In this document: in pieces, positions 1 through 64,000 of the stretch | Numbering within the stretch: position 1 is the first letter of the stretch | Layout of the letters: every line of letters starts with the position of its first letter | Source of the DNA: Candidatus Nomurabacteria bacterium | GTDB lineage: Bacteria; Patescibacteriota; Patescibacteriia; HK-STAS-PATE-3 | NCBI GenBank assembly: GCA_023898465.1 | Contig: CP060223.1 | Span: forward strand, 32,001 to 96,000 | DNA: 64,000 bases | Direction: 5' to 3' | The notes under the pieces: generated by a model | What the model was told of the DNA's origin: nothing | Databases searched by the model: none | The model's input: only the letters and a program-made list of their open reading frames with translations | Position numbers and translations under genes: made by a program

Positions 1-252
1 GAATTCTCTAATGAGCGAATTGCACGTGTCAGTGATGTCGTGCAGGTCGGTCAAGATCTGAAAGTGAAAGTGGTTTCGGTTGATAAGGAGCGAGGTCGCA
101 TCGGCTTGTCAGTGAAGGCATTGACCGAAGCGCCAGGTGAACGAGAAAACCGTCCACCACATCACAGCCGTCCACATGGTCAGGGTCATCGTGGTCAGGG
201 TCGCTTCAATAACGACAACCGTCGACCCTTCCATCGTCGCGATCACAACTAG
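1..252 (+). CDS. S1 RNA-binding domain protein, C-terminal fragment (ribosomal protein S1-like); 5' end lies outside the window
   Basis: The frame is open from base 1. The translation reads ...RVSDVVQVGQDLKVKVVSVDKERGRIGLSVKAL, a typical S1 domain, followed by a basic G/R/H-rich tail. A cmk-like gene follows, matching the classic cmk/rpsA neighbourhood. Confidence 0.55.
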   Translation, partial: EFSNERIARVSDVVQVGQDLKVKVVSVDKERGRIGLSVKALTEAPGERENRPPHHSRPHGQGHRGQGRFNNDNRRPFHRRDHN

Positions 253-258
253 CGCACG

Positions 259-831
259 ATGATAATCTCGATCTCAGGAAAGCCAGGCTCTGGGAAAAGC
301 TCAGTTGCAAAGGCGATTGCTCAGGAGCTTGGCATCGAGCGATACTACATGGGAAAACTTTGGCGCGAGAAATCTCGCGCCAAAGGCTTGACCCTACTCG
401 AGGGAGAGATTCAGGGTGAGTCTGATAAAACTATTGATAATGAGATTGATGAGTATCAGCGAGAACTTGGTCAGACCAAAGATAATTTTGTGATTGAGGG
501 GAGGACCTCGTTTTATTTTATTCCACACTCGTTTAAAATTTATCTCGACGTTGATCTTAGCGAGGGTGCCAAGCGTATTTGGAGCGATGTGCAAAAAAAT
601 CCGCATGAGCGGAATGAGGATCGTGATCTTGATAGTCTAGAAAAGGTAGAGCAAAGCAATGCGAGACGGATTAAGAGTTATGCGCTTCGATACAAGAAGT
701 TCTACGGCATTGAGAATATTGATGACCCTAAGCACTACGATTATTATCTCGACACCACAGGTCTGAGCTTTGCTGAAGTGAAAGAAGCAGTCTTCCAGGC
801 CATCCGACAGGCGAGTGGGGACAAGTCATAA
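259..831 (+). CDS. cmk: cytidylate kinase-like P-loop nucleotide kinase
   Basis: N-terminal Walker A motif ISISGKPGSGKSSVAKAIAQELG. Length is 190 aa and the gene is adjacent to the S1 protein gene. Confidence 0.55.
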   Translation: MIISISGKPGSGKSSVAKAIAQELGIERYYMGKLWREKSRAKGLTLLEGEIQGESDKTIDNEIDEYQRELGQTKDNFVIEGRTSFYFIPHSFKIYLDVDLSEGAKRIWSDVQKNPHERNEDRDLDSLEKVEQSNARRIKSYALRYKKFYGIENIDDPKHYDYYLDTTGLSFAEVKEAVFQAIRQASGDKS

Positions 832-909
832 AGTAGGACTTATCCGCATTTCATCCGCAGAAAAAGAAAAGCGCTGACTTTAGCGAAAAAGAGAAGAGAC
901 TTGTAAACG

Positions 910-945
910 TTGACAAGTGTCTTTTTCTGTGCTATACTCCTCTTG
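910..945 (+). promoter_or_regulatory. sigma70-like promoter TTGACA-17 nt-TATACT
   Basis: ttgacaagtgtctttttctgtgctatact has consensus -35 and -10 hexamers with a 17-nt spacer. There is no protein gene downstream for about 500 nt. Confidence 0.5.
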
Positions 946-1267
946 TAACGTACTTTTTAGACCACTTTATACCTCGAACAGTCAAGAAATTTGGCCGATT
1001 GCAAGCCAGGCGACCAGACTTCTCGACTATTCGTCAAAGGACATCCTAGGTCCTGTTTGAAAAGGATATAAAAACAAAAAGGTATACCCTAACGCCGCTG
1101 GTGTCGGGGACATACCAGAAGAGTGGTCGAGTACAAGCTCTCTACACAAACTAGGAAAGTAGTCAGCACATACGATCTTAGTGAAGATCGTCATCACTGC
1201 CCTATGGGCGGTAGATAACGTCCCGAGATCGTACGAAAGGGCCTCCGCCCATTCAACACTACGAATC

Positions 1268-1292
1268 GGGGCCGAGAGGCCTTTTTCTTTTC
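1268..1292 (+). terminator. putative rho-independent terminator
   Basis: ggggccgagaggcc forms a hairpin followed by tttttctttt. Confidence 0.4.
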
Positions 1293-1551
1293 CCAAAAAA
1301 GTTTGTAGCATTACGCTTGTCTTTTACGGGGAGCTAGAATAATATGGCTATGTGGCGATCAAAAAGGTGATCGCTATTTTTCATAGGAACTCACAAAAAG
1401 AATATATCTTCCCGAGGCAGTTTATTTTGTTACTACAGTAACAAAATTCCGTGAACCTTTCTTTTTAGATAACTCCCTTGCTCGATTATTTATTGAGCAG
1501 TTATATATTGCGAAGAAGCTAAAAGAATTCAAATTATACGCTTATGTAATA

Positions 1552-1932
1552 ATGCCAGATCATGTACATATTTTGATTGAGCCAGGAGTACGCTATTCAA
1601 TTTCAAAAAGTATGTTTACGATAAAGAAGCAATTCGCACATGAGGCTAACCGTATGCTGGGTTGGAATGACAAGAGAATAATAAATTTCTCCTCCGCAGG
1701 CGAACAAACGTTTGTTCGCCTGCGGGAGTTTGTAAATTTACATCATCCTAGCTATGGGCAGAAATTTCATTGGCAAAAATCCTTCCATGATCACGTCATC
1801 CGTGACCAAAGGGATTTCAATCACCACGTGAATTATCTACACCTCAACCCGGTGAAAGATGGATTGGTGAAGAAACCCGAAGACTGGCCTTATTCATGCT
1901 ATGACGCTTTTTTGAAAGGCGATTTACTTTGA
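1552..1932 (+). mobile_element. IS200/IS605-family HUH (Y1) transposase TnpA / RAYT-like; the N-terminus appears truncated
   Basis: HUH motif YVIMPDHVHILIEP and C-terminal YLHLNPVKDGLV...DWPYSCY are typical of IS200-like TnpA. Similarity extends upstream of the Met in frame (KLKEFKLYAYVI), but that frame closes at a TAG at 1465 with no ATG, so about 40 N-terminal residues are missing. Confidence 0.6.
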
Positions 1933-1954
1933 TTGATGCCATTCCTCAATAAGC

Positions 1955-1986
1955 ACAAAAACATCCTTACCTGGTGAGCGCAGAGG
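1955..1986. repeat. 32-nt direct repeat copy 1 (tRNA-Lys 3' end plus 3' flank), followed by degenerate tRNA-Lys fragments and hairpins
   Basis: acaaaaacatccttacctggtgagcgcagagg is identical to 2269-2300. A second 20-nt tRNA-Lys segment (cccccaacccgttgcttaag) recurs at 2127-2146. Two perfect hairpins lie between them (cccgccGACTggcggg around 1989; gtgactgca-gcag-tgcagtcac at 2076-2097). Confidence 0.7.
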
Positions 1987-2268
1987 CCTGCCCGCCGACT
2001 GGCGGGGACTCGAGTCCGGGGTCAAGTGATTCCTCATAAATTCGGAATAACACTTGACCCGTCTCCGCAGTGCGTGACTGCAGCAGTGCAGTCACTTTCG
2101 TCTATCGACGAAACTGCTCTGACCCCCCAACCCGTTGCTTAAGGTTTGAGCGGCATCCTGAGGAATCTCAGGATAGCAAGCAAACTGTTTTGCTTGCGGC
2201 CGCGAAAACGGGCAAGGGTTGCGAACAGAGTGAGCCTCCTTGCCCAGTTAGCAACTGTGTTACGGAAA

Positions 2269-2300
2269 CAAAAACATCCTTACCTGGTGAGCGCAGAGGG
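2269..2300. repeat. 32-nt direct repeat copy 2, overlapping the 3' end of the intact tRNA-Lys
   Basis: Identical to 1955-1986. Confidence 0.7.
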
Positions 2301-2359
2301 ACTCGAACCCCCAACCCGTTGCTTAAGAGGCAACTGCTCTACCATTGAGCTATGCGCCC
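2285..2359 (-). tRNA. tRNA-Lys (anticodon CUU)
   Basis: The reverse complement folds as a 75-nt cloverleaf: acceptor GGGCGCA/UGCGCUC, D-arm GCUC-AAUGGUA-GAGC, anticodon stem GUUGC with loop CUCUUAA, T-arm GGGGG-UUCGAGU-CCCUC, and an encoded CCA. Confidence 0.85.
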
Positions 2360-2441
2360 CCAGGTAAGAATGTTTTCTCGAAAATTTTTAGAACGTAGGC
2401 AGGATACTGTGTTTTCCGATTCTATGCAAGTCCTACGCCTT

Positions 2442-2518
2442 TGGTGCGGCCGGAGGGATTCGAACCCCCGACCTACTGGTCCGAAGCCAGTCGCTCTATC
2501 CAACTGAGCTACGGCCGC
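2442..2518 (-). tRNA. tRNA-Arg (anticodon UCG)
   Basis: The reverse complement is GCGGCCG-UA-GCUC-AGUUGGAUA-GAGC-G-ACUGG-CUUCGGA-CCAGU-AGGUC-GGGGG-UUCGAAU-CCCUC-CGGCCGC-A-CCA, 77 nt, with an Arg-type D-loop. Confidence 0.85.
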
Positions 2519-2593
2519 ACCAGAGACGCGGGAAATATGTTATTTGGATGACTAGGCTCGTCACCCTAGCATGGGCTATATGTTTAGACAAGC

Positions 2594-2995
2594 TTAGACT
2601 GACGGCGGCGTTGGGGGAGTAATCTCGCCACTTTCGACAGCTTCATTGCTTGGCTGAGGTGCTGCAGGTGTATGTGACTCATCTTGCACATCATCTAATG
2701 ATGGATGTGCATGCGTTGCTTGTTTCAATGAATCTTTTAGATTCTTTCCTGCCTTGAATTTTGGCACGGTGACTGTTGGGATTTGAATACGCTCAGAAGG
2801 GTTTTGTGGATTCACGCCACCTCGTGCTTCGCGTACACGAGCGCTAAAGGTGCCAAAGCCAGTTAAGGTAACTTCGTCATTTTTTTGCAGCGTTTCAATC
2901 GTAATACCTTCAAATGCATCAAGTACTTCCTCCACCTGTTTTTTTGACAGGCCGACTTTTTGGGCGATTTGTTCTGACAATTCTGCTTTGTTCAT
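2594..2995 (-). CDS. hup: HU-family DNA-binding protein with a Pro/Glu-rich C-terminal extension
   Basis: MNKAELSEQIAQKVGLSKKQVEEVLDAF...FGTFSARVREARGGVNPQNPSERIQIP is a clear HU/IHF fold signature. Confidence 0.85.
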   Translation of the reverse strand: MNKAELSEQIAQKVGLSKKQVEEVLDAFEGITIETLQKNDEVTLTGFGTFSARVREARGGVNPQNPSERIQIPTVTVPKFKAGKNLKDSLKQATHAHPSLDDVQDESHTPAAPQPSNEAVESGEITPPTPPSV

Positions 2996-3036
2996 ATATT
3001 CACCTTTTTGGTCAATGATGAAGGAAGTGACAAATA

Positions 3037-3867
3037 TTATACTTCGGTGTGACTGCGGACATGCTCTATGTGTACTGCCTTACCTGTACTCGGATCAATT
3101 CGCAGTACGGTTGCGTCCACAACCGCTGGACCATGCTCAGGGAAGGTGTGTTCTCCAGGCATTTGTGTGAGCATCCTTTGAATAATAACATCTTTATCAA
3201 CGCCAATAACAGAATCGCGCGCTCCGCTCATACCAAGGTCGGAGATAAAAGCAGTACCACCAGGCATAATCCAAGCATCAGCCGTCGGTACGTGTGTGTG
3301 GGTTCCTAGCACCGCGCTGACTCGTCCATTGAGATACCACCCAATAGCAGCTTTTTCGCTCGTAACCTCTCCGTGAAAGTCGACGATAGTGCCGGCTATA
3401 TTTTTTTCCCTTGCATGCTGCTGTAAGATTTCATCAACAGTGCGTAAAGGATCGCTCACCTGCTCTTGCATGAAGGCTTGTCCTTGTACATTAATCACGA
3501 GGAGTTGCTTAGCACCAATTGGGAAGAGGCGAGCACCTAGACCAGGAGAAGTGGCTGGATAATTTGCCGGACGTATGAGCGGTACGCTGTCATCTTGCAT
3601 GATGGTGAAAACCTCAGGCTTCTTCCAGATGTGATTACCCGAGGTGAAGCAATCAATACCTAGGGCAGTTAACTCATTTAAGGTAGAGCGAGTGACGCCT
3701 TTACCGTGCGCCAGATTCTCAACATTTGCCAGCATGAAATCAGGCTGGAAGCGTTCCTTTAATTCAGGCATGACTTTTGCCAGCGCTCGACGGCCAATCT
3801 TTGCCACCACATCGCCAAAGGCGAGTATGGTGATGAGATTCTCAGGTGTGGCCTTCTTAGCGGGCAT
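3037..3867 (-). CDS. ymdB: YmdB-like metallophosphoesterase (2',3'-cyclic-nucleotide phosphodiesterase family)
   Basis: LAFGDVV...GNHIW...DFHGEVTSEK...GTHTHVPTAD motifs are calcineurin-like. The gene sits immediately downstream of rny, as in the conserved rny-ymdB pair. The chosen start is Met-8; the 3888 start would overlap rny by 32 nt. Confidence 0.8.
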   Translation of the reverse strand: MPAKKATPENLITILAFGDVVAKIGRRALAKVMPELKERFQPDFMLANVENLAHGKGVTRSTLNELTALGIDCFTSGNHIWKKPEVFTIMQDDSVPLIRPANYPATSPGLGARLFPIGAKQLLVINVQGQAFMQEQVSDPLRTVDEILQQHAREKNIAGTIVDFHGEVTSEKAAIGWYLNGRVSAVLGTHTHVPTADAWIMPGGTAFISDLGMSGARDSVIGVDKDVIIQRMLTQMPGEHTFPEHGPAVVDATVLRIDPSTGKAVHIEHVRSHTEV

Positions 3868-5386
3868 AGGTGATGATGCGCTTTTCACGAAGCATATTGA
3901 CTTTGATTTCGCCCGGGTAGTTCAGATCGGTTTCAATCTTCTTCGCAATATTACGGGCAAGCTGCGTCGCACCATAGTCGTCAATTTTATCCGGATTCAC
4001 AAAGATGCGCACTTCACGGCCAGCCTGGATAGCAAAAGCTTTTTCTACACCATCAAAGGACGTAACCACATCTTCAAGCTCTTGCAAGCGGGTGACATAT
4101 TGTTCATAGGTGTCTTTACGAGCACCTGGACGAGCACCCGAGATTGCATCAGCCACTTTTACAATCGCACCCTCGAGGGTCTGTGGATTGTCTTCATGGT
4201 GAGCATGAGCAATATAGGCCACCTCTTCTGGCAGGCCGAATTTCTTCATGATGTCATATCCAATCTGCATGTGCGTGCCTTGGATTTCATGGTCGAGGGC
4301 CTTACCAATGTCGTGAAGCAAACCACCTTTTTTGGCAAAGCTGACATTGGCGCCGAGCTCAGCTGCCAAAACTCCAGCTAAGAGGGAAACCTCAATAGAG
4401 TGTCGGAGCACATTTTGTCCGTAGCTCGTGCGGTATTTTAAACGGCCAAGCAATTGGATGAGTTTTGGATCAAGGCCGGCCACGCCAACTTCATAGGCAG
4501 CTTCTTCACCAGCTTTTTGAATATCATTTGCCAGATCCTTCTTTGCTTGTTCGACTGCATCTTCGATCTTACTCGGATGAATACGACCATCCTGGATAAG
4601 CTTCTCTAATGCTCGCTTGGCAACATGTCGTCGGATAGGATTGAAGCCGGAGATCACAATTGACTCAGGAGTTTCGTCAACAATAATTTCCACTCCAGTT
4701 AATTGTTCAATCGTTTTAATGTTGCGACCTTCTCGACCGATGATGCGGCCTTTCATTTCATCGCTTGGTAGGTTAAGCACCGTCGTGGTCGTTTCAGCTA
4801 CGTGTGAAGACGCAACACGCTGTAGCACCGTGCTGAGGATTTGCTTAGCTTCTCGCTCCCAGGATTCCTGACTAATGTTCTGCAGTTTGCGAATACGGAG
4901 GAGGAGATCCTCTTTCATATTGTCTTCAAGATTGCGAAGCAGTACTTCGCGTCCTTCATCCTTTGTAAGCTCAGCGATTTTTTCCAGCTTCTCAATTTGC
5001 TTGCCGCGAATTTGCGTCAACTCTTCTCGAAGCGTTTTGATTTGTTCAGCCTTCTTCGTAAGTTCACTTTGTCGATTCTCAATATCAAGCAACTTTTGAT
5101 CAAAAGTTGCCTCGCGTCGTTCTAAGCGCTGTTGCGATTGCTGCAGTTCCTGACGTCGCGTGTTTTCTTCACGCTTCGCTTCGTCTAAGAGCTTAATAGC
5201 TCGGTCTTTTGCTTCGACCAGGAGCTCGCGCTGTTTGGTCTTTGCTTCTTCGAGAATCAGAGTGGCCTTGGCATCTGCCGACTCAGCTTCTTTACTGGCC
5301 CATGTTTTTCGCAGGTAATAGCCTGCAACAATTCCTCCTGGTATGCCAACGATCAGGAGTAAAATCCAAATAAGATTGTCGATCAT
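3857..5386 (-). CDS. rny: ribonuclease Y
   Basis: N-terminal TM helix, coiled-coil region, KH domain (GRIIGREGRNIK) and HD domain (LLHDIGKA). The start is taken at MIDNLIWILLLIVG, because the upstream extension is not hydrophobic and lacks an SD. Confidence 0.9.
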   Translation of the reverse strand: MIDNLIWILLLIVGIPGGIVAGYYLRKTWASKEAESADAKATLILEEAKTKQRELLVEAKDRAIKLLDEAKREENTRRQELQQSQQRLERREATFDQKLLDIENRQSELTKKAEQIKTLREELTQIRGKQIEKLEKIAELTKDEGREVLLRNLEDNMKEDLLLRIRKLQNISQESWEREAKQILSTVLQRVASSHVAETTTTVLNLPSDEMKGRIIGREGRNIKTIEQLTGVEIIVDETPESIVISGFNPIRRHVAKRALEKLIQDGRIHPSKIEDAVEQAKKDLANDIQKAGEEAAYEVGVAGLDPKLIQLLGRLKYRTSYGQNVLRHSIEVSLLAGVLAAELGANVSFAKKGGLLHDIGKALDHEIQGTHMQIGYDIMKKFGLPEEVAYIAHAHHEDNPQTLEGAIVKVADAISGARPGARKDTYEQYVTRLQELEDVVTSFDGVEKAFAIQAGREVRIFVNPDKIDDYGATQLARNIAKKIETDLNYPGEIKVNMLREKRIITYAR

Positions 5387-5549
5387 AGTTTTTGTGCATT
5401 GTGCATCAATAACGAGATAAAAGTGCCAGCCCACCGTACCACAGAAGCTATTTTTTCGCAAGTCTTAGCCTTTTTCCTGTGTATTTACATTCGGTTGTCA
5501 AAATAAAAATGGCATATACGTCCTGTATCGCCACTTTTATTTTTAGTTA

Positions 5550-6143
5550 CTACTCGATGATCTTATCGATCAAGCCGTACTTTTTGGCTTCATCGGATGT
5601 CATGAAGTAGTCGCGGTCTGAATCCTTTTCGATCTTGGCTAGTGGTTGACCAGTGTGTTTCGATAGAATTCGATTCATACGATCGTGAATCTTCAAAATA
5701 TGTTCAGCCCGGACGCGGATATCTGCCGCTTGTCCTTCGAAGCCACCCATGACCTGGTGGATCATAATTTCAGAATTAGGAAGCGCAAACCGCTTACCTT
5801 TTTCACCGGCGGCGAGAAGTGTGGCTGCCATTGATGCGGCCATGCCGACGCAGATAGTTACCACATCAGGTTCGACCAGCTGCATAGTATCGTAAATGGC
5901 CATCCCGGCAGTGACTGATCCACCTGGCGAGTTGATATAGAGCTTAATATCCTTTTCCTTATCCTCGCTGGCGAGAAACAGTAACTGGGCGATTATGGTG
6001 TTTGCGGTAATATCATCAATCGGGAAGCCGACGAAGATGATGCGTTCTTTCAGGAGTCGAGAATAGATGTCGTAGGCGCGTTCGCCGTAGTTCGACTTCT
6101 CGATAACCATTGGGATGAGTTGATTGCGGGTTGGTGTGTCCAT
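5550..6143 (-). CDS. clpP: ATP-dependent Clp protease proteolytic subunit
   Basis: [12 protein letters not shown]...[21 protein letters not shown]...MIHQ is a classic ClpP Ser-His-Asp signature. Confidence 0.9.
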
Positions 6144-6177
6144 AGTATTTGGAGTATAGCAAATGAGTTTTTACTGG

Positions 6178-7158
6178 TCACGCTGGTTTAATAGTCCAGC
6201 CTTGAGGGGTTTCAATAATAGTGCCCGGGGTGGTGAAGCCGGCTGCTTTGACGTGCCCGCCGCCGCCATACTCGGCTGCCATTTTGGAGACGTCGACGCC
6301 CTCCTGAGTGGTGCGATAACTTCCGCTAATGAGGCCATCAGGTAGCTCTTTTAAGAAAAAGGCAGCCTTAGCATCATCTAGTCCATTGAGGAAGTTAGCA
6401 AAGCCATCAACCGCATCAACATCCACACCACATTCGAGGAAGTCTTTTTGAAAAAGTGCAGTTGAGATAATGCCAGTTTCCACATTGCGTTGTAGGCGAC
6501 TAAGGGCAATGCCCCAGAGTCGCAGCATAGCCAGAGACTTATTCTTCAGAGTACCATCGTTGATTTCTTTTAAGACCGCGCCCCGTTCAAGTAATTCAGC
6601 TGCCGCGCCCATGGCACTTGGTGTAGTTGCGAGATTCGCAAATCCTCCCGTGTCAGTCAATATCCCGGTAAGTAAACTCGTGGCCATTGCTCGTGTGATG
6701 GGTGCGCCTACGTGCGTAAGGAAGGAATAGATCAACTCAGCAGTTGAGGAAGCCTGGACATTGATGTGGGCGTGATCAACTACGTTACGACCCTCGTATT
6801 CCAATCGGGTGGGGTGGTGGTCAATGCAGACGACTTGTGCTTTTTTCTCACCTTTTAACAATAGCTCAGTTGCTTGTGTGCGCTTCACATCACCAATATC
6901 AAGTAGGACGATCACGTCAAAGTCTTGCGTGCGCAAATCATCTGGATTTGAACTGATACGCTGGATATCTAAAAAGTCGAAGTAGGGTGCTGGACGATCA
7001 TTACTAAAACAAAGGTGTGACTTTCCCATTTGTTCAAGGTAATGACTTAATCCCAACATTGCGCCGATTGCATCACCGTCTGGGCGCTCATGGGCGGTCA
7101 GGAGGATATGACGCGCGTTTTGGAGCAGCGCTTGTAATTTGGGGGCAAAGTATTCCAT
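6178..7158 (-). CDS. DHH-family phosphoesterase (NrnA-like oligoribonuclease/pAp phosphatase)
   Basis: DHH motifs HERPDGDAIGA and CIDHHP, plus a DHHA1-like C-terminal domain with GGGH. Confidence 0.8.
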   Translation of the reverse strand: MEYFAPKLQALLQNARHILLTAHERPDGDAIGAMLGLSHYLEQMGKSHLCFSNDRPAPYFDFLDIQRISSNPDDLRTQDFDVIVLLDIGDVKRTQATELLLKGEKKAQVVCIDHHPTRLEYEGRNVVDHAHINVQASSTAELIYSFLTHVGAPITRAMATSLLTGILTDTGGFANLATTPSAMGAAAELLERGAVLKEINDGTLKNKSLAMLRLWGIALSRLQRNVETGIISTALFQKDFLECGVDVDAVDGFANFLNGLDDAKAAFFLKELPDGLISGSYRTTQEGVDVSKMAAEYGGGGHVKAAGFTTPGTIIETPQGWTIKPA

Positions 7159-7173
7159 AGAAAGCCCCTGACT

Positions 7174-7518
7174 CTACTCTTTCTCAGCAATGTCGTCAAG
7201 GAGTGACTCAACGCGAAACGCTTTCTCCTCGGTATAGTCGATATGAAACTCAATGTGTGGGACAAATTTCATTACCAGTTTTCGATTGAGATAGTGCTGC
7301 AGTTCGCCGCGCTGTTGGCTAAGGATTTTTTCAACTGCTTCCACTTGCTCGATTGGCAGCACTGAAATCCAAACCCTGGTGACGCTTAAATCCACCGCAG
7401 TGTCCACCTTGGAAATAGTCACAATCGTACCCAAAGGGAACTCAACAAGCCGCTTCATGAGCTGGCCGAGCTCTGTCGTAATGAGCGCGTTTACTTTCGC
7501 TATTCGGTCTCCGGGCAT
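7174..7518 (-). CDS. rbfA: ribosome-binding factor A
   Basis: 114 aa with RbfA-like KVNALITTELGQLM...VTISKVDTAVDLSVTRVWISVL, immediately downstream of infB. Confidence 0.85.
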   Translation of the reverse strand: MPGDRIAKVNALITTELGQLMKRLVEFPLGTIVTISKVDTAVDLSVTRVWISVLPIEQVEAVEKILSQQRGELQHYLNRKLVMKFVPHIEFHIDYTEEKAFRVESLLDDIAEKE

Positions 7519-7519
7519 T

Positions 7520-9319
7520 TTAGGCGCCTAAAGTTTTTTTACGTGTTTCCTCAGTGTAGAACTCAAGCGTGTCGCCCTCAGCGACAATTGGCTCGCCTTC
7601 ATAGCGGACACCACATTGACCGCCAACACTTACTTCATTCACTACACGCTTTTCAATCTTCACTTGCTTGGCGGTGCCAGTGCCAATACTTTCATCGTTA
7701 CGCTTCACTCGGATTAGCACATCCGGCACTGCTTTGCCTTTAGTAACCTCACCACCCACAATCATGGCCTTGCGTTCAGTTCGGAAGATGGCCAGCACCT
7801 TCATTGCACCAATTTCAGTCACAATAACTTCTTGACTCAATTGTGATTCAGCCTCAATGCGGACCGCGGCGACCAAGTCATAGATAATACTGTAGTGTTC
7901 AATCGCAATATCTTTTCCTTTGGCAACTGCTTCGGCAGATGGAGTGGCGTCAACGTTGAAGCCATAGAGCTTGGCTTTACTTGTTTCTGCTGCCAGGACA
8001 TCAGCCTCAGAGATATTTCCTAATCCTTTGTGAATCACTCGCACAGCTACCTCTTCATTCTGGAGTTTTTCAAGCGCGCCAACAATTGCTTCGAGTGATC
8101 CAAGTGTATCAGCCTTCACCACCACCGGAATAATAGTAGCCGCATGTGTTCCTTCACTTTCCACTAAGGTATGGGAAGCGCTGACTTGCGCTGGAGCTTG
8201 GTTCTTTAACTGATAGCTCTTCACTCGTTTTTTCACGTCGCTTAAATCAGTAACGGCCTGGAGGATGTCACCAACCGCTGGTGCACCTTTCAATCCAATA
8301 ATTTTGGCCGGGGTAGCTGGCGCAGCTTCGCTTAAGCTTTTTCCACGATAGTCTTTGAGTGCTTTAATCTTTCCATACACATTTCCAATCGTGACTTGGT
8401 CGCCGCGGTGCAGCGTACCTGATTGCACGAGTACGGTAGCCACTGGACCTTCGCCCGGGTCAATGTGTGATTCGATAATCGTTCCAATTGCTAAGCGATC
8501 TGGGTTCGCACGTAGGCGATCCTTTTGTAAGTCAGCCACTAAGAGCACCATATCAAGTAACTCTGGAATACCTTGGCCGGTCTTGGCTGATACAGGTGCC
8601 ATCACTACATTACCGCCCCAGTCCTCAGCTTGTACTTCCTGCTCAGCCAAACCCTGTTTTACTCGCTCCAGATTCGCTTCAGGTTTATCAATTTTGTTAA
8701 TAGCTACAACAAAAGGCAGATTGCTCGCTTTAATAATTTTCAAAGCCTCAAGAGTCTGAGGCTTCACGCCATCGTCAGCAGCAACAACTAGGATTGCTAC
8801 ATCGGCTACACGGGCGCCACGTGAACGCATGGCACTAAAGGCTTCATGGCCTGGGGTGTCAATAAAGGTAATCGCGCGTTCCTTATCAATTACTTGATAC
8901 GCACCAATGCTTTGGGTGATACCGCCAGCTTCTTTTTCCGCTACATTTGTTTCACGGATTTTATCGAGCAACAGAGTTTTACCATGATCAACGTGACCCA
9001 TCACCACAACGACCGGTGGACGCACCTTCAATTTCGAAGCCTCTTCCTTATTTGCATTTTCAAGAGCGCTCAGGTCCTGTGCATTGCTCTCTTGTGCTTC
9101 TTTCTCAGTGCTTACATTAAATTCCGCAGCAATAATTGAGGCAGTATCAAAATCAATCCGTTCGTTTTGACCGGACATGATGCCATTTTTCATGAGTTCA
9201 GCAATGACGCGGGTGACTGGGACTTCTAGCTTTTCAGCTAAATCCTTAATCACTACCGTCTCAGGAAGTGTGATGTTTTTTTCTTCGCTTGCTGGAGCTG
9301 GGCTTGTTGCTGTGTCCAT
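7520..9319 (-). CDS. infB: translation initiation factor IF-2
   Basis: G-domain [28 protein letters not shown] and NKID motifs; 599 aa. Confidence 0.95.
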
Positions 9320-9375
9320 AGTGTACCCAAGAGTAAATCGACTGCCCCCAAATTTGTTAGCGTTAGGTCAGGCGC

Positions 9376-9404
9376 AGTGTACAATGTTCAATGCGTCTTG
9401 TCAA
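9376..9404 (-). promoter_or_regulatory. putative promoter of the infB-rbfA operon (minus strand TTGACA-17-TACACT)
   Basis: The reverse complement reads ttgacaagacgcattgaacattgtacact. Confidence 0.4.
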
Positions 9405-9447
9405 TAAAAAAGCCCGCAATCGCTAGCTATTTTATTAAGATATTTTT

Positions 9448-9909
9448 TTACCTTTGACTCCGAGCAATTGCTACCGCAAAAATGGCCACCACCGTAAACA
9501 GCGAGAGCAGCATCCAATATCCTAAGCGTTTGCTAATGCTGCCAGCTTGGGTGGATTGTGCGTGATGTAATTGTACGGTGATCACTTGTCCGGCCAGGAC
9601 AGCCTCCATGACGATCAAGCCCATTTTTATGAGAAAGGTGGGAGAGCTCAAGGCCTTAGAGAGATAGGGAATAACTAAGGCGATTCCGCTGAGAATTGTT
9701 ATTCCTGCGATGAAAAAACCTAAGCGTCGAGTTTGTACTAAACGATCTAGTCTCTCTGCACTCAAATTTCGCGGCATGGCCAGGATAACGGTGAAGAACA
9801 CCACACCAAGTAAAAGTCCGGCACCAATGATATGAATAATAACTAGGAGAGTATGTAACATATTGAAACCTAAGAATGAGACGCGTATAGTATAAGGGTG
9901 CTTTTGCAT
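9448..9909 (-). CDS. hypothetical polytopic membrane protein (about 4 TM helices); start uncertain
   Basis: Hydrophobic segments LLVIIHIIGAGLLLGVVFFTVILA, FFIAGITILSGIALVIPYL and WMLLSLFTVVAIFAVAIA. Possible starts at 9942, 9909 and 9861. Confidence 0.5.
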   Translation of the reverse strand: MQKHPYTIRVSFLGFNMLHTLLVIIHIIGAGLLLGVVFFTVILAMPRNLSAERLDRLVQTRRLGFFIAGITILSGIALVIPYLSKALSSPTFLIKMGLIVMEAVLAGQVITVQLHHAQSTQAGSISKRLGYWMLLSLFTVVAIFAVAIARSQR

Positions 9910-9940
9910 GAGTACAAGCAAGCAATAAGGAGGTGTACTC

Positions 9941-10402
9941 ATGGTGATGGCAGTAGGTGCTGCAGTTTCGCTCCTTGAGAGCTTGATTGAGAAAGCGCGA
10001 CAGCAGGGGTGGCTCGTCTATCGTCACGATCTACAATGGGACGATAGCGTCTACGCCCAGATCGTCGATTTCATAGCATCGCTCGGTTCAGCGACCTTGC
10101 CGACGTGTTTGTGCATCCCTATGCATGAGGGTCGGATGCTGCTGGGTATCCCATGTGATGCGGAGCCTGAGATGATTTGTCATCTGCAGTATATGGATGA
10201 TATGGAGCGCGACGTATTGTCCATGCTGCTTGAGGAGCTGGGTTTGCACGAGCACGCGGCCGATCGGACATCCGTAGTGATCCAATTTGCTGTCGATGTG
10301 GAAGTGACCGACGGTCAGACTGTGCGCAAGGAGGTGACACATCGCTGGAGGGTGGCGGACCAGTCTACTTGGGAAGAATGCCTTAGCGACGCTCTTGCAT
10401 AA
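9941..10402 (+). CDS. hypothetical protein, 153 aa
   Basis: Good SD (aaggagg) 8 nt upstream of the ATG. Nothing recognisable in the sequence. GC is somewhat elevated. Confidence 0.5.
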   Translation: MVMAVGAAVSLLESLIEKARQQGWLVYRHDLQWDDSVYAQIVDFIASLGSATLPTCLCIPMHEGRMLLGIPCDAEPEMICHLQYMDDMERDVLSMLLEELGLHEHAADRTSVVIQFAVDVEVTDGQTVRKEVTHRWRVADQSTWEECLSDALA

Positions 10403-10778
10403 AGGGCGTCGTTTGCTTTTCTTGACAGTTTTGGTTATCAGATTTAGGCTAACCTTGAGGCATGAAAGTCTTGAAGGCAGGTGTTCGGCTTGTTCCGGAA
10501 TCACTGACCGAATAGGCAAAAGGGTTGCTCCCAGACCAGTAGCTAAGGTTCGATGTACACGTACATTCCTCTACAGAGAGGTGTTGCGCTAAGTGCGCGA
10601 TTACTACGTGAAACCTCACCCTGCATCTGGGGAGGTGCCGAAGCTCTGGGCGTCACCATTTGGTGTGCGCGGTAGTGTCTCACTTCATGGGGGTCAGCAT
10701 TTCGATGTCTGGCCCCCTTTCCTTTATATACACAAAACCCCGCGTGTGCGAGGTTGTTTGTGTATCACCCTTAGGTGA

Positions 10779-11300
10779 TTAGAGTATTTCCATTTTCACT
10801 ATACGAGCGCCCCATTGCTTAGCTTCTTCTCGTGTGTGCATCCAGATATCGGCGATAGATCCGCCGTAGCGCGCATTCATCCGATCCTCGACCACAAATA
10901 TTTTGTCGCCGTAGACATCGGGGAATCGCACCTGGGTGCCAAAGGGTAAGAGGTTATAGGCAATGATTCCGTCCCGGACATGTGATCCAGATGCAGTGGT
11001 GAATGGATCGCCATCCGTTTGGTCCACCGTACTGGAGTAGGCAGTCAGGGTCAGCCAAAGAGTACGCTTGGCTGGTCGAGCAGGCACATCAGGGAGATGT
11101 CCGCTTGTTTGCGGAGTGGTCAGGAGCGCTTCATCCACGGTGATGCAGCTTGCATCAGGGAGAGCGCTGATGGCAGGTCCGCTGACGTGAGCCATAGCAG
11201 GCTGAGGAAATATGATGTTGATGAGCGCTAGTAAACTGAGAAAAGTGATATGGATTGGCCGCGAGGCTTTCCTCGCAAAGCGTCCAGGAACGTTCGGCAT
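10779..11300 (-). CDS. secreted 3D-domain protein (MltA/RlpA-like cell-wall-associated fold)
   Basis: Signal peptide, then TLTAYSSTVDQTDGDPFTTASGSHVRDGIIAYNLLPFGTQVRF...VVEDRMNARYGGSIADIWM, which is the 3D (three-Asp) domain signature. Confidence 0.7.
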   Translation of the reverse strand: MPNVPGRFARKASRPIHITFLSLLALINIIFPQPAMAHVSGPAISALPDASCITVDEALLTTPQTSGHLPDVPARPAKRTLWLTLTAYSSTVDQTDGDPFTTASGSHVRDGIIAYNLLPFGTQVRFPDVYGDKIFVVEDRMNARYGGSIADIWMHTREEAKQWGARIVKMEIL

Positions 11301-11462
11301 AAGTAATGCTTACTGGTAAGTGGACGGCCCCCCAACGCATCGAATGATGCATCCGTACTCAACAAAAAACAGCTAGAACAAGCTGTCTTGGAGCGAGGCA
11401 CACCTTAGCACGGATAGGTGATTTGGTCAAGCCTTAAGGCCTAAAAAAGTGTGTTTTAGGGC

Positions 11463-12122
11463 CTATTTTAGGGCCTGAAGCACATCTTGCAAATCGAGCA
11501 ATTGGAGCTCCTCACCATATATTTTTCGCTGCACATCAGTGGCATATCCCGAGGCAGCAAAAGAGATAGCTCGAGGGATTTTTTGGGCAATGAGGCTCTG
11601 ATAAAGCTCATTCAGGTCTTGTCGCGTGACTGTTTTTCCCTTTGGAGCACAGTAGACCGGCACCTTTCCTTTATTTGTAGCGAGGAAGAAGTCAGGTGAG
11701 GGCGATGCAGAGGATTGTGGGCTGGGAAGTATTTGAAAACCCTGTTGTGTAAAGAATTTTTGTAGCTCCTTTATCTGTTGGACATCATTCACTTGTTGCC
11801 AAAAGTAAGTTTGCGAGACTTGCTCTTGCTTAACTTCCTTTTGTTGGAGCTCTTTCTCTACTTTATTTGTTCGCCAGGCAGGAGAGAAAAGTCCGAGAAT
11901 TCTTTTTATTTCTCCAATTTGGTAGACAGCCATGTAAAGTCCGATGAGACCACCTGCCATACCAAAGAGGAAAAGGGAAATAGCAATGTTACGGAAGGTG
12001 AAGCCGGCAAAGAGGAGGAGTACCAGCGCCACGAGGATACCAAAGGTCACTCCGGCGATGACGGTCTGGGTGGGGAGGTGGGCTTCTCTTTGCTCCATTC
12101 TTTTTTTGTCGTCCATATGCAT
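11463..12122 (-). CDS. membrane-anchored protein with a C-terminal restriction-endonuclease-like (Mrr_cat / PD-(D/E)xK) domain
   Basis: Two N-terminal TM helices, a coiled-coil Q/K/E stretch, then GFQILPS...DFFLATNKGKVPVYCAPKGKTVTRQDLNELYQSLIAQKIPRAISFAASGYATDVQRKIYGEELQLLDLQDV. This resembles the Mrr catalytic-core pattern (D...(E/Q)xK...T.s.ft..A...A....i.LiDg..L). Confidence 0.4.
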   Translation of the reverse strand: MHMDDKKRMEQREAHLPTQTVIAGVTFGILVALVLLLFAGFTFRNIAISLFLFGMAGGLIGLYMAVYQIGEIKRILGLFSPAWRTNKVEKELQQKEVKQEQVSQTYFWQQVNDVQQIKELQKFFTQQGFQILPSPQSSASPSPDFFLATNKGKVPVYCAPKGKTVTRQDLNELYQSLIAQKIPRAISFAASGYATDVQRKIYGEELQLLDLQDVLQALK

Positions 12123-12217
12123 AGTATACCCGACTCTAGACTACTTGACAGCCACTACAGAAATTCTCTCGAGCCTGTTACAATTTTATTACCTATAAAA
12201 AGAAAGGAGGCTGAATA

Positions 12218-12313
12218 ATGCTTAATCATCGATTAATGGACGACCCAGAAGAGGAAGGTATGGAAGAAGAGGGTATGGACGAAGACATGGGTGACATGGA
12301 CGAGAACGAATAG
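12218..12313 (+). CDS. 31-aa highly acidic Met/Glu/Asp-rich peptide
   Basis: Perfect SD aaaggagg 7 nt upstream of the ATG. Product is MLNHRLMDDPEEEGMEEEGMDEDMGDMDENE. A strong terminator follows. Confidence 0.4.
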   Translation: MLNHRLMDDPEEEGMEEEGMDEDMGDMDENE

Positions 12314-12338
12314 TCCATTCTCCTTCTGGAATCACAAC

Positions 12339-12400
12339 TGCCCCCACACTTCTCATAGTCTGAAAAGGCAAAGAGAGGCGTGGGGGCAGTTTTATTTTTC
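12339..12400 (+). terminator. rho-independent terminator (11-bp stem actgcccccac/gtgggggcagt, then T-run)
   Basis: The hairpin arms are actgcccccac and gtgggggcagt, followed by tttattttt. Confidence 0.5.
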
Positions 12401-12403
12401 CGA

Positions 12404-13237
12404 TTAGTTCGCCGGAAGTATTTCTACACTATCGACCATGCGCTGGTCGTAGTTGTTTCCCTCAGTGGTGATTTCGCCATCTTGCTCATCAGGATTTTTT
12501 GACCAGTAGGTGGCTTCTTGTCCAAGTGACCAGGAAATGACCCGGCCATACTCAGGGGAGTATAAGGTATAGAGTGCTTGGTAATTTTGACATTTCGTTT
12601 CATCAAGACTGAGACCGTCACCAGCAATGCTCACTCGATAGACACCCTCTTGTGAAGCAGGGGTGAGTTCGTCCACCTGACAAGTATCACCATAATACTG
12701 CCTAAGAAAGGCATTCAGTTCATCTTCATTCGCTACCGTCCGACTAATAATATTCCAGCCAATGAAATGAAACTCTAATTGAGGGCTTGTTAGTGAAACT
12801 TTTATACAATCATTAAAGTAGTAGCCAAAAGTATTGTCGTGGTTTTCCTGAATATGCTCATCTTGAAGTAGATAGGTATACTCTGGGGCAATGCGTATTG
12901 TGTTTTCGTGCTGAAAAATTCGGACAGGTGCCTTTGCCCAATCCAGGTATCTTGTTCCATCTTGTTCTTTGCTGCAGGTGGCGCCGTAGTACCACATCGA
13001 TTTTGGGATATCCATAGCAAAGCCCAATCGTTCGTCAGTGTAGCGCCAGAAGTCCGCATCAATTGTTTTGAGTGAGGATCCGGACAATAGGGTGAGTTTT
13101 GTGTCATTGCCTATAGTTACGCTCTGGTCATCATGCGTGCCTGATTGGCCCCAGATAAGTGCTCCAATAATAAGGAGGAGTAGTCCAACTCCAACGACTA
13201 TAGCGACATTACGGGCCTGGCGAAGTTCAGTTTGCAT
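12404..13237 (-). CDS. hypothetical signal-anchored extracytoplasmic protein
   Basis: N-terminal TM helix NVAIVVGVGLLLLIIGALIWG, then a 250-aa Cys-containing soluble domain. No recognisable family. Confidence 0.55.
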   Translation of the reverse strand: MQTELRQARNVAIVVGVGLLLLIIGALIWGQSGTHDDQSVTIGNDTKLTLLSGSSLKTIDADFWRYTDERLGFAMDIPKSMWYYGATCSKEQDGTRYLDWAKAPVRIFQHENTIRIAPEYTYLLQDEHIQENHDNTFGYYFNDCIKVSLTSPQLEFHFIGWNIISRTVANEDELNAFLRQYYGDTCQVDELTPASQEGVYRVSIAGDGLSLDETKCQNYQALYTLYSPEYGRVISWSLGQEATYWSKNPDEQDGEITTEGNNYDQRMVDSVEILPAN

Positions 13238-13266
13238 GGGTGTAGAGGATAATGCTTACGAAATCA

Positions 13267-13311
13267 GTGTAGCATGCTACACTTGTCATGCAGAGAGGGG
13301 CGTGCTACAGT
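13267..13311 (+). promoter_or_regulatory. perfect 16-bp palindrome (gtgtagcatgctacac) abutting a TTGTCA-17-TACAGT promoter upstream of the DEAD-box helicase
   Basis: Palindrome at 13267-13282; -35 at 13283-13288; -10 at 13306-13311. Confidence 0.4.
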
Positions 13312-13349
13312 GGCTTGCCTGCCTCGCAGGACAAGCTTTCCTTATATAT

Positions 13350-14585
13350 ATGTCATCACCAAATCAATCAGGTTTTTACGGCCTACATGTTGCTCCAAAG
13401 TTCTTGGACATACTCGCCCGTCTCAACTTTACTCAACCCACCCCAATTCAACAAAAAGCCATTCCTTTAGCCATTGATGGCAAGGATCTGATTGGTATTG
13501 CCCAGACTGGTACGGGTAAAACCCTGGCTTTTGGCTTACCAATGTTGCAAAACCTTTCTCGGGTGAAGGGGCAGGGTCTGGTCGTGCTGCCGACTCGTGA
13601 ATTAGCCGCCCAGGTAGATGAAACACTACAACGCTTAGGTCGTGGAATTGGCGTGCGTACGGCAATCATCGTGGGCGGCGCTTCTATGGATCGACAAGAG
13701 CGGATGCTGCGTAATCGTCCACACGTCATTGTCGCTACACCCGGGCGTCTGATTGACCACCTTGGTTCAAAGCCAAACCTCTTGCAGCAGGTAAAAATCC
13801 TGGTGCTTGATGAGGCTGACCGCATGCTTGATATGGGATTTGCGCCGCAGATAAATCAGATATTAGAGAAAGTTTCTAAAGAGCGTCAGACCATGCTCTT
13901 CTCAGCCACGATGCCAACCGAGATTGTGAGCATCGCACAGAAGCACATGGCCCTACCAGTGCGGGTTGAAATTGCTCGACCGGGTAGTACGACTGATCAA
14001 GTGGATCAAGAAGTGCTCTTTGTGTCTAAGCGAAATAAGAACGCACAGCTCGAGCGCTTACTTCAGCGCTATCATGGTACCGTGCTGGTGTTTTCTCGCA
14101 CGAAGTGGAATGCAAAGAAGTTGACTCGCGACATTCGTCAGATGGGCCACACTGCAGCTGAGATTCATTCCAACCGCACTCAAGCACAACGTCGGGAAGC
14201 ACTAGATGGTTTTAAAAGGGGTAAGTATCGTGTCCTCGTGGCGACCGACATTGCTGCACGTGGTATTGATGTAAAAAATATCGAGCTGGTGGTGAACTAT
14301 GACCTGCCAAGTACACCGGATGATTATGTGCACCGTATCGGCCGCACTGGTCGAGCCGGCAAGAAAGGCAAGGCTATTTCCTTTGCCATGCCTGAGCAGC
14401 AACGAGACGTGAGAGACATTGAGCGTCTTATTCGGGCCGAGCTGCCAGTGGGAGAGGATTCCGAGCCAGTAGAAAACCTTGGTTTAGCCAAGAAGGAGTT
14501 TCGACAACAGAAACGACATTTCCCTCGTCAGGGCGGTCGACCACAGCGCCCTCATCGACGCTCAGGTTTTCGCCGACGTCGCTAA
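13350..14585 (+). CDS. DEAD-box ATP-dependent RNA helicase with an Arg-rich C-terminal tail
   Basis: Q-motif FTQPTPIQ, AQTGTGKT, DEAD (VLDEADRML), SAT and HRIGRTGRAG motifs. The start is taken at MSSPNQ; the longer ORF would overlap the upstream minus-strand gene. Confidence 0.9.
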   Translation: MSSPNQSGFYGLHVAPKFLDILARLNFTQPTPIQQKAIPLAIDGKDLIGIAQTGTGKTLAFGLPMLQNLSRVKGQGLVVLPTRELAAQVDETLQRLGRGIGVRTAIIVGGASMDRQERMLRNRPHVIVATPGRLIDHLGSKPNLLQQVKILVLDEADRMLDMGFAPQINQILEKVSKERQTMLFSATMPTEIVSIAQKHMALPVRVEIARPGSTTDQVDQEVLFVSKRNKNAQLERLLQRYHGTVLVFSRTKWNAKKLTRDIRQMGHTAAEIHSNRTQAQRREALDGFKRGKYRVLVATDIAARGIDVKNIELVVNYDLPSTPDDYVHRIGRTGRAGKKGKAISFAMPEQQRDVRDIERLIRAELPVGEDSEPVENLGLAKKEFRQQKRHFPRQGGRPQRPHRRSGFRRRR

Positions 14586-14600
14586 ACGAGGAGTATAAAA

Positions 14601-14632
14601 AAACCATTCCACAGCGGAATGATTTTTTTGTG
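14601..14632. terminator. bidirectional rho-independent terminator
   Basis: aaaaaaccattccacagcggaatgattttttt has stem cattcc/ggaatg, flanked by an A-run and a T-run. Confidence 0.6.
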
Positions 14633-14633
14633 C

Positions 14634-14765
14634 TTATTTTTTCTTTCCTCGTCGCTTTTTTGCGAGGGCTTCTAGCATTTGTCGCTTGATCTCCAGACGC
14701 TTCTTTGTTTTGCGTGATTTTGATCGTTGCGGGCGACCGACCGCGTGAGCTCGTTTTGCTGCCAT
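14634..14765 (-). CDS. 43-aa very basic small protein (ribosomal-protein-like composition)
   Basis: SD taaggaaat upstream of the ATG. Product is MAAKRAHAVGRPQRSKSRKTKKRLEIKRQMLEALAKKRRGKKK. The ORF is too short for the supplied track. Confidence 0.4.
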   Translation of the reverse strand: MAAKRAHAVGRPQRSKSRKTKKRLEIKRQMLEALAKKRRGKKK

Positions 14766-14849
14766 AGTATTTCCTTAGGATTAATGCGCACTCGCTATTC
14801 TAGCTGATGAGAGAGAGAAAGGCAAAAAACGAGCGTCGCTTTTATCTAA

Positions 14850-15179
14850 TTATTTTTCCGGAAGTGTTTGTACAAAGCTTAATCCTTGCTCCACCCAGTA
14901 CTCAAGCTGCTTTTTTGTCTTTATTCCCTTAGGTTTAATATTGAGCACGCCCCTCATTGGCCTGCCGGTGAAAAGCATTTCCTGAGCGTGTTTGTGTTTC
15001 AGTAGCTCCGGGTATTTTTCTTTCCCTACTCGGACGACCAGTTTATCTTTGATAATTCCGCAGCATAAATTACCGTTTACCATAATAACCAAACCACCGA
15101 ACATTTTTCGTTCATCAACGTGCGGTACGGTAATAAAAATTTTGTAGAGACGTTCTGCGAGTTTCTCGTCGTAGGCCAT
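14850..15179 (-). CDS. TfoX N-terminal domain protein (competence regulator-like)
   Basis: MAYDEKLAERLYKIF...ERKMFGGLVIMVNGNLCCGIIKDKLVVRV matches the TfoX_N signature. Confidence 0.75.
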   Translation of the reverse strand: MAYDEKLAERLYKIFITVPHVDERKMFGGLVIMVNGNLCCGIIKDKLVVRVGKEKYPELLKHKHAQEMLFTGRPMRGVLNIKPKGIKTKKQLEYWVEQGLSFVQTLPEK

Positions 15180-15337
15180 TATTTTAATTGTACTCCAAAA
15201 TAACGTTTACCGCAGCCATTTTATTAAGTCCAGATTCTTGTCATTATTCTTTCCGTCGGCAAGTTTTGAGTGTTTTTTATGCTAGCTCCCTACTCGATTT
15301 AGGCGATAGGTGAAAAATCTAGCCCGGGGGGTAGAGA

Positions 15338-15466
15338 ATGCAGAAAGTGAAGGTGGAGGGCTTTGTCCGACGGGAGCCGCGCAAGGTGGAGTTGGTCCCA
15401 GGTCAGATAGCTGTGGTACTAGAAAATGGAAGAGGTGGAAAGTTTAGCCTAGCTGTATTAGAGTAG
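15338..15466 (+). CDS. possible 42-aa small ORF directly upstream of the PIN-like gene
   Basis: ggggg precedes the ATG. Product is MQKVKVEGFVRREPRKVELVPGQIAVVLENGRGGKFSLAVLE, which is non-repetitive and GC-rich. It could instead be non-coding. Confidence 0.25.
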   Translation: MQKVKVEGFVRREPRKVELVPGQIAVVLENGRGGKFSLAVLE

Positions 15467-15497
15467 GATTAATAACACCTTGATAAGATAAAGTACA

Positions 15498-16487
15498 ATG
15501 AATATAATACTAGATTCGAATGTGCTGAAGGATAATTATTATCTCAATACACCGAGATTTCAAGCCCTGTTTAGCTATCTAAAAAAAACAAAATCAGAGT
15601 GTTTCATTCCTGAAATAGTAATTTTAGAAACGATAAAAAATTATAAAAGAGATACTGAAGAATACAACAGTATTGTTGATTCCCTAAAGAAGACTAATAG
15701 AGTTTTAGGTCTTAATGGTCCGAACCTTGAAATTAATATGAGCGATATTGTAAATAAGTATGAGCGAAGTATTTATAAAATAATAAAAAAAGTTGGAATA
15801 AAACTAATTCCGACTAAAGACTTGTCAATTTCAATTGATTCAGTTATTTCTCGATCGTTAAATGATATCCCGCCATTTTATAGATCAGGTAGATCAAGTG
15901 ATGTAGGATTTCGAGACTATATAGTTTGGGAGACTGTAAAATTTGTTAATAAAGACTTCGAAGGTAATCTGTGCTTTATATCGAACGATAAAAAAGCATT
16001 CGGACAAAGTTGTGAGTTATTTAGTAGATTAAAAAATGAATCCAACGTTCACTTTTATAACCTATTGGATGAGTTTTTAAATGAATATGCAGAAAAAATT
16101 AATTTTATTAGTGAAGAATACTTGGAGGACTACTTTCGTGAAGTTTTAGAAGATGAAATCCCTAATGTGGTGACTCTTAGCGAGCTACTAGCGACGAAAC
16201 CTGAGAATGAATATATAGATCCTTCTGACATAACTGACTATGAGTTTGATGAAATATCTATTTTGGATTTTTACGTTTATAATGCGACAACAAAATACTA
16301 TTACGTTTTCGTAAGGACAGACTTAATAGTAAGAGCTTATTATCTAAATAGATTAATGCTAGCGGCCGGACTTGATGATGAAGTATCTTCCGATTATTCT
16401 TTTTTAAGGTTCAAGAAATCCTTTTTACTAAGAATTGATAGAAGAACTAAAAGACCAGATCGTTTTCAAAATCATACTAGCAATTAA
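15498..16487 (+). CDS. PIN-like domain protein, 329 aa, in an AT-rich island
   Basis: N-terminus MNIILDSNVL...FIPEIVILET fits a PIN-type acidic core. The remainder is unrecognised. Composition is strongly AT-rich and K/N/I/Y-rich relative to its neighbours. Confidence 0.5.
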   Translation: MNIILDSNVLKDNYYLNTPRFQALFSYLKKTKSECFIPEIVILETIKNYKRDTEEYNSIVDSLKKTNRVLGLNGPNLEINMSDIVNKYERSIYKIIKKVGIKLIPTKDLSISIDSVISRSLNDIPPFYRSGRSSDVGFRDYIVWETVKFVNKDFEGNLCFISNDKKAFGQSCELFSRLKNESNVHFYNLLDEFLNEYAEKINFISEEYLEDYFREVLEDEIPNVVTLSELLATKPENEYIDPSDITDYEFDEISILDFYVYNATTKYYYVFVRTDLIVRAYYLNRLMLAAGLDDEVSSDYSFLRFKKSFLLRIDRRTKRPDRFQNHTSN

Positions 16488-16744
16488 ACTTCTAAGTCCG
16501 CTTGGAAAAACTAGATTTATTTTAAATTATCAACAACCTTATCTATTACGGCCCTTCTTTTCGCTTGCCCATCCAGAGGTCAATAAGGTTTTTCGCATAC
16601 TTAGGTCAAGTTGTCTCACTAACGGGGAGTTTTTTAATGCTTCTTTCATGCTGCGAATGGCAAATAGTATAGCAAATACAATATTGACCAGTACGTTTTT
16701 CTCTGGTATTCTTCCGAGCTGTAACTGAACTTGCACAATAGCGT

Positions 16745-16820
16745 GGTGGCTATAGCACAGTGGTTAGTGCACCGGGTTGTGGTCCCGGTGACATGGGTTC
16801 GAATCCCATTAGCCACCCCA
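16745..16820 (+). tRNA. tRNA-His (anticodon GUG) with encoded G-1 and CCA
   Basis: G-GUGGCUA-UA-GCAC-AGUGGUUA-GUGC-A-CCGGG-UUGUGGU-CCCGG-UGAC-AUGGG-UUCGAAU-CCCAU-UAGCCAC-C-CCA. Confidence 0.85.
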
Positions 16821-16845
16821 GTGTTGTGCAGGTGATGCGAAGACT

Positions 16846-17799
16846 TTATTCGTCTTCGTCTTTTTCATCCCTCCGCCGGCCATGAAAGGCTTTGTACACT
16901 TCACGTAGCTGCGCATTAGTAACGTGGGTGTATATTTGCGTGGTCGTAATAGAGGAGTGGCCGAGCAATTCCTGCACAGAGCGAATATCAGCACCATTCA
17001 TTAGCAGGTCAGTAGCAAAGCTGTGCCGCAGGGTATGCGGTGTAATCTTTTTCGTAATCCCGGCAATCGCGGCGTAGCGCTGCACCATCCGTTGGATAGA
17101 GCGGGGCGTAAGTGGACTGACTTCCTCGCCTTGTATCTCATCACTTTTTCCAGCAGCTCGATCATGTCGGACAAACAGCGCATCGTTGCCGTCGCGCCGC
17201 ATCTGCAGGTAGTGTCGGATCGCCTGCTTCGCTTGTTCAGAAATAAATACCAGTCGGACTTTGCCGCCTTTACCCTTGACCGAGAATTCATCCTTTTCCA
17301 GGTTGAGACTGTTGCGCTGCAGTTTCGCTAACTCGGAAATACGTAATCCCGTTGAGAAGAGTGTTTCGAGAATTGCTCGGTCGCGTTGCTTCACGATGTC
17401 GCTGCTTGGACTTTTATATGGAGCTTGCAAGAGTTGCTCCAAATCCTCTGAATCAAGGAAGTTGACAGAGCGCTGCGACTGTTTCATTAGCTCAATTTTT
17501 TCTGGAGCTAGTGAAGCAATATCGTGTCGCGATAGATATTTCAAAAATGAACGCAGGGCAATGAGGTGGTAGTTTTGCGTTGAGGCTTTAAGAGTTTCAC
17601 TATCTTTACCGAGCAGGCGATTCAACTTCAAACGAAAAGAGCGCACATTCGCCTCGGTAATATCCTTAGGAGTTTTTACTCCGCTCAGCTCAAAAAAGCG
17701 CGTGAGATAAAAATCATAATTGCGGACAGTGAGTTGACTCCGTCCACGCTCGATTTCGAGATACTCAAGAAATTCAGTTTTTAGCTTTTGCAGATCCAC
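16846..17799 (-). CDS. tyrosine site-specific recombinase, XerC/XerD family
   Basis: 317 aa with an N-terminal SAM-like domain (LEYLEIERGRSQLTVRNY) and a C-terminal catalytic domain (HTLRHSFATDLLMNGADIRSVQELLGHSSITTTQIYTHV). Confidence 0.85.
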   Translation of the reverse strand: MDLQKLKTEFLEYLEIERGRSQLTVRNYDFYLTRFFELSGVKTPKDITEANVRSFRLKLNRLLGKDSETLKASTQNYHLIALRSFLKYLSRHDIASLAPEKIELMKQSQRSVNFLDSEDLEQLLQAPYKSPSSDIVKQRDRAILETLFSTGLRISELAKLQRNSLNLEKDEFSVKGKGGKVRLVFISEQAKQAIRHYLQMRRDGNDALFVRHDRAAGKSDEIQGEEVSPLTPRSIQRMVQRYAAIAGITKKITPHTLRHSFATDLLMNGADIRSVQELLGHSSITTTQIYTHVTNAQLREVYKAFHGRRRDEKDEDE

Positions 17800-17933
17800 C
17801 AGGGAATTTTACGACACAACGGAAGGAAATACAATAAATGCAAAAATCAAAATATGAAACCCACTGTTTGGTAGTATGTGTAGCAGCTTAGTTTTTGACC
17901 AATTTCGATTTTCGTATTTCGAAATTCGAGCTT

Positions 17934-18893
17934 TTATAGTGGTGGTATATACACCCGGTGCAGCTCTTCGTTGCCCTCGAGATTTTGCTGATGCTCAGCT
18001 TCCCGAATCGCCAGGGCAATTTGTCGGACAATGATGTGGAGGAGGATCTGGTTATTGTAGTTGAAGTCGCGCTTGCCTTCTTTATCACCCAGCAGGATAG
18101 CACCAACAACCTCGCCACCAGTGCGGACTTTCACTCCCAGCATAGAAGCGGAGCTATAGGCTGTTTCTAGGTTTGGCTTGGCTTTAAAAACCTCATGTGT
18201 GATAAAGATGTCGCGCTGGGTGCGGTGAATTTCACCGAGAATCGGATCATCGCGCAAGGAGAGTTTTAGAGATTCGATATCCTGATTTTTCTCATAGCCG
18301 ATCGCTTTTTCTATCACGATGCGATTTTCCATTGGGCGATACCAAGCAAAGAGGGCTTTTTTCGCACGAATCGTTTCAGTGATAGTTTGCAATAGAGCTT
18401 CAATCAGATTATCAAGATTGGAGTAGCTGGTAGCAATTTTACCTGTCGCATACACGGTGACAAGTTTATTATTCGCGTGATGCAAGCGATCAGTCAGGTT
18501 GCCCATGATATTGCCAAAGAGCACATTGGCGATGGCGGGTTCCTGTTGCCTGAACTTTTGGAAATCCTTACCAGAAATCACGAGCAGCTGCGCGTCCTCG
18601 GTTACCTCAGCCAGGTGGTGGTGCTCTACATCAGGATTGATCAGGGCGCTCTCTACTAAAAAGGTGTGTGCGCCAAGTAAGGCCAAGGTTTGTACCTCAT
18701 CTTTAAAGGTGCGGTAAATATGCACCTGCCCAGAAAGCACGATAATGAATTCTTTACGCTTATCACCGTTCTCAAACAAGAGTGTCCCACGCTTTGCTTC
18801 TCGCATTTGCGTGATGGCCGCGATTTTTCCTAGGGCTTCATCACTAAGTCCCTGGAAAACGGGGATAGGTTTGAGAATAGAGAGCTCAGGCAT
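17934..18893 (-). CDS. cyclic-nucleotide-binding (CAP-like) domain plus GAF domain protein
   Basis: N-terminus FQGLSDEALGKIAAI...LLFENGDKRKEFIIVLSGQVHIY is a cNMP-binding beta-barrel. The C-terminal half is GAF-like. No DNA-binding HTH was seen. Confidence 0.65.
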   Translation of the reverse strand: MPELSILKPIPVFQGLSDEALGKIAAITQMREAKRGTLLFENGDKRKEFIIVLSGQVHIYRTFKDEVQTLALLGAHTFLVESALINPDVEHHHLAEVTEDAQLLVISGKDFQKFRQQEPAIANVLFGNIMGNLTDRLHHANNKLVTVYATGKIATSYSNLDNLIEALLQTITETIRAKKALFAWYRPMENRIVIEKAIGYEKNQDIESLKLSLRDDPILGEIHRTQRDIFITHEVFKAKPNLETAYSSASMLGVKVRTGGEVVGAILLGDKEGKRDFNYNNQILLHIIVRQIALAIREAEHQQNLEGNEELHRVYIPPL

Positions 18894-18895
18894 GG

Positions 18896-19945
18896 TTAAT
18901 CGAGGAATTCAGGGTTGGCCATGTGTGCCACCGCGACTTCCCGGGAGATTAATTCGTTTTGATACATTTGTTTGAGCGATTGATCCATGGTCATCATGCC
19001 CTCCTCTGAGCTGGTCTGAATCGCTGTCTTAATCTGGTGTACCTTATTTTCTCGGATCAGGTTAGCAATAGCCGGAGTGTTGATGAGCACTTCACGAGCA
19101 GCCACACGACCGCCGCCGTTTTTCGGCAAAAGCAGCTGGGAAATAATCCCGCGCAAGAAAAGCGAGAGCTGCAAACGTACCTGCGCCTGCTGATACGGCG
19201 GGAAGACGTCAATAATACGATCGATCGATTGGGCTGCATTTAAGGTGTGCAGCGTGGCAAAAACCAAGTGACCGGTTTCGGCTAAGGTAATGGTAGAGGC
19301 GATAGTTTCTAAGTCGCGCATTTCTCCAACCAGAATGATGTTCGGATCCTGACGGAGGACGTGCTTCAAACCTTCACCAAAGCTCAACATGTCAGAGCCA
19401 AGCTGACGTTGTCGGATGACACTCTTCTTCGGTGTGTACAGGAACTCAATCGGATCTTCCAGTGTAATAATGTTCGCGTTTCGCTTAGAGTTGAGCAGCT
19501 CTATCATAGCGGCCAGGGAAGTGGACTTACCACAACCAGTTGGACCGGTAACGAGGATTAAGCCTTGATTAAGGTCAAGTAAATCATAAACCACCGGAGG
19601 CATGAGGAGCTCCTCCATAGCTGGTATGTTGGTTGAAATAACACGAGACACGAGACCCGGGTAAGTTTTTTCCCAAAGCATGTTTACACGGAAACGTGAA
19701 ACATCTTTTATCTCATAGGAAATATCCAGCTCGCGTTTGCTTTCGTATATCTTGCGCTGGCTCTCATTTAATATGCTGAAGCACAAGGTTTTCACTTGCT
19801 CAGGCGTCAGAACTGGCTTATCAGGCACACGCTGCAAAACTCCATCAATACGGACGATGGGCGGGAGGTTGGCGATTAAGTGAATGTCAGAGGCTTTGTG
19901 TTTGACTGCGTAGAGAAAAATTTCGTCGATGGATAGGCTAGGCAT
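18896..19945 (-). CDS. pilT: type IV pilus retraction ATPase PilT
   Basis: GLILVTGPTGCGKSTSLAAMI (Walker A), LVGEMRDLETI and His box TLHT. 349 aa. Confidence 0.9.
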   Translation of the reverse strand: MPSLSIDEIFLYAVKHKASDIHLIANLPPIVRIDGVLQRVPDKPVLTPEQVKTLCFSILNESQRKIYESKRELDISYEIKDVSRFRVNMLWEKTYPGLVSRVISTNIPAMEELLMPPVVYDLLDLNQGLILVTGPTGCGKSTSLAAMIELLNSKRNANIITLEDPIEFLYTPKKSVIRQRQLGSDMLSFGEGLKHVLRQDPNIILVGEMRDLETIASTITLAETGHLVFATLHTLNAAQSIDRIIDVFPPYQQAQVRLQLSLFLRGIISQLLLPKNGGGRVAAREVLINTPAIANLIRENKVHQIKTAIQTSSEEGMMTMDQSLKQMYQNELISREVAVAHMANPEFLD

Positions 19946-20150
19946 TTTCTTTTGTTAGACAAGCATGGGTAAGTACTCCTTATAGTAGCAGGAATGAGAG
20001 AAATTCGAAATATGAAGCTCGAAATGCAAAACAAATTCGAATGAGAAAAATACCAATGAGATAAACAGGCAGGTTTTGAGCCTTGAAATATTCGCGTTTT
20101 ATATGTGCTTAGGACTTAGCGCTTAGGGTTTCGTGTTTTTCTCTGTGGTC

Positions 20151-20185
20151 TTGACAATTTTAACAATTTGTGCTATTATCCCGCG
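20151..20185 (+). promoter_or_regulatory. sigma70-like promoter TTGACA-17-TATTAT for the 20335-23757 operon
   Basis: The sequence reads ttgacaattttaacaatttgtgctattat. Confidence 0.5.
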
Positions 20186-20334
20186 TTACGTTGCCAGAAA
20201 TGGCGGTCGTAGCACGATCATTGACAAGTGAATAGTCAGTTGATCGTCACAATAGTGAGGCAGCTTTTAGGCTGTTCTCTTGTGAATGGTCGTAAGCGTT
20301 CGAAAAAGCAGGTCTTAGACCTGGGGAGGATGCA

Positions 20335-20919
20335 ATGGCTGATATCACCGGCTTCTTGGAAAAGATTGCCGGGGCGATAATTGGAGCCAAAGATGAAAAA
20401 GGTGCCGACCAAAAGCCAGCCACGAAAAAGAAGGGTTGGCTTGAGGACGTCGCAGAGATCGAGATGGACAGGGTTTTGCCTGCCATTGCGAGGTCTATTT
20501 TTCGTCTGACCGGCGGCCGAGGTAAGGAGTTTATCGCTCTACTCACGAGCGATCCGGCTAAGTTGGTCTGGGCTCGACTCACCCCTGATCATTGGAAGTA
20601 CTCGAACCTGATCGACAATGCTCGAAATCGTCTGGCTGTTGAACTTTCCAAACTATCGACTGGAGAGGCCTCGCTCGATGATGACGAAGTAGGTCTAAGT
20701 CTGGCAGAGATCGATTGGTCCGTCGCCGACTTCGAGACACTACTTGAGGTGAGCATTGCTCGAGCCGAGTTTGAGTTGGAGTATCCCGAAATGATACCCG
20801 CCTATGATAGGTTTGTGGCAAATCTCCTGAAAGGGAATGGCGCAAAGAAGAAAGAGGGCGGTAAGGATACGAGGGGCAGCAAAGGCAAGCAGTCAGGAGG
20901 TAAAGATGGTGGAAAGTAG
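20335..20919 (+). CDS. hypothetical soluble protein (194 aa, Lys/Gly-rich tail); gene 1 of a GC-rich four-gene operon
   Basis: SD ggggagga upstream of the ATG. No recognisable domain. Its stop overlaps the next gene's start. Confidence 0.6.
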   Translation: MADITGFLEKIAGAIIGAKDEKGADQKPATKKKGWLEDVAEIEMDRVLPAIARSIFRLTGGRGKEFIALLTSDPAKLVWARLTPDHWKYSNLIDNARNRLAVELSKLSTGEASLDDDEVGLSLAEIDWSVADFETLLEVSIARAEFELEYPEMIPAYDRFVANLLKGNGAKKKEGGKDTRGSKGKQSGGKDGGK

Positions 20920-21445
20920 CAACCCCAAGAAGGGCCTCCTCGATCGCTTCCTGAAAGGGACGCCAGACGAGAAGGCCACCGTGCTGCGAAGTGTCGGCAT
21001 GGGTACTGGAAGTGGAGGAGCCACGGCAAAACGTGACTTCAACGCGCTTTTGTATCGCAGTTCTCAGATCACGGATCAGATGCGTGAAGCGTATGCGGAG
21101 TTTCGACGTGGTCTCAGCATCGAACAACTGGAAGCAGTCCGGCGTATTGAGGCGACGTTGAATGATGTCGGTTCAGTACGTTCATGGCTTGAGTTGAATG
21201 ATGACCAGCGTATCGAGGTGGCTGAGAACTACAGCACCACTACCGTGCCTCAGCAAGAGGTAGCCGATGCAGTTCGTGGAGCTGCCGGGGCGCTTCAACG
21301 GGGTACTGCCTCGATGGCGGGTTTTCGTGAACGCCACCGTGCTGGTCTGGAAGAGAAGAAGCAGAAGTGGCAAGAAGAAGATGAAGCAAGAGCGCGTCGG
21401 CGAGAAGCTGTGCGCGGCTGGCTTCGAAATCCTTTCCGGCGATAG
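20906..21445 (+). CDS. hypothetical soluble protein (179 aa, Arg/Glu-rich C-terminus); gene 2
   Basis: SD aggagg 8 nt upstream of ATGGTGGAAAG, overlapping the upstream stop. The 20837 start is rejected because it overlaps gene 1 extensively. Confidence 0.55.
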   Translation: MVESSNPKKGLLDRFLKGTPDEKATVLRSVGMGTGSGGATAKRDFNALLYRSSQITDQMREAYAEFRRGLSIEQLEAVRRIEATLNDVGSVRSWLELNDDQRIEVAENYSTTTVPQQEVADAVRGAAGALQRGTASMAGFRERHRAGLEEKKQKWQEEDEARARRREAVRGWLRNPFRR

Positions 21446-21460
21446 TCAACGAAGGAGGTC

Positions 21461-22813
21461 ATGATGTGGGAACGGATCAAGCGTTTCTTCGCCGGCGAGG
21501 TGGAGGACGCGCTAGGTGAGCTTGGTGGCGAAAGTGTGAATGTCATCACAGCGTTCCTGGAAACGGTCTGGTGCGTAGCCTCGGTCTTTTACCAGACTGA
21601 GGTCAGAGTGTTGAAGCGTGGGCTTCCTTGGTTGATTGTTTGGTTGACCACTTGGGCCATGACGACAATAGTAGCCTGGGTTTGCAACAACTTCTTTTGG
21701 CACCGACCTTGGTTGTCGTCAGTAATTGGTCTTGCCTCGACTCTCTTCGCCTTATTCGTCTTTATCTATGGAGGGAGAATTCTCTTCATATTAGCGGTGG
21801 CGAAGGGGATCACGACCATGAGGCTCTCGAGGTGGAAGCCCTGGGAGATAAATGTGCTCATGGAAGATCTCCGTCGGGGCATGGATGGAACGCTCGACGG
21901 GTATTTCTACTTTCTCCGGATTCTGAGTTGGGTGGCAATTGGTGAGCTCTTGTTCTTCATCTATGGGAACATCTTCCCAATGTGGAACAATTACGCCGTG
22001 ATGCCGCTTTTCTTTTCCACCCTTCTTGTGTTCATACTTCTGTCGAAGAAGCTGAGCACGGGCGCGGAGAAGGCGGCTCGGATGCAGCAGGTGCAGCAGG
22101 TGATGCTCGTCATCGCCGTTCTGTGTTCGGGGAGCTTCCTGGCGCCGGGACCTTTCCAGCGCTTTGGAGCAATGCTCACGAGCCTACAGACCAAGGCAGC
22201 CTCTGACACCTGGTTCCCAGTGTCGGCGCTCTTGATCGTCTTCATCACTCTTGCGGTGTACGGCAGCAAGTCCTTGCTCAAGTACACGCAGTGGTTGATG
22301 ATCGGCTTGGCGTCGTCGTACATCGGCTACGTGGCCATCTCCGCAGTCTGGATCAAGCACAACACTCCGCTCGTGCCGACGGTTTTCCTAGGTACGGTCG
22401 CTCTGGTGCTGGTGCTGGCGGCAATCGGACTCACGATGCCGAAGTCGACTGACGGGTCCGGTAAGCGGATGGCTCTTGGTGTTGGTCTGGCTGGATTGAC
22501 TTGCGCCTGCCTCCTCCTCTTCTACGGGGGGAGTCAGGACGGACAGTATCTGGATCCGGTCTCGGGTGCCGCGAAGGTTTTCGTGGCAACTGATCCGGTG
22601 ACAGAGACCCAGATCGGCGTTCGCGGACCAAAGGCGGCGACGTACACGGTTGATCCCGAGTACGGACAGCCCTTCGTTGCCTGGACCTCTCTCACCAGAG
22701 AGGAGCAGGACAAGTTCCGCAAGAACCCGAAGTGGATCGATGAGGTCAAGCTGGAAGGCTTGGGTCTCACGAACAGTAACGCGACCTACACACTGAAAGG
22801 AGGCACACCGTAA
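21461..22813 (+). CDS. hypothetical polytopic membrane protein (about 8-10 TM helices plus C-terminal soluble domain); gene 3
   Basis: Multiple 20-aa hydrophobic stretches. SD aggagg upstream of the ATG. Confidence 0.6.
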   Translation: MMWERIKRFFAGEVEDALGELGGESVNVITAFLETVWCVASVFYQTEVRVLKRGLPWLIVWLTTWAMTTIVAWVCNNFFWHRPWLSSVIGLASTLFALFVFIYGGRILFILAVAKGITTMRLSRWKPWEINVLMEDLRRGMDGTLDGYFYFLRILSWVAIGELLFFIYGNIFPMWNNYAVMPLFFSTLLVFILLSKKLSTGAEKAARMQQVQQVMLVIAVLCSGSFLAPGPFQRFGAMLTSLQTKAASDTWFPVSALLIVFITLAVYGSKSLLKYTQWLMIGLASSYIGYVAISAVWIKHNTPLVPTVFLGTVALVLVLAAIGLTMPKSTDGSGKRMALGVGLAGLTCACLLLFYGGSQDGQYLDPVSGAAKVFVATDPVTETQIGVRGPKAATYTVDPEYGQPFVAWTSLTREEQDKFRKNPKWIDEVKLEGLGLTNSNATYTLKGGTP

Positions 22814-23757
22814 TGGTGTCGATCCTCGATATCTATGTGCTTTTCGCCGTCTTCATGCTGGTGTTTCTCAACTTCCGGCGTGGAGACTGGACGCGGGGTA
22901 TCGCAGCGGTGATCTTCGGCGCTTTGGGTGTCGGCTTCCTCGTCGGGATGATCAAGTCTTTCCCGCTGCAAGTGGGAATGCTGGAGCCTCCGCTTCGCAC
23001 CTGGTCGACTGCAGGCACGGTGGAAATCGTGTTCCGCCTGGCGATCACGTTCGGCCTGATCTATTGGCTTGTGTACATGATCAGGGTAAAGAAGTGGACG
23101 CTGCGACCTGTTGTCTTGGGGATTGCGGTCCTCATGGCACTGGGCTTCGATACTGGCATGATGCTGCGACCGTACTATACGGACAGTCTCGCGCCGGTCG
23201 TCGAGGTAGCAGCAGCTGATTCACTCGAAACGAACTACGAGTCCTTGACTCTGGTCGCACGTGCGAATCAGCGAGAGAATCGGGTGCGTTCGGTTCAGAA
23301 GGGCGATCTCGTCATCTGCCGCTTCGTAGGAGAGCCTGACAAGTTCTGCTACCGAGCGCTCAAGAGCACTCCGTACTATCGGGGCGCTCGAGAGGTGCAG
23401 TTGGTCGGCTCCTATCAGGATCCTACCCAGCACTCGGTTCGTGACTACATCAACGCGACGGACTACAGCTTCCTGCTTCCGCCGTCGCGCATCAGCGCTC
23501 GACGAATCCCCACCAGCCTCAACTTCATCGGTGTCTGCGGCTATGCCCCGGCACCTCTGCAAGATGAGGTGGCAAGCTTCGTGGTACGGGAGTCAGGGGA
23601 TTTGTACATCGGGTATAACACCCGAGCCTACAATATGCCTTTGACTCGCTTCGCTACCTTCAACTTCGGCTACTGGCACGCACCCATGAATCCTCCTACG
23701 GTGAATGGGGAACGTGTCTTTCAGGTCACGGTCATTCCTGCTGGAGAGTGGGGATGA
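22813..23757 (+). CDS. hypothetical membrane protein (4 N-terminal TM helices plus about 180-aa C-terminal domain); gene 4
   Basis: ATG overlaps the gene-3 stop (gtaATGg). Ends at a strong terminator. Confidence 0.6.
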   Translation: MVSILDIYVLFAVFMLVFLNFRRGDWTRGIAAVIFGALGVGFLVGMIKSFPLQVGMLEPPLRTWSTAGTVEIVFRLAITFGLIYWLVYMIRVKKWTLRPVVLGIAVLMALGFDTGMMLRPYYTDSLAPVVEVAAADSLETNYESLTLVARANQRENRVRSVQKGDLVICRFVGEPDKFCYRALKSTPYYRGAREVQLVGSYQDPTQHSVRDYINATDYSFLLPPSRISARRIPTSLNFIGVCGYAPAPLQDEVASFVVRESGDLYIGYNTRAYNMPLTRFATFNFGYWHAPMNPPTVNGERVFQVTVIPAGEWG

Positions 23758-23810
23758 TCACAATGTTCTTTTACCTTCAACCGCCTGGGCGTGGAAGCCC
23801 TGGCTATCAA

Positions 23811-23862
23811 AGGCCCTGTCTCGAATAAACAACGAGAGACAGGGTCTTTTTCTTTTTGTAAG
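23811..23862 (+). terminator. rho-independent terminator
   Basis: ccctgtctcgaataaacaacgagagacaggg forms a hairpin followed by tctttttcttttt. Confidence 0.5.
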
Positions 23863-23902
23863 CACACCAAGGCTGGGATGCCTTGGCTAGTTGTTATTAC
23901 CT

Positions 23903-23930
23903 TGAAATTCAGGCCATTTTTTGCTATACT
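23903..23930 (+). promoter_or_regulatory. promoter TTGAAA-16-TATACT
   Basis: ttgaaattcaggccattttttgctatact lies just upstream of the 23940 ATG. Confidence 0.45.
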
Positions 23931-23939
23931 GCACCTACC

Positions 23940-26900
23940 ATGCGATTTCATTTAGCTTCACGCATCCTCATCGGAGCGCTTCTCGTGCTTACTGGAGCGC
24001 TATTTTCGCATACCGTGTTTGCTGCATATGGTGATGTGACGAGTTTTACCAGCAAAGTGTATGCAGGAGATGGCGGACAAGCAGCTAATGCATGGTTAGA
24101 TTTTCCGGAAGATATTAATTTTGATGCTGATGGCAACCTTTACGTTGCTGATACAGAGAATTTTGTTATTCGAAAAATAGACACGAACGGCGTGATCAGC
24201 ACCTACGCCGGATCTGGCCATTATGGTTTTTACAATGCGCCTGGGAATGCTGCTCAATTTGCTTCGCCAAAAGGACTTGCCATTGATAGCTCAGGGAATA
24301 TCTACGTGGCGGACACGGATAACAACATGATTCGCAAGATTGATCGTTATCGTGGCATCTCCACTGTGTTATCAGACAATTTGAACGCTCCCGAAGGTAT
24401 CACAGTATATGGTAGCTATCTCTACATTGCCGATACTGGGAATAACGCAGTAAAAAAACTCAATCTTGGTAACGGACGAGTTGATATTCTTAGTTCTGAT
24501 GTTTCTCATCCACGTAAGTTAGTAGTAAATACTGATGGGAGCTTAGTCTATGTCACTGACTCGGGAAATAATCGAGTAGTTTCAGTGAATACCAGCACCG
24601 GATTAACCTCATTGATTGCTGGAAGCTCAGAAGGGTATCGAGAGGGTGTGGGAAGTGCGGCAAAGTTTTCTAATCTCGCAGGAATTGCCTTTGACGGCAC
24701 CTATATATATGTGGGCGATGGATCAGGGCATGATAATCGCATTCGCAAAATCCACATTGGCACGAGACAGACAAGCTTGGTGGCTGATGATCCTCGTTTG
24801 CAAGTATTTAGCACTCCTTTTGGCATCCGGATTCGAAACGGGAAAATCTACGGCGCCAGCACCGGAAATAGCACCATCCAATCCTTTACTGCTTCAAACG
24901 GCGAACACTATGCGCGCATCGCCGGAATTGATCGCTTTGGTTATCGTAACGGGTCAATCACTGAAGCGCTTTTTGGTCGACCAAATGATGTGGTTATGAA
25001 CGCGGCTCGGACAAAAATGTATGTAGCTGAGAATAATAAGATTCGTGAAATTAACCTCGAAACCAGTCAGGTTCGATTAGTAGCGGGTAACTCGATTGAT
25101 GATTACGTAGGCGAGGGACAAAGCGGATCCGCAGCTCGCTTCAGCACTATTACTGCCATGGCAATCAATAGTGATGGAGATACGCTCTATGTGGTTGATC
25201 ACTGGAATAATCGCATTCGCGCAGTCGACGTTGCCACGGGCACTACGTCTTTAATTGCTGGAGGAGGAGAGTACAATACGAGTGGCTCAGGCAATGGTTA
25301 TGCAGAGGGAAGTGGAGAAAGTGCTCGTTTTGATAATCCTTTTGGTATTGCTATTTCGCCTGACGATACCACCTTATATATCACTGATGTAGCAAATCGT
25401 CGTATTCGTAAAGTGGTTATTTCGACTGGCGCCACCTCTCTTGTTGCTGGCTCAGGTGCAAATACTTCAAGTGATGGCTCAGGTGCTGCCGCGTCATTTA
25501 TGTATCCGGCTGGCATTACTATCGATACCGCAGGTGAAAATCTCTATGTAGCAGATCGCGATGCGCATACTTTGCGTAAGATTCGCTTGTCCGATGCTAT
25601 GGTCACCACGATCGTTGGTACGGCCGGTCGACAAGGTTATCGTGATGGCATTGGTGCAAATGCTGTCCTTTCTTATCCGCTGTATGTGAAGTGGGGCAGT
25701 GATAATCGCCTTTATTTCTCCGAAGCAGGATCGCTTCGACTTCGCTTAGTAGAAGTGAGTGACATGTTAACTAAATTGGTAGCTGGTAGCGGAAATCGTG
25801 GCTATCACGATAGCACACGGACTGATGCAAAATTCAATAATATCGCTGGATTTGCTGTTGATATTCCTTCACATACGCTTTTTGCTGCTGATAATCGTAA
25901 TGATTTAATTCGACGTATTAGTATTGCCGGTTCGCCGCCTTACTCTGATCCACAACCAGTTGTACAAGGTGTGCGACCAAGTCCGATAAAAGATCAAACA
26001 GATGCGTCAGCCGTAGCCTATCTCGATGTTTTGGGCGCGAACTTCCTGCATGGCGCCGAAACAAAGTTTGGTGATTTTCGCACTACTACCTATGTAAAGA
26101 GTGATTCGCAGCTTACCGTAGTTATCCCGATCGGTTTGATGGAGCCGGGACACTACGATGTCTCAGTGACAAATCTTGATGGCCAGGTTGATATCCTTAC
26201 CAATGGCTTTGGTCTCTCTGATGCGAATGGAAATGTGCCGGAGCGCTTCTTCCCCATTTTGGAGCAAGGTGGCTTCTATGCCTATGCGCCAAACTTCCCA
26301 GGAGGAGTAAATCTGAGTTCCGGCGATGTGAATAATGACGGTCGTGATGAAATAATTACCGCCCCGGCATCTCTCGGTGGACCACATGTTCGTTACTTTA
26401 CCAAAGATGGCTCTGTGGTCGGTCAGCTCTTTGCCTATGCGCCGAGTTATCGCGGGGGAGTGAGTGTTGCCTCTTGCGACATTGATGGTGATGGTAAGGA
26501 CGACATCGTGACGGGTACGGATGGAGCGAAGGCGCCGCATGTACGTATCTTGCGAGCCGACGGTTCATTAATTAACCAATTCTTTGCCTACCCGCAGGCT
26601 TTCCGGATCGGTGTGACAGTAGCCTGTGGTGATGTGACTGGTGACGGTAATCCGGAAATTGTAGTGAGTCCGCAAGCACGCGGTGGTCCACACGTCCGCG
26701 TCTTTACTCCAAATGGCCAATTAGTTTCTCAATTCTTTGCCTACCCGGCACATTTTCGCTTAGGTCTCGACTTAGCTCTCGGCGACACTGACGGGGACGG
26801 TACAAAAGAAATTATTGTCGCACCGTTGACCAATGGCGGTCCACATGTTCGCCGTTTTAATGCGCAGGGTCAACTCCTCGGTCAATTCTTTGCCTACGGT

Positions 26901-27185
26901 GCAAATCTGAGAACTGGAATCACTATTGAAGCTGGCGATACCGATGGTGATGGTCGGGATGAAATTGTGACTGGCACTGAGAATGGCGCAGCGCCTCACA
27001 TTCGTATCTTTGATGGTAATGGATCTGTTGAAGGACAGTTCTATGGATTTGCTTCGCGCCTCCGCAATGGTGTACACATTGGGGTAGGTGATTACGACGG
27101 TGATGGTGTTGCCGATATTGCCGCAAGCTTGGCGCGTGGTCTTTCCACAGTGCATGTCTACGATAGCAACGGCAACGATTTGTAA
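23940..27185 (+). CDS. secreted NHL-repeat beta-propeller plus FG-GAP/VCBS-repeat beta-propeller protein (about 1080 aa)
   Basis: Signal peptide MRFHLASRILIGALLVLTGALFSHTVFA. Repeated NHL-type units of the form G.LYVAD..N..IRKI. Seven C-terminal repeats of GD.DGDG..EI......GGPHVR.F plus FAY match the FG-GAP/integrin-alpha pattern. Confidence 0.8.
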   Translation: MRFHLASRILIGALLVLTGALFSHTVFAAYGDVTSFTSKVYAGDGGQAANAWLDFPEDINFDADGNLYVADTENFVIRKIDTNGVISTYAGSGHYGFYNAPGNAAQFASPKGLAIDSSGNIYVADTDNNMIRKIDRYRGISTVLSDNLNAPEGITVYGSYLYIADTGNNAVKKLNLGNGRVDILSSDVSHPRKLVVNTDGSLVYVTDSGNNRVVSVNTSTGLTSLIAGSSEGYREGVGSAAKFSNLAGIAFDGTYIYVGDGSGHDNRIRKIHIGTRQTSLVADDPRLQVFSTPFGIRIRNGKIYGASTGNSTIQSFTASNGEHYARIAGIDRFGYRNGSITEALFGRPNDVVMNAARTKMYVAENNKIREINLETSQVRLVAGNSIDDYVGEGQSGSAARFSTITAMAINSDGDTLYVVDHWNNRIRAVDVATGTTSLIAGGGEYNTSGSGNGYAEGSGESARFDNPFGIAISPDDTTLYITDVANRRIRKVVISTGATSLVAGSGANTSSDGSGAAASFMYPAGITIDTAGENLYVADRDAHTLRKIRLSDAMVTTIVGTAGRQGYRDGIGANAVLSYPLYVKWGSDNRLYFSEAGSLRLRLVEVSDMLTKLVAGSGNRGYHDSTRTDAKFNNIAGFAVDIPSHTLFAADNRNDLIRRISIAGSPPYSDPQPVVQGVRPSPIKDQTDASAVAYLDVLGANFLHGAETKFGDFRTTTYVKSDSQLTVVIPIGLMEPGHYDVSVTNLDGQVDILTNGFGLSDANGNVPERFFPILEQGGFYAYAPNFPGGVNLSSGDVNNDGRDEIITAPASLGGPHVRYFTKDGSVVGQLFAYAPSYRGGVSVASCDIDGDGKDDIVTGTDGAKAPHVRILRADGSLINQFFAYPQAFRIGVTVACGDVTGDGNPEIVVSPQARGGPHVRVFTPNGQLVSQFFAYPAHFRLGLDLALGDTDGDGTKEIIVAPLTNGGPHVRRFNAQGQLLGQFFAYGANLRTGITIEAGDTDGDGRDEIVTGTENGAAPHIRIFDGNGSVEGQFYGFASRLRNGVHIGVGDYDGDGVADIAASLARGLSTVHVYDSNGNDL

Positions 27186-27331
27186 TTGCTTGATTTAGAA
27201 AAAACCTTGAGAATTTAGGGTTTTTTTATTTATTATTACGTTCTTGCAAAAAAGAAAAAAATGTGTTAAAATAATTTAGGTAAATTCATGTTCGTAATTG
27301 TGAAAAACCTCGGTATTTCCAAGCTTGTGCC

Positions 27332-30300
27332 GTGGAACGATTGAAACAAAGAAAAGTCAGAATAGGGGAAAAACGCCAATTTAGAAAAACAAGGGGGAAA
27401 ACTCTTGGGAGTGGTGGCGTATTTTTGCGTCGTCGAGCAAAGAAAAAAACCCTAGGTTTTCGACAGTTTATTACACGTTCTGTTCGCCTAAGCCCTCGTC
27501 CAGCGCTTATTGGCGCTTTTGTGGCGCTCGCAGCCCTGGGTGGCATTTGGTATTGGTATGCCCGTTCATCTTTTGCTGTATCGGAAATCTACACATTTAG
27601 CAGCCAATCTGAATGGGAATCAGGTGAGTATTGGCTTCACCAACTCGATACGAAAACGTCAGCTGGTGATATTTCTATAGCTAGTGGAAGTGTTGGGTCT
27701 TGGGATGCTGGTACTCCGGGATATCCAGCAAACGAGCGGGGAAATCCTACCATCGTTCCAGAGGGCACGAATTATGGTGCCGATTTAGTGACTGATGGAT
27801 ATTACGTATACATGATCGTGGGAGGTCGGCAGCCAGGCTTCTTCCGTTACAACCCAGACACTAACACCTGGAAGTCATTAGCCGATGCGCCAACTTCTTT
27901 CTACTATGGAAGTGCGCTGACTTACTACGATGGAAAGATATACGCCATCAATGGACAAGAGGGTGATCCAAGCGCTGATTATTCCGCCGTGCTTTTCAGT
28001 TACGATATTGCTACAGATCTTTGGACACGCTTGGCAGATGCGCCATCAAACTGGGGGCTTGGGTCAGATATCATCAGTGGTCGCAATGGTAAGCTCTACG
28101 CGGTTAAAGGACAAAGCACCGACTTTTTCTGGTCATATAACATTTCCAACGACACTTGGAGTGATACCCTGCCGAGTATTCCGGCTCCCTATCAAATCTA
28201 TACTACCAATAGCCACACCTTAGAATTTTCTGATGTGTCCTACGGAGGGCCCGATCCAGTAAATTGTGAGGCTGGTTGTATTTATGCTTTTCGTGGGAAC
28301 AATAATCGGCAATTTTTACGATTTGATATCCAGTTGAATCAATGGGTAACTGGATTTGCCGATATTCCTTCAGCAATACGCGGAATACATTATGGAAGCT
28401 CGATGGCCTTTGATGATGTGAATGGTATGATGTACGCCTTTACCGGAGGAAACGATGATGAATTTGTAAAATATGATATTGCAAATGAAACCTGGGATGC
28501 CGACACCTTGGATACGCCGGACGCACCTCGCGCAGTATATTACGGCGGGGCGCTTGTGTATTTACAAGGCTACGTGTATGGAACTCTAGGAAGTAACCTG
28601 AGTGAGTTTGTTCGTTACGATGTCACTGCAGGTGAATGGAATTCAATTGTAAGTCCAGCCGCCTCCAGTACTAATGTTAATAATCCAGAAGATGAACTCA
28701 TGGCCTATGTGCCAAACGGTGCGGATTGTGCTGATGCCGATGGTTGTCTTTTCTTAGCACGTGGATCAAATAGTAACACTTTTTGGCGCTATGATATTGG
28801 AGCAAAAACCTGGAATTCACTTACGAACATCACTGCCAGCGTCTATTATGGCGGCTCATTATGCTACGACGGTAACAACAATATTTTTATTGCTCGAGGC
28901 GCAAATACTACTTCTGTCTATAATTACAGTATTAGCGGTAATAGCTTTTCTTCACTAACCTCACCAGGCGCGATTGGAAATGGTGGGGCGATCACATGTT
29001 TAGGCGATAATAACTTTTATCTTTTGCGGGGAAATAACCAGCCGAGTTTTTATCACTACAATGGTTCATGGACGACAGAAACAAATATCCCGGTTGCTCA
29101 GGCAAACCTCGGTGCAGCGGCAACGAATGATGGAACTTATATTTACGTGATGGCCGGTAACTTACGCGGGAGCTTTTTCCGTTTTGAGCCGGGCGTCGGT
29201 TGGACTGAGTTACCTGGATTGCCTACCTCATCCTACTATACCGGAACACTGGAATACGATGGTGTGGATAGTATTTATGCAATTGCCGGACGCTATGAAA
29301 AAGACTTTTGGCGCTACGATATTACTGATCAGACTTGGAATCGTATCACTGATTTGCCAGGCCGTTTTGTAAACTCCCATGCCGCTGCTCATGATGATGC
29401 GAATGATATTCTCTATTTACTCCGAGGTTTCGGCACATCATCTATCTATCGCTTCAATACAGAAACAGATGCGTATATCCCGAGTGCAAATTGGGTTTCA
29501 CCAATTATCGACCTCACCTATGTTTCATCGTTTACGAGTTTTGGTGACTCAGCAACTACACCAGGCTCAACTTCTTTTACCTACGAGTCTCGTACTTCCG
29601 ACGATAAAGTAAATTGGTCAGCTTGGCAGACGATTACCGGAGGCACAAGCATTCAATCTCCTACCAATCGGTATATTCAGATCAAGATAACTTTTAACTC
29701 TGACGACACCAATACTCCAACGCTCTCCAGCTTCAGCATCACCTATGAAAAAGATTCAGTTGATCCGACAAACCCGACAATCACCGGGTATTCCAACAGT
29801 GGCAAAACCGCAACCCTAAATTCTGGATCTTCCTATTACCATACCAATCCTTACTTTGAATTCTCGGGTGCTAGTGATGCCGAGTCTGGTGTAGTCGGCT
29901 ACTATGTTGCCTGGACGACAAACGCGACGCTTGATCCAAGTGCGGATGAAGACTATTTCCAGACAAGCGAGTCCTTTGAAGTAAATACCAGTTTACAAAC
30001 GAGCGCGCCTGGTCCGAATTATTATCTCCGCATCGCAACAAAAGACGGGGCGGGTAATGTCTCAACGCCGCAAACTGCTTTTACCTATGTATACTCCGGT
30101 ATCTCACCGGCTTCAGCAACAACTTGGACAACCCAAGGTGACTTTGAGACAAGCGGAACAAGTGGCACAAATGTGAATACTGCGGCTAATAGTGGCGTTG
30201 ATCTTACCTTAAGCTCCATTACTGATGGCGTATGGACAAACGAAGCGCCAACTCCTAATAACGTTAGTCATGGTGCTAGCTTAGCCTATGACGGAAACGA

Positions 30301-33300
30301 TACGCTGTATTTTGTTCGTGGCACTAACTCACAAGAAATCTACGCGTATTCTATTTCTCAAAAAACCTACACCCAGCTCACGAACTATGGAGTCAATGTA
30401 TATAATGGATCGAGCATGGTGTACATCCCTAGTGGCGCTCAGTGTGCTGACGCTACCGGATGTTTATTTGTGACACGCGGTGCTACCTCGCAAACTTTTC
30501 AGCGTTACAATATTGCCGCGGCTACATGGTCACCTCTCACAGATGTACCCGGAGTAGTGAACTATGGGAGCTCGATAGCCTGGGGTCAGGGAAATTATCT
30601 CTATGTGACCCGTGGAAACAACTCAAGCGACCTTTATCGTTACTCTATTTCAGGTAATTCCTGGACTAGCCTTACTTCAACCGATCAAACGCTTTATTAT
30701 GGATCGACCCTTGTATATGTTGCGCCTGGTGATTATTGCGCTGATCCAACCGGATGTCTCTTTGCTACTCGGGGAAACTCAGATTCTGACTTGTATCAAT
30801 ATAATATAAGTGAAAATTCTTGGATTTATCTTACGAACGCGCCTATTTGGACGCAGTATGGCGCATCATCATACTACTTAAATGGCGCCCTGTATCTCGT
30901 GCGTGGTTATCTCGCAAATGATTTCTTGAAGTATGATATTGCCAACGACTCGTGGTCTTATCTCGATGAAATTCCCACCAACCACTATCAAGGTAGTACC
31001 AATGGTTTAACCTACGTTCCTTCCACAGATACCATGTATCTTCTGCGGGGCTATAGCGACTACTCCCTCTTTGCCTATGATGTGTCAGAGGATCGATGGA
31101 AAACGCCAAGCTTGCCGCAGGATATTTCAAACACTGGATTCTATTATGGCGCAGTAGCCTATGATAGTAATATTGATCAGTTATATGTTTCGCGCGGACA
31201 AAATTACACTGATTGGTGGGCTTTCCATATCGATACAGATGAATGGGAAGAGTTAGCTGATGTGCCAATGCGTGTCTACCAGGGTGCTGATGCTTCTGTG
31301 ATAGATCATGCCAGCAATCAATACGATGGTGTATATTTAATGAATGGCGCCGAAAGTCTCGGTGACAGTGTTGGCTATTTCTTCCGATATAGCCGCACGA
31401 CAGATCTGTGGACTCGTCTAGCTGATCTACCAGCTGAGCCAGGACTTGGTGCTGATCTTGTTTGGGATGGAGTTGATACCCTCTATTCGCCTCGTGGACA
31501 AAACACCACGACCTATTATAAGTATACGATTTCTACAAATACCTGGGACACAGTTGCTTCAACAGTTCCAGGGGCTGTATATCAAGGTGGTTGTCAGGTA
31601 AATGGCGGTGACGGATATATTTACTTAGTACGAGGACAAAACACTGCTAACATTTATCGCTTCAACATTTCGACCGAAACTTGGGACGCTGCTGGCACCC
31701 TAACCTCGGCCCCGGGCAATTTCTATTACGGCGATGCATGTGTCTTAGATGGGCAGGGTAATATCCTCATCCCACGTGGCAATAATACGACAGACATGTA
31801 TGTCTATAACATTGCTGGTGATAGTTGGTCCACTCGATCGGTATTGCAGTACTTTGAATACGGCGAATTGGCCATGACTTCAAATAACGTCATTCTCGGT
31901 TTCCGTGGTGAAAGCACCTCTGCTCTACAGCGCTATGTTGTTGCCACAAGCACGACTGGCTTTGAGGGGAATGGCTCATGGACATCCCAAATTCTTGACT
32001 TTGGCACCGGCGCTTATGGATATGCTGGACTGAGTTTAGATGTGACGAATCCGGCGAATACATCTGTAAGTTTGGAAACTCGTACGTGCTCGGATGCTGG
32101 ATGTGCTGGTGATGAAAACGATGCACATTGGAGTGATTGGGCAGAAGCGACCAGCACGCAAAGCCTTGGGAGCGTCACCTCATATACCGTTGCTTCCAGT
32201 GTTGCGCAGTATGGTCAGGTTCGCATTCGCTTTGTGTCTGATCAACTCTATACCTCCAGCGTACATAGCCTTAGTTGGTCTTCGTATAGTGATGGAACTG
32301 CACCAAATAATCCAAGCGCAGCTAGTGCGTATACTGATTCAGGCAAGACAACTGGAATCACGGACAATACTTGGACCGCTGAAACAACTCCGTATTTTGA
32401 ATGGAGCTCCACAGATAATACCGGCGGTATAGGCGTACAGGGCGCTTATGTCTACTTTGGTACAAACAGCGCTCTTGATCCTGTCGACGATGCCGATGAT
32501 GCAACGAACTTGGCCTATAAGAGTGGTACTAACTTCTATAACGCAAGTAGCGGAACAGTATCCTGGGATGCATCTACGCAGGCATCAGGATCCTTGAGCT
32601 CTGGTACTTACTACCTCAAAGTAAAAACACAGGACTTTAATACAAATGTAACCGCATCGGCTGCATCTATCTTTACTTACAAAATTGATACACAGGTTCC
32701 AACTGATCCAAGTGGTGTCTCAGCCGATCCAGCAGGATATACCTCGGTGAATAATTTTGACTTCTCTTGGACTGCTTCCTCCGACACACACTCAGGTGTG
32801 ACTCAATATTGTTGGAAGACCGGGGACGTAGGCTCAACTGATACTTGTATCGATTCTAGCATAACAACGGTGACTGACATTCTGGCATATCAAACTCGTG
32901 GCAATACCTTCTATGTTCGTGCCAAGGACAATGCGGGGAACTATTCTAACTACGCAACAACAACCTACTTCTATGCTGGTGATGCGCCGACGGAGCCGCT
33001 TACGCTTGTAGCCACTCCAACAACGGCTGAGAATACAAATGCCTTCTCATTCTCATGGAGCTTACCAAATACTTGTCTTGGCCGGACACCATGTCAGGCT
33101 GCTGACATTATTCGTTACTGTTATACGATTAACGAGTTGCCGAGTCAGGCAAACTGTGGCACAAATTTGGATGGCAACGCTACGCCAAGTCCGGACGGAG
33201 GATGGACCACGTCGACTCAGACATCTAATCGACTCTTGCCGGCCTTCTCAGCTGCGACTCAGCAGGATGTAAACACGCTCTACTTGGTAGCAGCTGATGC

Positions 33301-35854
33301 GATTAATAATATTGATTACGCGAATTACGCAGAAGTGAACTATACTTTCACTTCTACTGCCCCTGGACCTCCAGCCAGCTTGCAAGCAACTGACTCATCT
33401 GATCGGGCTAGCGAAGAATTTTCAACTACCTTAACTTGGAGCACGCCAAGCGATGTAGGGGACGGCGTTGAGTTATACAAAATTTATCGTTGTGACGAAA
33501 ATAGTACTGACTGTGATAATCCTTCATCAAGCGAAGATCCGCCAACCTATTACACCAATATCGCAAATACTACTACACGCGGTTATCTCGATGTTGAGCT
33601 AGATACGACCATTACTTATCGTTACTTTGTCCGGGCAATTGGGCCAGGTAATGCGCCGTCTGGTAATTCTGCTGTAGTAAGCATTAAGCCAGAGGGTAAG
33701 TTTGTGAATCCTCCACTCATTATTGGACAAGTATCAGCGGTGCCAAAGGTAACTACCGCTGAGATGGAGTGGTTGACCGCTGATGATGTAGGTACCGGTG
33801 GTGTTGTTATTCCTCACCCTGCTTCTTCCTTTGTTGAATATGGAGAAACTACCGCCTATGGTAACGAAACCGGTTCATCTGAATTGGTGAATGCGCACAG
33901 CGTGACTATAACCGGCTTAGCTGCTGATACCACCTATCATGCGCGGGCGTTCTGGATTGATGTCGATGGAAATCGTGGTGAGTCATCAGACTTTGAATTC
34001 ACTACCTTGGGCGCCCCATCTGCCCCAACAAACGTAACAGTAGATCCGACCACAAACACAGCAAATCGATTCACTTTCTCATGGGATGCACCAAGCGACG
34101 AAGGTATTGAGATTGGTGGGTATTTCTACTCAGTGAATACTTTGCCAAATGAAACGAATGCCAAGTTTACTGCGAACACCAGCGTGGGTCCGTTCCGAGC
34201 AGCTACTCAGCAGGATAAAAATACTTTCTACGTTGTGGCATCTGACACTTCAGCCAACGTCGATTTCGATAACTACGCTACGGTAGAATTTGAAGCACAT
34301 ACGACACCGCCTGAACCTCCGCTTAATCTCTTTATCGAAGACTCATCAAACCGTGATACTGAAAATTATCTCGCTACGCTGACCTGGTCCGAGCCGGGCA
34401 TTCCAACCAGTACAGGAGGTCTCGTTTCGAGTGAGGAAGTAGACGAGGAAATTTCTTACGAGGTGTATCGTAAAGCTGAAGGGGAGGATGACTTTAGTAA
34501 AATTGCTAGCGTCAGTTCAACCGCTTATCTTGATGCAGGACTAGAGGGTGGAAAAACATATGAGTATACTGTCACGGCAGCTGATTCGGCTGGTGCAACT
34601 TCAGACCAGGCTGAGGCGGTGGATGTCGTTCCAACTGGTCGCTACACAACACCGCCGGATATTACTCAGGGCCCAACAGTCACGGCTGATTCCTTTAGCG
34701 CCAAGGTAGAATGGGACACTGAACGTCCAACATCCTCATTCATAGAGTTTGGTCTCACAGCAGATTTAGGTGATGAGCAAGGCACCTCTGATCTTATTTC
34801 AGATCATAGTGTGATTGTTACTGGCTTGAAGCCTACTACAACATACTACTATCGCGTGAAGTCGATCGATATTGATGAAAACGTGGGCTATTCCAGCGTG
34901 GGTAGCTTTACTACCCTAGAGGCTCCGCGAGTGCTTGATGCAAAGATTAGTAACATACGTCTCTTTGACGCTACTATTACTTGGACCACCAACAAGGAAA
35001 CAACCACTGCCTTACAATATGGCACTACGACTAATTATGGATTTACAGTGAATGACACTAGTGGCTCATTTGCCTTCACACATACTTTGCAGCTACAAGG
35101 CTTGGCCGACGGCACGACATATAATGTCCAGTTAACCGGTACTGATCGTAGTGGAAATGCCGTCCAATCTGACAACTATGTATTTACTACGCTGACCTTC
35201 CCGCGCATCCTCAGCTTTGAAACTGAAAACAAAGCAGAGGGAGAGACTGAAGTTCGTTGGACTACCAATGTGCCAACTACTTCTCTCGTTGAGTACTATA
35301 ACGAAACAAGTCCGCCAAAAACACAAGGTAACACTGCCCTGGTGACTGATCACGCTATCCTCCTCTTTGGTCTCGAGGACGCTACAGTATACAACTATAC
35401 AATTCTCGGCGAAGATCAGTTTGGTAATAAGGTAGAGTCGGATGAAAATAATTTCCGTACCTTGGAAGATACCACGCCGCCAATTATTTCCAACGTAAAA
35501 GTAGAATCAAACACCATTGGTTCTGGTGAGGCTTCTCGTGTACAGATCATTGTTAGCTTCCGGACAAATGAACCCACCTCTACTCAAGTGCTCTATGGAC
35601 AGGGATCAGCAGGTACCACCCAAGAGACTGATGTAAATGGTGAGCTTGTGTATGATCATTTGATGGTTATTCAAGATCTTGATCCGGCGCGTACTTACGT
35701 CGTAAAAGCTGTGGCAGTTGATAAGGCCGGAAACGGTTCAGAGTCTGATGTGTACACTGTGTTGACGTCACGATCACGTGATTCCTTCCTCCAGCTTATC
35801 ATCGCCAACCTCGAAGACACCTTTGCCTGGCTCGGTAATTTGACTCCGGGTTAG
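27332..35854 (+). CDS. giant surface protein P1 (about 2.8k aa): N-terminal basic segment, TM anchor, many Kelch-like repeats, multiple Fn3/PAP-N-like domains, conserved C-terminal tail; start codon uncertain
   Basis: TM segment ALIGAFVALAALGGIWYWYA. Repeated Kelch-like units of the form Y..YD........W..L. Stalk domains of the FEW(S/D)...D.GG(I/S)G..GY.Y type, and PAP-N-like units (TSFIEFG...HSV.VTGL.P.TTYYYRVKS). The C-terminus ...SRSRDSFLQLIIANLEDTFAWLGNLTPG is related to the P2-P5 tails at protein level only. Confidence 0.8.
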   Translation: MERLKQRKVRIGEKRQFRKTRGKTLGSGGVFLRRRAKKKTLGFRQFITRSVRLSPRPALIGAFVALAALGGIWYWYARSSFAVSEIYTFSSQSEWESGEYWLHQLDTKTSAGDISIASGSVGSWDAGTPGYPANERGNPTIVPEGTNYGADLVTDGYYVYMIVGGRQPGFFRYNPDTNTWKSLADAPTSFYYGSALTYYDGKIYAINGQEGDPSADYSAVLFSYDIATDLWTRLADAPSNWGLGSDIISGRNGKLYAVKGQSTDFFWSYNISNDTWSDTLPSIPAPYQIYTTNSHTLEFSDVSYGGPDPVNCEAGCIYAFRGNNNRQFLRFDIQLNQWVTGFADIPSAIRGIHYGSSMAFDDVNGMMYAFTGGNDDEFVKYDIANETWDADTLDTPDAPRAVYYGGALVYLQGYVYGTLGSNLSEFVRYDVTAGEWNSIVSPAASSTNVNNPEDELMAYVPNGADCADADGCLFLARGSNSNTFWRYDIGAKTWNSLTNITASVYYGGSLCYDGNNNIFIARGANTTSVYNYSISGNSFSSLTSPGAIGNGGAITCLGDNNFYLLRGNNQPSFYHYNGSWTTETNIPVAQANLGAAATNDGTYIYVMAGNLRGSFFRFEPGVGWTELPGLPTSSYYTGTLEYDGVDSIYAIAGRYEKDFWRYDITDQTWNRITDLPGRFVNSHAAAHDDANDILYLLRGFGTSSIYRFNTETDAYIPSANWVSPIIDLTYVSSFTSFGDSATTPGSTSFTYESRTSDDKVNWSAWQTITGGTSIQSPTNRYIQIKITFNSDDTNTPTLSSFSITYEKDSVDPTNPTITGYSNSGKTATLNSGSSYYHTNPYFEFSGASDAESGVVGYYVAWTTNATLDPSADEDYFQTSESFEVNTSLQTSAPGPNYYLRIATKDGAGNVSTPQTAFTYVYSGISPASATTWTTQGDFETSGTSGTNVNTAANSGVDLTLSSITDGVWTNEAPTPNNVSHGASLAYDGNDTLYFVRGTNSQEIYAYSISQKTYTQLTNYGVNVYNGSSMVYIPSGAQCADATGCLFVTRGATSQTFQRYNIAAATWSPLTDVPGVVNYGSSIAWGQGNYLYVTRGNNSSDLYRYSISGNSWTSLTSTDQTLYYGSTLVYVAPGDYCADPTGCLFATRGNSDSDLYQYNISENSWIYLTNAPIWTQYGASSYYLNGALYLVRGYLANDFLKYDIANDSWSYLDEIPTNHYQGSTNGLTYVPSTDTMYLLRGYSDYSLFAYDVSEDRWKTPSLPQDISNTGFYYGAVAYDSNIDQLYVSRGQNYTDWWAFHIDTDEWEELADVPMRVYQGADASVIDHASNQYDGVYLMNGAESLGDSVGYFFRYSRTTDLWTRLADLPAEPGLGADLVWDGVDTLYSPRGQNTTTYYKYTISTNTWDTVASTVPGAVYQGGCQVNGGDGYIYLVRGQNTANIYRFNISTETWDAAGTLTSAPGNFYYGDACVLDGQGNILIPRGNNTTDMYVYNIAGDSWSTRSVLQYFEYGELAMTSNNVILGFRGESTSALQRYVVATSTTGFEGNGSWTSQILDFGTGAYGYAGLSLDVTNPANTSVSLETRTCSDAGCAGDENDAHWSDWAEATSTQSLGSVTSYTVASSVAQYGQVRIRFVSDQLYTSSVHSLSWSSYSDGTAPNNPSAASAYTDSGKTTGITDNTWTAETTPYFEWSSTDNTGGIGVQGAYVYFGTNSALDPVDDADDATNLAYKSGTNFYNASSGTVSWDASTQASGSLSSGTYYLKVKTQDFNTNVTASAASIFTYKIDTQVPTDPSGVSADPAGYTSVNNFDFSWTASSDTHSGVTQYCWKTGDVGSTDTCIDSSITTVTDILAYQTRGNTFYVRAKDNAGNYSNYATTTYFYAGDAPTEPLTLVATPTTAENTNAFSFSWSLPNTCLGRTPCQAADIIRYCYTINELPSQANCGTNLDGNATPSPDGGWTTSTQTSNRLLPAFSAATQQDVNTLYLVAADAINNIDYANYAEVNYTFTSTAPGPPASLQATDSSDRASEEFSTTLTWSTPSDVGDGVELYKIYRCDENSTDCDNPSSSEDPPTYYTNIANTTTRGYLDVELDTTITYRYFVRAIGPGNAPSGNSAVVSIKPEGKFVNPPLIIGQVSAVPKVTTAEMEWLTADDVGTGGVVIPHPASSFVEYGETTAYGNETGSSELVNAHSVTITGLAADTTYHARAFWIDVDGNRGESSDFEFTTLGAPSAPTNVTVDPTTNTANRFTFSWDAPSDEGIEIGGYFYSVNTLPNETNAKFTANTSVGPFRAATQQDKNTFYVVASDTSANVDFDNYATVEFEAHTTPPEPPLNLFIEDSSNRDTENYLATLTWSEPGIPTSTGGLVSSEEVDEEISYEVYRKAEGEDDFSKIASVSSTAYLDAGLEGGKTYEYTVTAADSAGATSDQAEAVDVVPTGRYTTPPDITQGPTVTADSFSAKVEWDTERPTSSFIEFGLTADLGDEQGTSDLISDHSVIVTGLKPTTTYYYRVKSIDIDENVGYSSVGSFTTLEAPRVLDAKISNIRLFDATITWTTNKETTTALQYGTTTNYGFTVNDTSGSFAFTHTLQLQGLADGTTYNVQLTGTDRSGNAVQSDNYVFTTLTFPRILSFETENKAEGETEVRWTTNVPTTSLVEYYNETSPPKTQGNTALVTDHAILLFGLEDATVYNYTILGEDQFGNKVESDENNFRTLEDTTPPIISNVKVESNTIGSGEASRVQIIVSFRTNEPTSTQVLYGQGSAGTTQETDVNGELVYDHLMVIQDLDPARTYVVKAVAVDKAGNGSESDVYTVLTSRSRDSFLQLIIANLEDTFAWLGNLTPG

Positions 35855-37282
35855 CGAGATAAGATAGGGTAAAAATCCTTTTTGGGTTTGAAAAAACTCA
35901 GAGTGTTTTGTTGTTGACGAAATGATGAAAATATATCAAAATAAAACGGTAGTTTAACTTTTCTTTACTGAAAGAAAAAGGGGGATTTGGCTTGAAGATT
36001 AGCCAAGGAAAGAAAAAACAGGACTGGAAGGCTAGAAAAAAGAGAAAGTCAGGAAGATTCAGCCTTTTCAGTAATTTTTTTCAGAAAAATCGACGTCGTC
36101 AGACTAAACTGGAGCAACCCCACAGCTTAAAGCCTGGGGCTGTTTTATTGCAGCTTTTTAGACAGACGCGACGTTACCGGGCTCAACAGCTTGTCTCTAT
36201 TAGTCTGGCAATTGTTTTGCTCTTGGCTTTTGGTTTTCAAATGTTTGTTGTAGCGGCGCCACCTGAAACTGCTTTTACGACGGTAAGCTCCGATGCTGAA
36301 TGGAATATGGGCACGCTTGAAGATGTCACTGTGAATAGTGGCAGCATTGAAATTTCTGGAGACGGGGGAGCTGGCTGGTTGAGTGGATGGCAAAATAGGC
36401 AGCCGGTCACAATTACCAATACCGGTTCAGCGCAGACAAACTATCAAGTAAGAGTTGATGTTACCTATGATGCCAAAATGCAGGCGGATTTTGATGATTT
36501 ACGTTTTGCAAAAGCTGATGGCACTGAGCTGGACTTTTGGCTGCAATCTAAAGTTGATTCTACCTCAGCCGTTGTTTGGGTGGAGGTGGATTCTTTGGCT
36601 GGATCGGGCGATACGGTGATCTACATGTATTACAATAATTCTGGCGCTTCGAGTACATCGGACGGAGCGGCGACTTTTCCTCTCTTTGATGATTTCAATG
36701 ATGCAAGTATAGACACGGGTAAATGGGTAGAAGTTGATCCCAGCTCAAAAATTGATGAATCAGCCGGATCGCTCCGTTTCCTTTACGGGTCTGGTAGTGG
36801 AGCATGGAATGCAAGTGTGTATGGCGTCACTTCTTTTACGCGGGCGGATTGGAGTTTTGAGTGGGATCAAACTTGGATTAGCGATTATAATCCATATGAC
36901 GCCTTCATGTTTGGCTGGAAAGATGATGGCGGAGCGGTAAGTTACACAAATCTCGTGTATGGCTACTACAATAGTGGGTCGGGTTTTTGTACAACGAACT
37001 GTACAGGGAATGTGTATGAAGATGGGAATAGTCGGGGAAATGCTGGAGTATGGGACAAAGATGTAACGTATAATCTGCGGGTTCGCATGCGAAGTGCTGG
37101 CGGAGCTTACTATGAAAAGAGTACAAACAATGGGGGATCATGGACAACCGATTATACAAGCACCTATTCAACTGAGGCTTCTCTTCATCCAGCCTGGATG
37201 CATTACGCAGGTGATTATTTGATTGATAATGTGCGGGTACGTAAATGGATGGCAAGCGAGCCAAGTCTTGTCTTTGGCACCG

Positions 37283-39380
37283 AAGAATCCGCCCTCCAAT
37301 CACCTGGGACCTACACCTCCCACAACCTTGATCTCCAGTATATCTACCAATGGGGAGACTGTGCCTCTGGCTGTAATGACTCTTCCACTGCCTTCACTAC
37401 CAACATCACGGTTCCCAGTAACACCTCAGTCCAGTTTGAACTCCGCCATTCAGCTGACGGCTCCACCAACTGGTCATCATGGACATCCCTGGCTACCTAC
37501 ACTACCTCTGGTACCAAAACGCTCACCCGAGGAGACCTAGTGGGTCTCATTGGTGATATCTTCAATCGTTATGTCCAAACTCGGATTACGCTGACCTCCT
37601 CAGATGGGAGTAGTAATCCTTCCATCGCTGACTACCGCTACGACTACACCAGAGAAACTGATCCGCCCAGTAATCCCAACACGCAGAATGGCTATGCCTC
37701 GAATGGAGGAGCAGCCATTACTTCAGGTAATTGGTACAACCATCCAGCTCCCTACTTCACCTGGAGTGGCGCCAGTGACACTGATGCTGGTATGTCCGGA
37801 GGCTACTCCGGCTACTGGGTCTGCTTTGGCACCTCATCCTGTGAACCTACCTCTGGTACCTTTGTGTCTTCCGCTGCCTACACGGCTGGGAGTCTCACTA
37901 CCAATACGACCTACTACCTCCGCATCAAAGCGAGAGATGCTGCCGGCAATGTGGCCACCTCAGCCTACGATGCCTTTACCTACAAATACGACGCCACCCC
38001 ACCAGCCAATCCCTCTGGTATCCTGCCTGATCCGGCTGGCTTTACCAATGTGAATGACTTTGACTTCACCTGGAATACCGGCTCCGATGCGGGTGGCTCT
38101 GGTATTGCTGAATACTGCTACAAGACCGGAGAAGATGGCTATGTCGAAACCTGTACCGCCTCCACCTCAGTCACGGGTATTACTGCCTACCAAGAAGGAG
38201 CCAATATCTTTTACGTGAGAAGTAAAGATATCGCTGGCAACCTCCCCACCTTCTACACCCAGGTCTCTTACTACTACTCTGCCAATGCGCCTTCACCACC
38301 GCAAGGACTCGAGGTGGACCCCACAGAGAACACGGCCAACTCCTTTACCTTTACCTGGCTACTTCCCGCCTCCTACTCCAATCCGATTGCCACCTACCAT
38401 TACTCGGTAAATGCCTTACCCACGGCAAGTAACACGACCGCAACGACCAACCTCAGTGTCGGTCCTGGTGCCTTTGCCACCCAACAAGGCACGAACATCT
38501 TCTATGTCGTCGCCAAAGACACCGCTGGCAACGTGGAATGGGACTCCTACGCTGCAGTTGAGTTCACCGCCAATACCACTGCTCCAGGTATTCCAACTGG
38601 TGTGACCCTGACAGACTCATCCATTCGGGCCCAGAACAAGTATTCCCTCACCCTCACCTGGGATGCTCCAGAGAACGAAGGCTCAGGTATTGATCACTAC
38701 GTCATTGACCGCTCAACCACTATCGGCTGCAGTGATGGTTCAGGTACCTGGGTCCAGCATGCCACCACCACCGCTGAAGGCTACTTTGATCCGAATCTTT
38801 CCAATACCACGACCTACTGCTACCGCGTGAAGGCAGCCGACAATGCCGGAGCCCAATCCGCCACCTCCTCTATTGTCTCCATGCGTCCAGAAGGCCGCTT
38901 CACTGAACCTCCAGAACTCATTGGCTCCCCAGGGGTTGAAGCCTACATCCAGTCGGCGACCGTCGAGTGGCTGACTGATCGCGAAGGCAGCTCCTTTGTG
39001 GAGTTTGGCACGTCCTCAGATACTCTTGATCGTGTCATGGGCCAAGACGACTTTGTGACCAGTCACAGTGTCACCCTCCTCGACCTTGATCCGGCTACTA
39101 CCTACTACTATCGTACGAAATACACTGACCAAGACAGTAATACCGGCTATTCTTCAGTCCTCTCCTTTACCACTGCTGATGCACCGTCAGCTCCGACCAA
39201 CCTCAGTGTGGACCCAGAGAGTAATACCCGAAACTCCTTTACCTTTGCCTGGGATCCCCCCAGTGATGCTGGAGTCACTATTCAAGGCTACTTCTACAGT
39301 GTGAATGATGTCCCCACCAGTACGAATACCTCCTTCACTGCTCAGCAAGAGCTTGGCCCTGGCGCATATGCCACGAGACA
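37283..39380 (+). repeat. about 2-kb shared stalk module, copy in P2
   Basis: Near-identical at the nucleotide level to 42287-43969 (P3) and 47464-49410 (P4). From 37990 it also matches 53300-54700 (P5). Encodes ESALQSPGTYTSHNLDLQYIYQWGDCASGCND... through ...APSAPTNLSVDPESNTRNSFTFAWDPPSDAG. Confidence 0.85.
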
Positions 39381-40311
39381 AGGGAGAACGTCTTCTACCT
39401 TGTCGCTATTGATGAAGGAACAATGTGAACTACGACAACTATGCTGCAGTCGCTTTCACTGCCACGACCCCCGCTCCTGCCATCCCCACCGGCCTCATCA
39501 TTACCGATGCCTCGAACCGAGAAACTGAAGACTACTCTATTGCCTTGAAGTGGAAAGCAGTGACCACTGAACAAGCCGGTAGCCTGGAAGATGACGCGGT
39601 GACCTACGAGATTCTCCGTTCCACTGATGGAGACAGCTTCTCCACCGTGGCCAACATTACCTCGACTGGCTACCTGGACGTCGATCTCGACAATACGACG
39701 GAGTATTACTACCAAGTGAAAGCCAAAGACTCCGCCGGCGCTGCTTCAGCTCCTTCGACCACCGTCTCAGATATCCCTGAGGGGAGATATACCACTCCAC
39801 CGGAGATTACCAAAGCCCCCCACGTTACTCCTTCCAGCTTCTCAGCCAAGGTAGAGTGGAGTACTGGACGGCCAACTACCTCCTTTGTTCAATTTGGCAC
39901 TAACCCCGCCTCATTAACAGAAGAGCAGGGTACTTCAAACCTTATCGCTGACCACGAGGTAACCATTGAGGGTTTGCAGCCTGAAACTACGTATTCATAT
40001 AGAGTAAAAAGTGTTGATGTGGATGGAAACATTTCACATTCAAGTGTTGCTACATTTACCACCCAGGCTGCTCCACGTGTTTCAAATGTAGGCATCAGCG
40101 ACGTACGTTTATTTGATGCTCTCATTAGCTGGGAAACAAATAAAGCGACCACAACTTCACTTGAGTATGGCACCACCACGAACTATGGTACAACGGTGAG
40201 CGATGCAACAGGATCAACTACCACATCTCATTTATATAAGTTAGAGAATTTGCAAGATGACACGCTCTACCATCTTCGTTTCCGTGGCGTTGATGCAGAA
40301 GGGACGCAAGT

Positions 40312-40999
40312 TAGTTCCGACGACTACACCTTCACCACCCTGACTTTCCCCCGGGTCGAGAACATCACCTGGGCTAATCAAGCCGAAGGCGAGACCGAAG
40401 TGCAATGGACTACGAATGTCCCCACCACCTCCCAAGTGGAATATTACAACGAAACTACTCCAGCCAAGACCCAAGGTAATACGGTCCTGACCACGGAACA
40501 CTCCGTCCTCCTCTTTGGCCTCGACGATGCCACCATTTACCAATTCCAAGTCCGAGGCACTGACCAATTTGGCTACGAAGCCATCTCAGATGAGCAAGAG
40601 TTCCGTACCCTGGAAGATACTACCCCTCCAGTCGTGAGTAATGTGCAGGTAGAGTCCAATACCATTGGCTCAGGTGAGCTCTCTCGTGTGCAGATCATTG
40701 TCCGCTGGACCACCAATGAGCCTACCTCTTCTCAAGTCCGCTTTGGTGAAGGAAATAACCTTTCCTCTGAATCAGATGTGAACCCAGAGTTAGTCTATGA
40801 TCACCTCCTTGTCGTCTCAGACCTAGAACCAGCGAGAACCTACAATATTCAAGCTATTGCCGTCGACAAAGCAGGGAATAGTACTGACTCTGATACCTAC
40901 CGAGTGCTTACCACCCGTCGGAGAGATTCCTTCCTCCAACTGGTCATTGGCAACCTGGAAGACACCTTTGCCTGGTTTACTAATATTGGAGGACTCTGA
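40312..40999 (+). repeat. about 0.7-kb conserved C-terminal module (TLTFPRVENITWANQAEGETEVQWTTN...RRRDSFLQLVIGNLEDTFAWFTNIGGL), copy 1 of 4
   Basis: Near-identical DNA at 45306-45998, 50505-51180 and 55635-56318. The P1 version (35195-35854) is conserved only at protein level. Confidence 0.85.
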
Positions 41000-42245
41000 T
41001 GGCACGGACGATGAAACATTGGCATAGAGGTGCAAAGAAGCGACCAGCTCATCCAGCAACACGTACGAGCTATCGTCGAAAATATCGCCAGCAAGTAGGT
41101 ATCTCGATTGCGGTGTTTTCACTTTTCCTACTCACTATCTCGTCATTTATCCAGGCAGCCGCACCAGAAGCCACCTACGTTGAAGTAACTTCAGACGCGG
41201 ACTGGAACATGGGCACCTTGAGCGATGTTACGGTGAATAGTGGGAGTATTGAAATCTCTGGAGATGGGGGAGCAAACTGGATAGCAGAATCAGGATGGCA
41301 ATTGCGGCAAAAGATTACCTTTGATGCTTCTACGCTCACGACATCTCTGAGTTATTTTCCCATCATGGTGCATATTGATAATACAAATACGGATTTTTGG
41401 GCAGGAGCGGCAAGTCGTGACGAAGTACGCTTCGGTGATAGCGATGGTGCCGTTTTAGATTTTCATTTTGAAAAATTTGATCATACTGCCGATGATGCCA
41501 TTGCCTGGGTTGAAGTGCCAACGCTAACTAATGATTCTTCTGATCACATATATCTCTATTATGGACACGCTTCACCAGCTAACGGTGAAGATGAAGCGGG
41601 CACCTATGATAATGACGGAAATTTTGTTGGCGTTTGGCACATGGCAGAGACAAGTGGTACGTCATATGATTCTACAAGTAATAACGTTGACCTCACTCCT
41701 CGCAATGCACCAACCCAAGATGAAACTGGCAAGGTAAATGGAGGAGATGGCTTCACAGGAAACGGCGACGCGCTCCATAATCAAACGTCAAGTATCGTAT
41801 TTGGAAATAGTATTACTCTAGAAGGTTGGTTTAAGCGAACCGGATCCGGTACTGGGTCCGGAAGAATTTTAGAATTTTCCCTGGATGGCGACGCTGATAG
41901 CCACGCCTTAGCCGTCGATTCAGACGGTTCACTTCGAGCCTGGGTGCAATGTACGACTGGTCGAGTTGGCAGCGCTGATGATCCTACTGTATATGGTACA
42001 GGAACTTGGTATTACTTCGCTTACACCTATGACGGATCGATTGGTCGACTTTATGTGAATGGTGTTCAGAAAAAAACTGCAAGTGGATCTTGTGCAAATT
42101 TAGATGATGCAGGGGACACTATTCTTGGAGCAATTTCTGACCAGAGCGGTGCTTACTCCCTGCCGCAACATGAATTTGATGGATATTTAGATGAACATCG
42201 TGCTTCTGATGTAGCTCGATCAGCTGATTGGATTAAAGCTGCTTA

Positions 42246-43969
42246 TCTCTCCGAAACCGACACCCTCATCTCGACCTGGGGAAGTGAAGAATCCGCCCTC
42301 CAATCACCTGGCACTTACACCTCCCACAACCTTGATCTCCAGTATATCTACCAATGGGGAGACTGTGCCTCTGGCTGTAATGACTCTTCCACTGCCTTCA
42401 CTACCAACATCACGGTTCCCAGTAACACCTCAGTTCAGTTTGAACTCCGCCATTCAGCTGACGGCTCCACCAACTGGTCATCATGGACATCCCTGGCCAC
42501 CTACACCTCCTCTGGTACCAAAACGCTCACCCGAGGAGAGATGGTCACCCTCGTAGGCGATATCTTCAATCGTTATGTCCAAACCAGAATTACCCTCAGC
42601 TCCTCAGATGGCAGTAGTAATCCTTCCATCGCTGACTACCGCTACGACTACACCAGAGAAACTGATCCCCCCAGTAATCCCAACACCCAGAATGGCTATG
42701 CCTCGAATGGAGGAGCAGCCATTACTTCAGGTAATTGGTACAACCATCCTGCTCCCTACTTCACCTGGAGTGGAGCCAGTGATACTGATGCTGGTATGTC
42801 CGGAGGCTACTCCGGCTACTGGGTCTGCTTTGGCACCTCATCCTGTGAACCTACCTCTGGTACCTTTGTGTCTTCCGCTGCCTACACGGCTGGGAGTCTC
42901 ACTACCAATACGACCTACTACCTCCGCATCAAAGCGAGAGATGCTGCCGGCAATGTGGCCACCTCAGCCTACGATGCCTTTACCTACAAATACGACGCCA
43001 CCCCACCAGCCAATCCCTCTGGTATCCTGCCTGATCCGGCTGGCTTTACCAATGTGAATGACTTTGACTTCACCTGGAATACCGGCTCCGATGCGGGTGG
43101 CTCTGGTATTGCTGAATACTGCTACAAGACCGGAGAAGACGGCTATGTCGAAACCTGTACCGCCTCCACCTCAGTCACGGGTATTACTGCCTACCAAGAA
43201 GGAGCCAATATCTTTTACGTGAGAAGTAAAGATATCGCTGGCAACCTTCCCACCTTCTACACCCAGGTGTCCTACTACTACTCGGCCAATGCTCCTTCAC
43301 CACCGCAGGGACTTGCGGTTGATCCGACCGAGAACACGGCGAACTCCTTTACCTTTACCTGGCTTGCTCCCGCCTCCTACTCCAACCCGATTGCCACCTA
43401 CCATTACTCGGTGAATGCCTTACCCACGGCAAGTAACACGACCGCAACGACCAACCTCAGTGTCGGTCCTGGTGCCTTTGCCACCCAACAAGGCACGAAC
43501 ATCTTCTATGTCGTCGCCAAAGACACCGCTGGCAACGTGGAATGGGACTCCTACGCTGCAGTTGAGTTCACCGCCAATACCACTGCTCCAGGTATTCCAA
43601 CTGGTGTGACCCTGACCGACTCATCCATTCGGGCCCAGAACAAGTATTCCCTCACCCTCACCTGGGATGCTCCAGAGAACGAAGGCTCAGGTATTGATCA
43701 CTACGTCATTGACCGCTCAACCACTATCGGCTGCAGTGATGGTTCAGGTACCTGGGTCCAGCATGCCACCACCACCGCTGAAGGCTACTTTGATCCGAAT
43801 CTTTCCAATACCACCACCTACTGCTACCGCGTGAAGGCAGCCGACAATGCCGGAGCCCAATCCGCCACCTCCTCTATTGTCTCCATGCGTCCAGAAGGCC
43901 GCTTCACTGAACCCCCAGAACTCATTGGTTCCCCAGGGGTTGAAGCCTACATCCAGTCGGCGACTATTG
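42246..43969 (+). repeat. shared stalk module, copy in P3
   Basis: Identity to the P4 copy begins about 40 nt further upstream (ctctccgaaaccgacaccctcatctcgacctgggg) than identity to P2. It diverges from P2/P4 after 43969 into an AT-richer version of the same protein domains. Confidence 0.85.
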
Positions 43970-45305
43970 AATGGTTAACAGATCGTGAGGCGAATTCATT
44001 TGTTGAATTCGGAGTAGCGTCTGACACTTTGGACCGAATTATGGGACAGGACGATTTCGTTTCCTCGCATACAGTACAATTATTGGATCTAGAGCCTGCC
44101 ACAACATATTATTATCGAACCAAGCATACTGATCAGGATAGCAATACTGGTTACTCTACAATTTTGTCATTTTCAACGGCGGACGCCCTCTGCTCCAACA
44201 AATTTGACCGTGAGCCCAGAAAGCAACACACGCAATTCATTTACTTTTTCATGGGATGCGCCAAGTGATGAAGGAGTAGATGCAGGGATATTTCTACAGT
44301 ATTAATGACGTGCCAACTAGTACAAACACTTCCTTCACTACGCAAACTGAATTAGGTCCAGGTGCATATGCTAGCCGGCAGGGTGAAAATGTGTTTTATG
44401 TAGTAGCGATCGATGATGCAAATAATATTAATTATAGTAATTACGCAAGTATTTCATTTAGTGCTGAAACCCCCGCTCCTGCCATCCCCACCGGCCTCAT
44501 CATTACCGATGCCTCGAACCGAGAAACTGAAGACTACTCTATTGCCTTGAAGTGGAAAGCAGTGACCACTGAACAAGCCGGTAGCCTGGAAGATGATGCG
44601 GTGACCTACGAGATTCTCCGTTCCACTGATGGAGACAGCTTCTCCACCGTGGCCAACATTACCTCGACTGGCTACCTGGATGTCGATCTCGACAATACGA
44701 CGGAGTATTACTACCAAGTGAAAGCCAAAGACTCCGCCGGCGCTGCTTCAGCTCCTTCGACCACCGTCTCAGATATCCCTGAGGGGAGATATACCACTCC
44801 ACCGGAGATTACCAAAGCCCCCCACGTTACTCCTTCCAGCTTCTCAGCCAAGGTAGAGTGGAGTACTGACCGTGATGCTGATTCCCACGTAGAATATGGC
44901 AGCACCTCAGATCTCACTGAAGAGCAAGGGACGATTGATGAAACTGATGAACATAGCATCCAACTCGAAGGACTCCAACCAGAAACGACCTATTACTACC
45001 GCATTCGTTCACGTGACCAAGATGGCAATGTAGCCCTCTCGAGCATCACTACCTTTACTACCTTGGAGGCACCGAGGGTGTCAAACGTAAAGATAAGCGA
45101 CATTCGTTTATTTGATGCTTTTCTTACTTGGGATACGAATGTTGCTTTAACTACTGAACTTGAGTATGGCATTTCTACAAATTACGGAACCATTGTGAGT
45201 GATGCCACAGCCTCAAGAACAACCAGCCACACGGTAAGACTGCAAAACCTCACTGATGGTACACTTTACCACTTACGTTTACGAGGAACAGATAGTGAAG
45301 GAAAC

Positions 45306-45998
45306 TTACTTTTGTCCGACGACTACACCTTCACCACCCTGACCTTCCCCCGGGTCGAGAACATCACCTGGGCTAATCAAGCCGAAGGCGAGACCGAAGT
45401 GCAATGGACTACGAATGTCCCCACCACCTCCCAAGTGGAATATTACAACGAAACGACTCCAGCCAAGACCCAAGGTAATACGGTCCTGACCACGGAACAC
45501 TCCGTCCTCTCCTCTTTGGCCTCGACGATGCCACCATTTACCAATTCAAGTCCGAGGTACTGACCAATTTGGCTACGAAGCCATCTCAGATGAGCAAGAG
45601 TTCCGTACCCTGGAAGATACTACCCCTCAGTCGTGAGTAATGTGCAGGTAGAGTCCAATACCATTGGCTCAGGTGAGCTCTCTCGTGTGCAGATCATTGT
45701 CCGCTGGACCACCAATGAGCCTACCTCTTCCCAAGTCCGCTTTGGTGAAGGAAATAGCCTTTCCTCTGAATCAGATGTGAACCCAGAGTTAGTCTATGAT
45801 CACCTCCTTGTCGTCTCAGACCTAGAACCAGCGAGAACCTACAATATTCAGGCTATTGCCGTTGACAAAGCAGGGAATAGTACTGACTCTGATACCTACC
45901 GAGTGCTTACCACCCGTCGGAGAGATTCCTTCCTCCAACTGGTCATTGGCAACCTGGAAGACACCTTTGCCTGGTTTACCAATATTGGGGGGTTGTAG
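45306..45998 (+). repeat. conserved C-terminal module, copy 2 (carries indels)
   Basis: tccgtcctctcctctttgg has 2 extra nt relative to the other copies. caattcaagtcc and tacccctcagtcgtg each lack one C. Confidence 0.8.
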
Positions 45999-47423
45999 CA
46001 TAGAGAAAGTTGAAGAAGTTTTAGGAATTTCCTGATTTGACTAAATCAAGGAAAAATTTTACAATATAACAACAAAAAATAATTTTAATTTGCGAAATTA
46101 AGGATTTTGGCTTGAAGATTAGCCAAAAAATTTTTTTCGGGGAAGAGAAAAAGAGCCAAGGCTCAAATATCTCAAGCACGAAAAAAACAAGACTTCAAAG
46201 CTATCTAACTGGTAGCATGCTTCATAGAAAAGAAAAAAACCAGGCAACTCTGCGCGTGGTTTTTTTGTGCTGACAAAAAAATATCGCCTGCAGTCAGTCA
46301 TCTCGGTAATGCTTGCCATTACTTTAGGTTTCGGCATTTTTTGCAGTTTAATGCAATTGCCGCTCCACCAGAAGCCACTTACATTGAAGTAACTTCAGAC
46401 GCAGACTGGAACATGGGCACCTTTTGAGCGATGTTACAGTGAATAGCGGGAGTATTGAGATCTCCGGAGATGGGGGAGCGAACTGGATAGCAGAGTCTGG
46501 CTGGCAATTCAGACAGCAATTGACCTTTGATGCATCTTCATTAAGTGCTCCAGTCGCCAATATGCCGATTATGGTGCATATCAGTGCATCCAACACTGAC
46601 TACTGGGGCGAAGTGACCTCAAGAGATGAAACCCGTTTCGGCGATAGCGATGGTACGGCTTTAGACTTTCATTTTGAGAAATTTGATGATGCCAATGATG
46701 ATGCGATTGCCTGGGTAGAAGTGCCTCAGGTTGATAATGCTGATACCGACTCCATCTATCTTTACTATGGAAATGATGCGGCAACGAATGGTGAAGATGG
46801 GGCGGGCACCTATGATAATGATGGGAATTTTCAGGGTGTATGGCACATGAATAATGCAACCAGCACCACAATCAGCGATAGTACTGGACATGGTTATACC
46901 GGTACAAAGGGTGCGAGCACGGCTGCCCCAACTCAGGTCAACGGACAAATTGGTTATGCACAATCTTTCGACGGCGGTGACTATATTGATTTTGGCAACG
47001 TTCTTAATCCAGGAAGTAATGATTGGACTGTAGAAATTTGGTTTAAAACAACTTCAAATGGGAGTCCTAGTTCACGAATTCTCTATAATAAAGAGAATTT
47101 GTACGAGGCTGCGGCAGCCGGAAGTTCTTACCACGACTACGCCTGGCAGCCGCACTGGGCTTGGGATGGAGGAACTGCTTTTTCCGTTACAAATAATGTT
47201 TGGCATTTGTCTGGGACGACATACGATAAGTCCAAGCAACGTTTATATAAGAATGGTGTCCTTGTGTACAACCGGGACCAGGGTGGCGTCATGGGGACAA
47301 CCACTTCACGCTTACAATTTGGCGCCCGAGGAGATACTGGGCACTCATCTTTTTATATTGGAGAGATTGATGAAGTGCGCATGTCGAGTACGGCTCGGAG
47401 CGCAGACTGGTTAGCCTTAGCGC

Positions 47424-49410
47424 ATCTCTCCGAAACCGACACCCTCATCTCGACCTGGGGAAGTGAAGAATCCGCCCTCCAATCACCTGGCACTTACACC
47501 TCCCACAACCTTGATCTCCAGTATATCTACCAATGGGGAGACTGTGCCTCTGGCTGTAATGACTCTTCCACTGCCTTCACTACCAACATCACGGTTCCCA
47601 GTAACACCTCAGTTCAGTTTGAACTCCGCCATTCAGCTGACGGCTCCACCAACTGGTCATCATGGACATCCCTGGCCACCTACACCTCCTCTGGTACCAA
47701 AACGCTCACCCGAGGAGAGATGGTCACCCTCGTAGGCGATATCTTCAATCGTTATGTCCAAACCAGAATTACCCTCAGCTCCTCAGATGGCAGTAGTAAT
47801 CCTTCCATCGCTGACTACCGCTACGACTACACCAGAGAAACTGATCCGCCCAGTAATCCCAACACCCAGAATGGCTATGCCTCGAATGGAGGAGCAGCCA
47901 TTACTTCAGGTAATTGGTACAACCATCCAGCTCCCTACTTCACCTGGAGTGGCGCCAGTGATACTGATGCTGGTATGTCCGGAGGCTACTCCGGCTACTG
48001 GGTCTGCTTTGGCACCTCATCCTGTGAACCTACCTCTGGTACCTTTGTGTCTTCCGCTGCCTACACGGCTGGGAGTCTCACTACCAATACGACCTACTAC
48101 CTCCGCATCAAAGCGAGAGATGCTGCCGGCAATGTGGCCACCTCAGCCTACGATGCCTTTACCTACAAATACGACGCCACCCCACCAGCCAATCCCTCTG
48201 GTATCCTGCCTGATCCGGCTGGCTTTACCAATGTGAATGACTTTGACTTCACCTGGAATACCGGCTCCGATGCGGGTGGCTCTGGTATTGCTGAATACTG
48301 CTACAAGACCGGAGAAGACGGCTATGTCGAAACCTGTACCGCCTCCACCTCAGTCACGGGTATTACTGCCTACCAAGAAGGAGCCAATATCTTTTACGTG
48401 AGAAGTAAAGATATCGCTGGCAACCTTCCCACCTTCTACACTCAGGTGTCCTACTACTACTCGGCCAATGCCCCTTCACCACCCCAGGGACTTGCGGTTG
48501 ATCCTACCGAGAACACGGCGAACTCCTTTACCTTTACCTGGCTACTTCCCGCCTCCTACTCCAACCCGATTGCCACCTACCACTACTCGGTGAATGCCTT
48601 ACCCACGGCAAGTAACACGACCGCAACGACCAACCTCAGTGTCGGTCCTGGTGCCTTTGCCACCCAACAAGGCACGAACATCTTCTATGTCGTCGCCAAA
48701 GACACGGCTGGCAACGTGGAATGGGACTCCTACGCTGCAGTTGAGTTCACTGCCAATACCACTGCTCCAGGTATTCCAACTGGTGTGACCCTGACCGACT
48801 CATCCATTCGGGCCCAGAACAAGTATTCCCTCACCCTCACCTGGGATGCTCCAGAGAACGAAGGCTCAGGTATTGATCACTACGTCATTGACCGCTCAAC
48901 CACTATCGGCTGCAGTGATGGTTCAGGTACCTGGGTCCAGCATGCCACCACCACCGCTGAAGGCTACTTTGATCCGAATCTTTCCAATACCACCACCTAC
49001 TGCTACCGCGTGAAGGCAGCCGACAATGCCGGAGCCCAATCCGCCACCTCCTCTATTGTCTCCATGCGTCCAGAAGGCCGCTTCACTGAACCCCCAGAAC
49101 TCATTGGTTCCCCAGGGGTTGAAGCCTACATCCAGTCGGCCACCGTCGAGTGGCTGACTGATCGCGAAGGCAGCTCCTTTGTGGAGTTTGGCACGTCCTC
49201 AGATACTCTTGATCGTGTCATGGGCCAAGATGACTTTGTGACCAGTCACAGCGTCACCCTCCTCGACCTTGATCCGGCTACTACCTACTACTATCGTACG
49301 AAATACACTGACCAAGACAGTAATACCGGCTATTCTTCAGTCCTCTCCTTTACCACTGCTGATGCACCGTCAGCTCCGACCAACCTCAGTGTGGACCCAG
49401 AGAGTAATAC
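47424..49410 (+). repeat. shared stalk module, copy in P4
   Basis: Near-identical to the P2 and P3 copies, with scattered synonymous differences (for example ccagc/ccggc). Confidence 0.85.
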
Positions 49411-50504
49411 CCAGAAACTCCTTTACCTTTGCCTGGGATCCCCCAGTGATGCTGGAGTCACTATTCAAGGCTACTTCTACAGTGTGAATGATGTCCCCCA
49501 CCAGTACGAATACCTCCCTTCACTGCTCAGCAAGAGCTTGGCCCTGGCGCATATGCCACGAGACAAGGGAGAACGTCTTCTACCTTGTCGCTATTGATGA
49601 AGCGAACAATGTGAACTACGACAACTATGCTGCAGTCGCTTTCACTGCCACGACCCCTGCTCCTGCCATCCCCACCGGCCTCATCATTACCGATGCCTCG
49701 AACCGAGAAACTGAAGACTACTCTATTGCCTTGAAGTGGAAAGCAGTGACCACTGAACAAGCCGGTAGCCTGGAAGATGATGCGGTGACCTACGAGATTC
49801 TCCGTTCCACTGATGGAGACAGCTTCTCCACCGTGGCCAACATTACCTCGACTGGCTACCTGGATGTCGATCTCGACAATACGACGGAGTATTACTACCA
49901 AGTGAAAGCCAAAGACTCCGCCGGCGCTGCTTCAGCTCCTTCGACCACCGTCTCAGATATCCCTGAGGGAGATATACCACTCCACCGGAGATTACCAAAG
50001 CCCCCACGTTACTCCTTCCAGCTTCTCAGCCAAGGTAGAGTGGAGTACTGACCGTGATGCTGATTCCCACGTAGAATATGGCAGCACCTCAGATCTCACT
50101 GAAGAGCAAGGGACGATTGATGAAACTGATGAACATAGCATCCAACTCGAAGGACTCCAACCAGAAACGACCTATTACTACCGTATTCGTTCACGTGACC
50201 AAGATGGCAATGTAGCCCTCTCGAGCATCACTACCTTTACTACCTTGGAGGCACCGAGGGTGTCGGATGTGGTCATTTCTGATATCAAACTTTACGATGC
50301 GCTTATTGCGTGGAAAACAAACAAGGCAACAACAACGGTTTTGGAATATGGTACGACTGAGCAATACGGCCAAAGTCTCGCAGATACTTCTGGGTCCCTT
50401 ACCACGAACCATATTGTGAAGCTTGATAGCTTAACCGATGATACACTGTATCATTTCCGTCCTACTGGTTTCGACGAGAGCGGGAATGCTCCAGAGAGTA
50501 GCGA

Positions 50505-51180
50505 CTACACCTTCACCACCCTGACCTTCCCCCGGGTCGAGAACATCACCTGGGCTAATCAAGCCGAAGGCGAGACCGAAGTGCAATGGACTACCAATGT
50601 CCCCACCACCTCCCAAGTGGAATACTACAACGAAACTACTCCAGCCAAGACCCAAGGTAATACGGTCCTGACCACGGAACACTCCGTCCTTCTCTTTGGC
50701 CTCGACGATGCCACCATTTACCAATTCCAAGTCCGAGGCACTGACCAATTTGGCTACGAAGCCATCTCAGATGAGCAAGAGTTCCGTACCCTGGAAGATA
50801 CTACCCCCCCAGTCGTGAGTAATGTGCAGGTAGAGTCCAATACCATTGGCTCAGGTGAGCTCTCTCGTGTGCAGATCATTGTCCGCTGGACCACCAATGA
50901 GCCTACCTCTTCCCAAGTCCGCTTTGGTGAAGGAAATAACCTTTCCTCTGAATCAGATGTGAACCCAGAGTTAGTCTATGATCACCTCCTTGTCGTCTCA
51001 GACCTAGAACCAGCGAGAACCTACAATATTCAGGCTATTGCCGTTGACAAAGCAGGGAATAGTACTGACTCTGATACCTACCGAGTGCTTACCACCCGTC
51101 GGAGAGATTCCTTCCTCCAACTGGTCATTGGCAACCTGGAAGACACCTTTGCCTGGTTTACCAATATTGGGGGGTTGTGA
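50505..51180 (+). repeat. conserved C-terminal module, copy 3
   Basis: Intact frame; 99 % identical to copies 1 and 4. Confidence 0.85.
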
Positions 51181-54100
51181 TGAGTCGACGGATGCGACAT
51201 TTTAGCGTAGGACATAAAGGATTAACTCCGAGAGTAAGTCGGAAAAACTCACGTCATTCAAAATTATCACGATATAAGTCAAGATATCACGTTCAAGTTA
51301 TTCTCACCTTGACGGTTCTTGTTTTTGCTTCAGTGTTTGGGGTAGCTATTCCATACCTACAAGCGGTTCCAACAAATAATACCGAGACCTTTACGCTGAG
51401 TAGCGATTTTAGTGGAGGGGTATTAACTGATGTTGATGTGAGTAATGACGAAATTAAACTGTCTGGAGGAGCGGAAAATTGGTGGGACGCAAACTATCAA
51501 TATCGTCGACAACTTACGGTTACAAATGATTCTGCTGGAACTGCTGAAGTAGGCACAACAGCTACCATCAGCATTGATACTTCGGCGCTTGAGACAGCAG
51601 GGAAGTTGCGTTCAGATCGTAATGACTGGCGAGTAGTATATTGGAACGGCTCGAGTAATGAAGAGCTTGATCGTGTCTACGAAAGTACTAGTTCGACTGT
51701 TTTTGCTATTCAGGCCACTATCGCGGGAAGTGGTGGATCAAGTAGTGATTATTATGTGTACTACGGGTACTCAAGTGAGTCCTCAACTCCGCCAAGTACG
51801 GTGGGTAACGTAAAGACGGTACTCAGCATGCATACAACCGCTAACCAAGTTTTAACAAGTGGAGTTACAAACCTTGGTATTGCTACTGACGGTGACTACG
51901 TTTACATGTCAAATGGGTCTCAGTTATCAAAACTTAACCTTGATGGGTCATTAGTTGGCACTAAGACAGTGAGTATTGGTGGTGCAAATAGAGGACTCGG
52001 TTTTGCTGATGGACGGGTTATTGGTCGAGACTTAAGTAATAATCTTTATGCGTATGACTGGGATAGCTCAACATTATCTCCATTGAGTATTCCAGGTGGA
52101 CATCCACTTTTATCAGGTCAATCCTGGATGAATCATAATCTTGTGACTGATTCGAGCGATCGGATTGGTACCGTGCAGTATGCATCTGGCGGTATGATTC
52201 TGCGTCGCTACACTATTAGTGGTAACACGCTCACTTGGTTAGATGATATCACCCTAGGTGGAACCTATCACTCAGTAGATAATCATGGCTTTACTATGAG
52301 CAACGACTATCTCGTAATGGTGAGTTATAGTGATGGATGGCGACGATGGAGCTTGCCTGATGGTACAGAGGAAGTTGACTTTGGGAATTTTGGCGGGACT
52401 GGTACAAATACTGAAACTCACCCTAGTGGGATGTCGAATCCAACTTTTATTGATTATAACTGGAAGACCGGGGAAATATATCTTGGTGACTATAGTTCAG
52501 CTGAGTATTTTCGATATGCTAATGAAGCTTTAGTTACTTCTCCTACTTTATCTGTTACTGATGGAGGTGAAGTTGGATCACTTACTCCTATTGGTACCTT
52601 TGCTTCAAATCAAACTGATACAGGGGATGACGCATTTATAAATCTTGCTCGCATCTTTGCCTGGGGGAGTGGTGGCGGTGATAGTGATACAGCATTTACC
52701 GCAAACGTAACGATGAGCGATCCTTCTCATTCGACACTTAGCTTTGAGCTACGTAGTGCTTCATCTATTGCTAATCTAGCGTCAGCAACATATTACTCAC
52801 TTGGCTCGCCAACGAGCTCTGGTGCATATACGCTGACCAAAGGACAGATGGATGCTTTAAATAGTGGAAGCGGGGTTTTACCCTCCAGTGTGAATAAGTA
52901 TTTTCAGTTACGCATTTCATTTACCTCAAGTGATGGCTTAGCCAACCCTTCAGTGCAGGATTTTGCTTTTCATTATCAGGAAGACAACGACGCCCCATCA
53001 CCACCATCGCCGGTTAACGGAGCTGGGTATGATGAAGAGGGTGGAGATGTCATCTCTCAAACTACCTGGTATAACTACCCAACTCCATACTTTACTTGGG
53101 ATGATGCCATAGATGGAGATTCTAGTATTGATGGGTATTATGTTTGCTTTGGAACTAGCAGTTGCGATCCAAGCGCTGGTTCCTATGTGACTACTGCAGA
53201 GTATACTGCAGTGTCGTTAACAAGCAATCAAAAGTATTCTTTACGAGTGAAGGCTCGTGACACTGCTGGGAATGTTTCTGCAACCTTCTCGGTATTTGAA
53301 TATTGGTACGACGCCACCCCACCAGCCAATCCCTCTGGTATCCTGCCTGATCCGGCTGGCTTTACCAATGTGAATGACTTTGACTTCACCTGGAATACCG
53401 GCTCCGATGCGGGTGGCTCTGGTATTGCTGAATACTGCTACAAGACCGGAGAAGATGGCTATGTCGAAACCTGTACCGCCTCCACCTCAGTCACGGGTAT
53501 TACTGCCTACCAAGAAGGAGCCAATATCTTTTACGTGAGAAGTAAAGATATCGCTGGCAACCTCCCCACCTTCTACACCCAGGTCTCTTACTACTACTCT
53601 GCCAATGCGCCTTCACCACCGCAAGGACTCGAGGTGGACCCCACAGAGAACACGGCCAACTCCTTTACCTTTACCTGGCTACTTCCCGCCTCCTACTCCA
53701 ATCCGATTGCCACCTACCATTACTCGGTAAATGCCTTACCCACGGCAAGTAACACGACCGCAACGACCAACCTCAGTGTCGGTCCTGGTGCCTTTGCCAC
53801 CCAACAAGGCACGAACATCTTCTATGTCGTCGCCAAAGACACGGCTGGCAACGTGGAATGGGACTCCTACGCTGCAGTTGAGTTCACCGCCAATACCACT
53901 GCTCCAGGTATTCCAACTGGTGTGACCCTGACAGACTCATCCATTCGGGCCCAGAACAAGTATTCCCTCACCCTCACCTGGGATGCTCCAGAGAACGAAG
54001 GCTCAGGTATTGATCACTACGTCATTGACCGCTCAACCACTATCGGCTGCAGTGATGGTTCAGGTACCTGGGTCCAGCATGCCACCACCACCGCTGAAGG

Positions 54101-56318
54101 CTACTTTGATCCGAATCTTTCCAATACCACGACCTACTGCTACCGCGTGAAGGCAGCCGACAATGCCGGAGCCCAATCAGCGACCTCTTCTATTGTTTCC
54201 ATGCGTCCAGAAGGCCGCTTCACTGAACCCCCAGAACTCATTGGCTCCCCAGGGGTTGAGGCCTACATCCAGTCGGCCACCGTCGAGTGGCTGACTGATC
54301 GCGAAGGCAGCTCCTTTGTGGAGTTTGGCACTGCTGCAGATACCCTTGATCGCATCATGGGCCAAGATGACTTTGTGACGAGTCACAGTGTCACCCTCCT
54401 CGATCTTGAGCCAGCCACCACCTACTACTATCGTACGAAATACACTGACCAAGACAGTAATACCGGCTATTCTTCAGTCCTCTCCTTTACCACTGCTGAT
54501 GCACCGTCAGCTCCGACCAACCTCAGTGTGGACCCAGAGAGTAATACCCGAAACTCCTTTACCTTTGCCTGGGATCCCCCCAGTGATGCTGGAGTCACTA
54601 TTCAAGGCTACTTCTACAGTGTGAATGATGTCCCCACCAGTACGAATACCTCCTTCACTGCTCAGCAAGAGCTTGGCCCTGGCGCATATGCCACGAGACA
54701 AGGGGAGAACGTCTTCTACCTTGTCGCTATTGATGAAGCGAACAATGTGAACTACGACAACTATGCTGCAGTCGCTTTCACTGCCACGACCCCCGCTCCT
54801 GCCATCCCCACCGGCCTCATCATTACCGATGCCTCGAACCGAGAAACTGAAGACTACTCTATTGCCTTGAAGTGGAAAGCAGTGACCACTGAACAAGCCG
54901 GTAGCCTGGAAGATGACGCGGTGACCTACGAGATTCTCCGTTCCACTGATGGAGACAGCTTCTCCACCGTGGCCAACATTACCTCGACTGGCTACCTGGA
55001 CGTCGATCTCGACAATACGACGGAGTATTACTACCAAGTGAAAGCCAAAGACTCCGCCGGCGCTGCTTCAGCTCCTTCGACCACCGTCTCAGATATCCCT
55101 GAGGGGAGATATACCACTCCACCGGAGATTACGAAGGGTCCAAATGTAACCCCGGATTCATTTGAAGCAGGCATTGCCTGGGAAACCGATCGAGACGCAG
55201 ACTCGCATGTTGAGTACGGGACGAATTCTTCTTTAGGGGAGGAACAGGGTACAATCGATGAGACTGACGATCATTCCGTCCAACTCGAAGGACTCCAACC
55301 AGAAACGACTTATTACTATCGCATTCGTTCACGTGACCAAGATGGCAATGTAGCCCTCTCGAGCATCACTACCTTTACTACCTTGGAGGCACCTTTTGTT
55401 TCTGAAGTGCTTGTCTCAGATATTCGCCTCTATGATGCATATATTAATTGGACAACAAATAAAGCGACCACAACTTCACTTGAGTATGGTACTACGACTG
55501 GTTATGGACAGACTATTACTGACACTTCAGGATCACTCACAACAACCCATACCGTACATTTAGAGAATTTAACTGACGATACCACATACAATTTTAAGCC
55601 AACAGGAGTGGATATTACTGGCAATAACCCGGCGAGTGGTAACTACACCTTCACCACCCTGACCTTCCCCCGGGTCGAGAACATCACCTGGGCTAATCAA
55701 GCCGAAGGCGAGACCGAAGTGCAATGGACTACCAATGTCCCCACCACCTCCCAAGTGGAATATTACAACGAAACTACTCCAGCCAAGACCCAAGGTAATA
55801 CGGTCCTGACCACGGAACACTCCGTCCTTCTCTTTGGCCTCGACGATGCCACCATTTACCAATTCCAAGTCCGAGGCACTGACCAATTTGGCTACGAAGC
55901 CATCTCAGATGAGCAAGAGTTCCGTACCCTGGAAGATACTACCCCTCCAGTCGTGAGTAATGTGCAGGTAGAGTCCAATACCATTGGCTCAGGTGAGCTC
56001 TCTCGTGTGCAGATCATTGTCCGCTGGACCACCAATGAGCCTACCTCTTCCCAAGTCCGCTTTGGTGAAGGAAATAACCTTTCCTCTGAATCAGATGTGA
56101 ACCCAGAGTTAGTCTATGATCACCTCCTTGTCGTCTCAGACCTAGAACCAGCGAGAACCTACAATATTCAGGCTATTGCCGTTGACAAAGCAGGGAATAG
56201 TACTGACTCTGATACCTACCGAGTGCTTACCACCCGTCGGAGAGATTCCTTCCTCCAACTGGTCATTGGCAACCTGGAAGACACCTTTGCCTGGTTTACC
56301 AATATTGGGGGGTTTTAA
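51180..56318 (+). CDS. giant surface protein P5 (about 1710 aa): intact. Basic N-terminus plus TM, DUF2341-like segment, propeller-like region, shared Fn3-like stalk and conserved tail
   Basis: GTGATG start overlaps the P4 stop. WWDANYQYRRQLTVTNDSAGTAEVGTTATISIDTSALETAGKLRSDRNDWRVVYWNGSSNEELDRVYE is DUF2341-like. A single uninterrupted 1713-codon frame. Ends ...RRRDSFLQLVIGNLEDTFAWFTNIGGF. Confidence 0.8.
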   Translation: MSRRMRHFSVGHKGLTPRVSRKNSRHSKLSRYKSRYHVQVILTLTVLVFASVFGVAIPYLQAVPTNNTETFTLSSDFSGGVLTDVDVSNDEIKLSGGAENWWDANYQYRRQLTVTNDSAGTAEVGTTATISIDTSALETAGKLRSDRNDWRVVYWNGSSNEELDRVYESTSSTVFAIQATIAGSGGSSSDYYVYYGYSSESSTPPSTVGNVKTVLSMHTTANQVLTSGVTNLGIATDGDYVYMSNGSQLSKLNLDGSLVGTKTVSIGGANRGLGFADGRVIGRDLSNNLYAYDWDSSTLSPLSIPGGHPLLSGQSWMNHNLVTDSSDRIGTVQYASGGMILRRYTISGNTLTWLDDITLGGTYHSVDNHGFTMSNDYLVMVSYSDGWRRWSLPDGTEEVDFGNFGGTGTNTETHPSGMSNPTFIDYNWKTGEIYLGDYSSAEYFRYANEALVTSPTLSVTDGGEVGSLTPIGTFASNQTDTGDDAFINLARIFAWGSGGGDSDTAFTANVTMSDPSHSTLSFELRSASSIANLASATYYSLGSPTSSGAYTLTKGQMDALNSGSGVLPSSVNKYFQLRISFTSSDGLANPSVQDFAFHYQEDNDAPSPPSPVNGAGYDEEGGDVISQTTWYNYPTPYFTWDDAIDGDSSIDGYYVCFGTSSCDPSAGSYVTTAEYTAVSLTSNQKYSLRVKARDTAGNVSATFSVFEYWYDATPPANPSGILPDPAGFTNVNDFDFTWNTGSDAGGSGIAEYCYKTGEDGYVETCTASTSVTGITAYQEGANIFYVRSKDIAGNLPTFYTQVSYYYSANAPSPPQGLEVDPTENTANSFTFTWLLPASYSNPIATYHYSVNALPTASNTTATTNLSVGPGAFATQQGTNIFYVVAKDTAGNVEWDSYAAVEFTANTTAPGIPTGVTLTDSSIRAQNKYSLTLTWDAPENEGSGIDHYVIDRSTTIGCSDGSGTWVQHATTTAEGYFDPNLSNTTTYCYRVKAADNAGAQSATSSIVSMRPEGRFTEPPELIGSPGVEAYIQSATVEWLTDREGSSFVEFGTAADTLDRIMGQDDFVTSHSVTLLDLEPATTYYYRTKYTDQDSNTGYSSVLSFTTADAPSAPTNLSVDPESNTRNSFTFAWDPPSDAGVTIQGYFYSVNDVPTSTNTSFTAQQELGPGAYATRQGENVFYLVAIDEANNVNYDNYAAVAFTATTPAPAIPTGLIITDASNRETEDYSIALKWKAVTTEQAGSLEDDAVTYEILRSTDGDSFSTVANITSTGYLDVDLDNTTEYYYQVKAKDSAGAASAPSTTVSDIPEGRYTTPPEITKGPNVTPDSFEAGIAWETDRDADSHVEYGTNSSLGEEQGTIDETDDHSVQLEGLQPETTYYYRIRSRDQDGNVALSSITTFTTLEAPFVSEVLVSDIRLYDAYINWTTNKATTTSLEYGTTTGYGQTITDTSGSLTTTHTVHLENLTDDTTYNFKPTGVDITGNNPASGNYTFTTLTFPRVENITWANQAEGETEVQWTTNVPTTSQVEYYNETTPAKTQGNTVLTTEHSVLLFGLDDATIYQFQVRGTDQFGYEAISDEQEFRTLEDTTPPVVSNVQVESNTIGSGELSRVQIIVRWTTNEPTSSQVRFGEGNNLSSESDVNPELVYDHLLVVSDLEPARTYNIQAIAVDKAGNSTDSDTYRVLTTRRRDSFLQLVIGNLEDTFAWFTNIGGF
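53300..55140 (+). repeat. shared stalk module, copy in P5
   Basis: tacgacgccaccccaccagccaatccctctggtatcctgcc onward matches P2 37990, P3 42990 and P4 48170. Confidence 0.85.
55635..56318 (+). repeat. conserved C-terminal module, copy 4
   Basis: Intact frame. Confidence 0.85.
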
Positions 56319-56367
56319 GAATTCTTTAATCTATGGTATAGTATTCAAGTAAAAAATACAGACCGAC

Positions 56368-57090
56368 ATGGCTGAGCAAAGCAGAAAAAAACCGATTATC
56401 GAACTCAAAAATATTATCAAAGAATTCCGAGTGGGGAAGAATACGATTCGTGTCCTTAAAGATATTAACGCACGAATTGAACCACAGGAGTTTATCATTA
56501 TTCTCGGACCATCTGGATCAGGAAAGTCGACGCTTTTGAATACCATAATTGGTTTAGAGCGCCCCACCTCCGGTCAAGTTTTGGTTGCGAATGAAGATCT
56601 CACTACACTCAGCTCTGATAAGTTGGCAGCTTTTCGTTTACAGAATTACGGCGTGGTATACCAGCGTCCTGACTGGATAAAAGCTTTGAATATCGTACAA
56701 AATGTAGCCTTTCCTTTAGCTATTGCAAATCATTCCATGACAGAAGCAATTCCTAAGGCAATCGAACTTCTAAAGCGCTTTGGTATGGACGATCATGCTG
56801 AATATGCGCCAAGCGAACTCTCTGGTGGACAACAACAGAAGTGCGAAATTGCTCGATCCTTAATAATGGATCCAGACATTGTTATTGCTGACGAGCCTAC
56901 AGGAAACCTGGATACTGATTCAGCTGAGCGCGTGATGAATATATTTACCGAATTGCGAGAAAAGGATAAGAAAACTGTAATCATGGTTACTCATAACATT
57001 GAATATGTTCGCTATGCGACCCATACTATTTATGTACGAGATGGTCGTGTATTAGAAGGTGAACAATCATTCGGCACAAAGAAGAAGTAG
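56368..57090 (+). CDS. ABC transporter ATP-binding protein, MacB/LolD/FtsE-like
   Basis: Walker A GPSGSGKST, ABC signature LSGGQQQK, Walker B IVIADEPTGNLD and H-loop VTHN. Confidence 0.9.
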   Translation: MAEQSRKKPIIELKNIIKEFRVGKNTIRVLKDINARIEPQEFIIILGPSGSGKSTLLNTIIGLERPTSGQVLVANEDLTTLSSDKLAAFRLQNYGVVYQRPDWIKALNIVQNVAFPLAIANHSMTEAIPKAIELLKRFGMDDHAEYAPSELSGGQQQKCEIARSLIMDPDIVIADEPTGNLDTDSAERVMNIFTELREKDKKTVIMVTHNIEYVRYATHTIYVRDGRVLEGEQSFGTKKK

Positions 57091-57093
57091 AGT

Positions 57094-58314
57094 ATGAAGT
57101 TTAGCTATATTGCTTTTCTCTCAACACAAAATTTGCGCAAACGTAAGCTGCGTAGCTTTTTGACAATTGGAGGTATGGCAATCGGTATCAGCTCAATTGT
57201 TTTCTTGGTTTCGCTTGGTTTTGGCTTACAGCGCCTCATTACCTCACAGGTAACTAATCTGGAAGCGCTTACCATACTTGATGTAAGTACCGGCACCTCA
57301 ACCTTGCTACAAATTGATGATGATCGCATTGCTGGCTTTAAAGAGATTCCTCACGTGCTTGATGTAAGTCCCTCGTACAGTATTTCTGGTCAGGTAGCCT
57401 ATACCGGGTCAGTCACTGATATTGCCATGTTTGGCATTCAACCGGAGTATGTAGGGCTAGAAGGTATAACACCGGCTTTTGGTCGAGTTTTTTCAATCCC
57501 TGATGGCAATGAAACAGTTATTAGCACTACGGCAGCTGAATTGCTTGGTGTTGAGGACTTTGCTTCTTTAATTGGCAAAACAGTTACGTATAGCGTTTCA
57601 GTAGAGCAAACGACTGATGAGAATGGCGCACCACTTGATCCAAATCTACCCCCACCGGCCCCTGAAGTAGTTGATTTTGATGTGGAGGTCATTGGAGTCG
57701 TGGATGATGAATTAACTCTAGCGTATTTACCTATTAGCATCTTGGAAATTACGCAACCAGAAAATTATGATTTAGCGCGCGTAAAAGTAGATAATAGAGA
57801 TAATCTGGTCGGTGTCCGCCAAGAAATTGAAGGGCTAGGGTATCAAGTTGATTCAGTGGCTGATACTGTTGGTCAGATTGATCGTATCTTCCTGGTCTTT
57901 GAAATAGTCATGGCTGGATTTGGCTTTATTGCCATGTTGGTCGCATCCTTGGGCGCATTTAACACCTTAACCGTTTCTTTACTTGAACGTACGCGTGAAG
58001 TAGGAATCATGAAGGCGTTAGGCACACCGAGTAAGGATGTGTACCGACTTTTCTTGAGCGAGTCATTTTTGATTGGATTTTCAGGTGGAAGCTTGGGAAT
58101 ATTAATAGGATATTCCTTAGGTGAAATTGCCAACGTGGTAGTAAATTATTTGGCGAATCGTTATGGTGGTCAATCAGTTGATATTTTCTTCACTCCATTT
58201 TTGCTCATTGTTGTCATTTTCTCAATTATCGTGTTGGTGAGTTTCTTGACTGGTGTTTATCCTGCTCGTCGTGCGTCTAAACTCAATCCTTTGGACGCTC
58301 TGCGCTACGAATAA
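57094..58314 (+). CDS. ABC transporter permease, FtsX-like (MacB-type: N-terminal TM, periplasmic domain, three C-terminal TM helices)
   Basis: LRSFLTIGGMAIGISSIVFLVSLG N-terminal TM and a C-terminal FtsX domain (...RTREVGIMKALGTPSKDVYRLFLSESFLIGF...). The ATG is 4 nt after the ATPase stop. Confidence 0.85.
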   Translation: MKFSYIAFLSTQNLRKRKLRSFLTIGGMAIGISSIVFLVSLGFGLQRLITSQVTNLEALTILDVSTGTSTLLQIDDDRIAGFKEIPHVLDVSPSYSISGQVAYTGSVTDIAMFGIQPEYVGLEGITPAFGRVFSIPDGNETVISTTAAELLGVEDFASLIGKTVTYSVSVEQTTDENGAPLDPNLPPPAPEVVDFDVEVIGVVDDELTLAYLPISILEITQPENYDLARVKVDNRDNLVGVRQEIEGLGYQVDSVADTVGQIDRIFLVFEIVMAGFGFIAMLVASLGAFNTLTVSLLERTREVGIMKALGTPSKDVYRLFLSESFLIGFSGGSLGILIGYSLGEIANVVVNYLANRYGGQSVDIFFTPFLLIVVIFSIIVLVSFLTGVYPARRASKLNPLDALRYE

Positions 58315-58333
58315 TTTTTCCAAAAACGAATAA

Positions 58334-58368
58334 ACGAAAACGGACGCATGTAATTGCTTCCGTTTTCG
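58334..58368. terminator. bidirectional rho-independent terminator (10-bp stem cgaaaacgga/tccgttttcg)
   Basis: cgaaaacggacgcatgtaattgcttccgttttcg, with flanking A-run and T-run. Confidence 0.6.
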
Positions 58369-58379
58369 TATCTATCAGG

Positions 58380-58490
58380 TTAGGCGTTCTCGCCACCAGC
58401 CTCACCCATATCAGCGTCACCAGCGTTTTCTTCTGTGGTTTCGCCACCTTCCATTGGAGTCTGGTTCTCTTCTCCGTCGAATTTGAACAT
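58380..58490 (-). CDS. 36-aa highly acidic Gly/Glu/Asp-rich peptide
   Basis: Perfect SD aaaggaggtgattgc before the ATG on the minus strand. Product is MFKFDGEENQTPMEGGETTEENAGDADMGEAGGENA. Terminates into the bidirectional terminator. Confidence 0.4.
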   Translation of the reverse strand: MFKFDGEENQTPMEGGETTEENAGDADMGEAGGENA

Positions 58491-58660
58491 GCAATCACCT
58501 CCTTTCAATTGATGTGATTTCACGTAGGGTCTAGTGTACGTGTCTGAGAACGTATTGTCTAGACTCTGTCAACCCCATACCACATTGGGTATAGGGTTGT
58601 ATCGCGCACCGATTCTGGTGCGAGGTCAACCCTTCGCGAGTGAACAAAAAAGACTTTCTG

Positions 58661-59761
58661 CTAAATTACTAGGTTTTTTGGCTTTTGTCGGAGAAAAGAA
58701 AGAATGTTATCTATCGTCGTATCAGCGATGCGCTGAATTGCCTCGGTTGTGTTATATGCATTATGAGGTGTGTAGAGCACATTTGGATGTCGAATCAACT
58801 CAGCATTCATCTGAGCAATTCGTGCTTCTTGTTTATTTGCAGGCTTCCAGGATGGTTTCAACACACTCGCTTCATCTTCTAGTACATCCAATCCTGCTCC
58901 GGCAATACTTCCATTTTTTATACCGCGATACAGTGCTTCAGTTTCGATGAGTTCTCCGCGAGCAGTGTTAATCAGGTACATACCTTTTTTACATTGGCTG
59001 AGATTTTTCTTATTTAAAATGTGATGCGTGCTTGGGAAATATGGCGCATGTACAGTGAGCACGTCAGATTTTTTAACTAAGCTGCTGAGGTTAGCATATT
59101 GAAAGCCTAATTCTTTTGCCAGTTGTGCGTTACGTTTAGGATCATAGGCGAGCACCTTCATACCGAAACCTAAGCCCATGCGAATTGCATGTTGGCCAAT
59201 GCGACCAGCGCCGACAACGCCAAGTGTTTTACCACGCAAGTCTATACCACGTAAATCATCGCGAGAACAATTTCCATCCTGAATGCGGCAATATGTCGGA
59301 TGAATTTTTCTCGTCATGCTTAACAACAAAGCAAAAGCCATCTCCGCCACTGTGTTTTCGCCGTAACTTGGCACGTTGGCTACCTTTACACCCCTCTCTT
59401 TGAGTAACGTGCTTTCACAATGATCATAACCAGTTGATCGAGTGGCAATATATTTAACATTCGGAAATTGCTTAAGCAGCGCTTCATCAATCGGTGTGGT
59501 GATAAAAACAGATAGCACAGTAGTTTTTTCACCGATTGCACGCTGTGACGGAGGCAAAGTTACCTGCTTGAGAAACGAAGCAGGCGTTGCACGGAACTTG
59601 GAACGAAAATAATTTAACTCCCAATCATCACAGCCTAGAAAAGTCGTGTGCTGATTTAAATTCTTTTTACGCGTTGAGATTTTTTTCACAAAATAAGTAT
59701 AGCAACCGAGTTGACATGCGTATACATCTCTTGTGGATAACTTGGTTGTCCACTGACTCAA
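58661..59761 (-). CDS. D-isomer-specific 2-hydroxyacid dehydrogenase (D-lactate dehydrogenase-like)
   Basis: NAD-binding GVVGAGRIGQ; catalytic region NTARGELIETEALYRGI...AGLDVLEDE; N-terminal substrate-domain VKYIATRSTGYDH. Confidence 0.85.
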   Translation of the reverse strand: MSQWTTKLSTRDVYACQLGCYTYFVKKISTRKKNLNQHTTFLGCDDWELNYFRSKFRATPASFLKQVTLPPSQRAIGEKTTVLSVFITTPIDEALLKQFPNVKYIATRSTGYDHCESTLLKERGVKVANVPSYGENTVAEMAFALLLSMTRKIHPTYCRIQDGNCSRDDLRGIDLRGKTLGVVGAGRIGQHAIRMGLGFGMKVLAYDPKRNAQLAKELGFQYANLSSLVKKSDVLTVHAPYFPSTHHILNKKNLSQCKKGMYLINTARGELIETEALYRGIKNGSIAGAGLDVLEDEASVLKPSWKPANKQEARIAQMNAELIRHPNVLYTPHNAYNTTEAIQRIADTTIDNILSFLRQKPKNLVI

Positions 59762-59856
59762 TACCTTCTAGGATGGAGACATGCAACGCACGGGGGGACT
59801 GTGCGTGTTTGGAACGTTGACATGCTATAAGGATGTTGATCCGGGAGTGAAGAGTC

Positions 59857-60957
59857 ATGGGAAACGTACTCGTGGTTGGGACGGGAACGATCGGCAAGCC
59901 GCTCATCGGTTTGCTCACCAAGAGAATGGAAGGTCTTGGTATCAGTCAGGTTGCTTTTCACAAGCGGACTCCGCAAGCCGATACCACGCCTTCGATTCGT
60001 CGACTAGTTGATCGTGGTGCGCTCTTGGTCTGTGATGAAGAGGCGAGGGATGATTTCCATCGCTATGGCCTGGAGCCGCAGATGACGCGCGATGAGGCGT
60101 TAGCCTGGGCTGACGTGGTGATAGACTGCACGCCAGCCGGCAACGCACACAAGACTGGTCGAGCGGTGAACAAGAAGGGTGTGGTGGTTGAGTGCCCACC
60201 CTGGTATCCAGCCCACGAAGACAGTACCCTCGGCTTCATCGCCCAGGGTTCAGAAGAGGGCTTTGGCCAGCCTTTTGCGTTGGACATCAACAACGAACAG
60301 GTTGATCCGAACGCACACAAGTACGTCCAGGTTGTGTCGTGTAACACGCATAACCTCCTCGTGCTACTTGATCTCTTCGGGAAGCTCGGAGTGGGCAGGA
60401 TCAAGGGTCGTTTCGTGATGATTCGCCGCGCGACGGACATCAGTCAACCGGACAATGTTTCTGCTCCCAAGGTCGATAAGCACAAGGAGCTTCGGGGCGA
60501 TCGACACTTCGGTACACACCACGCCTACGATGCTTGGCGGGTTCTTCAGACCATGGGCGTTGATTACGACCTGTTTTCTTCAGCACTGCAGACACCGACC
60601 CAGTACATGCATGTCTTGCATTTCTTCCTCGAGGTTGAGCGTCCACCGAGTCATGAAGAAATCATCGCAGCAATTCGCGAGCGTCCTCTCGTGGCAACTA
60701 CTGAGTACTGCAACACGGGACAGGCCTTCTCGGAAGCGCGCGACGACGGGTTCTACGGTCGAGTACTCGACCAGACGGTCATTCCAGTGAAGACCTTGGT
60801 AGTGAACGGGAATGAGATCACTGGTTTCGCGTTCACTCCGCAGGACGGCAACAGTCTGCTCTCAACCGCAGCGGCGGCTGCACGCTTCCTCGATCCAGTT
60901 GGTTGGAGAGATCGGATCACTAACTGTTTCGGGAAGTACATGTTCGACGAGGTCTGA
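59857..60957 (+). CDS. archaeal-type (type II) glyceraldehyde-3-phosphate dehydrogenase-like enzyme
   Basis: MGNVLVVGTGTIGKPL NAD-binding start. Active-site region YVQVVSCNTHNL resembles the type II GAPDH VVSCNTTGL motif. 366 aa. The gene is visibly GC-richer than its flanks. Confidence 0.6.
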   Translation: MGNVLVVGTGTIGKPLIGLLTKRMEGLGISQVAFHKRTPQADTTPSIRRLVDRGALLVCDEEARDDFHRYGLEPQMTRDEALAWADVVIDCTPAGNAHKTGRAVNKKGVVVECPPWYPAHEDSTLGFIAQGSEEGFGQPFALDINNEQVDPNAHKYVQVVSCNTHNLLVLLDLFGKLGVGRIKGRFVMIRRATDISQPDNVSAPKVDKHKELRGDRHFGTHHAYDAWRVLQTMGVDYDLFSSALQTPTQYMHVLHFFLEVERPPSHEEIIAAIRERPLVATTEYCNTGQAFSEARDDGFYGRVLDQTVIPVKTLVVNGNEITGFAFTPQDGNSLLSTAAAAARFLDPVGWRDRITNCFGKYMFDEV

Positions 60958-61002
60958 TCAAGCACACTGTTCATTCACGTCCCGCCTCAAGTGAGGATCA
61001 CT

Positions 61003-61536
61003 ATGATCCAAAATCAAGAGGCGGGACTTTTTCTTTTCTTCAAGATTGGGGAGTGCTATGATATAGCTACCATGCATATTAGTTTAAACTTGCCACAATT
61101 CCGTCGTCAGCGCGCACTATTTATCGTGACCGATAAGGAACACGCGAAGTTTTTTGAAGTTTCCAATGGTGAGATTAACGAGCTGGAAGAGATGGCAATT
61201 CATCCTGACCCGAGTGAAGGTAGATTAGCCAGCGGCGGTCGTCGTAAAAAAATTCCCCGCAAAGGTAGGCTTGTTAAGTCACCACTCGGCCAAGAGGGGC
61301 TTTATTATCAGTTTGCCAAAAAAGTAAGTCAGGGCGGTTTAGCTTTGGAAAAAAAGCGGCCCTATAAAGCGATTTATCTTTTTGCGCCACATCACTACCG
61401 ACATGAATTACTTGATCGCCTGCATGCCTATGTGACCAAAAAAATCGCCCACGTGATTGATGGCGACTATATTCATGAACATCCAGTGGAATTACTGCAT
61501 CGTGTTCGTTCAATTGCAAAACTGGATGGAGTATAA
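61003..61536 (+). CDS. hypothetical protein; weak resemblance to host-attachment-protein/baeRF-like release-factor-fold families
   Basis: Pattern RALFIVTDKEHAKFFEVSNGEINELEEM...KAIYLFAPHHYRHELLDRLHAYVTKKIAHVIDGDYIHEHPVELLHRV. This is judgment-based similarity only. Confidence 0.4.
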   Translation: MIQNQEAGLFLFFKIGECYDIATMHISLNLPQFRRQRALFIVTDKEHAKFFEVSNGEINELEEMAIHPDPSEGRLASGGRRKKIPRKGRLVKSPLGQEGLYYQFAKKVSQGGLALEKKRPYKAIYLFAPHHYRHELLDRLHAYVTKKIAHVIDGDYIHEHPVELLHRVRSIAKLDGV

Positions 61537-61814
61537 GTAGTTTTGTATTGGGAAGGAGCTACACAATTAAATGAAATAATGTTGTAGTATTTCGTAAAAT
61601 CTTGCGAATTATTTTTTTATTTGCGCGTTTTTTTATATGTAATGAGTTTTGTGTGAATATTTTTTTGCGTACATTATGTAAAAAATATTTTATGTGTTGT
61701 TGTGTACAAATGTAATTTGTTGTATATTTTGTGTACAATGTACTTGACAAGATTTCGGATGACTTTTTTAATGAGAGTATATTGAATACATCGCACATGA
61801 AAGGGGGTGGCGAT

Positions 61815-61964
61815 ATGGCAACAAAGAAGCGCGCAACAAAGCGCAAGACCAAGAAGCCTGCAAAGCGAAAGGTAGTACGCCGCAAGGTAGCAAAAAAAAC
61901 TACAAAGCGAAAGACAACCAAGCGCAAAACAACAAAGCGTAAGACGACTAAGCGTAAGCGCTAG
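61815..61964 (+). CDS. 49-aa histone H1-like Lys-rich DNA-binding protein with tandem KRKTT repeats
   Basis: SD aaagggggtggcgat before the ATG. Product is MATKKRATKRKTKKPAKRKVVRRKVAKKTTKRKTTKRKTTKRKTTKRKR. Preceded by an AT-rich leader with duplicated ttgtgtacaa motifs. Confidence 0.6.
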   Translation: MATKKRATKRKTKKPAKRKVVRRKVAKKTTKRKTTKRKTTKRKTTKRKR

Positions 61965-62062
61965 TCTTTTTTCGTCTTCGTAAATCAGAAGGGGTCTCAC
62001 ACAGAGGCTCTTTCTGTTTTTTATATGCTATGGTATACTTTTTCGGTAAATATATTAGGGGG

Positions 62063-62935
62063 ATGTCCGATCACGCAATAACAATTCGTGAAGAGTATCA
62101 GCGAAAGGTCTTTATATTTATTTCGCTTTTTTTGTTACTCGCCTTAATCGCCGCTGGTATATTTGCTTTTTCATTCCGTAGTAACCAGATATTGCAAGAA
62201 CGCCAGCAAGAATTGCAGGAAGCTGCTTTTAGGGTTGCTAGAAAAATACCAATTACTGCGCATGAGGCTCTTATTTCGAGAGATCAACAAGAAAGCGATG
62301 AATATCTTGAAGTTCAGACATTATTGAAGGCAATTTTAGATGCAAATCCGGGCTTTGACGATGTGTATACATTACGCCCTACTCAAACAGCGCATATTTT
62401 TCAATTTATTGTAAGTGGTAAAGATACTGAAGATGAGAATAATGATGGTATTATTGATGAAAGCGAAGAAAAAGCTTATTTAACAGAATTATATGACGCC
62501 ACAAATTCTCCAGAATTAGAAAAAGGCTTACTTGCCCCTACTGCAGACAAAAATATTACTTATGATAAATGGGGATCGTGGTTGTCAGGGTACGCACCTT
62601 TACGTAATGCAAAAGGACAAGCAGTTGCAGTTGTGGGTGTAGACATGAAAGCGGAGCTAATTAAAGAACGACGCGCAGAGTTAGCAAGGAATGTTGGAAT
62701 TGCGATGCTGCTTGTCGTGCCAATTATTATTTTAGCCGCCTTTTTATTAGCGCGCTGGTTAAGCCGGCCTTTTGAGGTGCTTGCGCTAGGTATGTCACGA
62801 GTATCGCATGGTGACTACCATTATCGCTTGCCCATGAAGGGCGATAAGATAAATGATGCCTTTAGTGAACTGTTCAATAATATGTTGAACATGTACGATC
62901 CAGAACATCGACCAAAGCGGGATCAAAAAAATTAG
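62063..62935 (+). CDS. membrane protein with an extracytoplasmic domain between two TM helices, followed only by a HAMP domain (no output domain)
   Basis: SD taggggg before ATGTCCGATCAC. TM1 VFIFISLFLLLALIAAGIFAF, TM2 IAMLLVVPIIILAAFLLA, then HAMP RWLSRPFEVLALGMSRVSHGDYHYRLPMKGDKINDAFSELFNNMLNMY. Confidence 0.65.
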   Translation: MSDHAITIREEYQRKVFIFISLFLLLALIAAGIFAFSFRSNQILQERQQELQEAAFRVARKIPITAHEALISRDQQESDEYLEVQTLLKAILDANPGFDDVYTLRPTQTAHIFQFIVSGKDTEDENNDGIIDESEEKAYLTELYDATNSPELEKGLLAPTADKNITYDKWGSWLSGYAPLRNAKGQAVAVVGVDMKAELIKERRAELARNVGIAMLLVVPIIILAAFLLARWLSRPFEVLALGMSRVSHGDYHYRLPMKGDKINDAFSELFNNMLNMYDPEHRPKRDQKN

Positions 62936-63077
62936 CTAAATATATACTCGTTTATTTATACTCTTTGATCTTGTCATTTGTGGGTGACAGGGTTGACAAA
63001 AAGGGGTGTTTTGGCATACTTTATCTAGTTCTTTGATCCGCAGGCGAACCACAACTCTTTGACAAGGAGTGACACGG

Positions 63078-63260
63078 ATGAATCAGTCTGTAGCGCAGGG
63101 AAGCGAAGTCCAGAGTGTACACATCCACTGTGTACAGGAAGGCGGATCTCGCTGTTCGGTTTGCCATACCCAGTTTGCTGACGGCGATGACGTCTGCCAG
63201 CAGGGCCATCAGATCGGCGAGACCTACGAGGTTTCCGTCCCTATCAACAAGGCTGCCTAG
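63078..63260 (+). CDS. possible 60-aa Cys-rich (zinc-ribbon-like) small protein
   Basis: SD aaggag 8 nt upstream of the ATG. The C-x7-C-x2-C pattern (CVQEGGSRCSVCHTQ) is followed by a fourth Cys 10 residues later, and the ORF is GC-rich. A terminator hairpin (ctcctc...gaggag plus T-run) lies at about 63275-63312. Confidence 0.35.
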   Translation: MNQSVAQGSEVQSVHIHCVQEGGSRCSVCHTQFADGDDVCQQGHQIGETYEVSVPINKAA

Positions 63261-63371
63261 CAGCCACAATGCTCCTCTTCGCAGCTTGCGCGGAGGAGTA
63301 TTTCTTTATTTTAGGCTATCCCTTGACAAGATAGGGTTTTTCATGTAGTATTCGCGGTTAACTTATCACCT

Positions 63372-63962
63372 ATGCAAAAGAACACCCTACAAGTCATCGC
63401 AATATTGGGCTTAAGCGTTCTCGTAGCACTCGAGCTCGCGCTACTCATTACCCGCTTTTTTGGCATAATTTCGCTAGAACAAGCCAAAAATGAGGAAAAA
63501 GCCAGTCAAAATACTGTGGTTGTGCTTTCTCCGCAAAAGCGGATCGAAGAAGTGCAAAGTATTGTTGCAGCATTGAAAGAGTATAACGAGGATCGCAAAA
63601 GCTATCCTAAGACGCTGCAAGGCTTAGTTCCGGCCTACTTATCAGGCCCAAGCGATCCGAGCACTGGATTTTCCGCCTATCGTTATGTCCCAATTGGTGA
63701 GCCGATTGAGTTTTACACGCTTACCTACACCATTACCGAGGACTACAACGAGCAATTACTGGCCGGCCAGCACGTGGCAAGTCCAAAAGGCTTAACTGGT
63801 GGAGAATTCCCACTAAGCGGCTCTGATTTAGATAATGATGGTGTGGATGACGCTGTAGAAATTTATGTCTATCGCACTGATAGTCAAAATCCTGACACTG
63901 ATAATGATGGATTCTCTGATGGTGTCGAGATTAGCAGCGGTCATAACCCACGAGGAAAATAG
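63372..63962 (+). CDS. secreted/anchored protein with C-terminal calcium-binding-like Asp-rich repeats
   Basis: N-terminal hydrophobic segment VIAILGLSVLVALELALLI. C-terminal repeats DLDNDGVDDAVE, NPDTDNDGFSDGVE (thrombospondin-type-3-like DxDxDG). Confidence 0.55.
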   Translation: MQKNTLQVIAILGLSVLVALELALLITRFFGIISLEQAKNEEKASQNTVVVLSPQKRIEEVQSIVAALKEYNEDRKSYPKTLQGLVPAYLSGPSDPSTGFSAYRYVPIGEPIEFYTLTYTITEDYNEQLLAGQHVASPKGLTGGEFPLSGSDLDNDGVDDAVEIYVYRTDSQNPDTDNDGFSDGVEISSGHNPRGK

Positions 63963-64000
63963 TATGGAATCTACGCAATCAACAACTTTTACAAGCAAAT

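Follow-up and report, generated by a model that had tools for sequence, protein, structure and literature searches.

A 281-bp block of hairpin-dense, non-coding DNA (positions 1987-2267) lies beside an intact tRNA-Lys gene of Candidatus Nomurabacteria bacterium, enclosed between two perfect copies of the tail of that gene, and is absent from the same site in the closest relative that we recovered. This gene-free block is therefore most likely what a mobile element has left behind. On balance, we regard it as probable that the block is a decayed or miniature integrative element, devoid of an integrase, at the 3′ end of tRNA-Lys. The plugging of a mobile element into a tRNA gene is a common kind of event, and the feature belongs to an ordinary type; it is unusual in its tiny, hairpin-only content. 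All coordinates refer to the window, which is the whole 64-kb stretch of this genome that was analyzed (GCA_023898465.1, CP060223.1).

Duplicated and displaced pieces of tRNA-Lys

The gene for tRNA-Lys(CUU), with encoded CCA, occupies positions 2285-2359 of the minus strand, where it is intact and continuous (ARAGORN; 71.4 bits with Rfam), and it is identical in two relatives, L040 and L038. Upstream, and in the same presumed operon, lies a tRNA-Arg(UCG) gene (2442-2518, minus strand; ARAGORN and Rfam), included here for context. The leader of tRNA-Lys (2360-2376, minus strand) is complementary to the trailer plus CCA (2271-2287), and this pairing adds 17 bp to the acceptor stem (fold z = -6.3). 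The helix is kept in L040, where 17/17 pairs are Watson-Crick, and in L038; in the window it includes one G·U pair, which is compatible with the tRNA-sense strand only.

The 32-nt direct repeat recognized in an earlier note on this DNA is exact (32/32; blastn E 4e-12 within the window), although its second copy is located at 2268-2299, one nucleotide away from where that note had placed it. The division of the repeat into 17 nt of tRNA and 15 nt of flank has to be corrected, as its tRNA-Lys part is the final 15 nt of the gene, CCA included, and its trailer part is 17 nt long. Both copies have the orientation of the tRNA (minus strand), and the distal copy is downstream of tRNA-Lys. The proximal, attL-like copy (2268-2299) is made up of the 17-nt trailer (2268-2284) and the last 15 nt of the intact gene; the distal, attR-like copy (1955-1986) comprises the 3′ strand of the T stem, the 3′ strand of the acceptor stem, A73, CCA and the 17-nt trailer. 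A T5 run is found in both window copies versus T6 in L040 and L038, which suggests a recent duplication or homogenization. The interval between the copies, previously given as about 280 bp, is 281 bp (1987-2267).

Two further pieces of tRNA-Lys, likewise on the minus strand, are found between the repeats. The T-loop piece GGGACTCGA (2005-2013) equals 2298-2306 (9/9) and is co-linear with the other pieces. The second piece (2121-2143) runs from C34 through the 3′ strand of the anticodon stem and the variable loop to the 5′ strand of the T stem, and matches 2305-2327 at 22 of 23 positions (blastn 20/20, E 6e-5). It includes, with 3 nt more, a 20-nt piece that had been reported already, which exists but lies at 2124-2143 and not at 2127-2146. 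Altogether, the displaced pieces represent the 3′ half of the tRNA from the anticodon loop to the trailer (positions ~34-76), divided among three pieces with 63/64 identity and broken up by hairpin insertions of ~20 and ~107 nt. A permuted 9-mer, AACTGCTCT, had also been ascribed to the tRNA. It is present at 2112-2120, where it ends the ~107-nt insertion, but its match to the D-stem/anticodon-stem region is borderline, being reached by ~5% of shuffles; the co-linear piece at 2005-2013 is an addition to that account. Neither ARAGORN nor the Rfam tRNA model makes a call in 1955-2284, even at E ≤ 10, and no 5′ half is present. The displaced copy is not a tRNA gene.

Hairpins between the repeats

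The segment is far more structured than expected by chance, with z = -6.4 for the minus strand and -7.1 for the plus strand. All of its stems are perfect Watson-Crick helices with loops of ~4 nt and no G·U pairs, and the two strands fold equally well. Both of the perfect hairpins that had been noted previously are present. One of these, CCCGCC-GACT-GGCGGG (1991-2006), belongs to the ~20-nt insertion inside the displaced tRNA fragment (1987-2006), which together with tRNA-derived bases also forms the mini-hairpins CAG-AGGC-CTG and GGAC-TCGA-GTCC (2006-2017). The other, GTGACTGCA-GCAG-TGCAGTCAC (2074-2095; 9 bp), is one of three perfect hairpins in the ~107-nt insertion at the T loop of the displaced fragment (2014-2120), along with those at 2019-2060 (10 bp + 5 bp) and 2096-2113 (7 bp).

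Closer to the functional tRNA, an insert-specific segment (2144-2229) that is absent from L040 and L038 has a predicted three-way-junction fold, in which the outer stems GTTT/AAAC and GCGGC/GCCGC enclose hairpins at 2155-2174 (8 bp) and 2176-2197 (9 bp). Also within this segment, GGGCAAGG (2210-2217) pairs with 2238-2245 in the arm of the insert that adjoins the functional tRNA (2230-2267), termed X. The small hairpin CAGTT-GCT-AACTG is located in X, whose core, CAGTTGCTAACTGGGCAAGGA, is 21/21 identical in L038; X is absent from L040. We rejected the ideas that X is a degenerate anticodon arm of tRNA-Lys (CAGTTGC ... GCAAG), since 6-19% of shuffles reach its score, and that the three-way-junction segment is the tRNA piece copied in inverted orientation, since that alignment is not significant against shuffles.

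Searches for relatives of the insert were negative. Three hairpin patterns, allowing up to 3 mismatches, have no other copies in the 64-kb window, and the hairpins have no consensus among themselves. A blastn search with 1300-2420 against the window returned only tRNA-derived matches, with nothing further copied. Rfam, at gathering and permissive thresholds (whole window; 850-2650, 1940-2300 and 930-1300), identified only three tRNAs, and the absence of any other match led us to reject group I intron and tmRNA readings. No match to 1940-2300 was obtained with blastn in phage and plasmid collections. Viral contigs were scanned for exact matches to the core with its trailer, to two of the hairpins and to the X core, and gave none. 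Only short ORFs are contained in the insert, with no integrase and no genes between the repeats; the longest ORF across it (92 aa, 2070-2345) has 0 homologues among 1.84 billion protein representatives. The sole tyrosine recombinase gene in the window is located at 16846-17799, ~14.5 kb from the insert, and no tRNA-His fragment marking an island by this gene was found in the window.

An empty site in the closest relative

Genome and metagenome scans with the YmdB neighbor yielded only relatives with ≤57% identity and no conserved tRNA synteny, which are therefore useless for an empty-site test. The two informative relatives were recovered by protein searches followed by contig look-ups. The closest, L040 (SRR17818317), has 92-96% nucleotide identity to the window and is a single short contig of low-coverage type (1074 nt). 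L038 (SRR32105342) is more distant, with a background identity of ~75% and the same gene order as in the window.

In L040, the insert is absent: the 32-nt repeat occurs once, at a single tRNA-Lys, and is followed directly by the gene for a REP-associated tyrosine transposase-like protein (RAYT). Positions 1-832 of the contig align with window positions 3096-2270 (91.8%) and positions 803-1020 with 1986-1771 (95.9%), with a single copy of the repeat common to both alignments. This exact empty site, found by the very comparison with related genomes that had been recommended, supports the proposal of an att-like scar of integration at a tRNA 3′ end. With a difference of 4-8% from the window and a trailer variant of its own, L040 is another strain, in which the path through the site is continuous. 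Neither L040 nor L038 has a second tRNA-Lys.

In L038, the first ~38 nt of the insert, on the tRNA-proximal side, are kept, and the remainder and the distal repeat are missing. This remnant looks like a fossil of the same insert, or of a related one, at this site, and is the only hint that the element occurs elsewhere. Because the shared part is tRNA-proximal, either the insert predates the split between the window and L038 or related inserts came twice; in the former case, it has to be explained why the repeats are perfectly identical. Insert borders at 1955|2229, drawn from the L038 comparison only, were rejected, as L040 shows the natural borders to be the 32-nt repeats. Three genomes cannot polarize the event, such that its direction, gain here or precise loss in L040, is one that we infer.

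Logan contigs of the window strain (SRR12358676) match the window with 100% identity as far as 1723 and again from 2270 onwards. One of them, L015, stops at 2270, which is where a 32-nt repeat would cause branching in an assembly graph built with k=31. Exact RAYT fragments were looked up for a Logan contig covering the insert, and none is on record.

A degenerate RAYT gene next to the insert

The gene adjoining the insert (1367-1932, plus strand) had been described as an IS200-like transposase lacking its N-terminus. Judging from its profile matches, it is a RAYT and not an IS200 TnpA: NCBIfam NF047646 is matched at 2.7e-39 and 134 bits (cut-off 80) over profile positions 3-146 of 146, and Pfam Y1_Tnp is matched as well, versus 28.2 bits with the IS200 model NF033573, under its cut-off of 55. 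An HUH motif and a catalytic Tyr are present. The frame is open from 1387, with a possible GTG start at 1367, and the NCBI call begins at ATA 1402 (176 aa). The gene does not simply lack its N-terminus: HRNSQK, found at the N-terminus of the family, is encoded upstream, at 1382-1399, in a different frame from the remaining gene, which continues from 1399 in the -1 frame. Homologues all start with M(x)HRNSQKR, and the change of frame between this motif and the body of the protein therefore points to an A5 run as the site of a 1-nt frameshift. Near 1920, a 1-nt deletion leads to a premature TGA (1930-1932), with the window protein ending in ...GDLL*, that of L040 in ...GDYTLIDAIPK* and that of L038 in ...NYLLIDSFPFD*. 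Relative to its homologues, the window gene has two frameshifts but encodes a complete domain. The 22-nt spacer between its stop and the distal repeat (1933-1954) codes for the last RAYT codons in L040, in which the stop is 2 nt from the trailer. RAYT orthologues occupy the same locus in L040 and L038, and neither has a hairpin cluster at its 3′ end. The RAYT gene is a vertically inherited resident neighbor that is decaying here, and is not the transposase of the element.

A probable integrative element

The attachment site of a site-specific integrative element would have been the 3′ part of tRNA-Lys, with recombination occurring within the sequence common to the element and the tRNA gene. 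The functional tRNA would now be completed by the proximal copy (2268-2299), and the displaced 3′ fragment, which originally probably extended from C34 in the anticodon loop to the trailer, would reside at the far end. Two hairpin insertions now interrupt this fragment, such that 32 bp is the longest intact part, and no integrase is left. Alternatively, the insert might have originated, much like a CIME, as a miniature form of such an element that has no integrase. If the insert were lost, either through a trans-acting recombinase or because the 32-bp repeats recombined with each other, exactly the arrangement of L040 would result. An integrase was presumably involved in these events, and the hairpins presumably have no function of their own.

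This reading is favored by the geometry of repeats at a tRNA 3′ end, the empty site, the co-linear 9/9 and 22/23 pieces, the X remnant in L038, the lack of an Rfam family or an ORF homologue, and the break of an independent Logan assembly of the same strain exactly at the repeat. Against it stand the absence of an integrase or any other gene inside and the failure to find a relative of the insert among phages, plasmids and viral contigs or elsewhere in the window. The twice-interrupted fragment also demands extra events, or an element already bearing a broken tRNA-like arm, and perfect Watson-Crick stems with 4-nt loops are unusual for decaying DNA.

Genomic islands have been delimited with Islander by the regenerated tDNA and a displaced 3′ fragment (PMC4383910). 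As in tRNA islands and prophages that use tyrosine integrases, the locus has an intact tRNA at one end and a downstream 3′ fragment in the same orientation at the other, an identity block that runs past the CCA end, and an exact empty site in a close relative. The tRNA 3′ repeats and the empty site of a tRNA-targeted element are therefore both found here, but the integrase inside is lacking, as are other genes; moreover, the insert measures 281 bp rather than kilobases, and its fragment is interrupted by two hairpin insertions. By definition, CIMEs still have attL and attR but no longer the genes for integration, and the 3′ end of tRNA-Lys is a known target (PMC5704250). The insert resembles a CIME in being flanked by att-like sites, with both repeats intact (32/32) and no genes between them. 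However, described CIMEs are kilobase-sized, come from Firmicutes and have known partner ICEs, whereas the present insert has only hairpins and no known partner. Described islands and CIMEs are orders of magnitude larger than this insert.

It would be rather a long shot to see in the 281 bp and one 32-bp core, 313 bp in all, a living mini-integrative element of Patescibacteria that is non-autonomous and is moved into and out of the tRNA-Lys 3′ end by a recombinase supplied in trans. Such an element would consist only of hairpins and a tRNA-like arm, and would recur within the clade, being present here, excised in L040 and a fossil in L038; in a variant of this proposal, the hairpins would be made or moved by the neighboring Y1 enzyme. 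If a 0.3-kb hairpin-only unit is mobile, it would be among the smallest site-specific integrative elements known. As an integrative-element remnant, the locus would be a clean, small case of DNA inserted at a tRNA gene and lost again among the ultra-small genomes of Patescibacteria, and the insert by itself opens no new question. It also carries a warning for annotation: the tRNA fragments here would be a scar, and short 'transposase' calls a decaying resident RAYT.

Alternative explanations

Short-range template switching during replication can create or perfect hairpins (PMC8794818), and a local rearrangement of this kind is unlikely, though a serious candidate, as the source of the insert. 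In an accident of replication or repair, such as serial template switching or filler-DNA repair of a break, the 3′ half of tRNA-Lys would have been copied with its trailer to a place downstream, and fold-back hairpins would have arisen. L040 would later have lost the block as the 32-bp repeats recombined, and X would be ancestral spacer kept in L038. Perfect stems with loops of ~4 nt are the signature of template-switch hairpins (PMC8794818), and several stems pair older sequence with an adjacent new complement: GGAC opposite GTCC of the T arm, GCAG opposite CTGC of the acceptor strand, and CCTTGCCC opposite GGGCAAGG of X. Also consistent with such an accident are the occurrence of X in L038 without the distal repeat, a local enrichment of perfect palindromes even in the cmk and RAYT coding sequences, and the finding of neither an integrase nor another copy of the insert. 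However, tiling of the insert against ±1.5 kb of flanking DNA, on either strand, revealed only chance-level 8-mers beyond the tRNA pieces, and alignments of insert-specific parts to the tRNA are not significant. Local rewriting leaves ~210 nt of new sequence without a detectable template within this range, and leaves the 32-bp direct duplication unexplained. It would also require an insertion that was duplicative but not tandem, and then a precise deletion in L040, and at least 7 independent fold-backs in 281 nt within a short time are many.

Lying directly downstream of tRNA-Lys with no recognizable terminator between, the insert could instead act as a structured RNA domain, transcribed with the tRNA-Arg/tRNA-Lys operon and serving as a terminator, an insulator or a 3′ protective or processing module between this operon and the convergent RAYT gene. 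We consider such a role quite improbable; it would be compatible with an origin from an element or by rearrangement. In its favor are the extreme predicted stability (z = -6.4 for the minus strand), the 21/21 identity of the X core in L038 against a background of ~75%, and the conserved leader/trailer helix, whose G·U pair suits the tRNA-sense strand only. Nonetheless, the closest relative manages without the insert, which has no Rfam family and no homologous copies for covariation. The absence of G·U pairs from the insert and the equal folding of its strands mean that there is no strand-specific signal at the RNA level. A group I intron in a Patescibacteria tRNA would share with the locus its phylum, a break of tRNA homology in the anticodon loop and a structured, non-coding character. 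In contrast to such an intron, there is no group I core in the anticodon loop and no Rfam group I signal, tRNA-Lys is uninterrupted, and the structured DNA is downstream of the gene and not inside it.

RAYT genes are typically flanked by REP clusters, and the hairpin cluster abuts the 3′ end of a gene for a Y1 HUH enzyme with an HUH motif and a catalytic Tyr, much as REP/BIME-RAYT systems and IS200/IS605 ends combine short stable hairpins with a Y1 HUH transposase-like gene. It was suggested earlier that the hairpins may be the cognate ends of a decayed IS200 or RAYT element. We judge it very unlikely that they are REP-like or LE/RE ends of a decayed Y1 element, deposited by RAYT activity. This idea is unsupported because the RAYT orthologues in both relatives lack the cluster, such that the hairpins do not travel with the gene. 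The three patterns searched are unique in 64 kb, the hairpins follow no common consensus, and neither these patterns nor blastn with 1300-2420 revealed a family of repeated REP palindromes in the window. There is no match to an IS200/IS605 TnpA, the gene scoring under the IS200 cut-off and carrying two frameshifts. Furthermore, the insert is flanked by long direct repeats, and Y1 transposition, to our knowledge, does not generate 32-bp direct repeats. In this RAYT subfamily, the conserved hairpin is one inside the gene (1694-1725), and it is unlike those of the insert.

An ancestral tandem second tRNA-Lys that decayed in place is hardly credible. The earlier note had considered a second tRNA-Lys disrupted by insertions, and a 3′ half split by two insertions is indeed present, with co-linear pieces that span tRNA positions 34-76 plus the trailer. 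However, the cloverleaf with a 5′ half that marks a tRNA gene or pseudogene is missing, the tRNA searches of the distal copy (ARAGORN and the Rfam tRNA model) detected nothing, neither relative has a second tRNA-Lys, and 63/64 identity together with gross disruption is unlike slow decay.

An assembly artefact, in the window insert or in the L040 empty site, is barely worth entertaining: short-read graphs do break at repeats and palindromes (such sequences mark the ends of L015, L017, L038 and L040) and L040 is only 1074 nt, but the SRR12358676 contigs are 100% identical and end exactly where a real 32-nt repeat would branch the graph, and the divergent L040 contig, with its own trailer variant, passes continuously through the site.

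A palindrome within the RAYT coding sequence

A perfect 32-nt palindrome (1694-1725), which encodes AGEQTFVRLR, lies inside the RAYT coding sequence and is unlike the insert hairpins. As a by-product of this analysis, it may outweigh the insert in value. The position of the in-gene hairpin is conserved in this RAYT subfamily and its sequence is variable. The palindrome is identical in L038, and L040 has a different perfect palindrome in the same place. A compensatory change is found in L018, and different stems are present in L041 and L044.

A split tRNA fragment within a repeat-flanked insert

Downstream of a cytidylate kinase-like gene (259-831, + strand), a gene-poor stretch of ~550 nt precedes a Y1 transposase-like gene (1387-1932, +). 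A repeat-flanked segment separates the latter from tRNA-Lys(CUU) (2285-2359, −; ARAGORN), tRNA-Arg(UCG) (2442-2518, −) and HU (2594-2995, −), with YmdB and then RNase Y beyond. The 32-nt direct repeat recorded in an earlier note is exact (1955-1986 and 2268-2299; blastn within the window, E 4e-12). Measured against the ARAGORN gene boundaries, each copy holds 17 nt of trailer and the terminal 15 nt of tRNA-Lys, namely the 3′ strands of the T-stem and the acceptor stem, A73 and the encoded CCA.

Between the repeat copies, in the 281-nt insert (1987-2267), lie two more tRNA pieces in the orientation and order of the tRNA: GGGACTCGA at 2005-2013, equal to 2298-2306, and GACCCCCCAACCCGTTGCTTAAG at 2121-2143, matching 2305-2327 at 22 of 23 positions. 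Together with the repeat, these co-linear pieces make the distal copy a 3′ half that begins, on the tRNA strand, at C34 of the anticodon and spans the whole trailer. Two insertions break it up, one of ~107 nt at 2014-2120 (T-loop) and one of ~20 nt at 1987-2006 (T-stem). The 9-mer at 2112-2120, one of two pieces that the earlier note gave as permuted, has borderline significance (51 of 1000 shuffles reach its score).

An exact empty site in the closest relative

Scans for the YmdB-neighbour pattern in GTDB genomes and JGI metagenomes returned relatives at no more than 57% identity, with no conserved tRNA synteny. Two useful contigs were found by protein searches followed by contig look-ups. 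The more distant, L038 (YmdB 83% and HU 76% amino acid identity; ~75% nucleotide identity), has the order YmdB-HU-tRNA-Arg-tRNA-Lys with the transposase-like gene convergent, and carries neither the tRNA fragment nor the hairpin cluster. Only 68 nt separate its tRNA from the stop codon of that gene, versus 352 nt in the window. Common to both is a 38-nt arm beside the trailer (2230-2267), whose core, CAGTTGCTAACTGGGCAAGGA, is identical at 21 of 21 positions.

The decisive contig is that of the closest relative, L040 (HU 92% amino acid identity), which aligns over its positions 1-832 with window 3096-2270 (91.8%) and over 803-1020 with 1986-1771 (95.9%). The two alignments overlap at 803-832, which is one repeat copy; thus L040 equals the window minus exactly 313 nt (one repeat and the insert). 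Just 2 nt separate its tRNA-Lys trailer from the stop of the transposase-like gene. The empty site that the earlier note proposed to look for in related genomes therefore exists, with a single repeat copy and no insert.

The tRNA-Arg/tRNA-Lys spacer (2377-2441; L038 2017-2081) is ~88% identical to that of L038 in a locus of ~75% identity, and may be under constraint. The tRNA-Lys leader (2360-2376) pairs with CCA plus trailer (2271-2287), lengthening the acceptor stem by 17 bp with a U-run at the end. This helix is conserved in L040 (726-742/815-831; 17/17 Watson-Crick, versus one G·U in the window) and L038 (2082-2098/2171-2187), and has a 4-bp counterpart at tRNA-Arg. The tRNA-Lys helix may act in processing, or as a bidirectional terminator that also serves the convergent RAYT gene described below.

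Origin of the insert

The tRNA is intact, a 3′ fragment of it follows downstream in the same orientation, the identity extends past CCA, and L040 shows the precise empty site; together these form the classic footprint of site-specific integration, a geometry that we read by the Islander principle for integration into tRNA genes (PMC4383910). On balance, and with modest confidence, we regard the insert as a scar or remnant of such integration into tRNA-Lys; of the earlier note's proposals, its att-like scar is the best supported, through the repeat geometry and the empty site. With no coding sequence between its repeats, the segment comes closest to what is called a CIME, a remnant bounded by att sites and lacking integration genes (PMC5704250); the insert is likewise repeat-flanked and devoid of integration genes. 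So read, it is a very small new example of a well-known kind of feature. No relatives of the insert were found in Rfam, in phages and plasmids or in viral contigs, and its translated ORF matched none of 1.84 billion representatives.

The structure of the insert and its presence/absence polymorphism are directly observed. A recombinase was presumably involved, and the direction, gain in the window versus loss in L040, has to be deduced: precise loss via the 32-bp repeats would yield the same picture in L040 as a never-filled site. Integration fits poorly with the tiny size of the insert, with the double split of the displaced fragment and with the tRNA-proximal location of the part common to L038. 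Given this location, either the insert is older than the divergence of the window and L038, or related inserts came in twice; an old insert would require homogenisation to explain the 32/32 repeat identity. Both window copies have a T5 run, and L038 and L040 have T6. In L038, the 11 nt between the stop codon and the common arm, AGGACAATAAC, have two possible alignments, one with the outer edge of a distal copy of the trailer (ACAAAAAC) and one with CAATAAGC of the window, which is suggestive, but not decisive, of an internal deletion in L038.

A tyrosine recombinase gene (16846-17799; Phage_integrase and SAM-like N-terminal domains, XerC/D-like) lies 26 nt downstream of tRNA-His (16746-16820). 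A search of the window for a further piece of tRNA-His came up empty, so no island is delimited beside the gene; its product is a conceivable candidate for a recombinase acting in trans.

Both hairpins named in the earlier note are present, with five or more others; all stems are perfect Watson-Crick and loops are mostly 4 nt. On either strand, the predicted fold of the 330-nt stretch is far more stable than that of shuffled sequence (z = −6.4 and −7.1). The 64 kb hold 20 perfect hairpins whose stems reach 8 bp or more, and 7 of them fall in the first 2.2 kb. Purely local patchwork from replication or repair is a less likely origin, favoured by stems that pair older sequence with new complements alongside and by the perfect, short-loop form of the hairpins (compare PMC8794818). 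Against such patchwork, ~210 nt have no local template, and the insert-specific segments do not align significantly with the tRNA. That the insert serves the tRNA operon as a terminator or structured 3′ extension, a reading compatible with the others, is improbable given that L040 does without it and that a strand-specific signal is absent. Still more doubtful is the suggestion that the hairpins are REP or IS ends, which would tie the segment to the transposase-like gene. This link is unsupported: the orthologous loci and the family assignment of the gene speak against it, none of the three hairpins searched for recurs in the window, and direct repeats do not fit. A decayed second tRNA-Lys gene is very improbable; the distal copy is without the 5′ half, and neither ARAGORN nor the Rfam tRNA model, even at E ≤ 10, called a tRNA there. 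Least probable is an assembly artefact, since the independent Logan assembly of the window's strain has contigs that match the window at 100% and stop at 2270 and 1723, exactly the points at which a k=31 graph would be interrupted, by the 32-nt repeat and by a 32-nt palindrome respectively.

A decaying RAYT gene with an internal palindrome

The transposase-like gene, previously taken for an IS200-like transposase without its N-terminus, is not a truncated IS200 but a nearly full-length, decaying REP-associated tyrosine transposase (RAYT), as its profile match, the N-termini of its homologues and two frameshifts indicate. It scores 134 bits against the NCBIfam RAYT model (cut-off 80; profile positions 3-146 of 146) and 28 bits against the IS200 model, under the cut-off of 55, and has the HUH motif and the Tyr-bearing helix. 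Homologues all start M(x)HRNSQKR. The window encodes HRNSQK at 1382-1399, in another frame that meets the main one at an A5 run (1395-1399) as a 1-nt frameshift. The A5 run is also in the Logan assembly, and a −1 slip at this point would bring back the N-terminus typical of the family. As canonical start, the HRNSQK frame offers only GTG at 1367; the NCBI annotation (176 aa) begins at ATA 1402. A second 1-nt deletion relative to L040, near the 3′ end (~1920), removes the last 8 residues.

The most interesting by-product of the analysis is a perfect 32-nt palindrome at 1694-1725, within the RAYT gene's reading frame. L038 (2479-2507) has it unchanged, whereas L040, a much closer relative, has a different perfect palindrome there (~28-32 nt; 1047-1074), with the following ~45 nt replaced too. 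Homologues at 36-46% identity carry a palindrome at the same alignment columns, with a compensatory change in L018 (3033-3611) and different stems in L041 (1363-2061) and L044 (99-686); the AT-rich homologue in L042 has none. An outer motif, CCGNAGGCG...CGCCTNCGG, recurs among these palindromes, which could be the RAYT's own hairpin substrate or act in mRNA-level control.

Two other long perfect palindromes lie in ordinary coding sequence, at 358-385 in the cytidylate kinase-like gene (13-bp arms) and at 1424-1447 (11-bp arms), where the conserved YFVTTVTK strand of the RAYT is encoded.

Other features of the window

A near-consensus sigma-70 promoter (910-938, +; TTGACA-17-TATACT, 11/12) and an intrinsic terminator (1268-1283) enclose ~340 nt (944-1292) without a convincing ORF. 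This stretch folds with z = −7.0, matches no Rfam family and looks like a candidate unannotated structured RNA. Farther along, ~23900-56300 holds a row of very large genes (up to 2840 aa) with fn3, purple-acid-phosphatase-N-like and DUF2341 domains and short DNA matches every ~5 kb (near 37.6, 42.6, 47.8 and 53.3 kb); these probably encode paralogous surface proteins.

Follow-up and report, generated by a model that had tools for sequence, protein, structure and literature searches.

In the genome of this Candidatus Nomurabacteria bacterium, a very short ORF (ORF1) whose product would be extremely acidic lies beside a gene remotely related to Mrr-type nucleases, and a second small acidic ORF (ORF2) is found elsewhere in the window, as the whole stretch of 64,000 nucleotides analysed here is called. 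The question raised by this locus is what such mini-ORFs are: whether the first one encodes an inhibitor of the nuclease-like protein next to it, as the initial annotation had proposed, or whether both belong to another kind of element, in which the peptide, the RNA or both would be the object of selection. The features considered are collected in Table 1.

Table 1. Features of the two mini-ORF units and of the gene divergent from ORF1, in window coordinates
Feature	Position	Strand	Description
ORF1	12218-12313	+	31 aa; sequence MLNHRLMDDPEEEGMEEEGMDEDMGDMDENE
Candidate extended -10 promoter of ORF1	12176..12184	+	TGTTACAAT; predicted by reading the sequence
Shine-Dalgarno of ORF1	12202..12210	+	GAAAGGAGG; AGGAGG core 7 nt before ATG
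15-nt tandem repeat in ORF1	12248..12285	+	2.5 copies; GAAGAAGAAGGTATG = EEEGM; Tandem Repeats Finder
Intrinsic terminator of ORF1	12336..12401	+	long GC-rich hairpin, then U tract UUUUAUUUUU
Divergent neighbour of ORF1	11463..12122	-	219 aa; hydrophobic helical N-terminal region, degenerate Mrr_cat-like C-terminal domain
ORF2	58380-58490	-	36 aa; sequence MFKFDGEENQTPMEGGETTEENAGDADMGEAGGENA; K3N and D25G variants in related lineages
Promoter-like site of ORF2	58533..58561	-	TAGACA, 17 nt spacer, TACACT
Extended Shine-Dalgarno of ORF2	58494..58506	-	GAAAGGAGGTGAT; AGGAGG 7 nt before ATG
Intrinsic terminator of ORF2	58321..58369	-	hairpin + U-rich tail
Full conserved ORF2 unit	58331..58578	-	about 98% identical in related lineages L015 and L016

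Both mini-ORFs were confirmed by translation at the positions and lengths first proposed for them. The ORF1 peptide contains 15 acidic residues (6 D + 9 E, a fraction of 0.48) rather than the 17 initially counted, together with six Met, and all six ATGs are in frame. Its acidic core is the 15-nt repeat itself, a low-complexity sequence whose period is a multiple of three. ORF2, which had been described as lying after an ABC permease gene, actually follows a 2-hydroxyacid dehydrogenase gene and converges with the permease gene, which is of the MacB/FtsX type; the gene downstream of ORF1, coding for 277 aa, is convergent with it as well. Both peptides consist of Asp and Glu to 31-48%, contain Gly and Met, are of low complexity and have no hydrophobic segment. 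The predicted tryptic products are LMDDPEEEGMEEEGMDEDMGDMDENE only for ORF1 and FDGEENQ...GENA for ORF2.

Each of the mini-ORFs is part of an autonomous unit of about 200 nt composed of a promoter-like site, a Shine-Dalgarno (SD) sequence of 9-13 nt and a terminator. The SD is perfect and ideally spaced, as had been reported, with AGGAGG exactly 7 nt before the ATG in both cases, and the GAAAGGAGGTGAT of ORF2 is complementary over 13 nt to the canonical 16S 3′ end. The strong terminators attributed to both units proved to be real by folding: the ORF1 hairpin at 12336-12391 reached a dG of -42.2 kcal/mol (92 nt folded) with a z of -7.1, the ORF2 hairpin at 58369-58334 a dG of about -20 kcal/mol with a z of -3.5, and a U tract follows each of them. 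Both had been missed by a simple terminator scan because their apical regions exceed its loop limit of 3-8 nt; likewise, the candidate extended -10 of ORF1 was not reported by the consensus promoter scan since no -35 hexamer is placed at 17 nt.

The two units are unrelated in sequence, in agreement with the initial description, considering that BLASTP gave no significant similarity between the peptides (E=0.09) and that the DNA of the two loci could not be aligned. A motif common to both peptides is DMG[DE], placed shortly before a C-terminal EN[EA]. The upstream sequences TCTAGAC and TTGACAG were considered as signs of common regulation and discarded, because two regions of 90 nt would share one 7-mer by chance and no enrichment of TCTAGAC was seen in the window. 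The search for further copies of either unit in the fetched loci by nhmmer and blastn returned none.

The combination of features found in these units is exceptional in the window and well above what chance would give. The GAAAGGAGG sequence occurs three times against 0.54 expected, with two occurrences 7 nt before the mini-ORF ATGs and the third just before the start of the gene at 22813. A perfect AGGAGG followed by ATG was found in 3 of the 2896 small ORFs of both strands; one of these is internal to a PilT-like gene, and the only intergenic ones are ORF1 and ORF2. Among long genes, the perfect SD core was present in 4 of 33, even when the best candidate start was chosen. Moreover, C is the last base in 14 of the 17 twofold Y-ending codons of the two mini-ORFs, compared with a fraction of 0.40 in the genes of the window (P=4e-4) and of 0.20-0.28 in the immediate neighbours of ORF2, and 7 of their 10 Gly codons are GGT. 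The highest C fractions, 0.67-0.73, were those of the perfect-SD genes starting at 21461 and 22813, and since perfect SD sequences and C-ending codons coincide in these other genes, both features appear to mark high expression. The folding of the 5′ UTR together with the ORF revealed no unusual structure relative to shuffled controls (z -1.1, -0.2, 0.0), a result that is compatible with an open mRNA and speaks against a structured non-coding RNA. The initial annotation had regarded both ORFs as real and well-expressed genes: their reality is upheld, most strongly for ORF2 owing to its conservation in three lineages, while translation and its high level are predicted from SD strength and codon preference.

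The idea of a DNA-mimic or inhibitor (immunity) peptide, made from ORF1 and directed at an adjacent membrane-anchored Mrr-like nuclease, was suggested by the arrangement of the locus, in which the genes are adjacent and divergent and are separated, as correctly stated, by 95 nt from ORF1 to the first ATG of the neighbour, by the extreme negative charge of the ORF1 peptide and by the remote homology of the neighbour to Mrr_cat. However, the Pfam match to Mrr_cat (PF04471) stayed below the gathering threshold of 21 bits, with a score of 18.9 (E=0.0016), and the searches of PDB sequences with the Mrr-like domain returned chance matches only. In the AlphaFold single-sequence model of the 219-aa protein, residues 18-76 were helical and confident, which is consistent with a membrane anchor, and the C-terminal part had a pLDDT of about 40. 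The alignment to E. coli Mrr revealed that the Asp of GGIDG was kept and that Q-A-K was replaced by Y-C-A in the window and by N-C-A in the ortholog from the L011 genome. In E. coli Mrr, we take Q-A-K, an (E/Q)xK motif, and the GGIDG Asp to be the catalytic residues, and the replacement of (E/Q)xK in both the neighbour and its ortholog makes a working PD-(D/E)xK active site, and consequently nuclease activity, doubtful.

The ortholog also bears on the supposed partnership. A word-index search with the 219-aa protein recovered no homolog besides itself, and the ortholog was found through the neighbourhoods of the DEAD-box helicase gene in L011 and L012, the nearest genomes to carry it, whose helicase is 72% identical to that of the window. 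It occupies the same place in the gene order with full-length homology (E=1e-24), and the L011 copy carries a precomputed Mrr_cat match. In both genomes, its divergent neighbour codes for a 346-aa secreted protein and the acidic mini-ORF is absent. The possibility that ORF1 is what is left of this 346-aa gene was rejected, as its region is not alignable with the corresponding one of L011. Furthermore, the two divergent genes of the window have separate promoter-like sites, ORF1 has its own terminator and no operon is formed; ORF2, a unit of the same type, is located between the dehydrogenase and ABC permease genes, with no nuclease; and neither peptide had a match in PADLOC, Pfam or NCBIfam at E up to 1-10. 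The DNA mimics known to us are folded and have at least 50 aa. Given the degenerate motif, the ortholog without an acidic partner and the nuclease-free ORF2 locus, it is extremely unlikely that ORF1 is an inhibitor or immunity factor of this protein. ORF1 and ORF2 are not regarded as partners of the Mrr-like gene, a functional link with it is not supported, and the adjacency of a "nuclease" gene is a misleading clue here.

Both mini-ORFs are apparently absent from the GenBank annotation, since the genes flanking ORF1 bear the consecutive locus tags H6760_00245 and H6760_00250 and the protein-collection sources of both peptides were Logan only, with none from NCBI. In independent Logan assemblies, both peptides had been called as genes. 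The phmmer search of ORF2 against 1.84 billion representatives, as well as a homology query with the concatenated peptides, matched only the ORF2 variant P0123, and the viral-contig scans for the mini-ORFs gave no match. Among GTDB genomes examined through the gene order around the 2-hydroxyacid dehydrogenase, the best match was 47% identical and had no mini-ORF nearby, and a search of 92.6 kb in five more distant relatives gave no acidic mini-ORF.

The comparison of ORF2 was based on the window and on two related lineages, L015 (SRR32105342) and L016 (SRR17818317), which share the same two neighbour genes. Between the window and L015, the flanking genes presented a pS of 0.71-0.89, corresponding to saturated dS, and between the window and L016 the dehydrogenase gene presented a pS of 0.386 and a dS of 0.54. 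In ORF2, by contrast with these flanks, all pairs had a pS of 0 over 21.3 sites and a dS of 0, with a pN of 0.012-0.023: at the pS of the flanks, about 0.8 and 0.39, ORF2 should have accumulated about 17 and 8 synonymous differences, and none was observed. The only coding changes, few in all, were two nonsynonymous ones (K3N and D25G), which left the reading frame intact in the three lineages; none of the alternative frames or strands makes both changes synonymous, and no antisense frame with an ATG start was found. An excess of synonymous over nonsynonymous change was not seen, and the changes are too few to decide on this point.

The conservation extends to the whole unit and stops at its borders. 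Identity jumps to about 98% at GGTTGACA (58578) and falls just past the terminator (58331), and the sequence on either side is 70-80% identical or unalignable. Among the 191 transcribed nt there were 2 differences in L016 and 4 in L015; over 244 nt of the unit the differences were 2 and 11, with L015 as the outgroup, as it is for the flanking genes. The UTRs are as conserved as the ORF. Outside the ORF, the changes fell within the spacer of the promoter, near the transcription start, between the stop codon and the hairpin, and within the loop of the terminator. The promoter-like site is kept in both lineages save one spacer change in L015, and the terminator has an invariant stem and a variable loop. 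The lack of synonymous change beside saturated flanks indicates that selection acts on the nucleotides as well as on the peptide. As judged from this comparison, the ORF2 unit is shown to be under very strong purifying selection across three lineages and to be vertically inherited, and ORF2 is a genuine, unannotated and ultra-conserved mini-gene, known from these three lineages.

The history of the two units could also be read as recent, ORF1 being a young or non-functional product of repeat expansion beside a strong SD and terminator and the conservation of ORF2 reflecting, separately, a recent lateral spread. ORF1 is the only member of its 90% identity cluster and carries the tandem repeat described above, and it lies within a variable, orphan-rich stretch bounded by infB on one side and the DEAD-box helicase gene on the other; its singleton status, repeat and surroundings together mean that it may be young. 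Also, the scan of metagenome DNA with a degenerate MDEDMGDMD pattern recovered no ORF1 ortholog, yielding six GroEL tails and one TARA acidic protein. However, every expression hallmark of ORF1 is common to the constrained ORF2, which speaks against a non-functional ORF1, and the divergence of ORF2 in the branching order of its flanks, along with the conserved gene order, supports vertical descent under constraint against recent transfer. The recent reading was thus considered quite unlikely.

Conservation at the nucleotide level also raises the possibility that the units are small regulatory or dual-function RNAs, in which selection is on the RNA sequence and the ORF plays an incidental or secondary part; pairing with pyrimidine-rich targets or titration of ribosomes could be imagined, for example, for a purine-rich RNA with a 13-nt SD. 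The ORF2 unit has the attributes looked for in a small RNA gene, with a promoter-like site, a Rho-independent terminator and conservation that includes synonymous sites. Near-identity from about the -35 hexamer to the terminator next to flanks with saturated synonymous sites, the lack of synonymous change in ORF2, UTRs conserved like the ORF and the prediction of independent transcripts of about 200 nt ending in Rho-independent terminators would all be accounted for. Nevertheless, the Rfam search at E up to 5 gave nothing except generic hairpin matches, no significant structure was observed outside the terminator, and no extended complementarity was found elsewhere in the window. Base-pairing small RNAs usually keep a short seed, not 111 consecutive nucleotides, and the SD-ATG geometry, the in-frame ATGs and the C-ending codons at two unrelated loci would not be expected from a non-coding RNA. 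An RNA function with an incidental or secondary ORF is accordingly held to be possible, if on the unlikely side.

The explanation preferred here, given about an even chance of being correct, is that both are mini-genes most likely translated at high initiation into soluble, disordered and strongly acidic peptides. The promoter, the unusually long SD, the ORF of 31 or 36 codons and the strong terminator would produce a separate mRNA, on which the strong SD would drive a high rate of initiation of the short acidic ORF. The product would be a freely diffusing disordered polyanion able to bind basic partners electrostatically, with nucleoid, ribosomal or RNA-polymerase-type proteins, or possibly cations, as candidates. 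By their common expression hallmarks, it is plausible that ORF1 is an analogue of ORF2. Some observations do not sit easily with a coding function: zero synonymous against two nonsynonymous changes is atypical of purifying selection at the protein level, and a constraint at the RNA level would explain the data equally well; ORF1 is a low-complexity repeat in a single-member cluster, with no ortholog recovered by the metagenome pattern scan; and the searches reported above yielded no family or homolog for the peptides and no acidic mini-ORFs in the five relatives. In addition, to our knowledge, codon selection in bacteria of the candidate phyla radiation (CPR) is not expected to be strong enough to freeze synonymous sites.

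The position of the acidic residues within the peptides may be relevant to their translation. D/E/P-rich runs of the type involved in intrinsic ribosome destabilization (IRD) begin at residue 8 in ORF1 (DDPEEE) and at residue 5 in ORF2 (DGEE), inside the first 10-30 or so codons where such a run is looked for in an MgtL-type leader. In E. coli, such runs abort translation, an effect that is greatest close to the N-terminus, when the nascent chain is short, and when Mg2+ is low (10.1101/2021.02.02.429294). By our reading of the same study, bulky residues at the tunnel entrance counter this abortion. Following the E. coli IRD rules, acidic runs from residue 5-8 would make ribosomes likely to abort on both ORFs, to an extent that depends on Mg2+ and on how stable the ribosome is. 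This may be offset by the short bulky N-termini (MLNHRLM and MFKF) and by the maximal SD sites.

The same runs suggest that the ORFs could be MgtL-type (IRD) sensors, where abortion or completion of translation on the acidic run would report Mg2+, energy or ribosome status and the outcome for the ribosome would set either the efficiency of the terminator, and through it the antisense read-through into the convergent gene, or how stable the RNA is. The downstream gene is convergent in both units, only 10 nt separate the stop codon of ORF2 from the terminator stem at its base, and a joint constraint on nucleotides and peptide would be expected for such a sensor. However, neither unit holds a leader position, as no gene follows on the same strand, and no alternative antiterminator structure was evident; in ORF1, the stop codon is 22 nt from the hairpin, beyond the reach of a terminating ribosome, and IRD is known from E. 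coli, yeast and human systems, not from CPR bacteria. A sensor of this kind is very unlikely.

A reading in which both levels matter was also considered, the ORF2-type unit, and ORF1 by analogy, being an element specific to its CPR lineage with both the mRNA and the acidic peptide under selection. Such a unit would combine very high initiation with abortion-prone elongation and might sense Mg2+ or ribosome status, or its RNA might titrate ribosomes or pyrimidine-rich RNAs. Selection on both molecules would explain frozen synonymous sites beside saturated flanks, and the reading was kept as an unlikely one.

As acidic micro-proteins, the reading preferred above, the products of the two ORFs can be compared with several known systems. 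They resemble bacterial micro-proteins of up to 50 aa encoded by sORFs in having a stand-alone ORF, an SD, start and stop codons and their own terminator, and in having been missed by annotation. The characterised micro-proteins known to us are mostly hydrophobic, membrane-associated or basic, whereas the ORF1 and ORF2 peptides are hyper-acidic, with no hydrophobic segment and no family match. High negative charge is shared with Ocr, ArdA, DMP12, MsyB, SutA and SPO1 Gp44, acidic disordered or DNA-mimic proteins whose targets are basic nucleic-acid-binding proteins, and electrostatic competition with nucleic acid is plausible as a way of acting (PMC3643605, PMC8208478, 10.1101/423384, 10.1101/2025.02.25.640118). 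These proteins are, in contrast, several times longer and mostly folded, and the mini-ORFs have no sequence relation to them and no identified partner. Moreover, no link to a mobile element or phage of the Ocr/ArdA kind was found, as ORF2 is chromosomal with its gene order kept and the viral-contig scans were empty.

MgtL is likewise a very short ORF with a D/E/P-rich run near its N-terminus; it is placed, however, in the 5′ leader of the gene that it regulates, while the ORF1 and ORF2 units are closed by a strong terminator, beyond which comes a convergent gene. The dual-function RNAs SgrS/SgrT, RNAIII/hld and SR1/SR1P are similar in that each is an independent transcript of about 200 nt, contains a small ORF and is conserved at the nucleotide level, but in the mini-ORF units no target, seed, conserved structure or Rfam family was identified. 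Finally, the 9-mer MDEDMGDMD of ORF1 is also the extreme C-terminal GroEL tail (...GGMDEDMGDMDMM, directly before the stop codon) on six high-GC metagenome contigs. Both sequences are disordered, with many Gly, Met and acidic residues; the likeness is one of composition and motif only, as ORF1 is free-standing, shares no DNA homology beyond the motif and has no chaperonin gene nearby.

The genomes of CPR bacteria (Patescibacteria) are small and hold many genes of unknown function, and their content of small proteins and small RNAs is essentially uncharted. In this context, the ORF2 unit, about 98% identical and with no synonymous change, is conserved far above its protein-coding neighbours, and we know of no characterised bacterial counterpart of a hyper-acidic peptide of roughly 35 residues. 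The practical value is modest, since the element occurs only within a very narrow clade and its function is predicted. If the peptide is made, it would provide a simple test case for free polyanionic peptides in a minimal cell and also a test of how ribosomes deal with N-terminal acidic runs; if it is not made, the ORF2 unit would be a new and strongly constrained small RNA of CPR bacteria.

In the leader of ORF2, the 36-aa acidic mini-ORF, a predicted hairpin would pair CGUG with CAUG in the start-codon region and AAUCAC with GUGAUU in the 3′ half of the Shine-Dalgarno (SD) sequence; it did not vary among the three lineages and was statistically unremarkable (z about –1). Further upstream, a 19-nt block containing the palindrome TCGCGA was kept in the related lineages L015 and L016, while the remainder of the dehydrogenase-ORF2 spacer was variable and presented indels. 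This block may serve as an operator or as a processing site.

Features in the window and in the relative L011
Feature	Position	Strand	Remark
Pyrimidine-rich stretch UCCAUUCUCCUUCUGG	12314-12329	+	Immediately 3′ of ORF1 stop codon
PIN_12-domain gene	15498-16487		Just upstream of tRNA-His/recombinase pair
tRNA-His, then directly tyrosine recombinase gene	16746-17799		XerC-like recombinase on minus strand
NHL/FG-GAP protein gene	23883-27185		Upstream of giant-gene array
2840-aa ORF	27332-35854		Upstream of giant-gene array
Giant gene 1	35992-39528		DUF2341 and fn3 domains (Pfam scan)
Giant gene 2	40999-44268		Paralog in tandem array
Giant gene 3	46424-49597		Paralog in tandem array
Giant gene 4	51177-56318		Paralog in tandem array
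Predicted ORF2 5′ UTR hairpin	58486-58525	–	dG –10.8 kcal/mol
19-nt block TTTGTTCACTCGCGAAGGG	58630-58648	–	Soon after dehydrogenase stop codon
346-aa Asp/Thr-rich secreted protein gene	L011 5853-6893		Occupies ORF1-equivalent position

The pyrimidine-rich, anti-SD-like stretch following ORF1, the 31-aa acidic mini-ORF, can pair with codons 16-22 of this gene, which could be due to chance, since ORF1 is purine-rich. In L011, which carries the Mrr-like ortholog, the secreted protein gene had an SD context nearly identical to that of ORF1 (GAAAGGAGGTGAGATAATG), and its DNA was not alignable with ORF1. The Mrr-like gene itself, divergent from ORF1 on the minus strand, is probably leaderless: a candidate –10 site, TATACT (12128-12123, minus strand), was placed 6 nt upstream of its second ATG (12116), and a start there agrees with the 217-aa version of NCBI.

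On six high-GC metagenome contigs (L017-L019 and L021-L023), the very C-terminus of GroEL consists of the ORF1 9-mer MDEDMGDMD, one example ending in PGGMDEDMGDMDMM before the stop codon; compared with the usual GGM tail, this type represents an acidic variant.

Elsewhere in the window, four paralogous giant genes (products of 1057-1713 aa), one of which was covered by the Pfam scan, form a tandem array interspersed with smaller fn3 genes, and common peptide and DNA words repeat across it at a spacing of ~5 kb. Finally, relatives presented similar recombinase genes in the vicinity of their helicase gene, and therefore the XerC-like gene is probably a housekeeping Xer rather than part of an integrated element.

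Follow-up and report, generated by a model that had tools for sequence, protein, structure and literature searches.

A probably acquired, stand-alone PIN_12 (DUF4935) gene beside tRNA-His in Candidatus Nomurabacteria: a plausible single-protein defence nuclease

The window analysed here, a 64-kb stretch of a Candidatus Nomurabacteria genome, contains on its plus strand a 329-aa open reading frame with an ATG start (positions 15498-16487), which was confirmed as an ORF and which very probably is an accessory gene of the PIN_12 (DUF4935) family acquired by horizontal transfer. The order of genes here is TfoX_N, PIN_12 gene, tRNA-His, Xer-type recombinase. The explanation that we prefer, and hold to be somewhat likelier true than false, is that the acquired gene encodes a stand-alone PIN_12 protein acting most likely as a single-protein defence of the Cosus type, directed against phages or other mobile elements.

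A sequence-only reading of the window had taken the ORF for a PIN-like protein and named DUF4935 as a candidate family, and a profile search bore this out: PF16289 (PIN_12/DUF4935) was matched with 76 bits (cutoff 32, E 6e-21) over profile positions 1-172 of 172, so that, judged by its sequence, the protein can be counted as a member. The PIN-like catalytic residues proved to be conserved as well, D6, E44 and D140 being invariant in an alignment of 40 homologues. D164, within an ISND motif, provides the fourth acidic residue, which in other subfamilies is found at N..DFG. The homologues are 320-380 aa long and align up to residue 270-320. Other collections gave little: there was no match to the protein in NCBIfam, no model in PADLOC-DB 2.0 (2023) that matched it or its homologues, and in PHROGs a single weak partial match to a family without known function. 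The public NCBI annotation of this gene appears to start 8 codons late. It begins at GTG 15522 and gives a protein of 321 aa (P0001) starting with MLKDN, thereby leaving out the first 8 codons, MNIILDSN (15498-15521, plus strand), and with them the catalytic Asp6. The MNIILD[ST] start is conserved in homologues at both the protein and the DNA level, and the Logan gene call for the ORF is of 329 aa.

The AlphaFold model of the protein is confident and displays two domains: a VapC-like PIN fold (about residues 1-200) and a C-terminal NTF2/VirB8-like alpha+beta cone (about residues 200-329, nt 16095-16484). The nearest folds to the first are those of VapC toxins, which places it in the VapC group. 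No solved structure was matched by sequence, and no chain spanning both domains was found by Foldseek in the PDB. The NTF2-like fold typically serves ligand or protein binding and oligomerisation. Since the C-terminal half models as NTF2/VirB8-like, a role in sensing or oligomerisation is suggested for it.

The proximity of the PIN fold to VapC toxins, together with a 42-aa ORF (15338-15466) that ends 31 nt upstream of the PIN_12 gene on the same strand, could point to a type II VapBC-like pair in which the small ORF would be the antitoxin; the sequence-only reading had indeed seen it as a possible partner in an antitoxin-like position. Such a pair is very improbable. The 42-aa ORF has no match in Pfam, NCBIfam, PADLOC or PHROG, its only database homologues are identical copies, and its GC content (0.51) is host-like, and it lies outside the AT-rich block described below. 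No small upstream ORF is conserved in the homologues of the PIN_12 gene, several of which have no room for one: the upstream gap is of 20-40 nt after unrelated genes (a 368-aa unknown, a TnsA-like gene, gyrA) and of about 100 nt after Mod. Furthermore, the protein has 329 aa and a fused second domain, against about 130 aa for VapC, and its family is described as monocistronic (PMC5499597). The 42-aa ORF is thus not a partner of the PIN_12 gene, and is probably no gene at all. A structured RNA at the same place was also considered and rejected, there being no Rfam match at E<=1 and fold z values of -0.08 and +0.42. Three AGGTGGA heptamers occur in the intergenic DNA of host composition around the 42-aa ORF; among the family loci, only 4 of 10 have GGTGG-rich upstream tracts.

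That the 329-aa ORF is poorer in GC than its neighbours had been seen from the letters alone, and the statistics agree with it. The GC content is 0.301 for the gene versus 0.480 ± 0.039 for 990-nt windows taken from the rest of the 64 kb, of which it is the absolute minimum (overall z = -4.0, far beyond chance); its GC3 is 0.24 versus 0.32-0.55 for 16 other genes of the window. With a 100-nt GC profile and these window-wide statistics, an AT-rich block (GC about 0.30) was delimited at about 15450-16540. The block corresponds essentially to the PIN_12 coding sequence with some 50 nt of flank at either end, and probably marks how far the acquired DNA extends. Its junctions are 100% identical in the window and in two independent public assemblies (L030 and L031), so the PIN_12 locus is not an assembly chimera. 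These two Logan contigs match the window at 100% identity and thus show no population variation. Searches for direct or inverted repeats flanking the block returned short, chance-level matches only, and the 261 nt 3' of the gene, folded as single-stranded DNA, contain no stable hairpin, attC-like or other (z +0.97). No defence island was found in the 64-kb window, where the neighbours show only generic helicase and cNMP-domain similarities.

The genes on either side are native. On the left, and divergent from the PIN_12 gene, is a TfoX_N-domain gene (14850-15179, minus strand; PF04993, 51.8 bits) with a GC content of 0.42. On the right, tRNA-His(GTG) (16745-16820, plus strand) was identified by ARAGORN and by Rfam (16746-16820, 71.9 bits), with G-1 at 16745 and an encoded CCA; a promoter-like element (TTGACC-17-TATTCT, preceded by a TG) lies before it at 16684-16712. 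Convergent with the tRNA is the gene for a Xer-type tyrosine recombinase (16846-17799, minus strand), assigned by HMM match and orthology. Its stop codon lies 25 nt beyond tRNA-His: the earlier spacing was correct, and to it must be added that the gene is on the opposite (minus) strand, which had not been stated. The recombinase gave 235 bits with the XerA-type model NF040815 (cutoff 220), 257 bits with XerC and 245 bits with XerD (both under the equivalog cutoffs), and 134 bits with the integron-integrase model (under its cutoff of 265). Orthologues 42-69% identical to it are present in 16 Patescibacteria loci, with tRNA-His just downstream in 8 of them. The NF040815 match and the 16 orthologous loci agree with the earlier view of a Xer-like enzyme rather than a phage integrase; the gene is a conserved core Xer gene, lying outside the insert. 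The Xer/tRNA-His adjacency, seen in 8 related loci, is an ancestral synteny.

This synteny, and the position of the PIN_12 gene on the 5' side of tRNA-His, deprive the closeness to a tRNA of the significance given to it before: tRNA-His is a native neighbour and not an integration site. No repeat of its 3' end was found in the 64 kb when as many as 3 mismatches were allowed in 25 nt, as the sequence-only reading had also reported, save for a single chance-level match of 16 nt at a distance of 31 kb. A tRNA-linked genomic island was therefore rejected, there being no 3'-end repeat, no island-specific integrase, and a cargo placed 5' of the tRNA; the caution that an island boundary was not established was justified, flanking repeats being absent as well.

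The distribution of relatives completes the case for an accessory gene, which rests on three observations: no homologue above 44% identity to the 329-aa protein exists in any database searched; the gene is absent at the Xer locus in the 16 relatives (distant ones, with Xer 42-69% identical); and family members in 10 loci stand in unrelated contexts, at a position that differs in every genome. By this comparison the ORF is no core gene of the lineage here, and the suspicion that it is both compositionally foreign and non-core was upheld. In the 10 loci the PIN_12 gene is always 6-21 GC points below its flanks, and so uniform an AT-richness could in part be inherent to the family and need not wholly reflect recent transfer. 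As to a phage origin, tblastn gave no match in 50,697 phage records and none was found in IMG/VR; plasmid matches are distant, limited to the PIN domain, with 20-26% identity. A housekeeping nuclease of RNA processing or decay (tRNA or rRNA maturation, for instance), placed by tRNA-His for functional reasons, is unlikely in the face of these data: the gene is a singleton without orthologue above 44% identity in the databases searched, it is missing beside Xer/tRNA-His in 16 relatives, its GC3 of 0.24 sets it apart from all the other window genes examined, and the family changes position from genome to genome, some members being within restriction-modification (R-M) operons.

No neighbour gene is conserved across the 10 family loci. 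Three of the contexts are defence-like: in one (L029) the PIN_12 gene is flanked by type III mod and res, in another (L023) it is directly 3' of genes with weak similarity to type III Res, and in the third a defence-type reverse transcriptase is nearby. The other seven are plain housekeeping neighbourhoods (gyrA, rpsJ, purA, bipA), which are expected in small CPR genomes and give no positive support for defence. L029 and L023 raise the question of an orphaned R-M accessory module, i.e. a nuclease or regulator of type III Mod/Res which would be stranded here without its partners and would have little or no function. We regard this as unlikely, given that R-M genes are found in only 2 of 10 contexts, that most members are solitary, as is Cosus, which acts alone, and that the present ORF is intact with every invariant residue kept. 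A selfish or decaying insert, whether a homing-like nuclease gene settled by conserved genes or a neutral remnant being lost, would account for one AT-rich gene with sharp boundaries and without integrase, transposase or repeats, as well as for relatives adjoining gyrA, rpsJ, purA and tRNA-His. We find it quite unlikely: no common junction, promoter, target or flanking motif was seen across the 10 loci, VapC-group PIN domains are RNases and not known homing DNA endonucleases (PMC5499597), neighbours in small CPR genomes are mostly conserved genes regardless, and a full-length ORF with an intact active site speaks against decay.

The preferred explanation, a stand-alone defence protein, draws on Cosus (Brc24), a distant PIN_12 relative for which single-gene defence against T7 was shown by experiment (bioRxiv 10.1101/2024.07.02.601719). 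Cosus is an integron cassette with attC from Proteobacteria, although some of its homologues are found also without attC (same source). A hexameric assembly is predicted for Cosus. The Brc24 sequence had to be reconstructed manually from OCR text with frameshifts, and the Cosus scores given here rest on this reconstruction: 112 bits with PF16289 over residues 11-180, with about 200 further aa beyond this domain; a weak 12.9 bits by hmmsearch with the HMM of the present subfamily; and, by hhalign against that subfamily, a probability of 38% (E 3e-4) with about 190 collinear columns. Since Cosus/Brc24 confers T7 resistance and 3 of the 10 family contexts are defence-like, the earlier proposal of a defence or abortive-infection cargo is plausible for a single protein of this kind; the role itself is argued by analogy, and the case for it seems evenly balanced.

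How such a protein might work can be outlined. We infer nuclease activity, an RNA substrate, sensing or autoinhibition by the C-terminal domain and a defence phenotype. The N-terminal half would be a VapC-like PIN nuclease that depends on metal and has its acidic site intact (D6, E44, D140 and, in ISND, D164); it would cleave RNA, of host or phage, once infection is sensed. The C-terminal NTF2-like domain would ensure gating or assembly, so that a toxin-like nuclease could exist without an antitoxin. A much broader proposition, an outside chance though not a negligible one, is that PIN_12-NTF2 proteins are a widespread form of immunity with sensor and effector in one self-contained protein: on sensing a phage product, the NTF2-like cone would free the VapC-like RNase, the whole being able to work in minimal CPR genomes, to spread as a naked, AT-rich, single-gene insert beside core genes by an undescribed route (without integrase, transposase, repeats or attC), and to be recruited at times into type III R-M operons as a further layer of defence.

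In CPR/Patescibacteria, genomes are very small and recognised defence systems are few; if true, a one-gene, Cosus-like nuclease defence would be a cheap immunity for them. The DUF4935/PIN_12 family has been described before, as has its probable role, and this is not a new kind of system, nor does it change any paradigm. What is added here is that the C-terminal half of DUF4935 models as NTF2/VirB8-like, that the family is AT-rich relative to its hosts and without partner gene, with some members in type III R-M operons, and that the public protein annotation starts 8 codons late and loses a catalytic aspartate.

Four known systems can be compared with this locus. DUF4935 was described as a VapC-group PIN family of monocistronic genes, with members listed in Actinobacteria, Bacteroidetes, Firmicutes and Proteobacteria, and with a C-terminal region for which no structural relative was found; no function was assigned to the family there (PMC5499597; Matelska et al. 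2017, NAR). The 329-aa protein shares with it a length of about 330-350 aa, the N-terminal VapC-group PIN domain with 4 conserved acidic residues, the long helical insert after strand 2, the less conserved alpha/beta C-terminal region and the monocistronic gene; it differs in belonging to a CPR/Patescibacteria subfamily and in that its C-terminal region models confidently. Compared with the VapC toxins of VapBC pairs, it is 2.5 times larger, with a helical insert about 40 residues long as well as the fused NTF2-like domain, and has neither antitoxin gene nor bicistronic operon. Like tRNA-linked islands with a tyrosine integrase, the locus combines a gene of foreign composition by a tRNA, a tyrosine recombinase close by, and absence from relatives; unlike them, the insert is a single gene of about 1.1 kb and the recombinase is a conserved Xer orthologue that 8 relatives without the PIN gene also have next to tRNA-His. 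From Cosus, the present gene is set apart by its CPR host and by the lack of an attC-like hairpin and of an integron integrase. The anti-phage phenotype is known for Cosus only, and the likeness, which is one of PIN_12 sequence, is that of two single genes without partner, each with an N-terminal PIN_12 domain matching PF16289; the two sequences align collinearly through the PIN core and at both the PF...F(R/P)D and the (I/V)S(N/Q)D motif.

The PIN_12 gene (15498-16487, +; ORF call, 329 aa) has a GC content of 0.301, versus 0.480 ± 0.039 for equal-sized windows elsewhere in the 64 kb, and is the GC minimum of the whole window; its GC3 is 0.24 versus 0.32-0.55 in 16 other genes. The low GC pointed out in the sequence-only reading is thus borne out, and all the features that it named are present. 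The AT-rich block, at about 15450-16540, takes in the coding sequence and roughly 50 nt per side. The locus is not a chimera, since its sequence recurs, 100% identical over both junctions, in two independent public assemblies (L030, 35 kb, and L031). To its left are a 42-aa ORF (15338-15466, +; ORF call) and a TfoX_N gene (14850-15179, -; Pfam). To its right are tRNA-His(GTG) (16746-16820; G-1 at 16745, CCA encoded) and a tyrosine recombinase ORF (16846-17799, -), which is convergent with the tRNA and has its stop codon 25 nt past it. The spacer between the PIN_12 gene and the tRNA contains an antisense 65-aa ORF (16539-16736, -; GC 0.40), for which no family match was found and which is probably not a gene, and a promoter-like element for tRNA-His at 16684-16712, within host-composition DNA.

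The start was set at the ATG at 15498 because the homologues keep the MNIILD[ST] N-terminus, in the protein and in the corresponding DNA alike; the Logan gene call uses the same ATG. The NCBI protein ('DUF4935 domain-containing protein', 321 aa) begins at GTG 15522, 8 codons 3' of the conserved ATG, and lacks D6, the first catalytic Asp. Residues 3-168 match PIN_12 (PF16289, formerly DUF4935) with 76 bits for a Pfam cutoff of 32, as the PIN-like N-terminus had led to expect; PIN_8 and PIN are weaker matches, and NCBIfam and PADLOC 2.0 gave none. An exhaustive HMMER search over 1.84 billion cluster representatives yielded 1,077 relatives at E≤1e-3. Of these, 163 pass E≤1e-10 and just 6 pass E≤1e-30; their lengths are mostly 320-380 aa, and many of the relatives align past residue 270. 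In a 40-sequence alignment D6, E44, P126, D140, W144, F168 and F193 are invariant, so that the catalytic residues are conserved; the fourth acidic residue, D164, lies inside a conserved ISND motif. The AlphaFold2 model built from this alignment (pLDDT 92, pTM 0.83), with which Foldseek agrees, has an NTF2-like C-terminal domain. Foldseek found no solved chain spanning both domains, and a profile search of the PDB sequences returned nothing.

The position of the 42-aa ORF had suggested an antitoxin-like partner, and hence a toxin-antitoxin pair with the PIN_12 protein as toxin. The small ORF was rejected as an antitoxin: it has no family match and no homologue beyond its own identical copies, it has a GC of 0.51 and is situated outside the AT-rich block, and no equivalent ORF precedes the PIN_12 homologues, several of which begin 20-40 nt after an unrelated gene. 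The toxin-antitoxin reading is accordingly the less likely one. The same stretch gave no Rfam match and no significant fold. An 89-nt segment there (15351-15439, +) contains the motif AGGTGGA at 15351, 15384 and 15433, in G-rich, host-composition DNA between the TfoX_N and PIN_12 genes; the window holds 19 copies versus 7.9 expected, and PIN_12 homologues do not conserve the motif in their upstream DNA.

In a collection of 5.8 billion clusters, the protein matches only itself and one protein of a different Patescibacterium (42% identity). For the adjacent recombinase, a Xer protein, orthologues were found at 16 Patescibacteria loci (42-69% identity). Where identity is at least 55%, xer is closely followed downstream by tRNA-His(GTG) at 8 of 9 loci, usually with tRNA-Arg(TCT) ahead of that tRNA, the ninth locus being truncated; the adjacency is therefore ancestral. 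None of the Xer loci of relatives encodes a PIN_12 protein, which shows that the gene is absent from this position in them; these relatives are distant and leave its gain undated. We found no repeat of the tRNA-His 3' end in the window, as the sequence-only reading had stated, no flanking repeats around the AT-rich block and no attC-like hairpin, and the gene lies 5' of the tRNA. The locus is a one-gene insertion and not a tRNA-integrated island. A selfish or decaying insert is compatible with the foreign composition; for a gene whose product has its catalytic residues in place, we consider it less likely. As to the xer region itself, related Patescibacteria (L004-L012) have xer, tRNA-Arg(TCT) and tRNA-His(GTG) in that order, mostly on the xer strand. 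At 16745-17799 in the window, tRNA-Arg(TCT) is absent from the spot and tRNA-His is on the strand opposite to xer, as in L009, which indicates a local rearrangement.

Ten independent PIN_12 loci were compared (the window, L001, L023, L025, L028, L029, L032, L033, L034 and L036), L025 being too short for judging context. No neighbour is shared among them. In all ten, at host GC from 0.33 to 0.56, GC is 6-21 points lower in the gene than in its flanks (mean -14), with a low GC3 as well: AT-richness characterises the family as a whole, beyond the window alone. The context is defence-like in three. In L029 (AMFJ01002259.1, 5991-11759), P0009, a homologue 31% identical, is flanked by type III Mod (E 2e-204) and Res (E 2e-285) genes. 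TerL, a tyrosine integrase, DUF4365, DUF4357 and NERD proteins are encoded on the same element. In L023 the gene is immediately 3' of weakly type III Res-like genes (E ~5e-5) and a TnsA-like nuclease. These two loci suggest a possible recurrent association with type III R-M systems. In L001, P0002, the closest homologue, is beside MazG and a 368-aa gene, with a defence-type reverse transcriptase about 1.8 kb away. The unannotated 368-aa protein (8874-9980) has a PD-(D/E)xK-like 'FLFEVKS' motif, read by eye, and no Pfam or PADLOC match; the reverse transcriptase (12769-14085, 438 aa) is recognised by PADLOC models of the RT/UG17 type (E 8e-64 and 4e-40). At most other loci, as in the window, the gene is solitary amid housekeeping genes (gyrA, rpsJ, purA, bipA); in L036 it overlaps a 441-aa gene without assigned identity. 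Phage genomes and IMG/VR yielded no relative. The neighbours of the window gene include no defence gene. An orphaned R-M accessory would fit L029 and L023; it is a less likely reading of the window gene. A housekeeping RNase is also less likely for a gene missing from the Xer loci of relatives.

Two further features of the window were recorded. A 219-aa protein (11463-12122, -) has a hydrophobic N-terminal segment; its C-terminal part matches Mrr_cat (restriction endonuclease-like) weakly (E 0.0016, under the Pfam cutoff), and PADLOC gave no match. From 23883 to 56318 (+), very large ORFs (1100, 2840, 1178, 524, 1089, 427, 1057 and 1713 aa) follow one another on the same strand, and blocks of positive GC skew alternate with strongly negative ones; the products may belong to the repetitive surface or giant proteins that are typical of CPR.

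The best-supported reading is that of a horizontally acquired, stand-alone PIN_12-NTF2-like nuclease, probably a single-protein defence or abortive-infection effector. RNA would be the target of its VapC-like active site, and sensing, autoinhibition or oligomerisation by the NTF2-like domain would take the place of an antitoxin. The analysis shows the fold, the catalytic residues, the foreign composition, the absence of a partner, the varied contexts and some relatives embedded in R-M loci; activity, substrate, gating and phenotype are inferences.

DUF4935/PIN_12 has been placed in the VapC group, as a family of unknown function whose genes are mostly monocistronic (PMC5499597). The integron cassette Brc24 ('Cosus') encodes a single PIN12-domain protein that confers complete T7 resistance, most of which is lost in the T12A, D14A and D96A mutants (2025 preprint, 10.1101/2024.07.02.601719). 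We reconstructed Brc24 by joining reading frames in the OCR text of the preprint's Table S3, with the mutagenesis primers as guides. The resulting 384-aa sequence matches PF16289 end to end (112 bits), and the CPR subfamily profile weakly but collinearly (12.9 bits; hhalign E 3e-4, probability 38%). Cosus and the 329-aa protein thus belong to distant PF16289 subfamilies, but each carries a long extension at the C-terminus and lacks a partner, and by analogy, as a hypothesis only, the 329-aa protein may share the defence phenotype of Cosus.

What the first reader, a model, noticed from the sequence alone, without database searches (positions are those of the whole stretch)
20151..23862. GC-rich, translationally coupled four-gene operon of unknown proteins (two soluble, two membrane): candidate novel or foreign system
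Between pilT and the surface-protein locus sits a self-contained unit: consensus promoter (TTGACA-17-TATTAT), four genes whose stops overlap the next starts (ATGGTGGAAAGTAG at 20906; gtaATGg at 22813), and a strong terminator. Its GC content and CpG frequency are visibly higher than the surrounding genome. None of the four products shows a motif I recognise. They are a 194-aa protein with a KKEGGKDTRGSKGKQSGGKDGGK tail, a 179-aa Arg/Glu-rich protein, a 450-aa protein with about 8-10 TM helices, and a 314-aa protein with 4 TM helices plus a Cys-containing soluble domain. Compact foreign operons pairing small soluble proteins with polytopic membrane proteins are typical of transport or export modules, membrane-acting phage-defence or abortive-infection systems, or prophage remnants. 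I cannot assign this one to any of those.
Basis: partly seen in the sequence, partly recalled or inferred. Interest (0 to 1): 0.65.

Follow-up and report, generated by a model that had tools for sequence, protein, structure and literature searches.

The report
Orphan variable membrane operon beside pilT
A real four-gene operon with no known relatives sits at a fixed spot between a pilus motor gene and giant adhesin genes in a small clade of ultrasmall (CPR) bacteria; it carries a conserved folded RNA leader and swaps gene segments between relatives, so it looks like a variable cell-surface module, not an imported island.

Summary
The window is a Candidatus Nomurabacteria (CPR) genome.

None of the four proteins matches Pfam, NCBIfam, PHROGs, PADLOC or PDB sequences. 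A HMMER scan of 1.84 billion cluster representatives found four distant relatives of the 450-aa protein.

With DNA scans I recovered eight loci. Each shows, as far as its contig extends, the order pilT <- -> [P1,P2 or fused P1P2][P3][P4] -> NHL/FG-GAP surface protein. So this is not a foreign island.

It diverges far faster than its flanks: pilT is 73-99% identical across loci, the operon proteins 23-76%. It is also mosaic. Two independent comparisons share a breakpoint in mid-P3, which defines two exchangeable modules: P1+P2+the N-terminal third of P3, and the rest of P3 (with P4, seen in one comparison).

Unexpectedly, the roughly 150-nt 5' leader is the most conserved part. It has an invariant 17-nt box, two helices with compensatory changes, and no Rfam match.

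P4 probably displays a beta-sandwich domain outside the cell; a PA-IL lectin-like fold is only tentative.

Best reading: a lineage-specific, allele-swapping envelope complex at the host-contact locus. Its function is inferred, not shown.

The parts
20151..20179 (+). Sigma-70-type promoter with an extended -10: TTGACA-17-TGcTATTAT
   Evidence: It matches 11 of 12 positions plus TG. The CTTGACAAA...TGnTAnnnT pattern is conserved in the eight related loci examined.
20185..20334 (+). Conserved structured 5' leader RNA. H1 is about 20185-20213, the long helix H2 is 20214-20293, and H3 (20296-20333) abuts the ribosome-binding site.
   Evidence: MFE is -64.9 kcal/mol with z = -7.1. The leader is about 96% identical to L001, while the upstream spacer is roughly 65% identical and the downstream CDS cannot be aligned. 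RNAalifold recovers H1 and H2. On the alignment, 77% of cells pair against 37-45% in slid controls, and 18 pairs change on both sides against 5-10. There is no Rfam match.
20218..20234 (+). Invariant 17-nt box TC[AG][CT]TGACAAG[CT]GAATA, forming the 5' arm of H2
   Evidence: The box is present in all 8 loci. It occurs once in the window even when 2 mismatches are allowed.
20335..20919 (+). P1: 194-aa soluble protein ending in a Lys/Gly-rich tail. It corresponds to the N-terminal half of the fused P1P2 protein in relatives.
   Evidence: ORF and RBS are. It has no predicted TM segment. It is fused to P2 in L001, L006 and L007 and split in W, L004, L005 and L008.
20906..21445 (+). P2: 179-aa Arg/Glu-rich soluble protein, translationally coupled to P1. 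It corresponds to the C-terminal half of fused P1P2.
   Evidence: The start is ATG at 20906, 6 nt after AGGAGG, and overlaps P1 by 14 nt. It aligns to the C-terminal half of the L001 343-aa protein.
21461..22813 (+). P3: 450-aa polytopic membrane protein with about 10 TM segments and a roughly 90-aa C-terminal soluble tail. It has a conserved W..IGE(L/V)..F.Y..IF(P/Q).W motif around residues 157-175.
   Evidence: Hydropathy is, the family alignment. Four distant relatives appeared among 1.84 billion cluster representatives.
21910..22210 (+). Recombination breakpoint zone in mid-P3 (about codons 150-250). It separates module A (P1, P2, N-terminal third of P3) from module B (the rest of P3, with P4 where it can be seen).
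   Evidence: W against L001: synonymous differences are saturated (pS 0.78-0.82) before codon 150, and dS is 0.13-0.40 with dN 0.01-0.03 after codon 250. L006 against L007 and L008 shows the same breakpoint in alignment columns 180-240.
22813..23757 (+). P4: 314-aa protein with 4 TM helices and a roughly 190-aa Cys-containing beta-rich C-terminal domain, predicted to lie outside the cell.
23809..23857 (+). Intrinsic terminator of the operon
   Evidence: A 14-bp stem at -23.4 kcal/mol with z = -5.5, followed by TCTTTTTCTTTTT.
18896..19945 (-). pilT (T2SSE retraction ATPase). This is a conserved divergent neighbour, not part of the operon.
   Evidence: Pfam T2SSE at 4.6e-42. pilT is adjacent in all 8 loci.
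23940..27185 (+). NHL/FG-GAP beta-propeller surface protein with a signal peptide. This is a conserved downstream neighbour with its own promoter-like site at 23902-23930.
   Evidence: Pfam hits are and the promoter-like site. The gene is present downstream in L002, L004, L006, L007 and L008.

Best explanation
**Shown**
- The unit is one transcription unit: promoter, structured leader, four coupled genes and terminator.
- It belongs to a tiny, lineage-restricted gene family that always sits between pilT and the NHL/FG-GAP and giant adhesin genes in one clade of CPR bacteria.
- P1 and P2 are two halves of one cytoplasmic protein, fused in about half of the loci.
- P3 is a roughly 10-TM protein. 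P4 is a 4-5-TM protein with a beta-rich C-terminal domain.
- The locus diverges far faster than its flanks.
- It is rebuilt by homologous recombination between relatives. The conserved leader and a conserved motif in mid-P3 act as anchors. This gives two exchangeable modules: P1+P2+the N-terminal third of P3, and the rest of P3 (with P4, seen in one comparison).

**Inferred**
- The four products form one envelope complex.
- P1/P2 dock on the cytoplasmic face of the N-terminal third of P3, which is why those parts are swapped together.
- P3 (C-terminal part) and P4 form the membrane core, and P4 displays a beta-sandwich, possibly lectin-like, domain on the cell surface.
- Because the unit is welded to the pilus-retraction and adhesin locus and its alleles are old and shuffled, the complex most likely acts at the cell's contact interface with host cells or phages. 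It would work as a variable specificity or recognition module kept diverse by frequency-dependent selection.
- The leader RNA sets its expression in cis.
For: **Operon anatomy:**

**Family size and synteny**
- P3 has four distant relatives among 1.84 billion cluster representatives.
- One of 185,579 GTDB species representatives carries it.
- Eight loci all share the gene order.

**Fusion and split of P1/P2:**

**Rate contrast**

| Protein | Identity across loci |
|---|---|
| pilT | 73-99% |
| NHL | 60-82% |
| P1P2 | 23-60% |
| P3 | 23-76% |
| P4 | 24-45% |

**Old alleles rather than recent positive selection**
- In W against L001, background dS is about 0.27 for pilT and 0.13-0.40 for P3 codons 251-450, with dN 0.01-0.03.
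- In P3 codons 1-150, synonymous sites are saturated.
- There is no nucleotide similarity at all across 20343-21922.

**Incongruence**
- W P1 is closer to L004 (33.5%, E = 3e-30) than to its near neighbour L001 (24%).
- L006 P1P2 is 60% identical to L007 but 26% to L008. Its flanks say the opposite: pilT is 83% to L007 and 92% to L008.
- The P3 chimera in L006 has the same breakpoint as W against L001.

**Other support**
- GC3 outlier values of P3 and P4 fit import from GC-richer relatives.
- P4 topology and beta domain.
- Leader conservation and covariation.
- The downstream DUF2341/LamG/fn3 giant proteins are of the type suspected of adhesion or host interaction in Patescibacteria. DUF2341 is annotated there as part of a type IV pilus-like system (PMC11809585).
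Against: - No direct evidence of function, expression, complex formation or surface exposure exists.
- Gene neighbourhood is only circumstantial. The operon has its own promoter and terminator, so it need not be co-regulated with pilT or the adhesins.
- Both AF2 models are of low confidence (pLDDT 47 and 54).
- My crude hydropathy method gave inconsistent TM counts among P3 homologues, so the side on which the P3 tail lies is unresolved.
- Only eight loci are known and most contigs are short, so sampling is thin. The covariation test uses a structure derived from one of the aligned sequences.
Confidence: 0.4

Rival explanations
1. It is an anti-phage defence or phage-exclusion module parked at a fixed hotspot next to the pilus genes (pili are common phage receptors). 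P1/P2 would be the sensor and P3/P4 the membrane effector. Cassette exchange would reflect the arms race with phages.
For: - The architecture pairs small soluble proteins with membrane proteins.
- Divergence and mosaicism are extreme.
- No housekeeping homology was found.
Against: - No PADLOC hit for the window proteins or for any P1P2 family member.
- The unit is present in 8 of 8 relatives at the same position, rather than showing the presence/absence pattern of defence islands.
- No nuclease, NTPase, TIR, SIR2 or protease-type domain was found.
- No neighbouring defence genes were identified, apart from one low-GC PIN gene about 4 kb upstream.
Confidence: 0.17
2. It is a lineage-specific transporter or exporter. 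P3 would be the permease, with its invariant membrane-embedded Glu162, and P4 an accessory subunit. P1/P2 would be a cytoplasmic regulator or substrate. It might export or anchor the neighbouring giant surface proteins.
For: - P3 has about 10 TM segments with an invariant acidic residue in a conserved aromatic motif.
- Coupling implies fixed stoichiometry.
- It sits next to 32 kb of secreted or anchored giant proteins.
Against: - No match to any transporter family in Pfam, NCBIfam or PDB, for the window proteins or the Pfam- and PDB-searched homologues.
- There is no ATPase or other energising subunit in the unit.
- Transporters rarely diverge to 25% identity while their neighbours stay at 85%.
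Confidence: 0.15
3. It is a degenerate remnant of a prophage or other mobile element, or fast-decaying lineage-specific ORFs with no current function.
For: - GC3 of P3 and P4 is atypical.
- A tRNA gene and a tyrosine recombinase lie about 2.5-3.5 kb upstream.
- The sequences are orphans.
Against: - All ORFs are intact in all eight loci as far as the contigs extend, with RBSs, coupling, promoter and terminator conserved.
- Purifying selection is strong where alleles are comparable (dN/dS about 0.05 in P3 codons 251-450).
- There is no PHROG, phage, plasmid or IMG/VR match.
- A recombinase-sized ORF lies in the same upstream position in the relative L008 (its identity was not checked), and XerC/D-type recombinases are ordinary chromosomal genes.
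Confidence: 0.05
4. It is an accessory part of the type IV pilus or DNA-uptake machine itself: a lineage-specific replacement for PilM/N/O/C-like platform proteins that works with PilT.
For: - It is invariably adjacent to and divergent from pilT (all loci).
- It is a membrane-plus-cytoplasmic complex.
- A TfoX_N competence-regulator gene lies about 5 kb upstream.
Against: - No T2SSF, PilM, PilN or PilO signal in any member searched.
- Core pilus machinery is normally well conserved, whereas this unit is the fastest-evolving part of the locus.
Confidence: 0.13

Closest known systems
Allele-exchange (cassette) loci flanked by conserved anchors, such as O-antigen and capsule loci or the C-terminal displacement of CDI/Rhs toxin-immunity pairs. 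This comparison rests on my general knowledge.
   Same: - The chromosomal position is fixed.
- The flanks are conserved.
- The interior is replaced by deeply divergent alleles through homologous recombination.
- Breakpoints are reused.
- Co-adapted genes move together.
   Different: - There are no glycosyltransferase, Wzx/Wzy, toxin or immunity domains.
- The left anchor is a structured RNA leader.
- The right anchor lies inside a membrane-protein gene.
PA-IL (LecA/PllA/EclA) galactophilic lectin fold
   Same: - The P4 family ends in a G-E-I-x-I-x-Y-N ... N-x-N-x-x-G-x-R-x-F-x-V motif. This resembles LecA's [25 protein letters not shown], a likeness first recalled from memory. hhalign placed it in the same register.
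   Different: - The profile-profile probability is only 0.2-0.4%.
- Foldseek finds no PA-IL hit; it returns generic jelly-roll and cupin folds at E above 0.03.
- From my recollection of the LecA binding residues and reading the alignment, the calcium/galactose-binding Asp of the YND motif looks replaced by a hydrophobic residue.
- The window protein has a long insertion in this region.
- PA-IL lectins are soluble, whereas this domain is tethered to 4-5 TM helices.
Cis-regulatory 5' leaders such as riboswitches or ribosomal-protein-type leaders (Rfam)
   Same: - It is a roughly 150-nt leader between the promoter and the RBS.
- It is more conserved than the genes it precedes.
- It contains helices with compensatory changes, and the last hairpin abuts the RBS.
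   Different: - It matches none of the 4227 Rfam families, even with permissive E-values, in seven leaders tested.
- No ligand or protein partner is known.
- No terminator-type expression platform is visible.
Type IV pilus platform and alignment proteins (PilC/T2SSF, PilM/N/O)
   Same: - It lies next to pilT.
- It combines a polytopic membrane protein, small membrane-anchored proteins and a cytoplasmic partner.
   Different: No sequence match to T2SSF, PilM, PilN or PilO models in any family member searched. The TM count and domain order also differ, judged from my knowledge of those families.

Membership tests
Known anti-phage defence systems (PADLOC-DB v2) | At least one component matches a defence-system protein model | tested here: not met
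   There were 0 hits at E <= 1 for the four window proteins and for 7 P1P2 family members.
Known anti-phage defence systems (PADLOC-DB v2) | Patchy presence/absence among close relatives (defence-island behaviour) | tested here: not met
   The unit is present at the same position in 8 of 8 loci recovered.
Prophage or mobile-element remnant | Similarity to phage protein families, or to phage, plasmid or viral-contig sequences | tested here: not met
   PHROGs gave only one E = 0.26 noise hit. IMG/VR had no P3 relative. tblastn found nothing for P4 against phages or for P3 against plasmids.
Curated transporter or biosynthetic families (Pfam-A, NCBIfam) | A match above or near the family threshold | tested here: not met
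   No window protein hit Pfam at E <= 1. NCBIfam gave only E about 0.2 noise. Scans of P4, P1P2 and P3 family members gave no hit better than E = 0.012.
Type IV pilus machinery (PilC/T2SSF, PilM, PilN, PilO) | Match to the family models | tested here: not met
   None of these models appears. Only the neighbouring pilT matches T2SSE.
PA-IL (LecA-like) lectins, for the P4 C-terminal domain | PA-IL beta-sandwich fold | tested here: inconclusive
   [not shown]
PA-IL (LecA-like) lectins, for the P4 C-terminal domain | Detectable sequence or profile homology to PF07828-type lectins | tested here: not met
   hhalign probability is 0.2% and 0.4%. No Pfam hit. No PA-IL chain appears in the PDB profile search.
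PA-IL (LecA-like) lectins, for the P4 C-terminal domain | Calcium- and galactose-binding residues; sugar binding | not testable with these tools
   This needs a reliable structural alignment and a binding assay. By eye, and going by my recollection of the LecA site, the Asp of LecA's YND looks replaced by F, M, L or T.
Known RNA families (Rfam 15), for the 5' leader | Covariance-model match | tested here: not met
   No hit at gathering thresholds in the window. Only snoRNA noise at E >= 1.8 in 19946-20400. No hit at E <= 1 in six related loci.
Structured cis-regulatory RNA (generic) | Conserved secondary structure supported by compensatory changes | tested here: met
   On the alignment, 77% of cells pair against 37-45% in slid controls, 18 pairs change on both sides against 5-10, and 0 of 500 shuffles reach the observed score. 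RNAalifold recovers H1 and H2. Caveat: there are few sequences and the structure was derived from one of them.

The most novel reading that the evidence does not exclude
The unit is a previously unknown kind of modular host-specificity (or phage-interface) determinant of episymbiotic CPR bacteria. It would be an envelope complex whose cytoplasmic/N-terminal module and surface-exposed module are shuffled independently between lineages, using an RNA leader and an intragenic motif as recombination anchors. A new class of cis-regulatory RNA would control it.
Probability: 0.15. Interest if true: 0.8.

Novelty: categorically new. Interest (0 to 1): 0.55.

Why it matters
How ultrasmall CPR/Patescibacteria recognise and hold on to their host cells is largely unknown beyond type IV pili and giant adhesins. 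This locus offers three things:

- A concrete, compact candidate welded to the pilT-adhesin region.
- A clear evolutionary signature, with old alleles, module shuffling and reused breakpoints. It can be tested against host identity in metagenomes.
- A new conserved structured leader RNA in a phylum where almost no regulatory RNAs are described.

If instead it proves to be a defence or transport system, it would still found new protein families, because nothing in current libraries resembles it. "Categorically new" here refers to sequence and family space. The biological role remains inferred.

Tried and rejected
**Profile libraries.** Pfam, NCBIfam, PHROGs and PADLOC on the four proteins gave nothing. 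Scanning homologues one by one (Pfam, plus PADLOC for the P1P2 family) gave only noise.

**Protein database searches**
- The word-indexed search of 5.8 billion proteins returned only self plus one 76% relative for P3 and self only for P4. Rerun with the family profile, it added nothing.
- The full HMMER scan gave the four distant P3 relatives that opened up the family.

**PDB profile searches** for P3, P4 and P1P2 found nothing significant.

**Structure prediction**
- AF2 of P3 with 6 sequences gave pLDDT 47, unusable and not searched.
- AF2 of P4 with 4 sequences gave pLDDT 54.
- afdb50 was unavailable.

**LecA/PA-IL lead.** It was rejected as homology and kept only as a tentative fold resemblance.

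**Collection scans**
- A metagenome scan with a P3 peptide pattern found nothing.
- A scan with the 17-nt leader box gave at least 120 mostly chance matches. Only one of the fetched loci (L038) is a true locus.
- The P4 alignment was too divergent to build a scan pattern.

**Ideas considered and dropped**
- The conserved box as a second promoter: rejected, because no consistent -10 follows it in the eight loci (by eye).
- Programmed frameshifting to join P1 and P2: judged unnecessary, because P2 has its own ATG and AGGAGG and the junction type differs among the split loci.
- Silent donor cassettes inside the window: none found.
- The minus-strand ORFs 20247-20582 and 20579-21127 are by-products of the conserved leader and GC-rich coding sequence, not genes.
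- Exosortase, CPBP or Wzy-like ideas for P3 were dropped. By eye the invariant residues of the alignment do not look like their signature Cys/Arg/His or Glu/His sets as I recall them, and no model matched.

Full report
**1. What is there**

The window is part of a 1.08-Mb Candidatus Nomurabacteria (CPR/Patescibacteria) genome. The four ORFs are the deposited hypothetical proteins USN53600-USN53603.

- The promoter is TTGACA-17-TATTAT with a TG extension, at 20151-20179.
- The genes are P1 (20335-20919, 194 aa), P2 (20906-21445, 179 aa), P3 (21461-22813, 450 aa) and P4 (22813-23757, 314 aa).
- Each gene has a Shine-Dalgarno sequence. P1/P2 overlap by 14 nt and P3/P4 overlap as TAATG.
- The unit ends in a 14-bp terminator hairpin (-23.4 kcal/mol, z = -5.5) followed by a T-run.
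- By hydropathy, P1 and P2 have no membrane segment, P3 has about ten, and P4 has four followed by a roughly 190-aa domain holding its three Cys.

The composition claim needs qualifying:

- The GC excess is concentrated at third codon positions of P3 and P4 (GC3 0.72 and 0.70, z about 3 against 31 other ORFs).
- P1 and P2 look like pilT in GC3.
- CpG observed/expected is not elevated.
- Other parts of the window reach the same bulk GC.

**2. No known family**

- The four proteins give nothing in Pfam, NCBIfam, PHROGs or PADLOC, even at E <= 1.
- Their homologues, scanned one by one, also give nothing.
- Profiles searched against all PDB sequences give nothing.
- There is no match in phage or plasmid records, nor in IMG/VR.

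**3. A tiny family with rigid synteny**

The word-indexed search of 5.8 billion proteins found only one relative of P3 (76% identity) and none of P4. A full HMMER pass over 1.84 billion cluster representatives found four more P3 relatives at 22-29% identity. One of 185,579 GTDB species representatives carries the family. One more locus came from a DNA scan with the leader motif.

The eight loci are W, L001, L004, L005, L006, L007, L008 and L038. Each shows, as far as its contig extends, this order:

(cNMP/GAF protein) - pilT <- -> P1,P2 or a fused P1P2 - P3 - P4 -> NHL/FG-GAP surface protein -> giant surface protein.

P1 and P2 are fused into one 326-347-aa protein in L001, L006 and L007, and split in W, L004, L005 and L008. 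The Lys/Gly-rich "tail" of P1 is therefore an inter-domain linker.

The unit is not an inserted island.

**4. Fast, mosaic evolution with reused breakpoints**

Across loci the identities are as follows:

| Protein | Identity across loci |
|---|---|
| pilT | 73-99% |
| NHL | 60-82% |
| P1P2 | 23-60% |
| P3 | 23-76% |
| P4 | 24-45% |

Several pairs are undetectable by BLASTP.

*W against L001.* These are near relatives: pilT is 99% identical at the amino-acid level with dS about 0.27.

- The sequences align up to the P1 start codon, and again from mid-P3 onward.
- Nothing aligns at the DNA level between 20343 and 21922.
- In P3 codons 1-150, synonymous sites are saturated (pS 0.78-0.82).
- In codons 251-450, dS is 0.13-0.40 and dN is 0.01-0.03.
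- This is replacement by an old, divergent allele plus strong purifying selection. It is not recent positive selection or decay.

*A second, independent case.* L006 P3 resembles L007 in its first third (64-74% identity, against 14-31% to L008). In the rest it resembles L008 (71-84%, against 35-56% to L007). The switch falls in the same alignment columns as in W against L001.

- L006 P1P2 follows L007 (60% against 26% to L008).
- L006 P4 follows L008 (45% against 31% to L007).
- The flanks place L006 with L008.

The locus therefore consists of two exchangeable modules. Module A is P1+P2+the N-terminal third of P3. Module B is the C-terminal two-thirds of P3 plus P4; P4 itself could be compared only in the L006 case, because the L001 contig ends before it. 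The junction lies at the conserved W..IGE..F.Y..IF(P/Q).W motif.

P1, P2 and the P3 N-terminus travel together. This is the main, inferential, argument that they interact physically. The high GC3 of P3 and P4 in W and L001 fits import of alleles from GC-richer members of the clade, such as L005-L008 at GC 0.56-0.585.

**5. An unexpected conserved leader RNA**

The most conserved part of the whole unit is non-coding.

- Between the promoter and the P1 start lie about 150 nt. They are about 96% identical between W and L001, although the spacer upstream is roughly 65% identical and the coding sequence downstream is unalignable.
- A 17-nt box, TC[AG][CT]TGACAAG[CT]GAATA, is invariant in all eight loci. 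It occurs once in the window.
- The leader folds far better than shuffled controls (-64.9 kcal/mol, z = -7.1).
- It forms a 5' hairpin (H1), a long helix (H2) whose 5' arm is the box, and a hairpin next to the ribosome-binding site.
- RNAalifold recovers H1 and H2.
- The basal stem of H2 shows compensatory changes: ACGAUCAUU/AAUGGUCGU in W, UUGAUCAUU/AAUGGUCAA in L004 and GUGGUCAU/AUGGCCAU in L007.
- On the seven-sequence alignment, 77% of cells pair against 37-45% when partners are slid. Eighteen pairs change on both sides against 5-10 in the controls, and no shuffle reaches the observed values.
- Caveats: there are few sequences, the structure was derived from W, and the L006, L008 and L038 lineages keep the box and the ACAAG:CUUGU core but differ elsewhere.
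- No Rfam family matches any of seven leaders tested.

I read this as a new cis-acting leader of unknown ligand or partner. It also serves as the left homology anchor for cassette exchange.

**6. Structure attempts**

- With only 4-6 sequences, AlphaFold2 gave pLDDT 47 for P3 (not used) and 54 for P4.
- In the P4 model the C-terminal domain is beta-rich.
- I had independently noticed that the family's C-terminal motif resembles the end of LecA.
- Foldseek returns only generic jelly-roll folds at non-significant E-values, and profile-profile comparison is non-significant.
- I therefore claim only a beta-sandwich domain. The lectin-like fold is tentative.
- Positive-inside counts, plus the extra Lys-rich N-terminal TM helix seen in relatives, place this domain outside the cell.

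**7. Context**

- Upstream lie pilT and a cNMP-binding/GAF protein.
- Downstream lie an NHL/FG-GAP propeller protein, a 2840-aa protein and a tandem array of DUF2341/LamG/fn3 giants.
- A description of Patescibacterium danicum reports large DUF2341 and FhaB proteins in Patescibacteria, suspects a role in adhesion or host interaction, and notes that DUF2341 is annotated as a component of a type IV pilus-like system (PMC11809585).
- The operon thus sits in the middle of what looks like the cell's contact apparatus. It nevertheless has its own promoter and terminator.

**8. Interpretation**

*Shown:* a real, intact, selected operon. Its proteins belong to orphan families restricted to one small clade. 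Its position is fixed. Its modules are exchanged between relatives. It has a conserved structured leader.

*Inferred (confidence about 0.4):* the products form an envelope complex that acts at the interface with host cells or phages as a variable recognition or specificity module.

*Rivals:*

| Rival | Confidence | Main argument against |
|---|---|---|
| Phage defence or exclusion system | 0.17 | Universal presence; no PADLOC or enzymatic domains |
| Novel transporter or exporter, possibly for the adhesins | 0.15 | No family match; extreme divergence |
| Pilus accessory | 0.13 | No family match; extreme divergence |
| Decaying mobile remnant | 0.05 | Intact ORFs; dN/dS about 0.05 |

**9. Novelty and score**

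Nothing in current protein, structure, defence or RNA libraries resembles any part of the unit, so in family space it is new. Orphan operons are common in CPR genomes, and the function is unproven. I therefore score interest as moderate (0.55) rather than high. The module-shuffling pattern and the leader RNA lift it above an ordinary hypothetical operon.

Noticed in passing
window 35992-56318: This is a tandem array of four paralogous surface-protein units of about 5.0-5.2 kb (DUF2341, LamG, fn3). It contains 300-nt blocks that are 94-100% identical at about 5.0-5.2 kb spacing, and the units share a C-terminal tail ...RRRDSFLQLVIGNLEDTFAWFTNIGG. Three units are split into two ORFs (35992-39528 + 39425-40999; 40999-44268 + 44280-45563; 46424-49597 + 50245-51180). 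The splits could be frameshifts, phase variation, gene conversion or an assembly artefact.
   Followed up: partly
window 15498-16487 (and tRNA 16746-16817, recombinase 16846-17799): A PIN_12-domain gene has GC 0.30 and GC3 0.24, by far the lowest in the window. It lies next to a tRNA gene and a XerC/D-type tyrosine recombinase. It looks more foreign than the operon under study.
   Followed up: no
L004-L008, C-terminal tail of P3 (alignment columns about 445-475): P3 relatives carry a Cys-rich motif (V/I)CPxxxxxF(R/G)GxK...C..HG, which looks like a zinc ribbon. It is absent from the window protein and from L001, so this tail domain has been remodelled in the window lineage.
   Followed up: no
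window 17934-18893 (- strand): A cNMP-binding + GAF protein without any recognisable output domain lies immediately downstream of pilT on the same strand, separated by 2 nt. It is conserved in L004 (59% identity). It could be a cyclic-nucleotide sensor acting on PilT.
   Followed up: no
L008 (CAZWTD010000007.1): The only GTDB species representative carrying the operon is labelled 'uncultured Gammaproteobacteria'. The contig nevertheless has the same CPR-type pilT-operon-NHL synteny, with pilT 92% identical to that of the JGI metagenome contig L006. The bin is probably mislabelled or contaminated.
   Followed up: partly
L006 2192 and L008 8759 (annotated starts of P1P2 and P1): The called starts lie inside the conserved leader. 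In both loci a GTG a few nucleotides after GAGGAGG gives an N-terminus MAD.../MAR..., like the other family members. The database protein for L006 (P0018) is therefore probably about 13 residues too long.
   Followed up: partly
window 60991-61536: A 181-aa protein matches Pfam Host_attach / baeRF family 12 ('protein required for attachment to host cells') at E = 3e-8.
   Followed up: no
window 20247-20582 and 20579-21127 (- strand): Long antisense ORFs (111 and 182 aa) overlap the leader and P1/P2. The first looks conserved in L001 only because it overlaps the conserved leader. Neither is likely to be a gene.
   Followed up: yes
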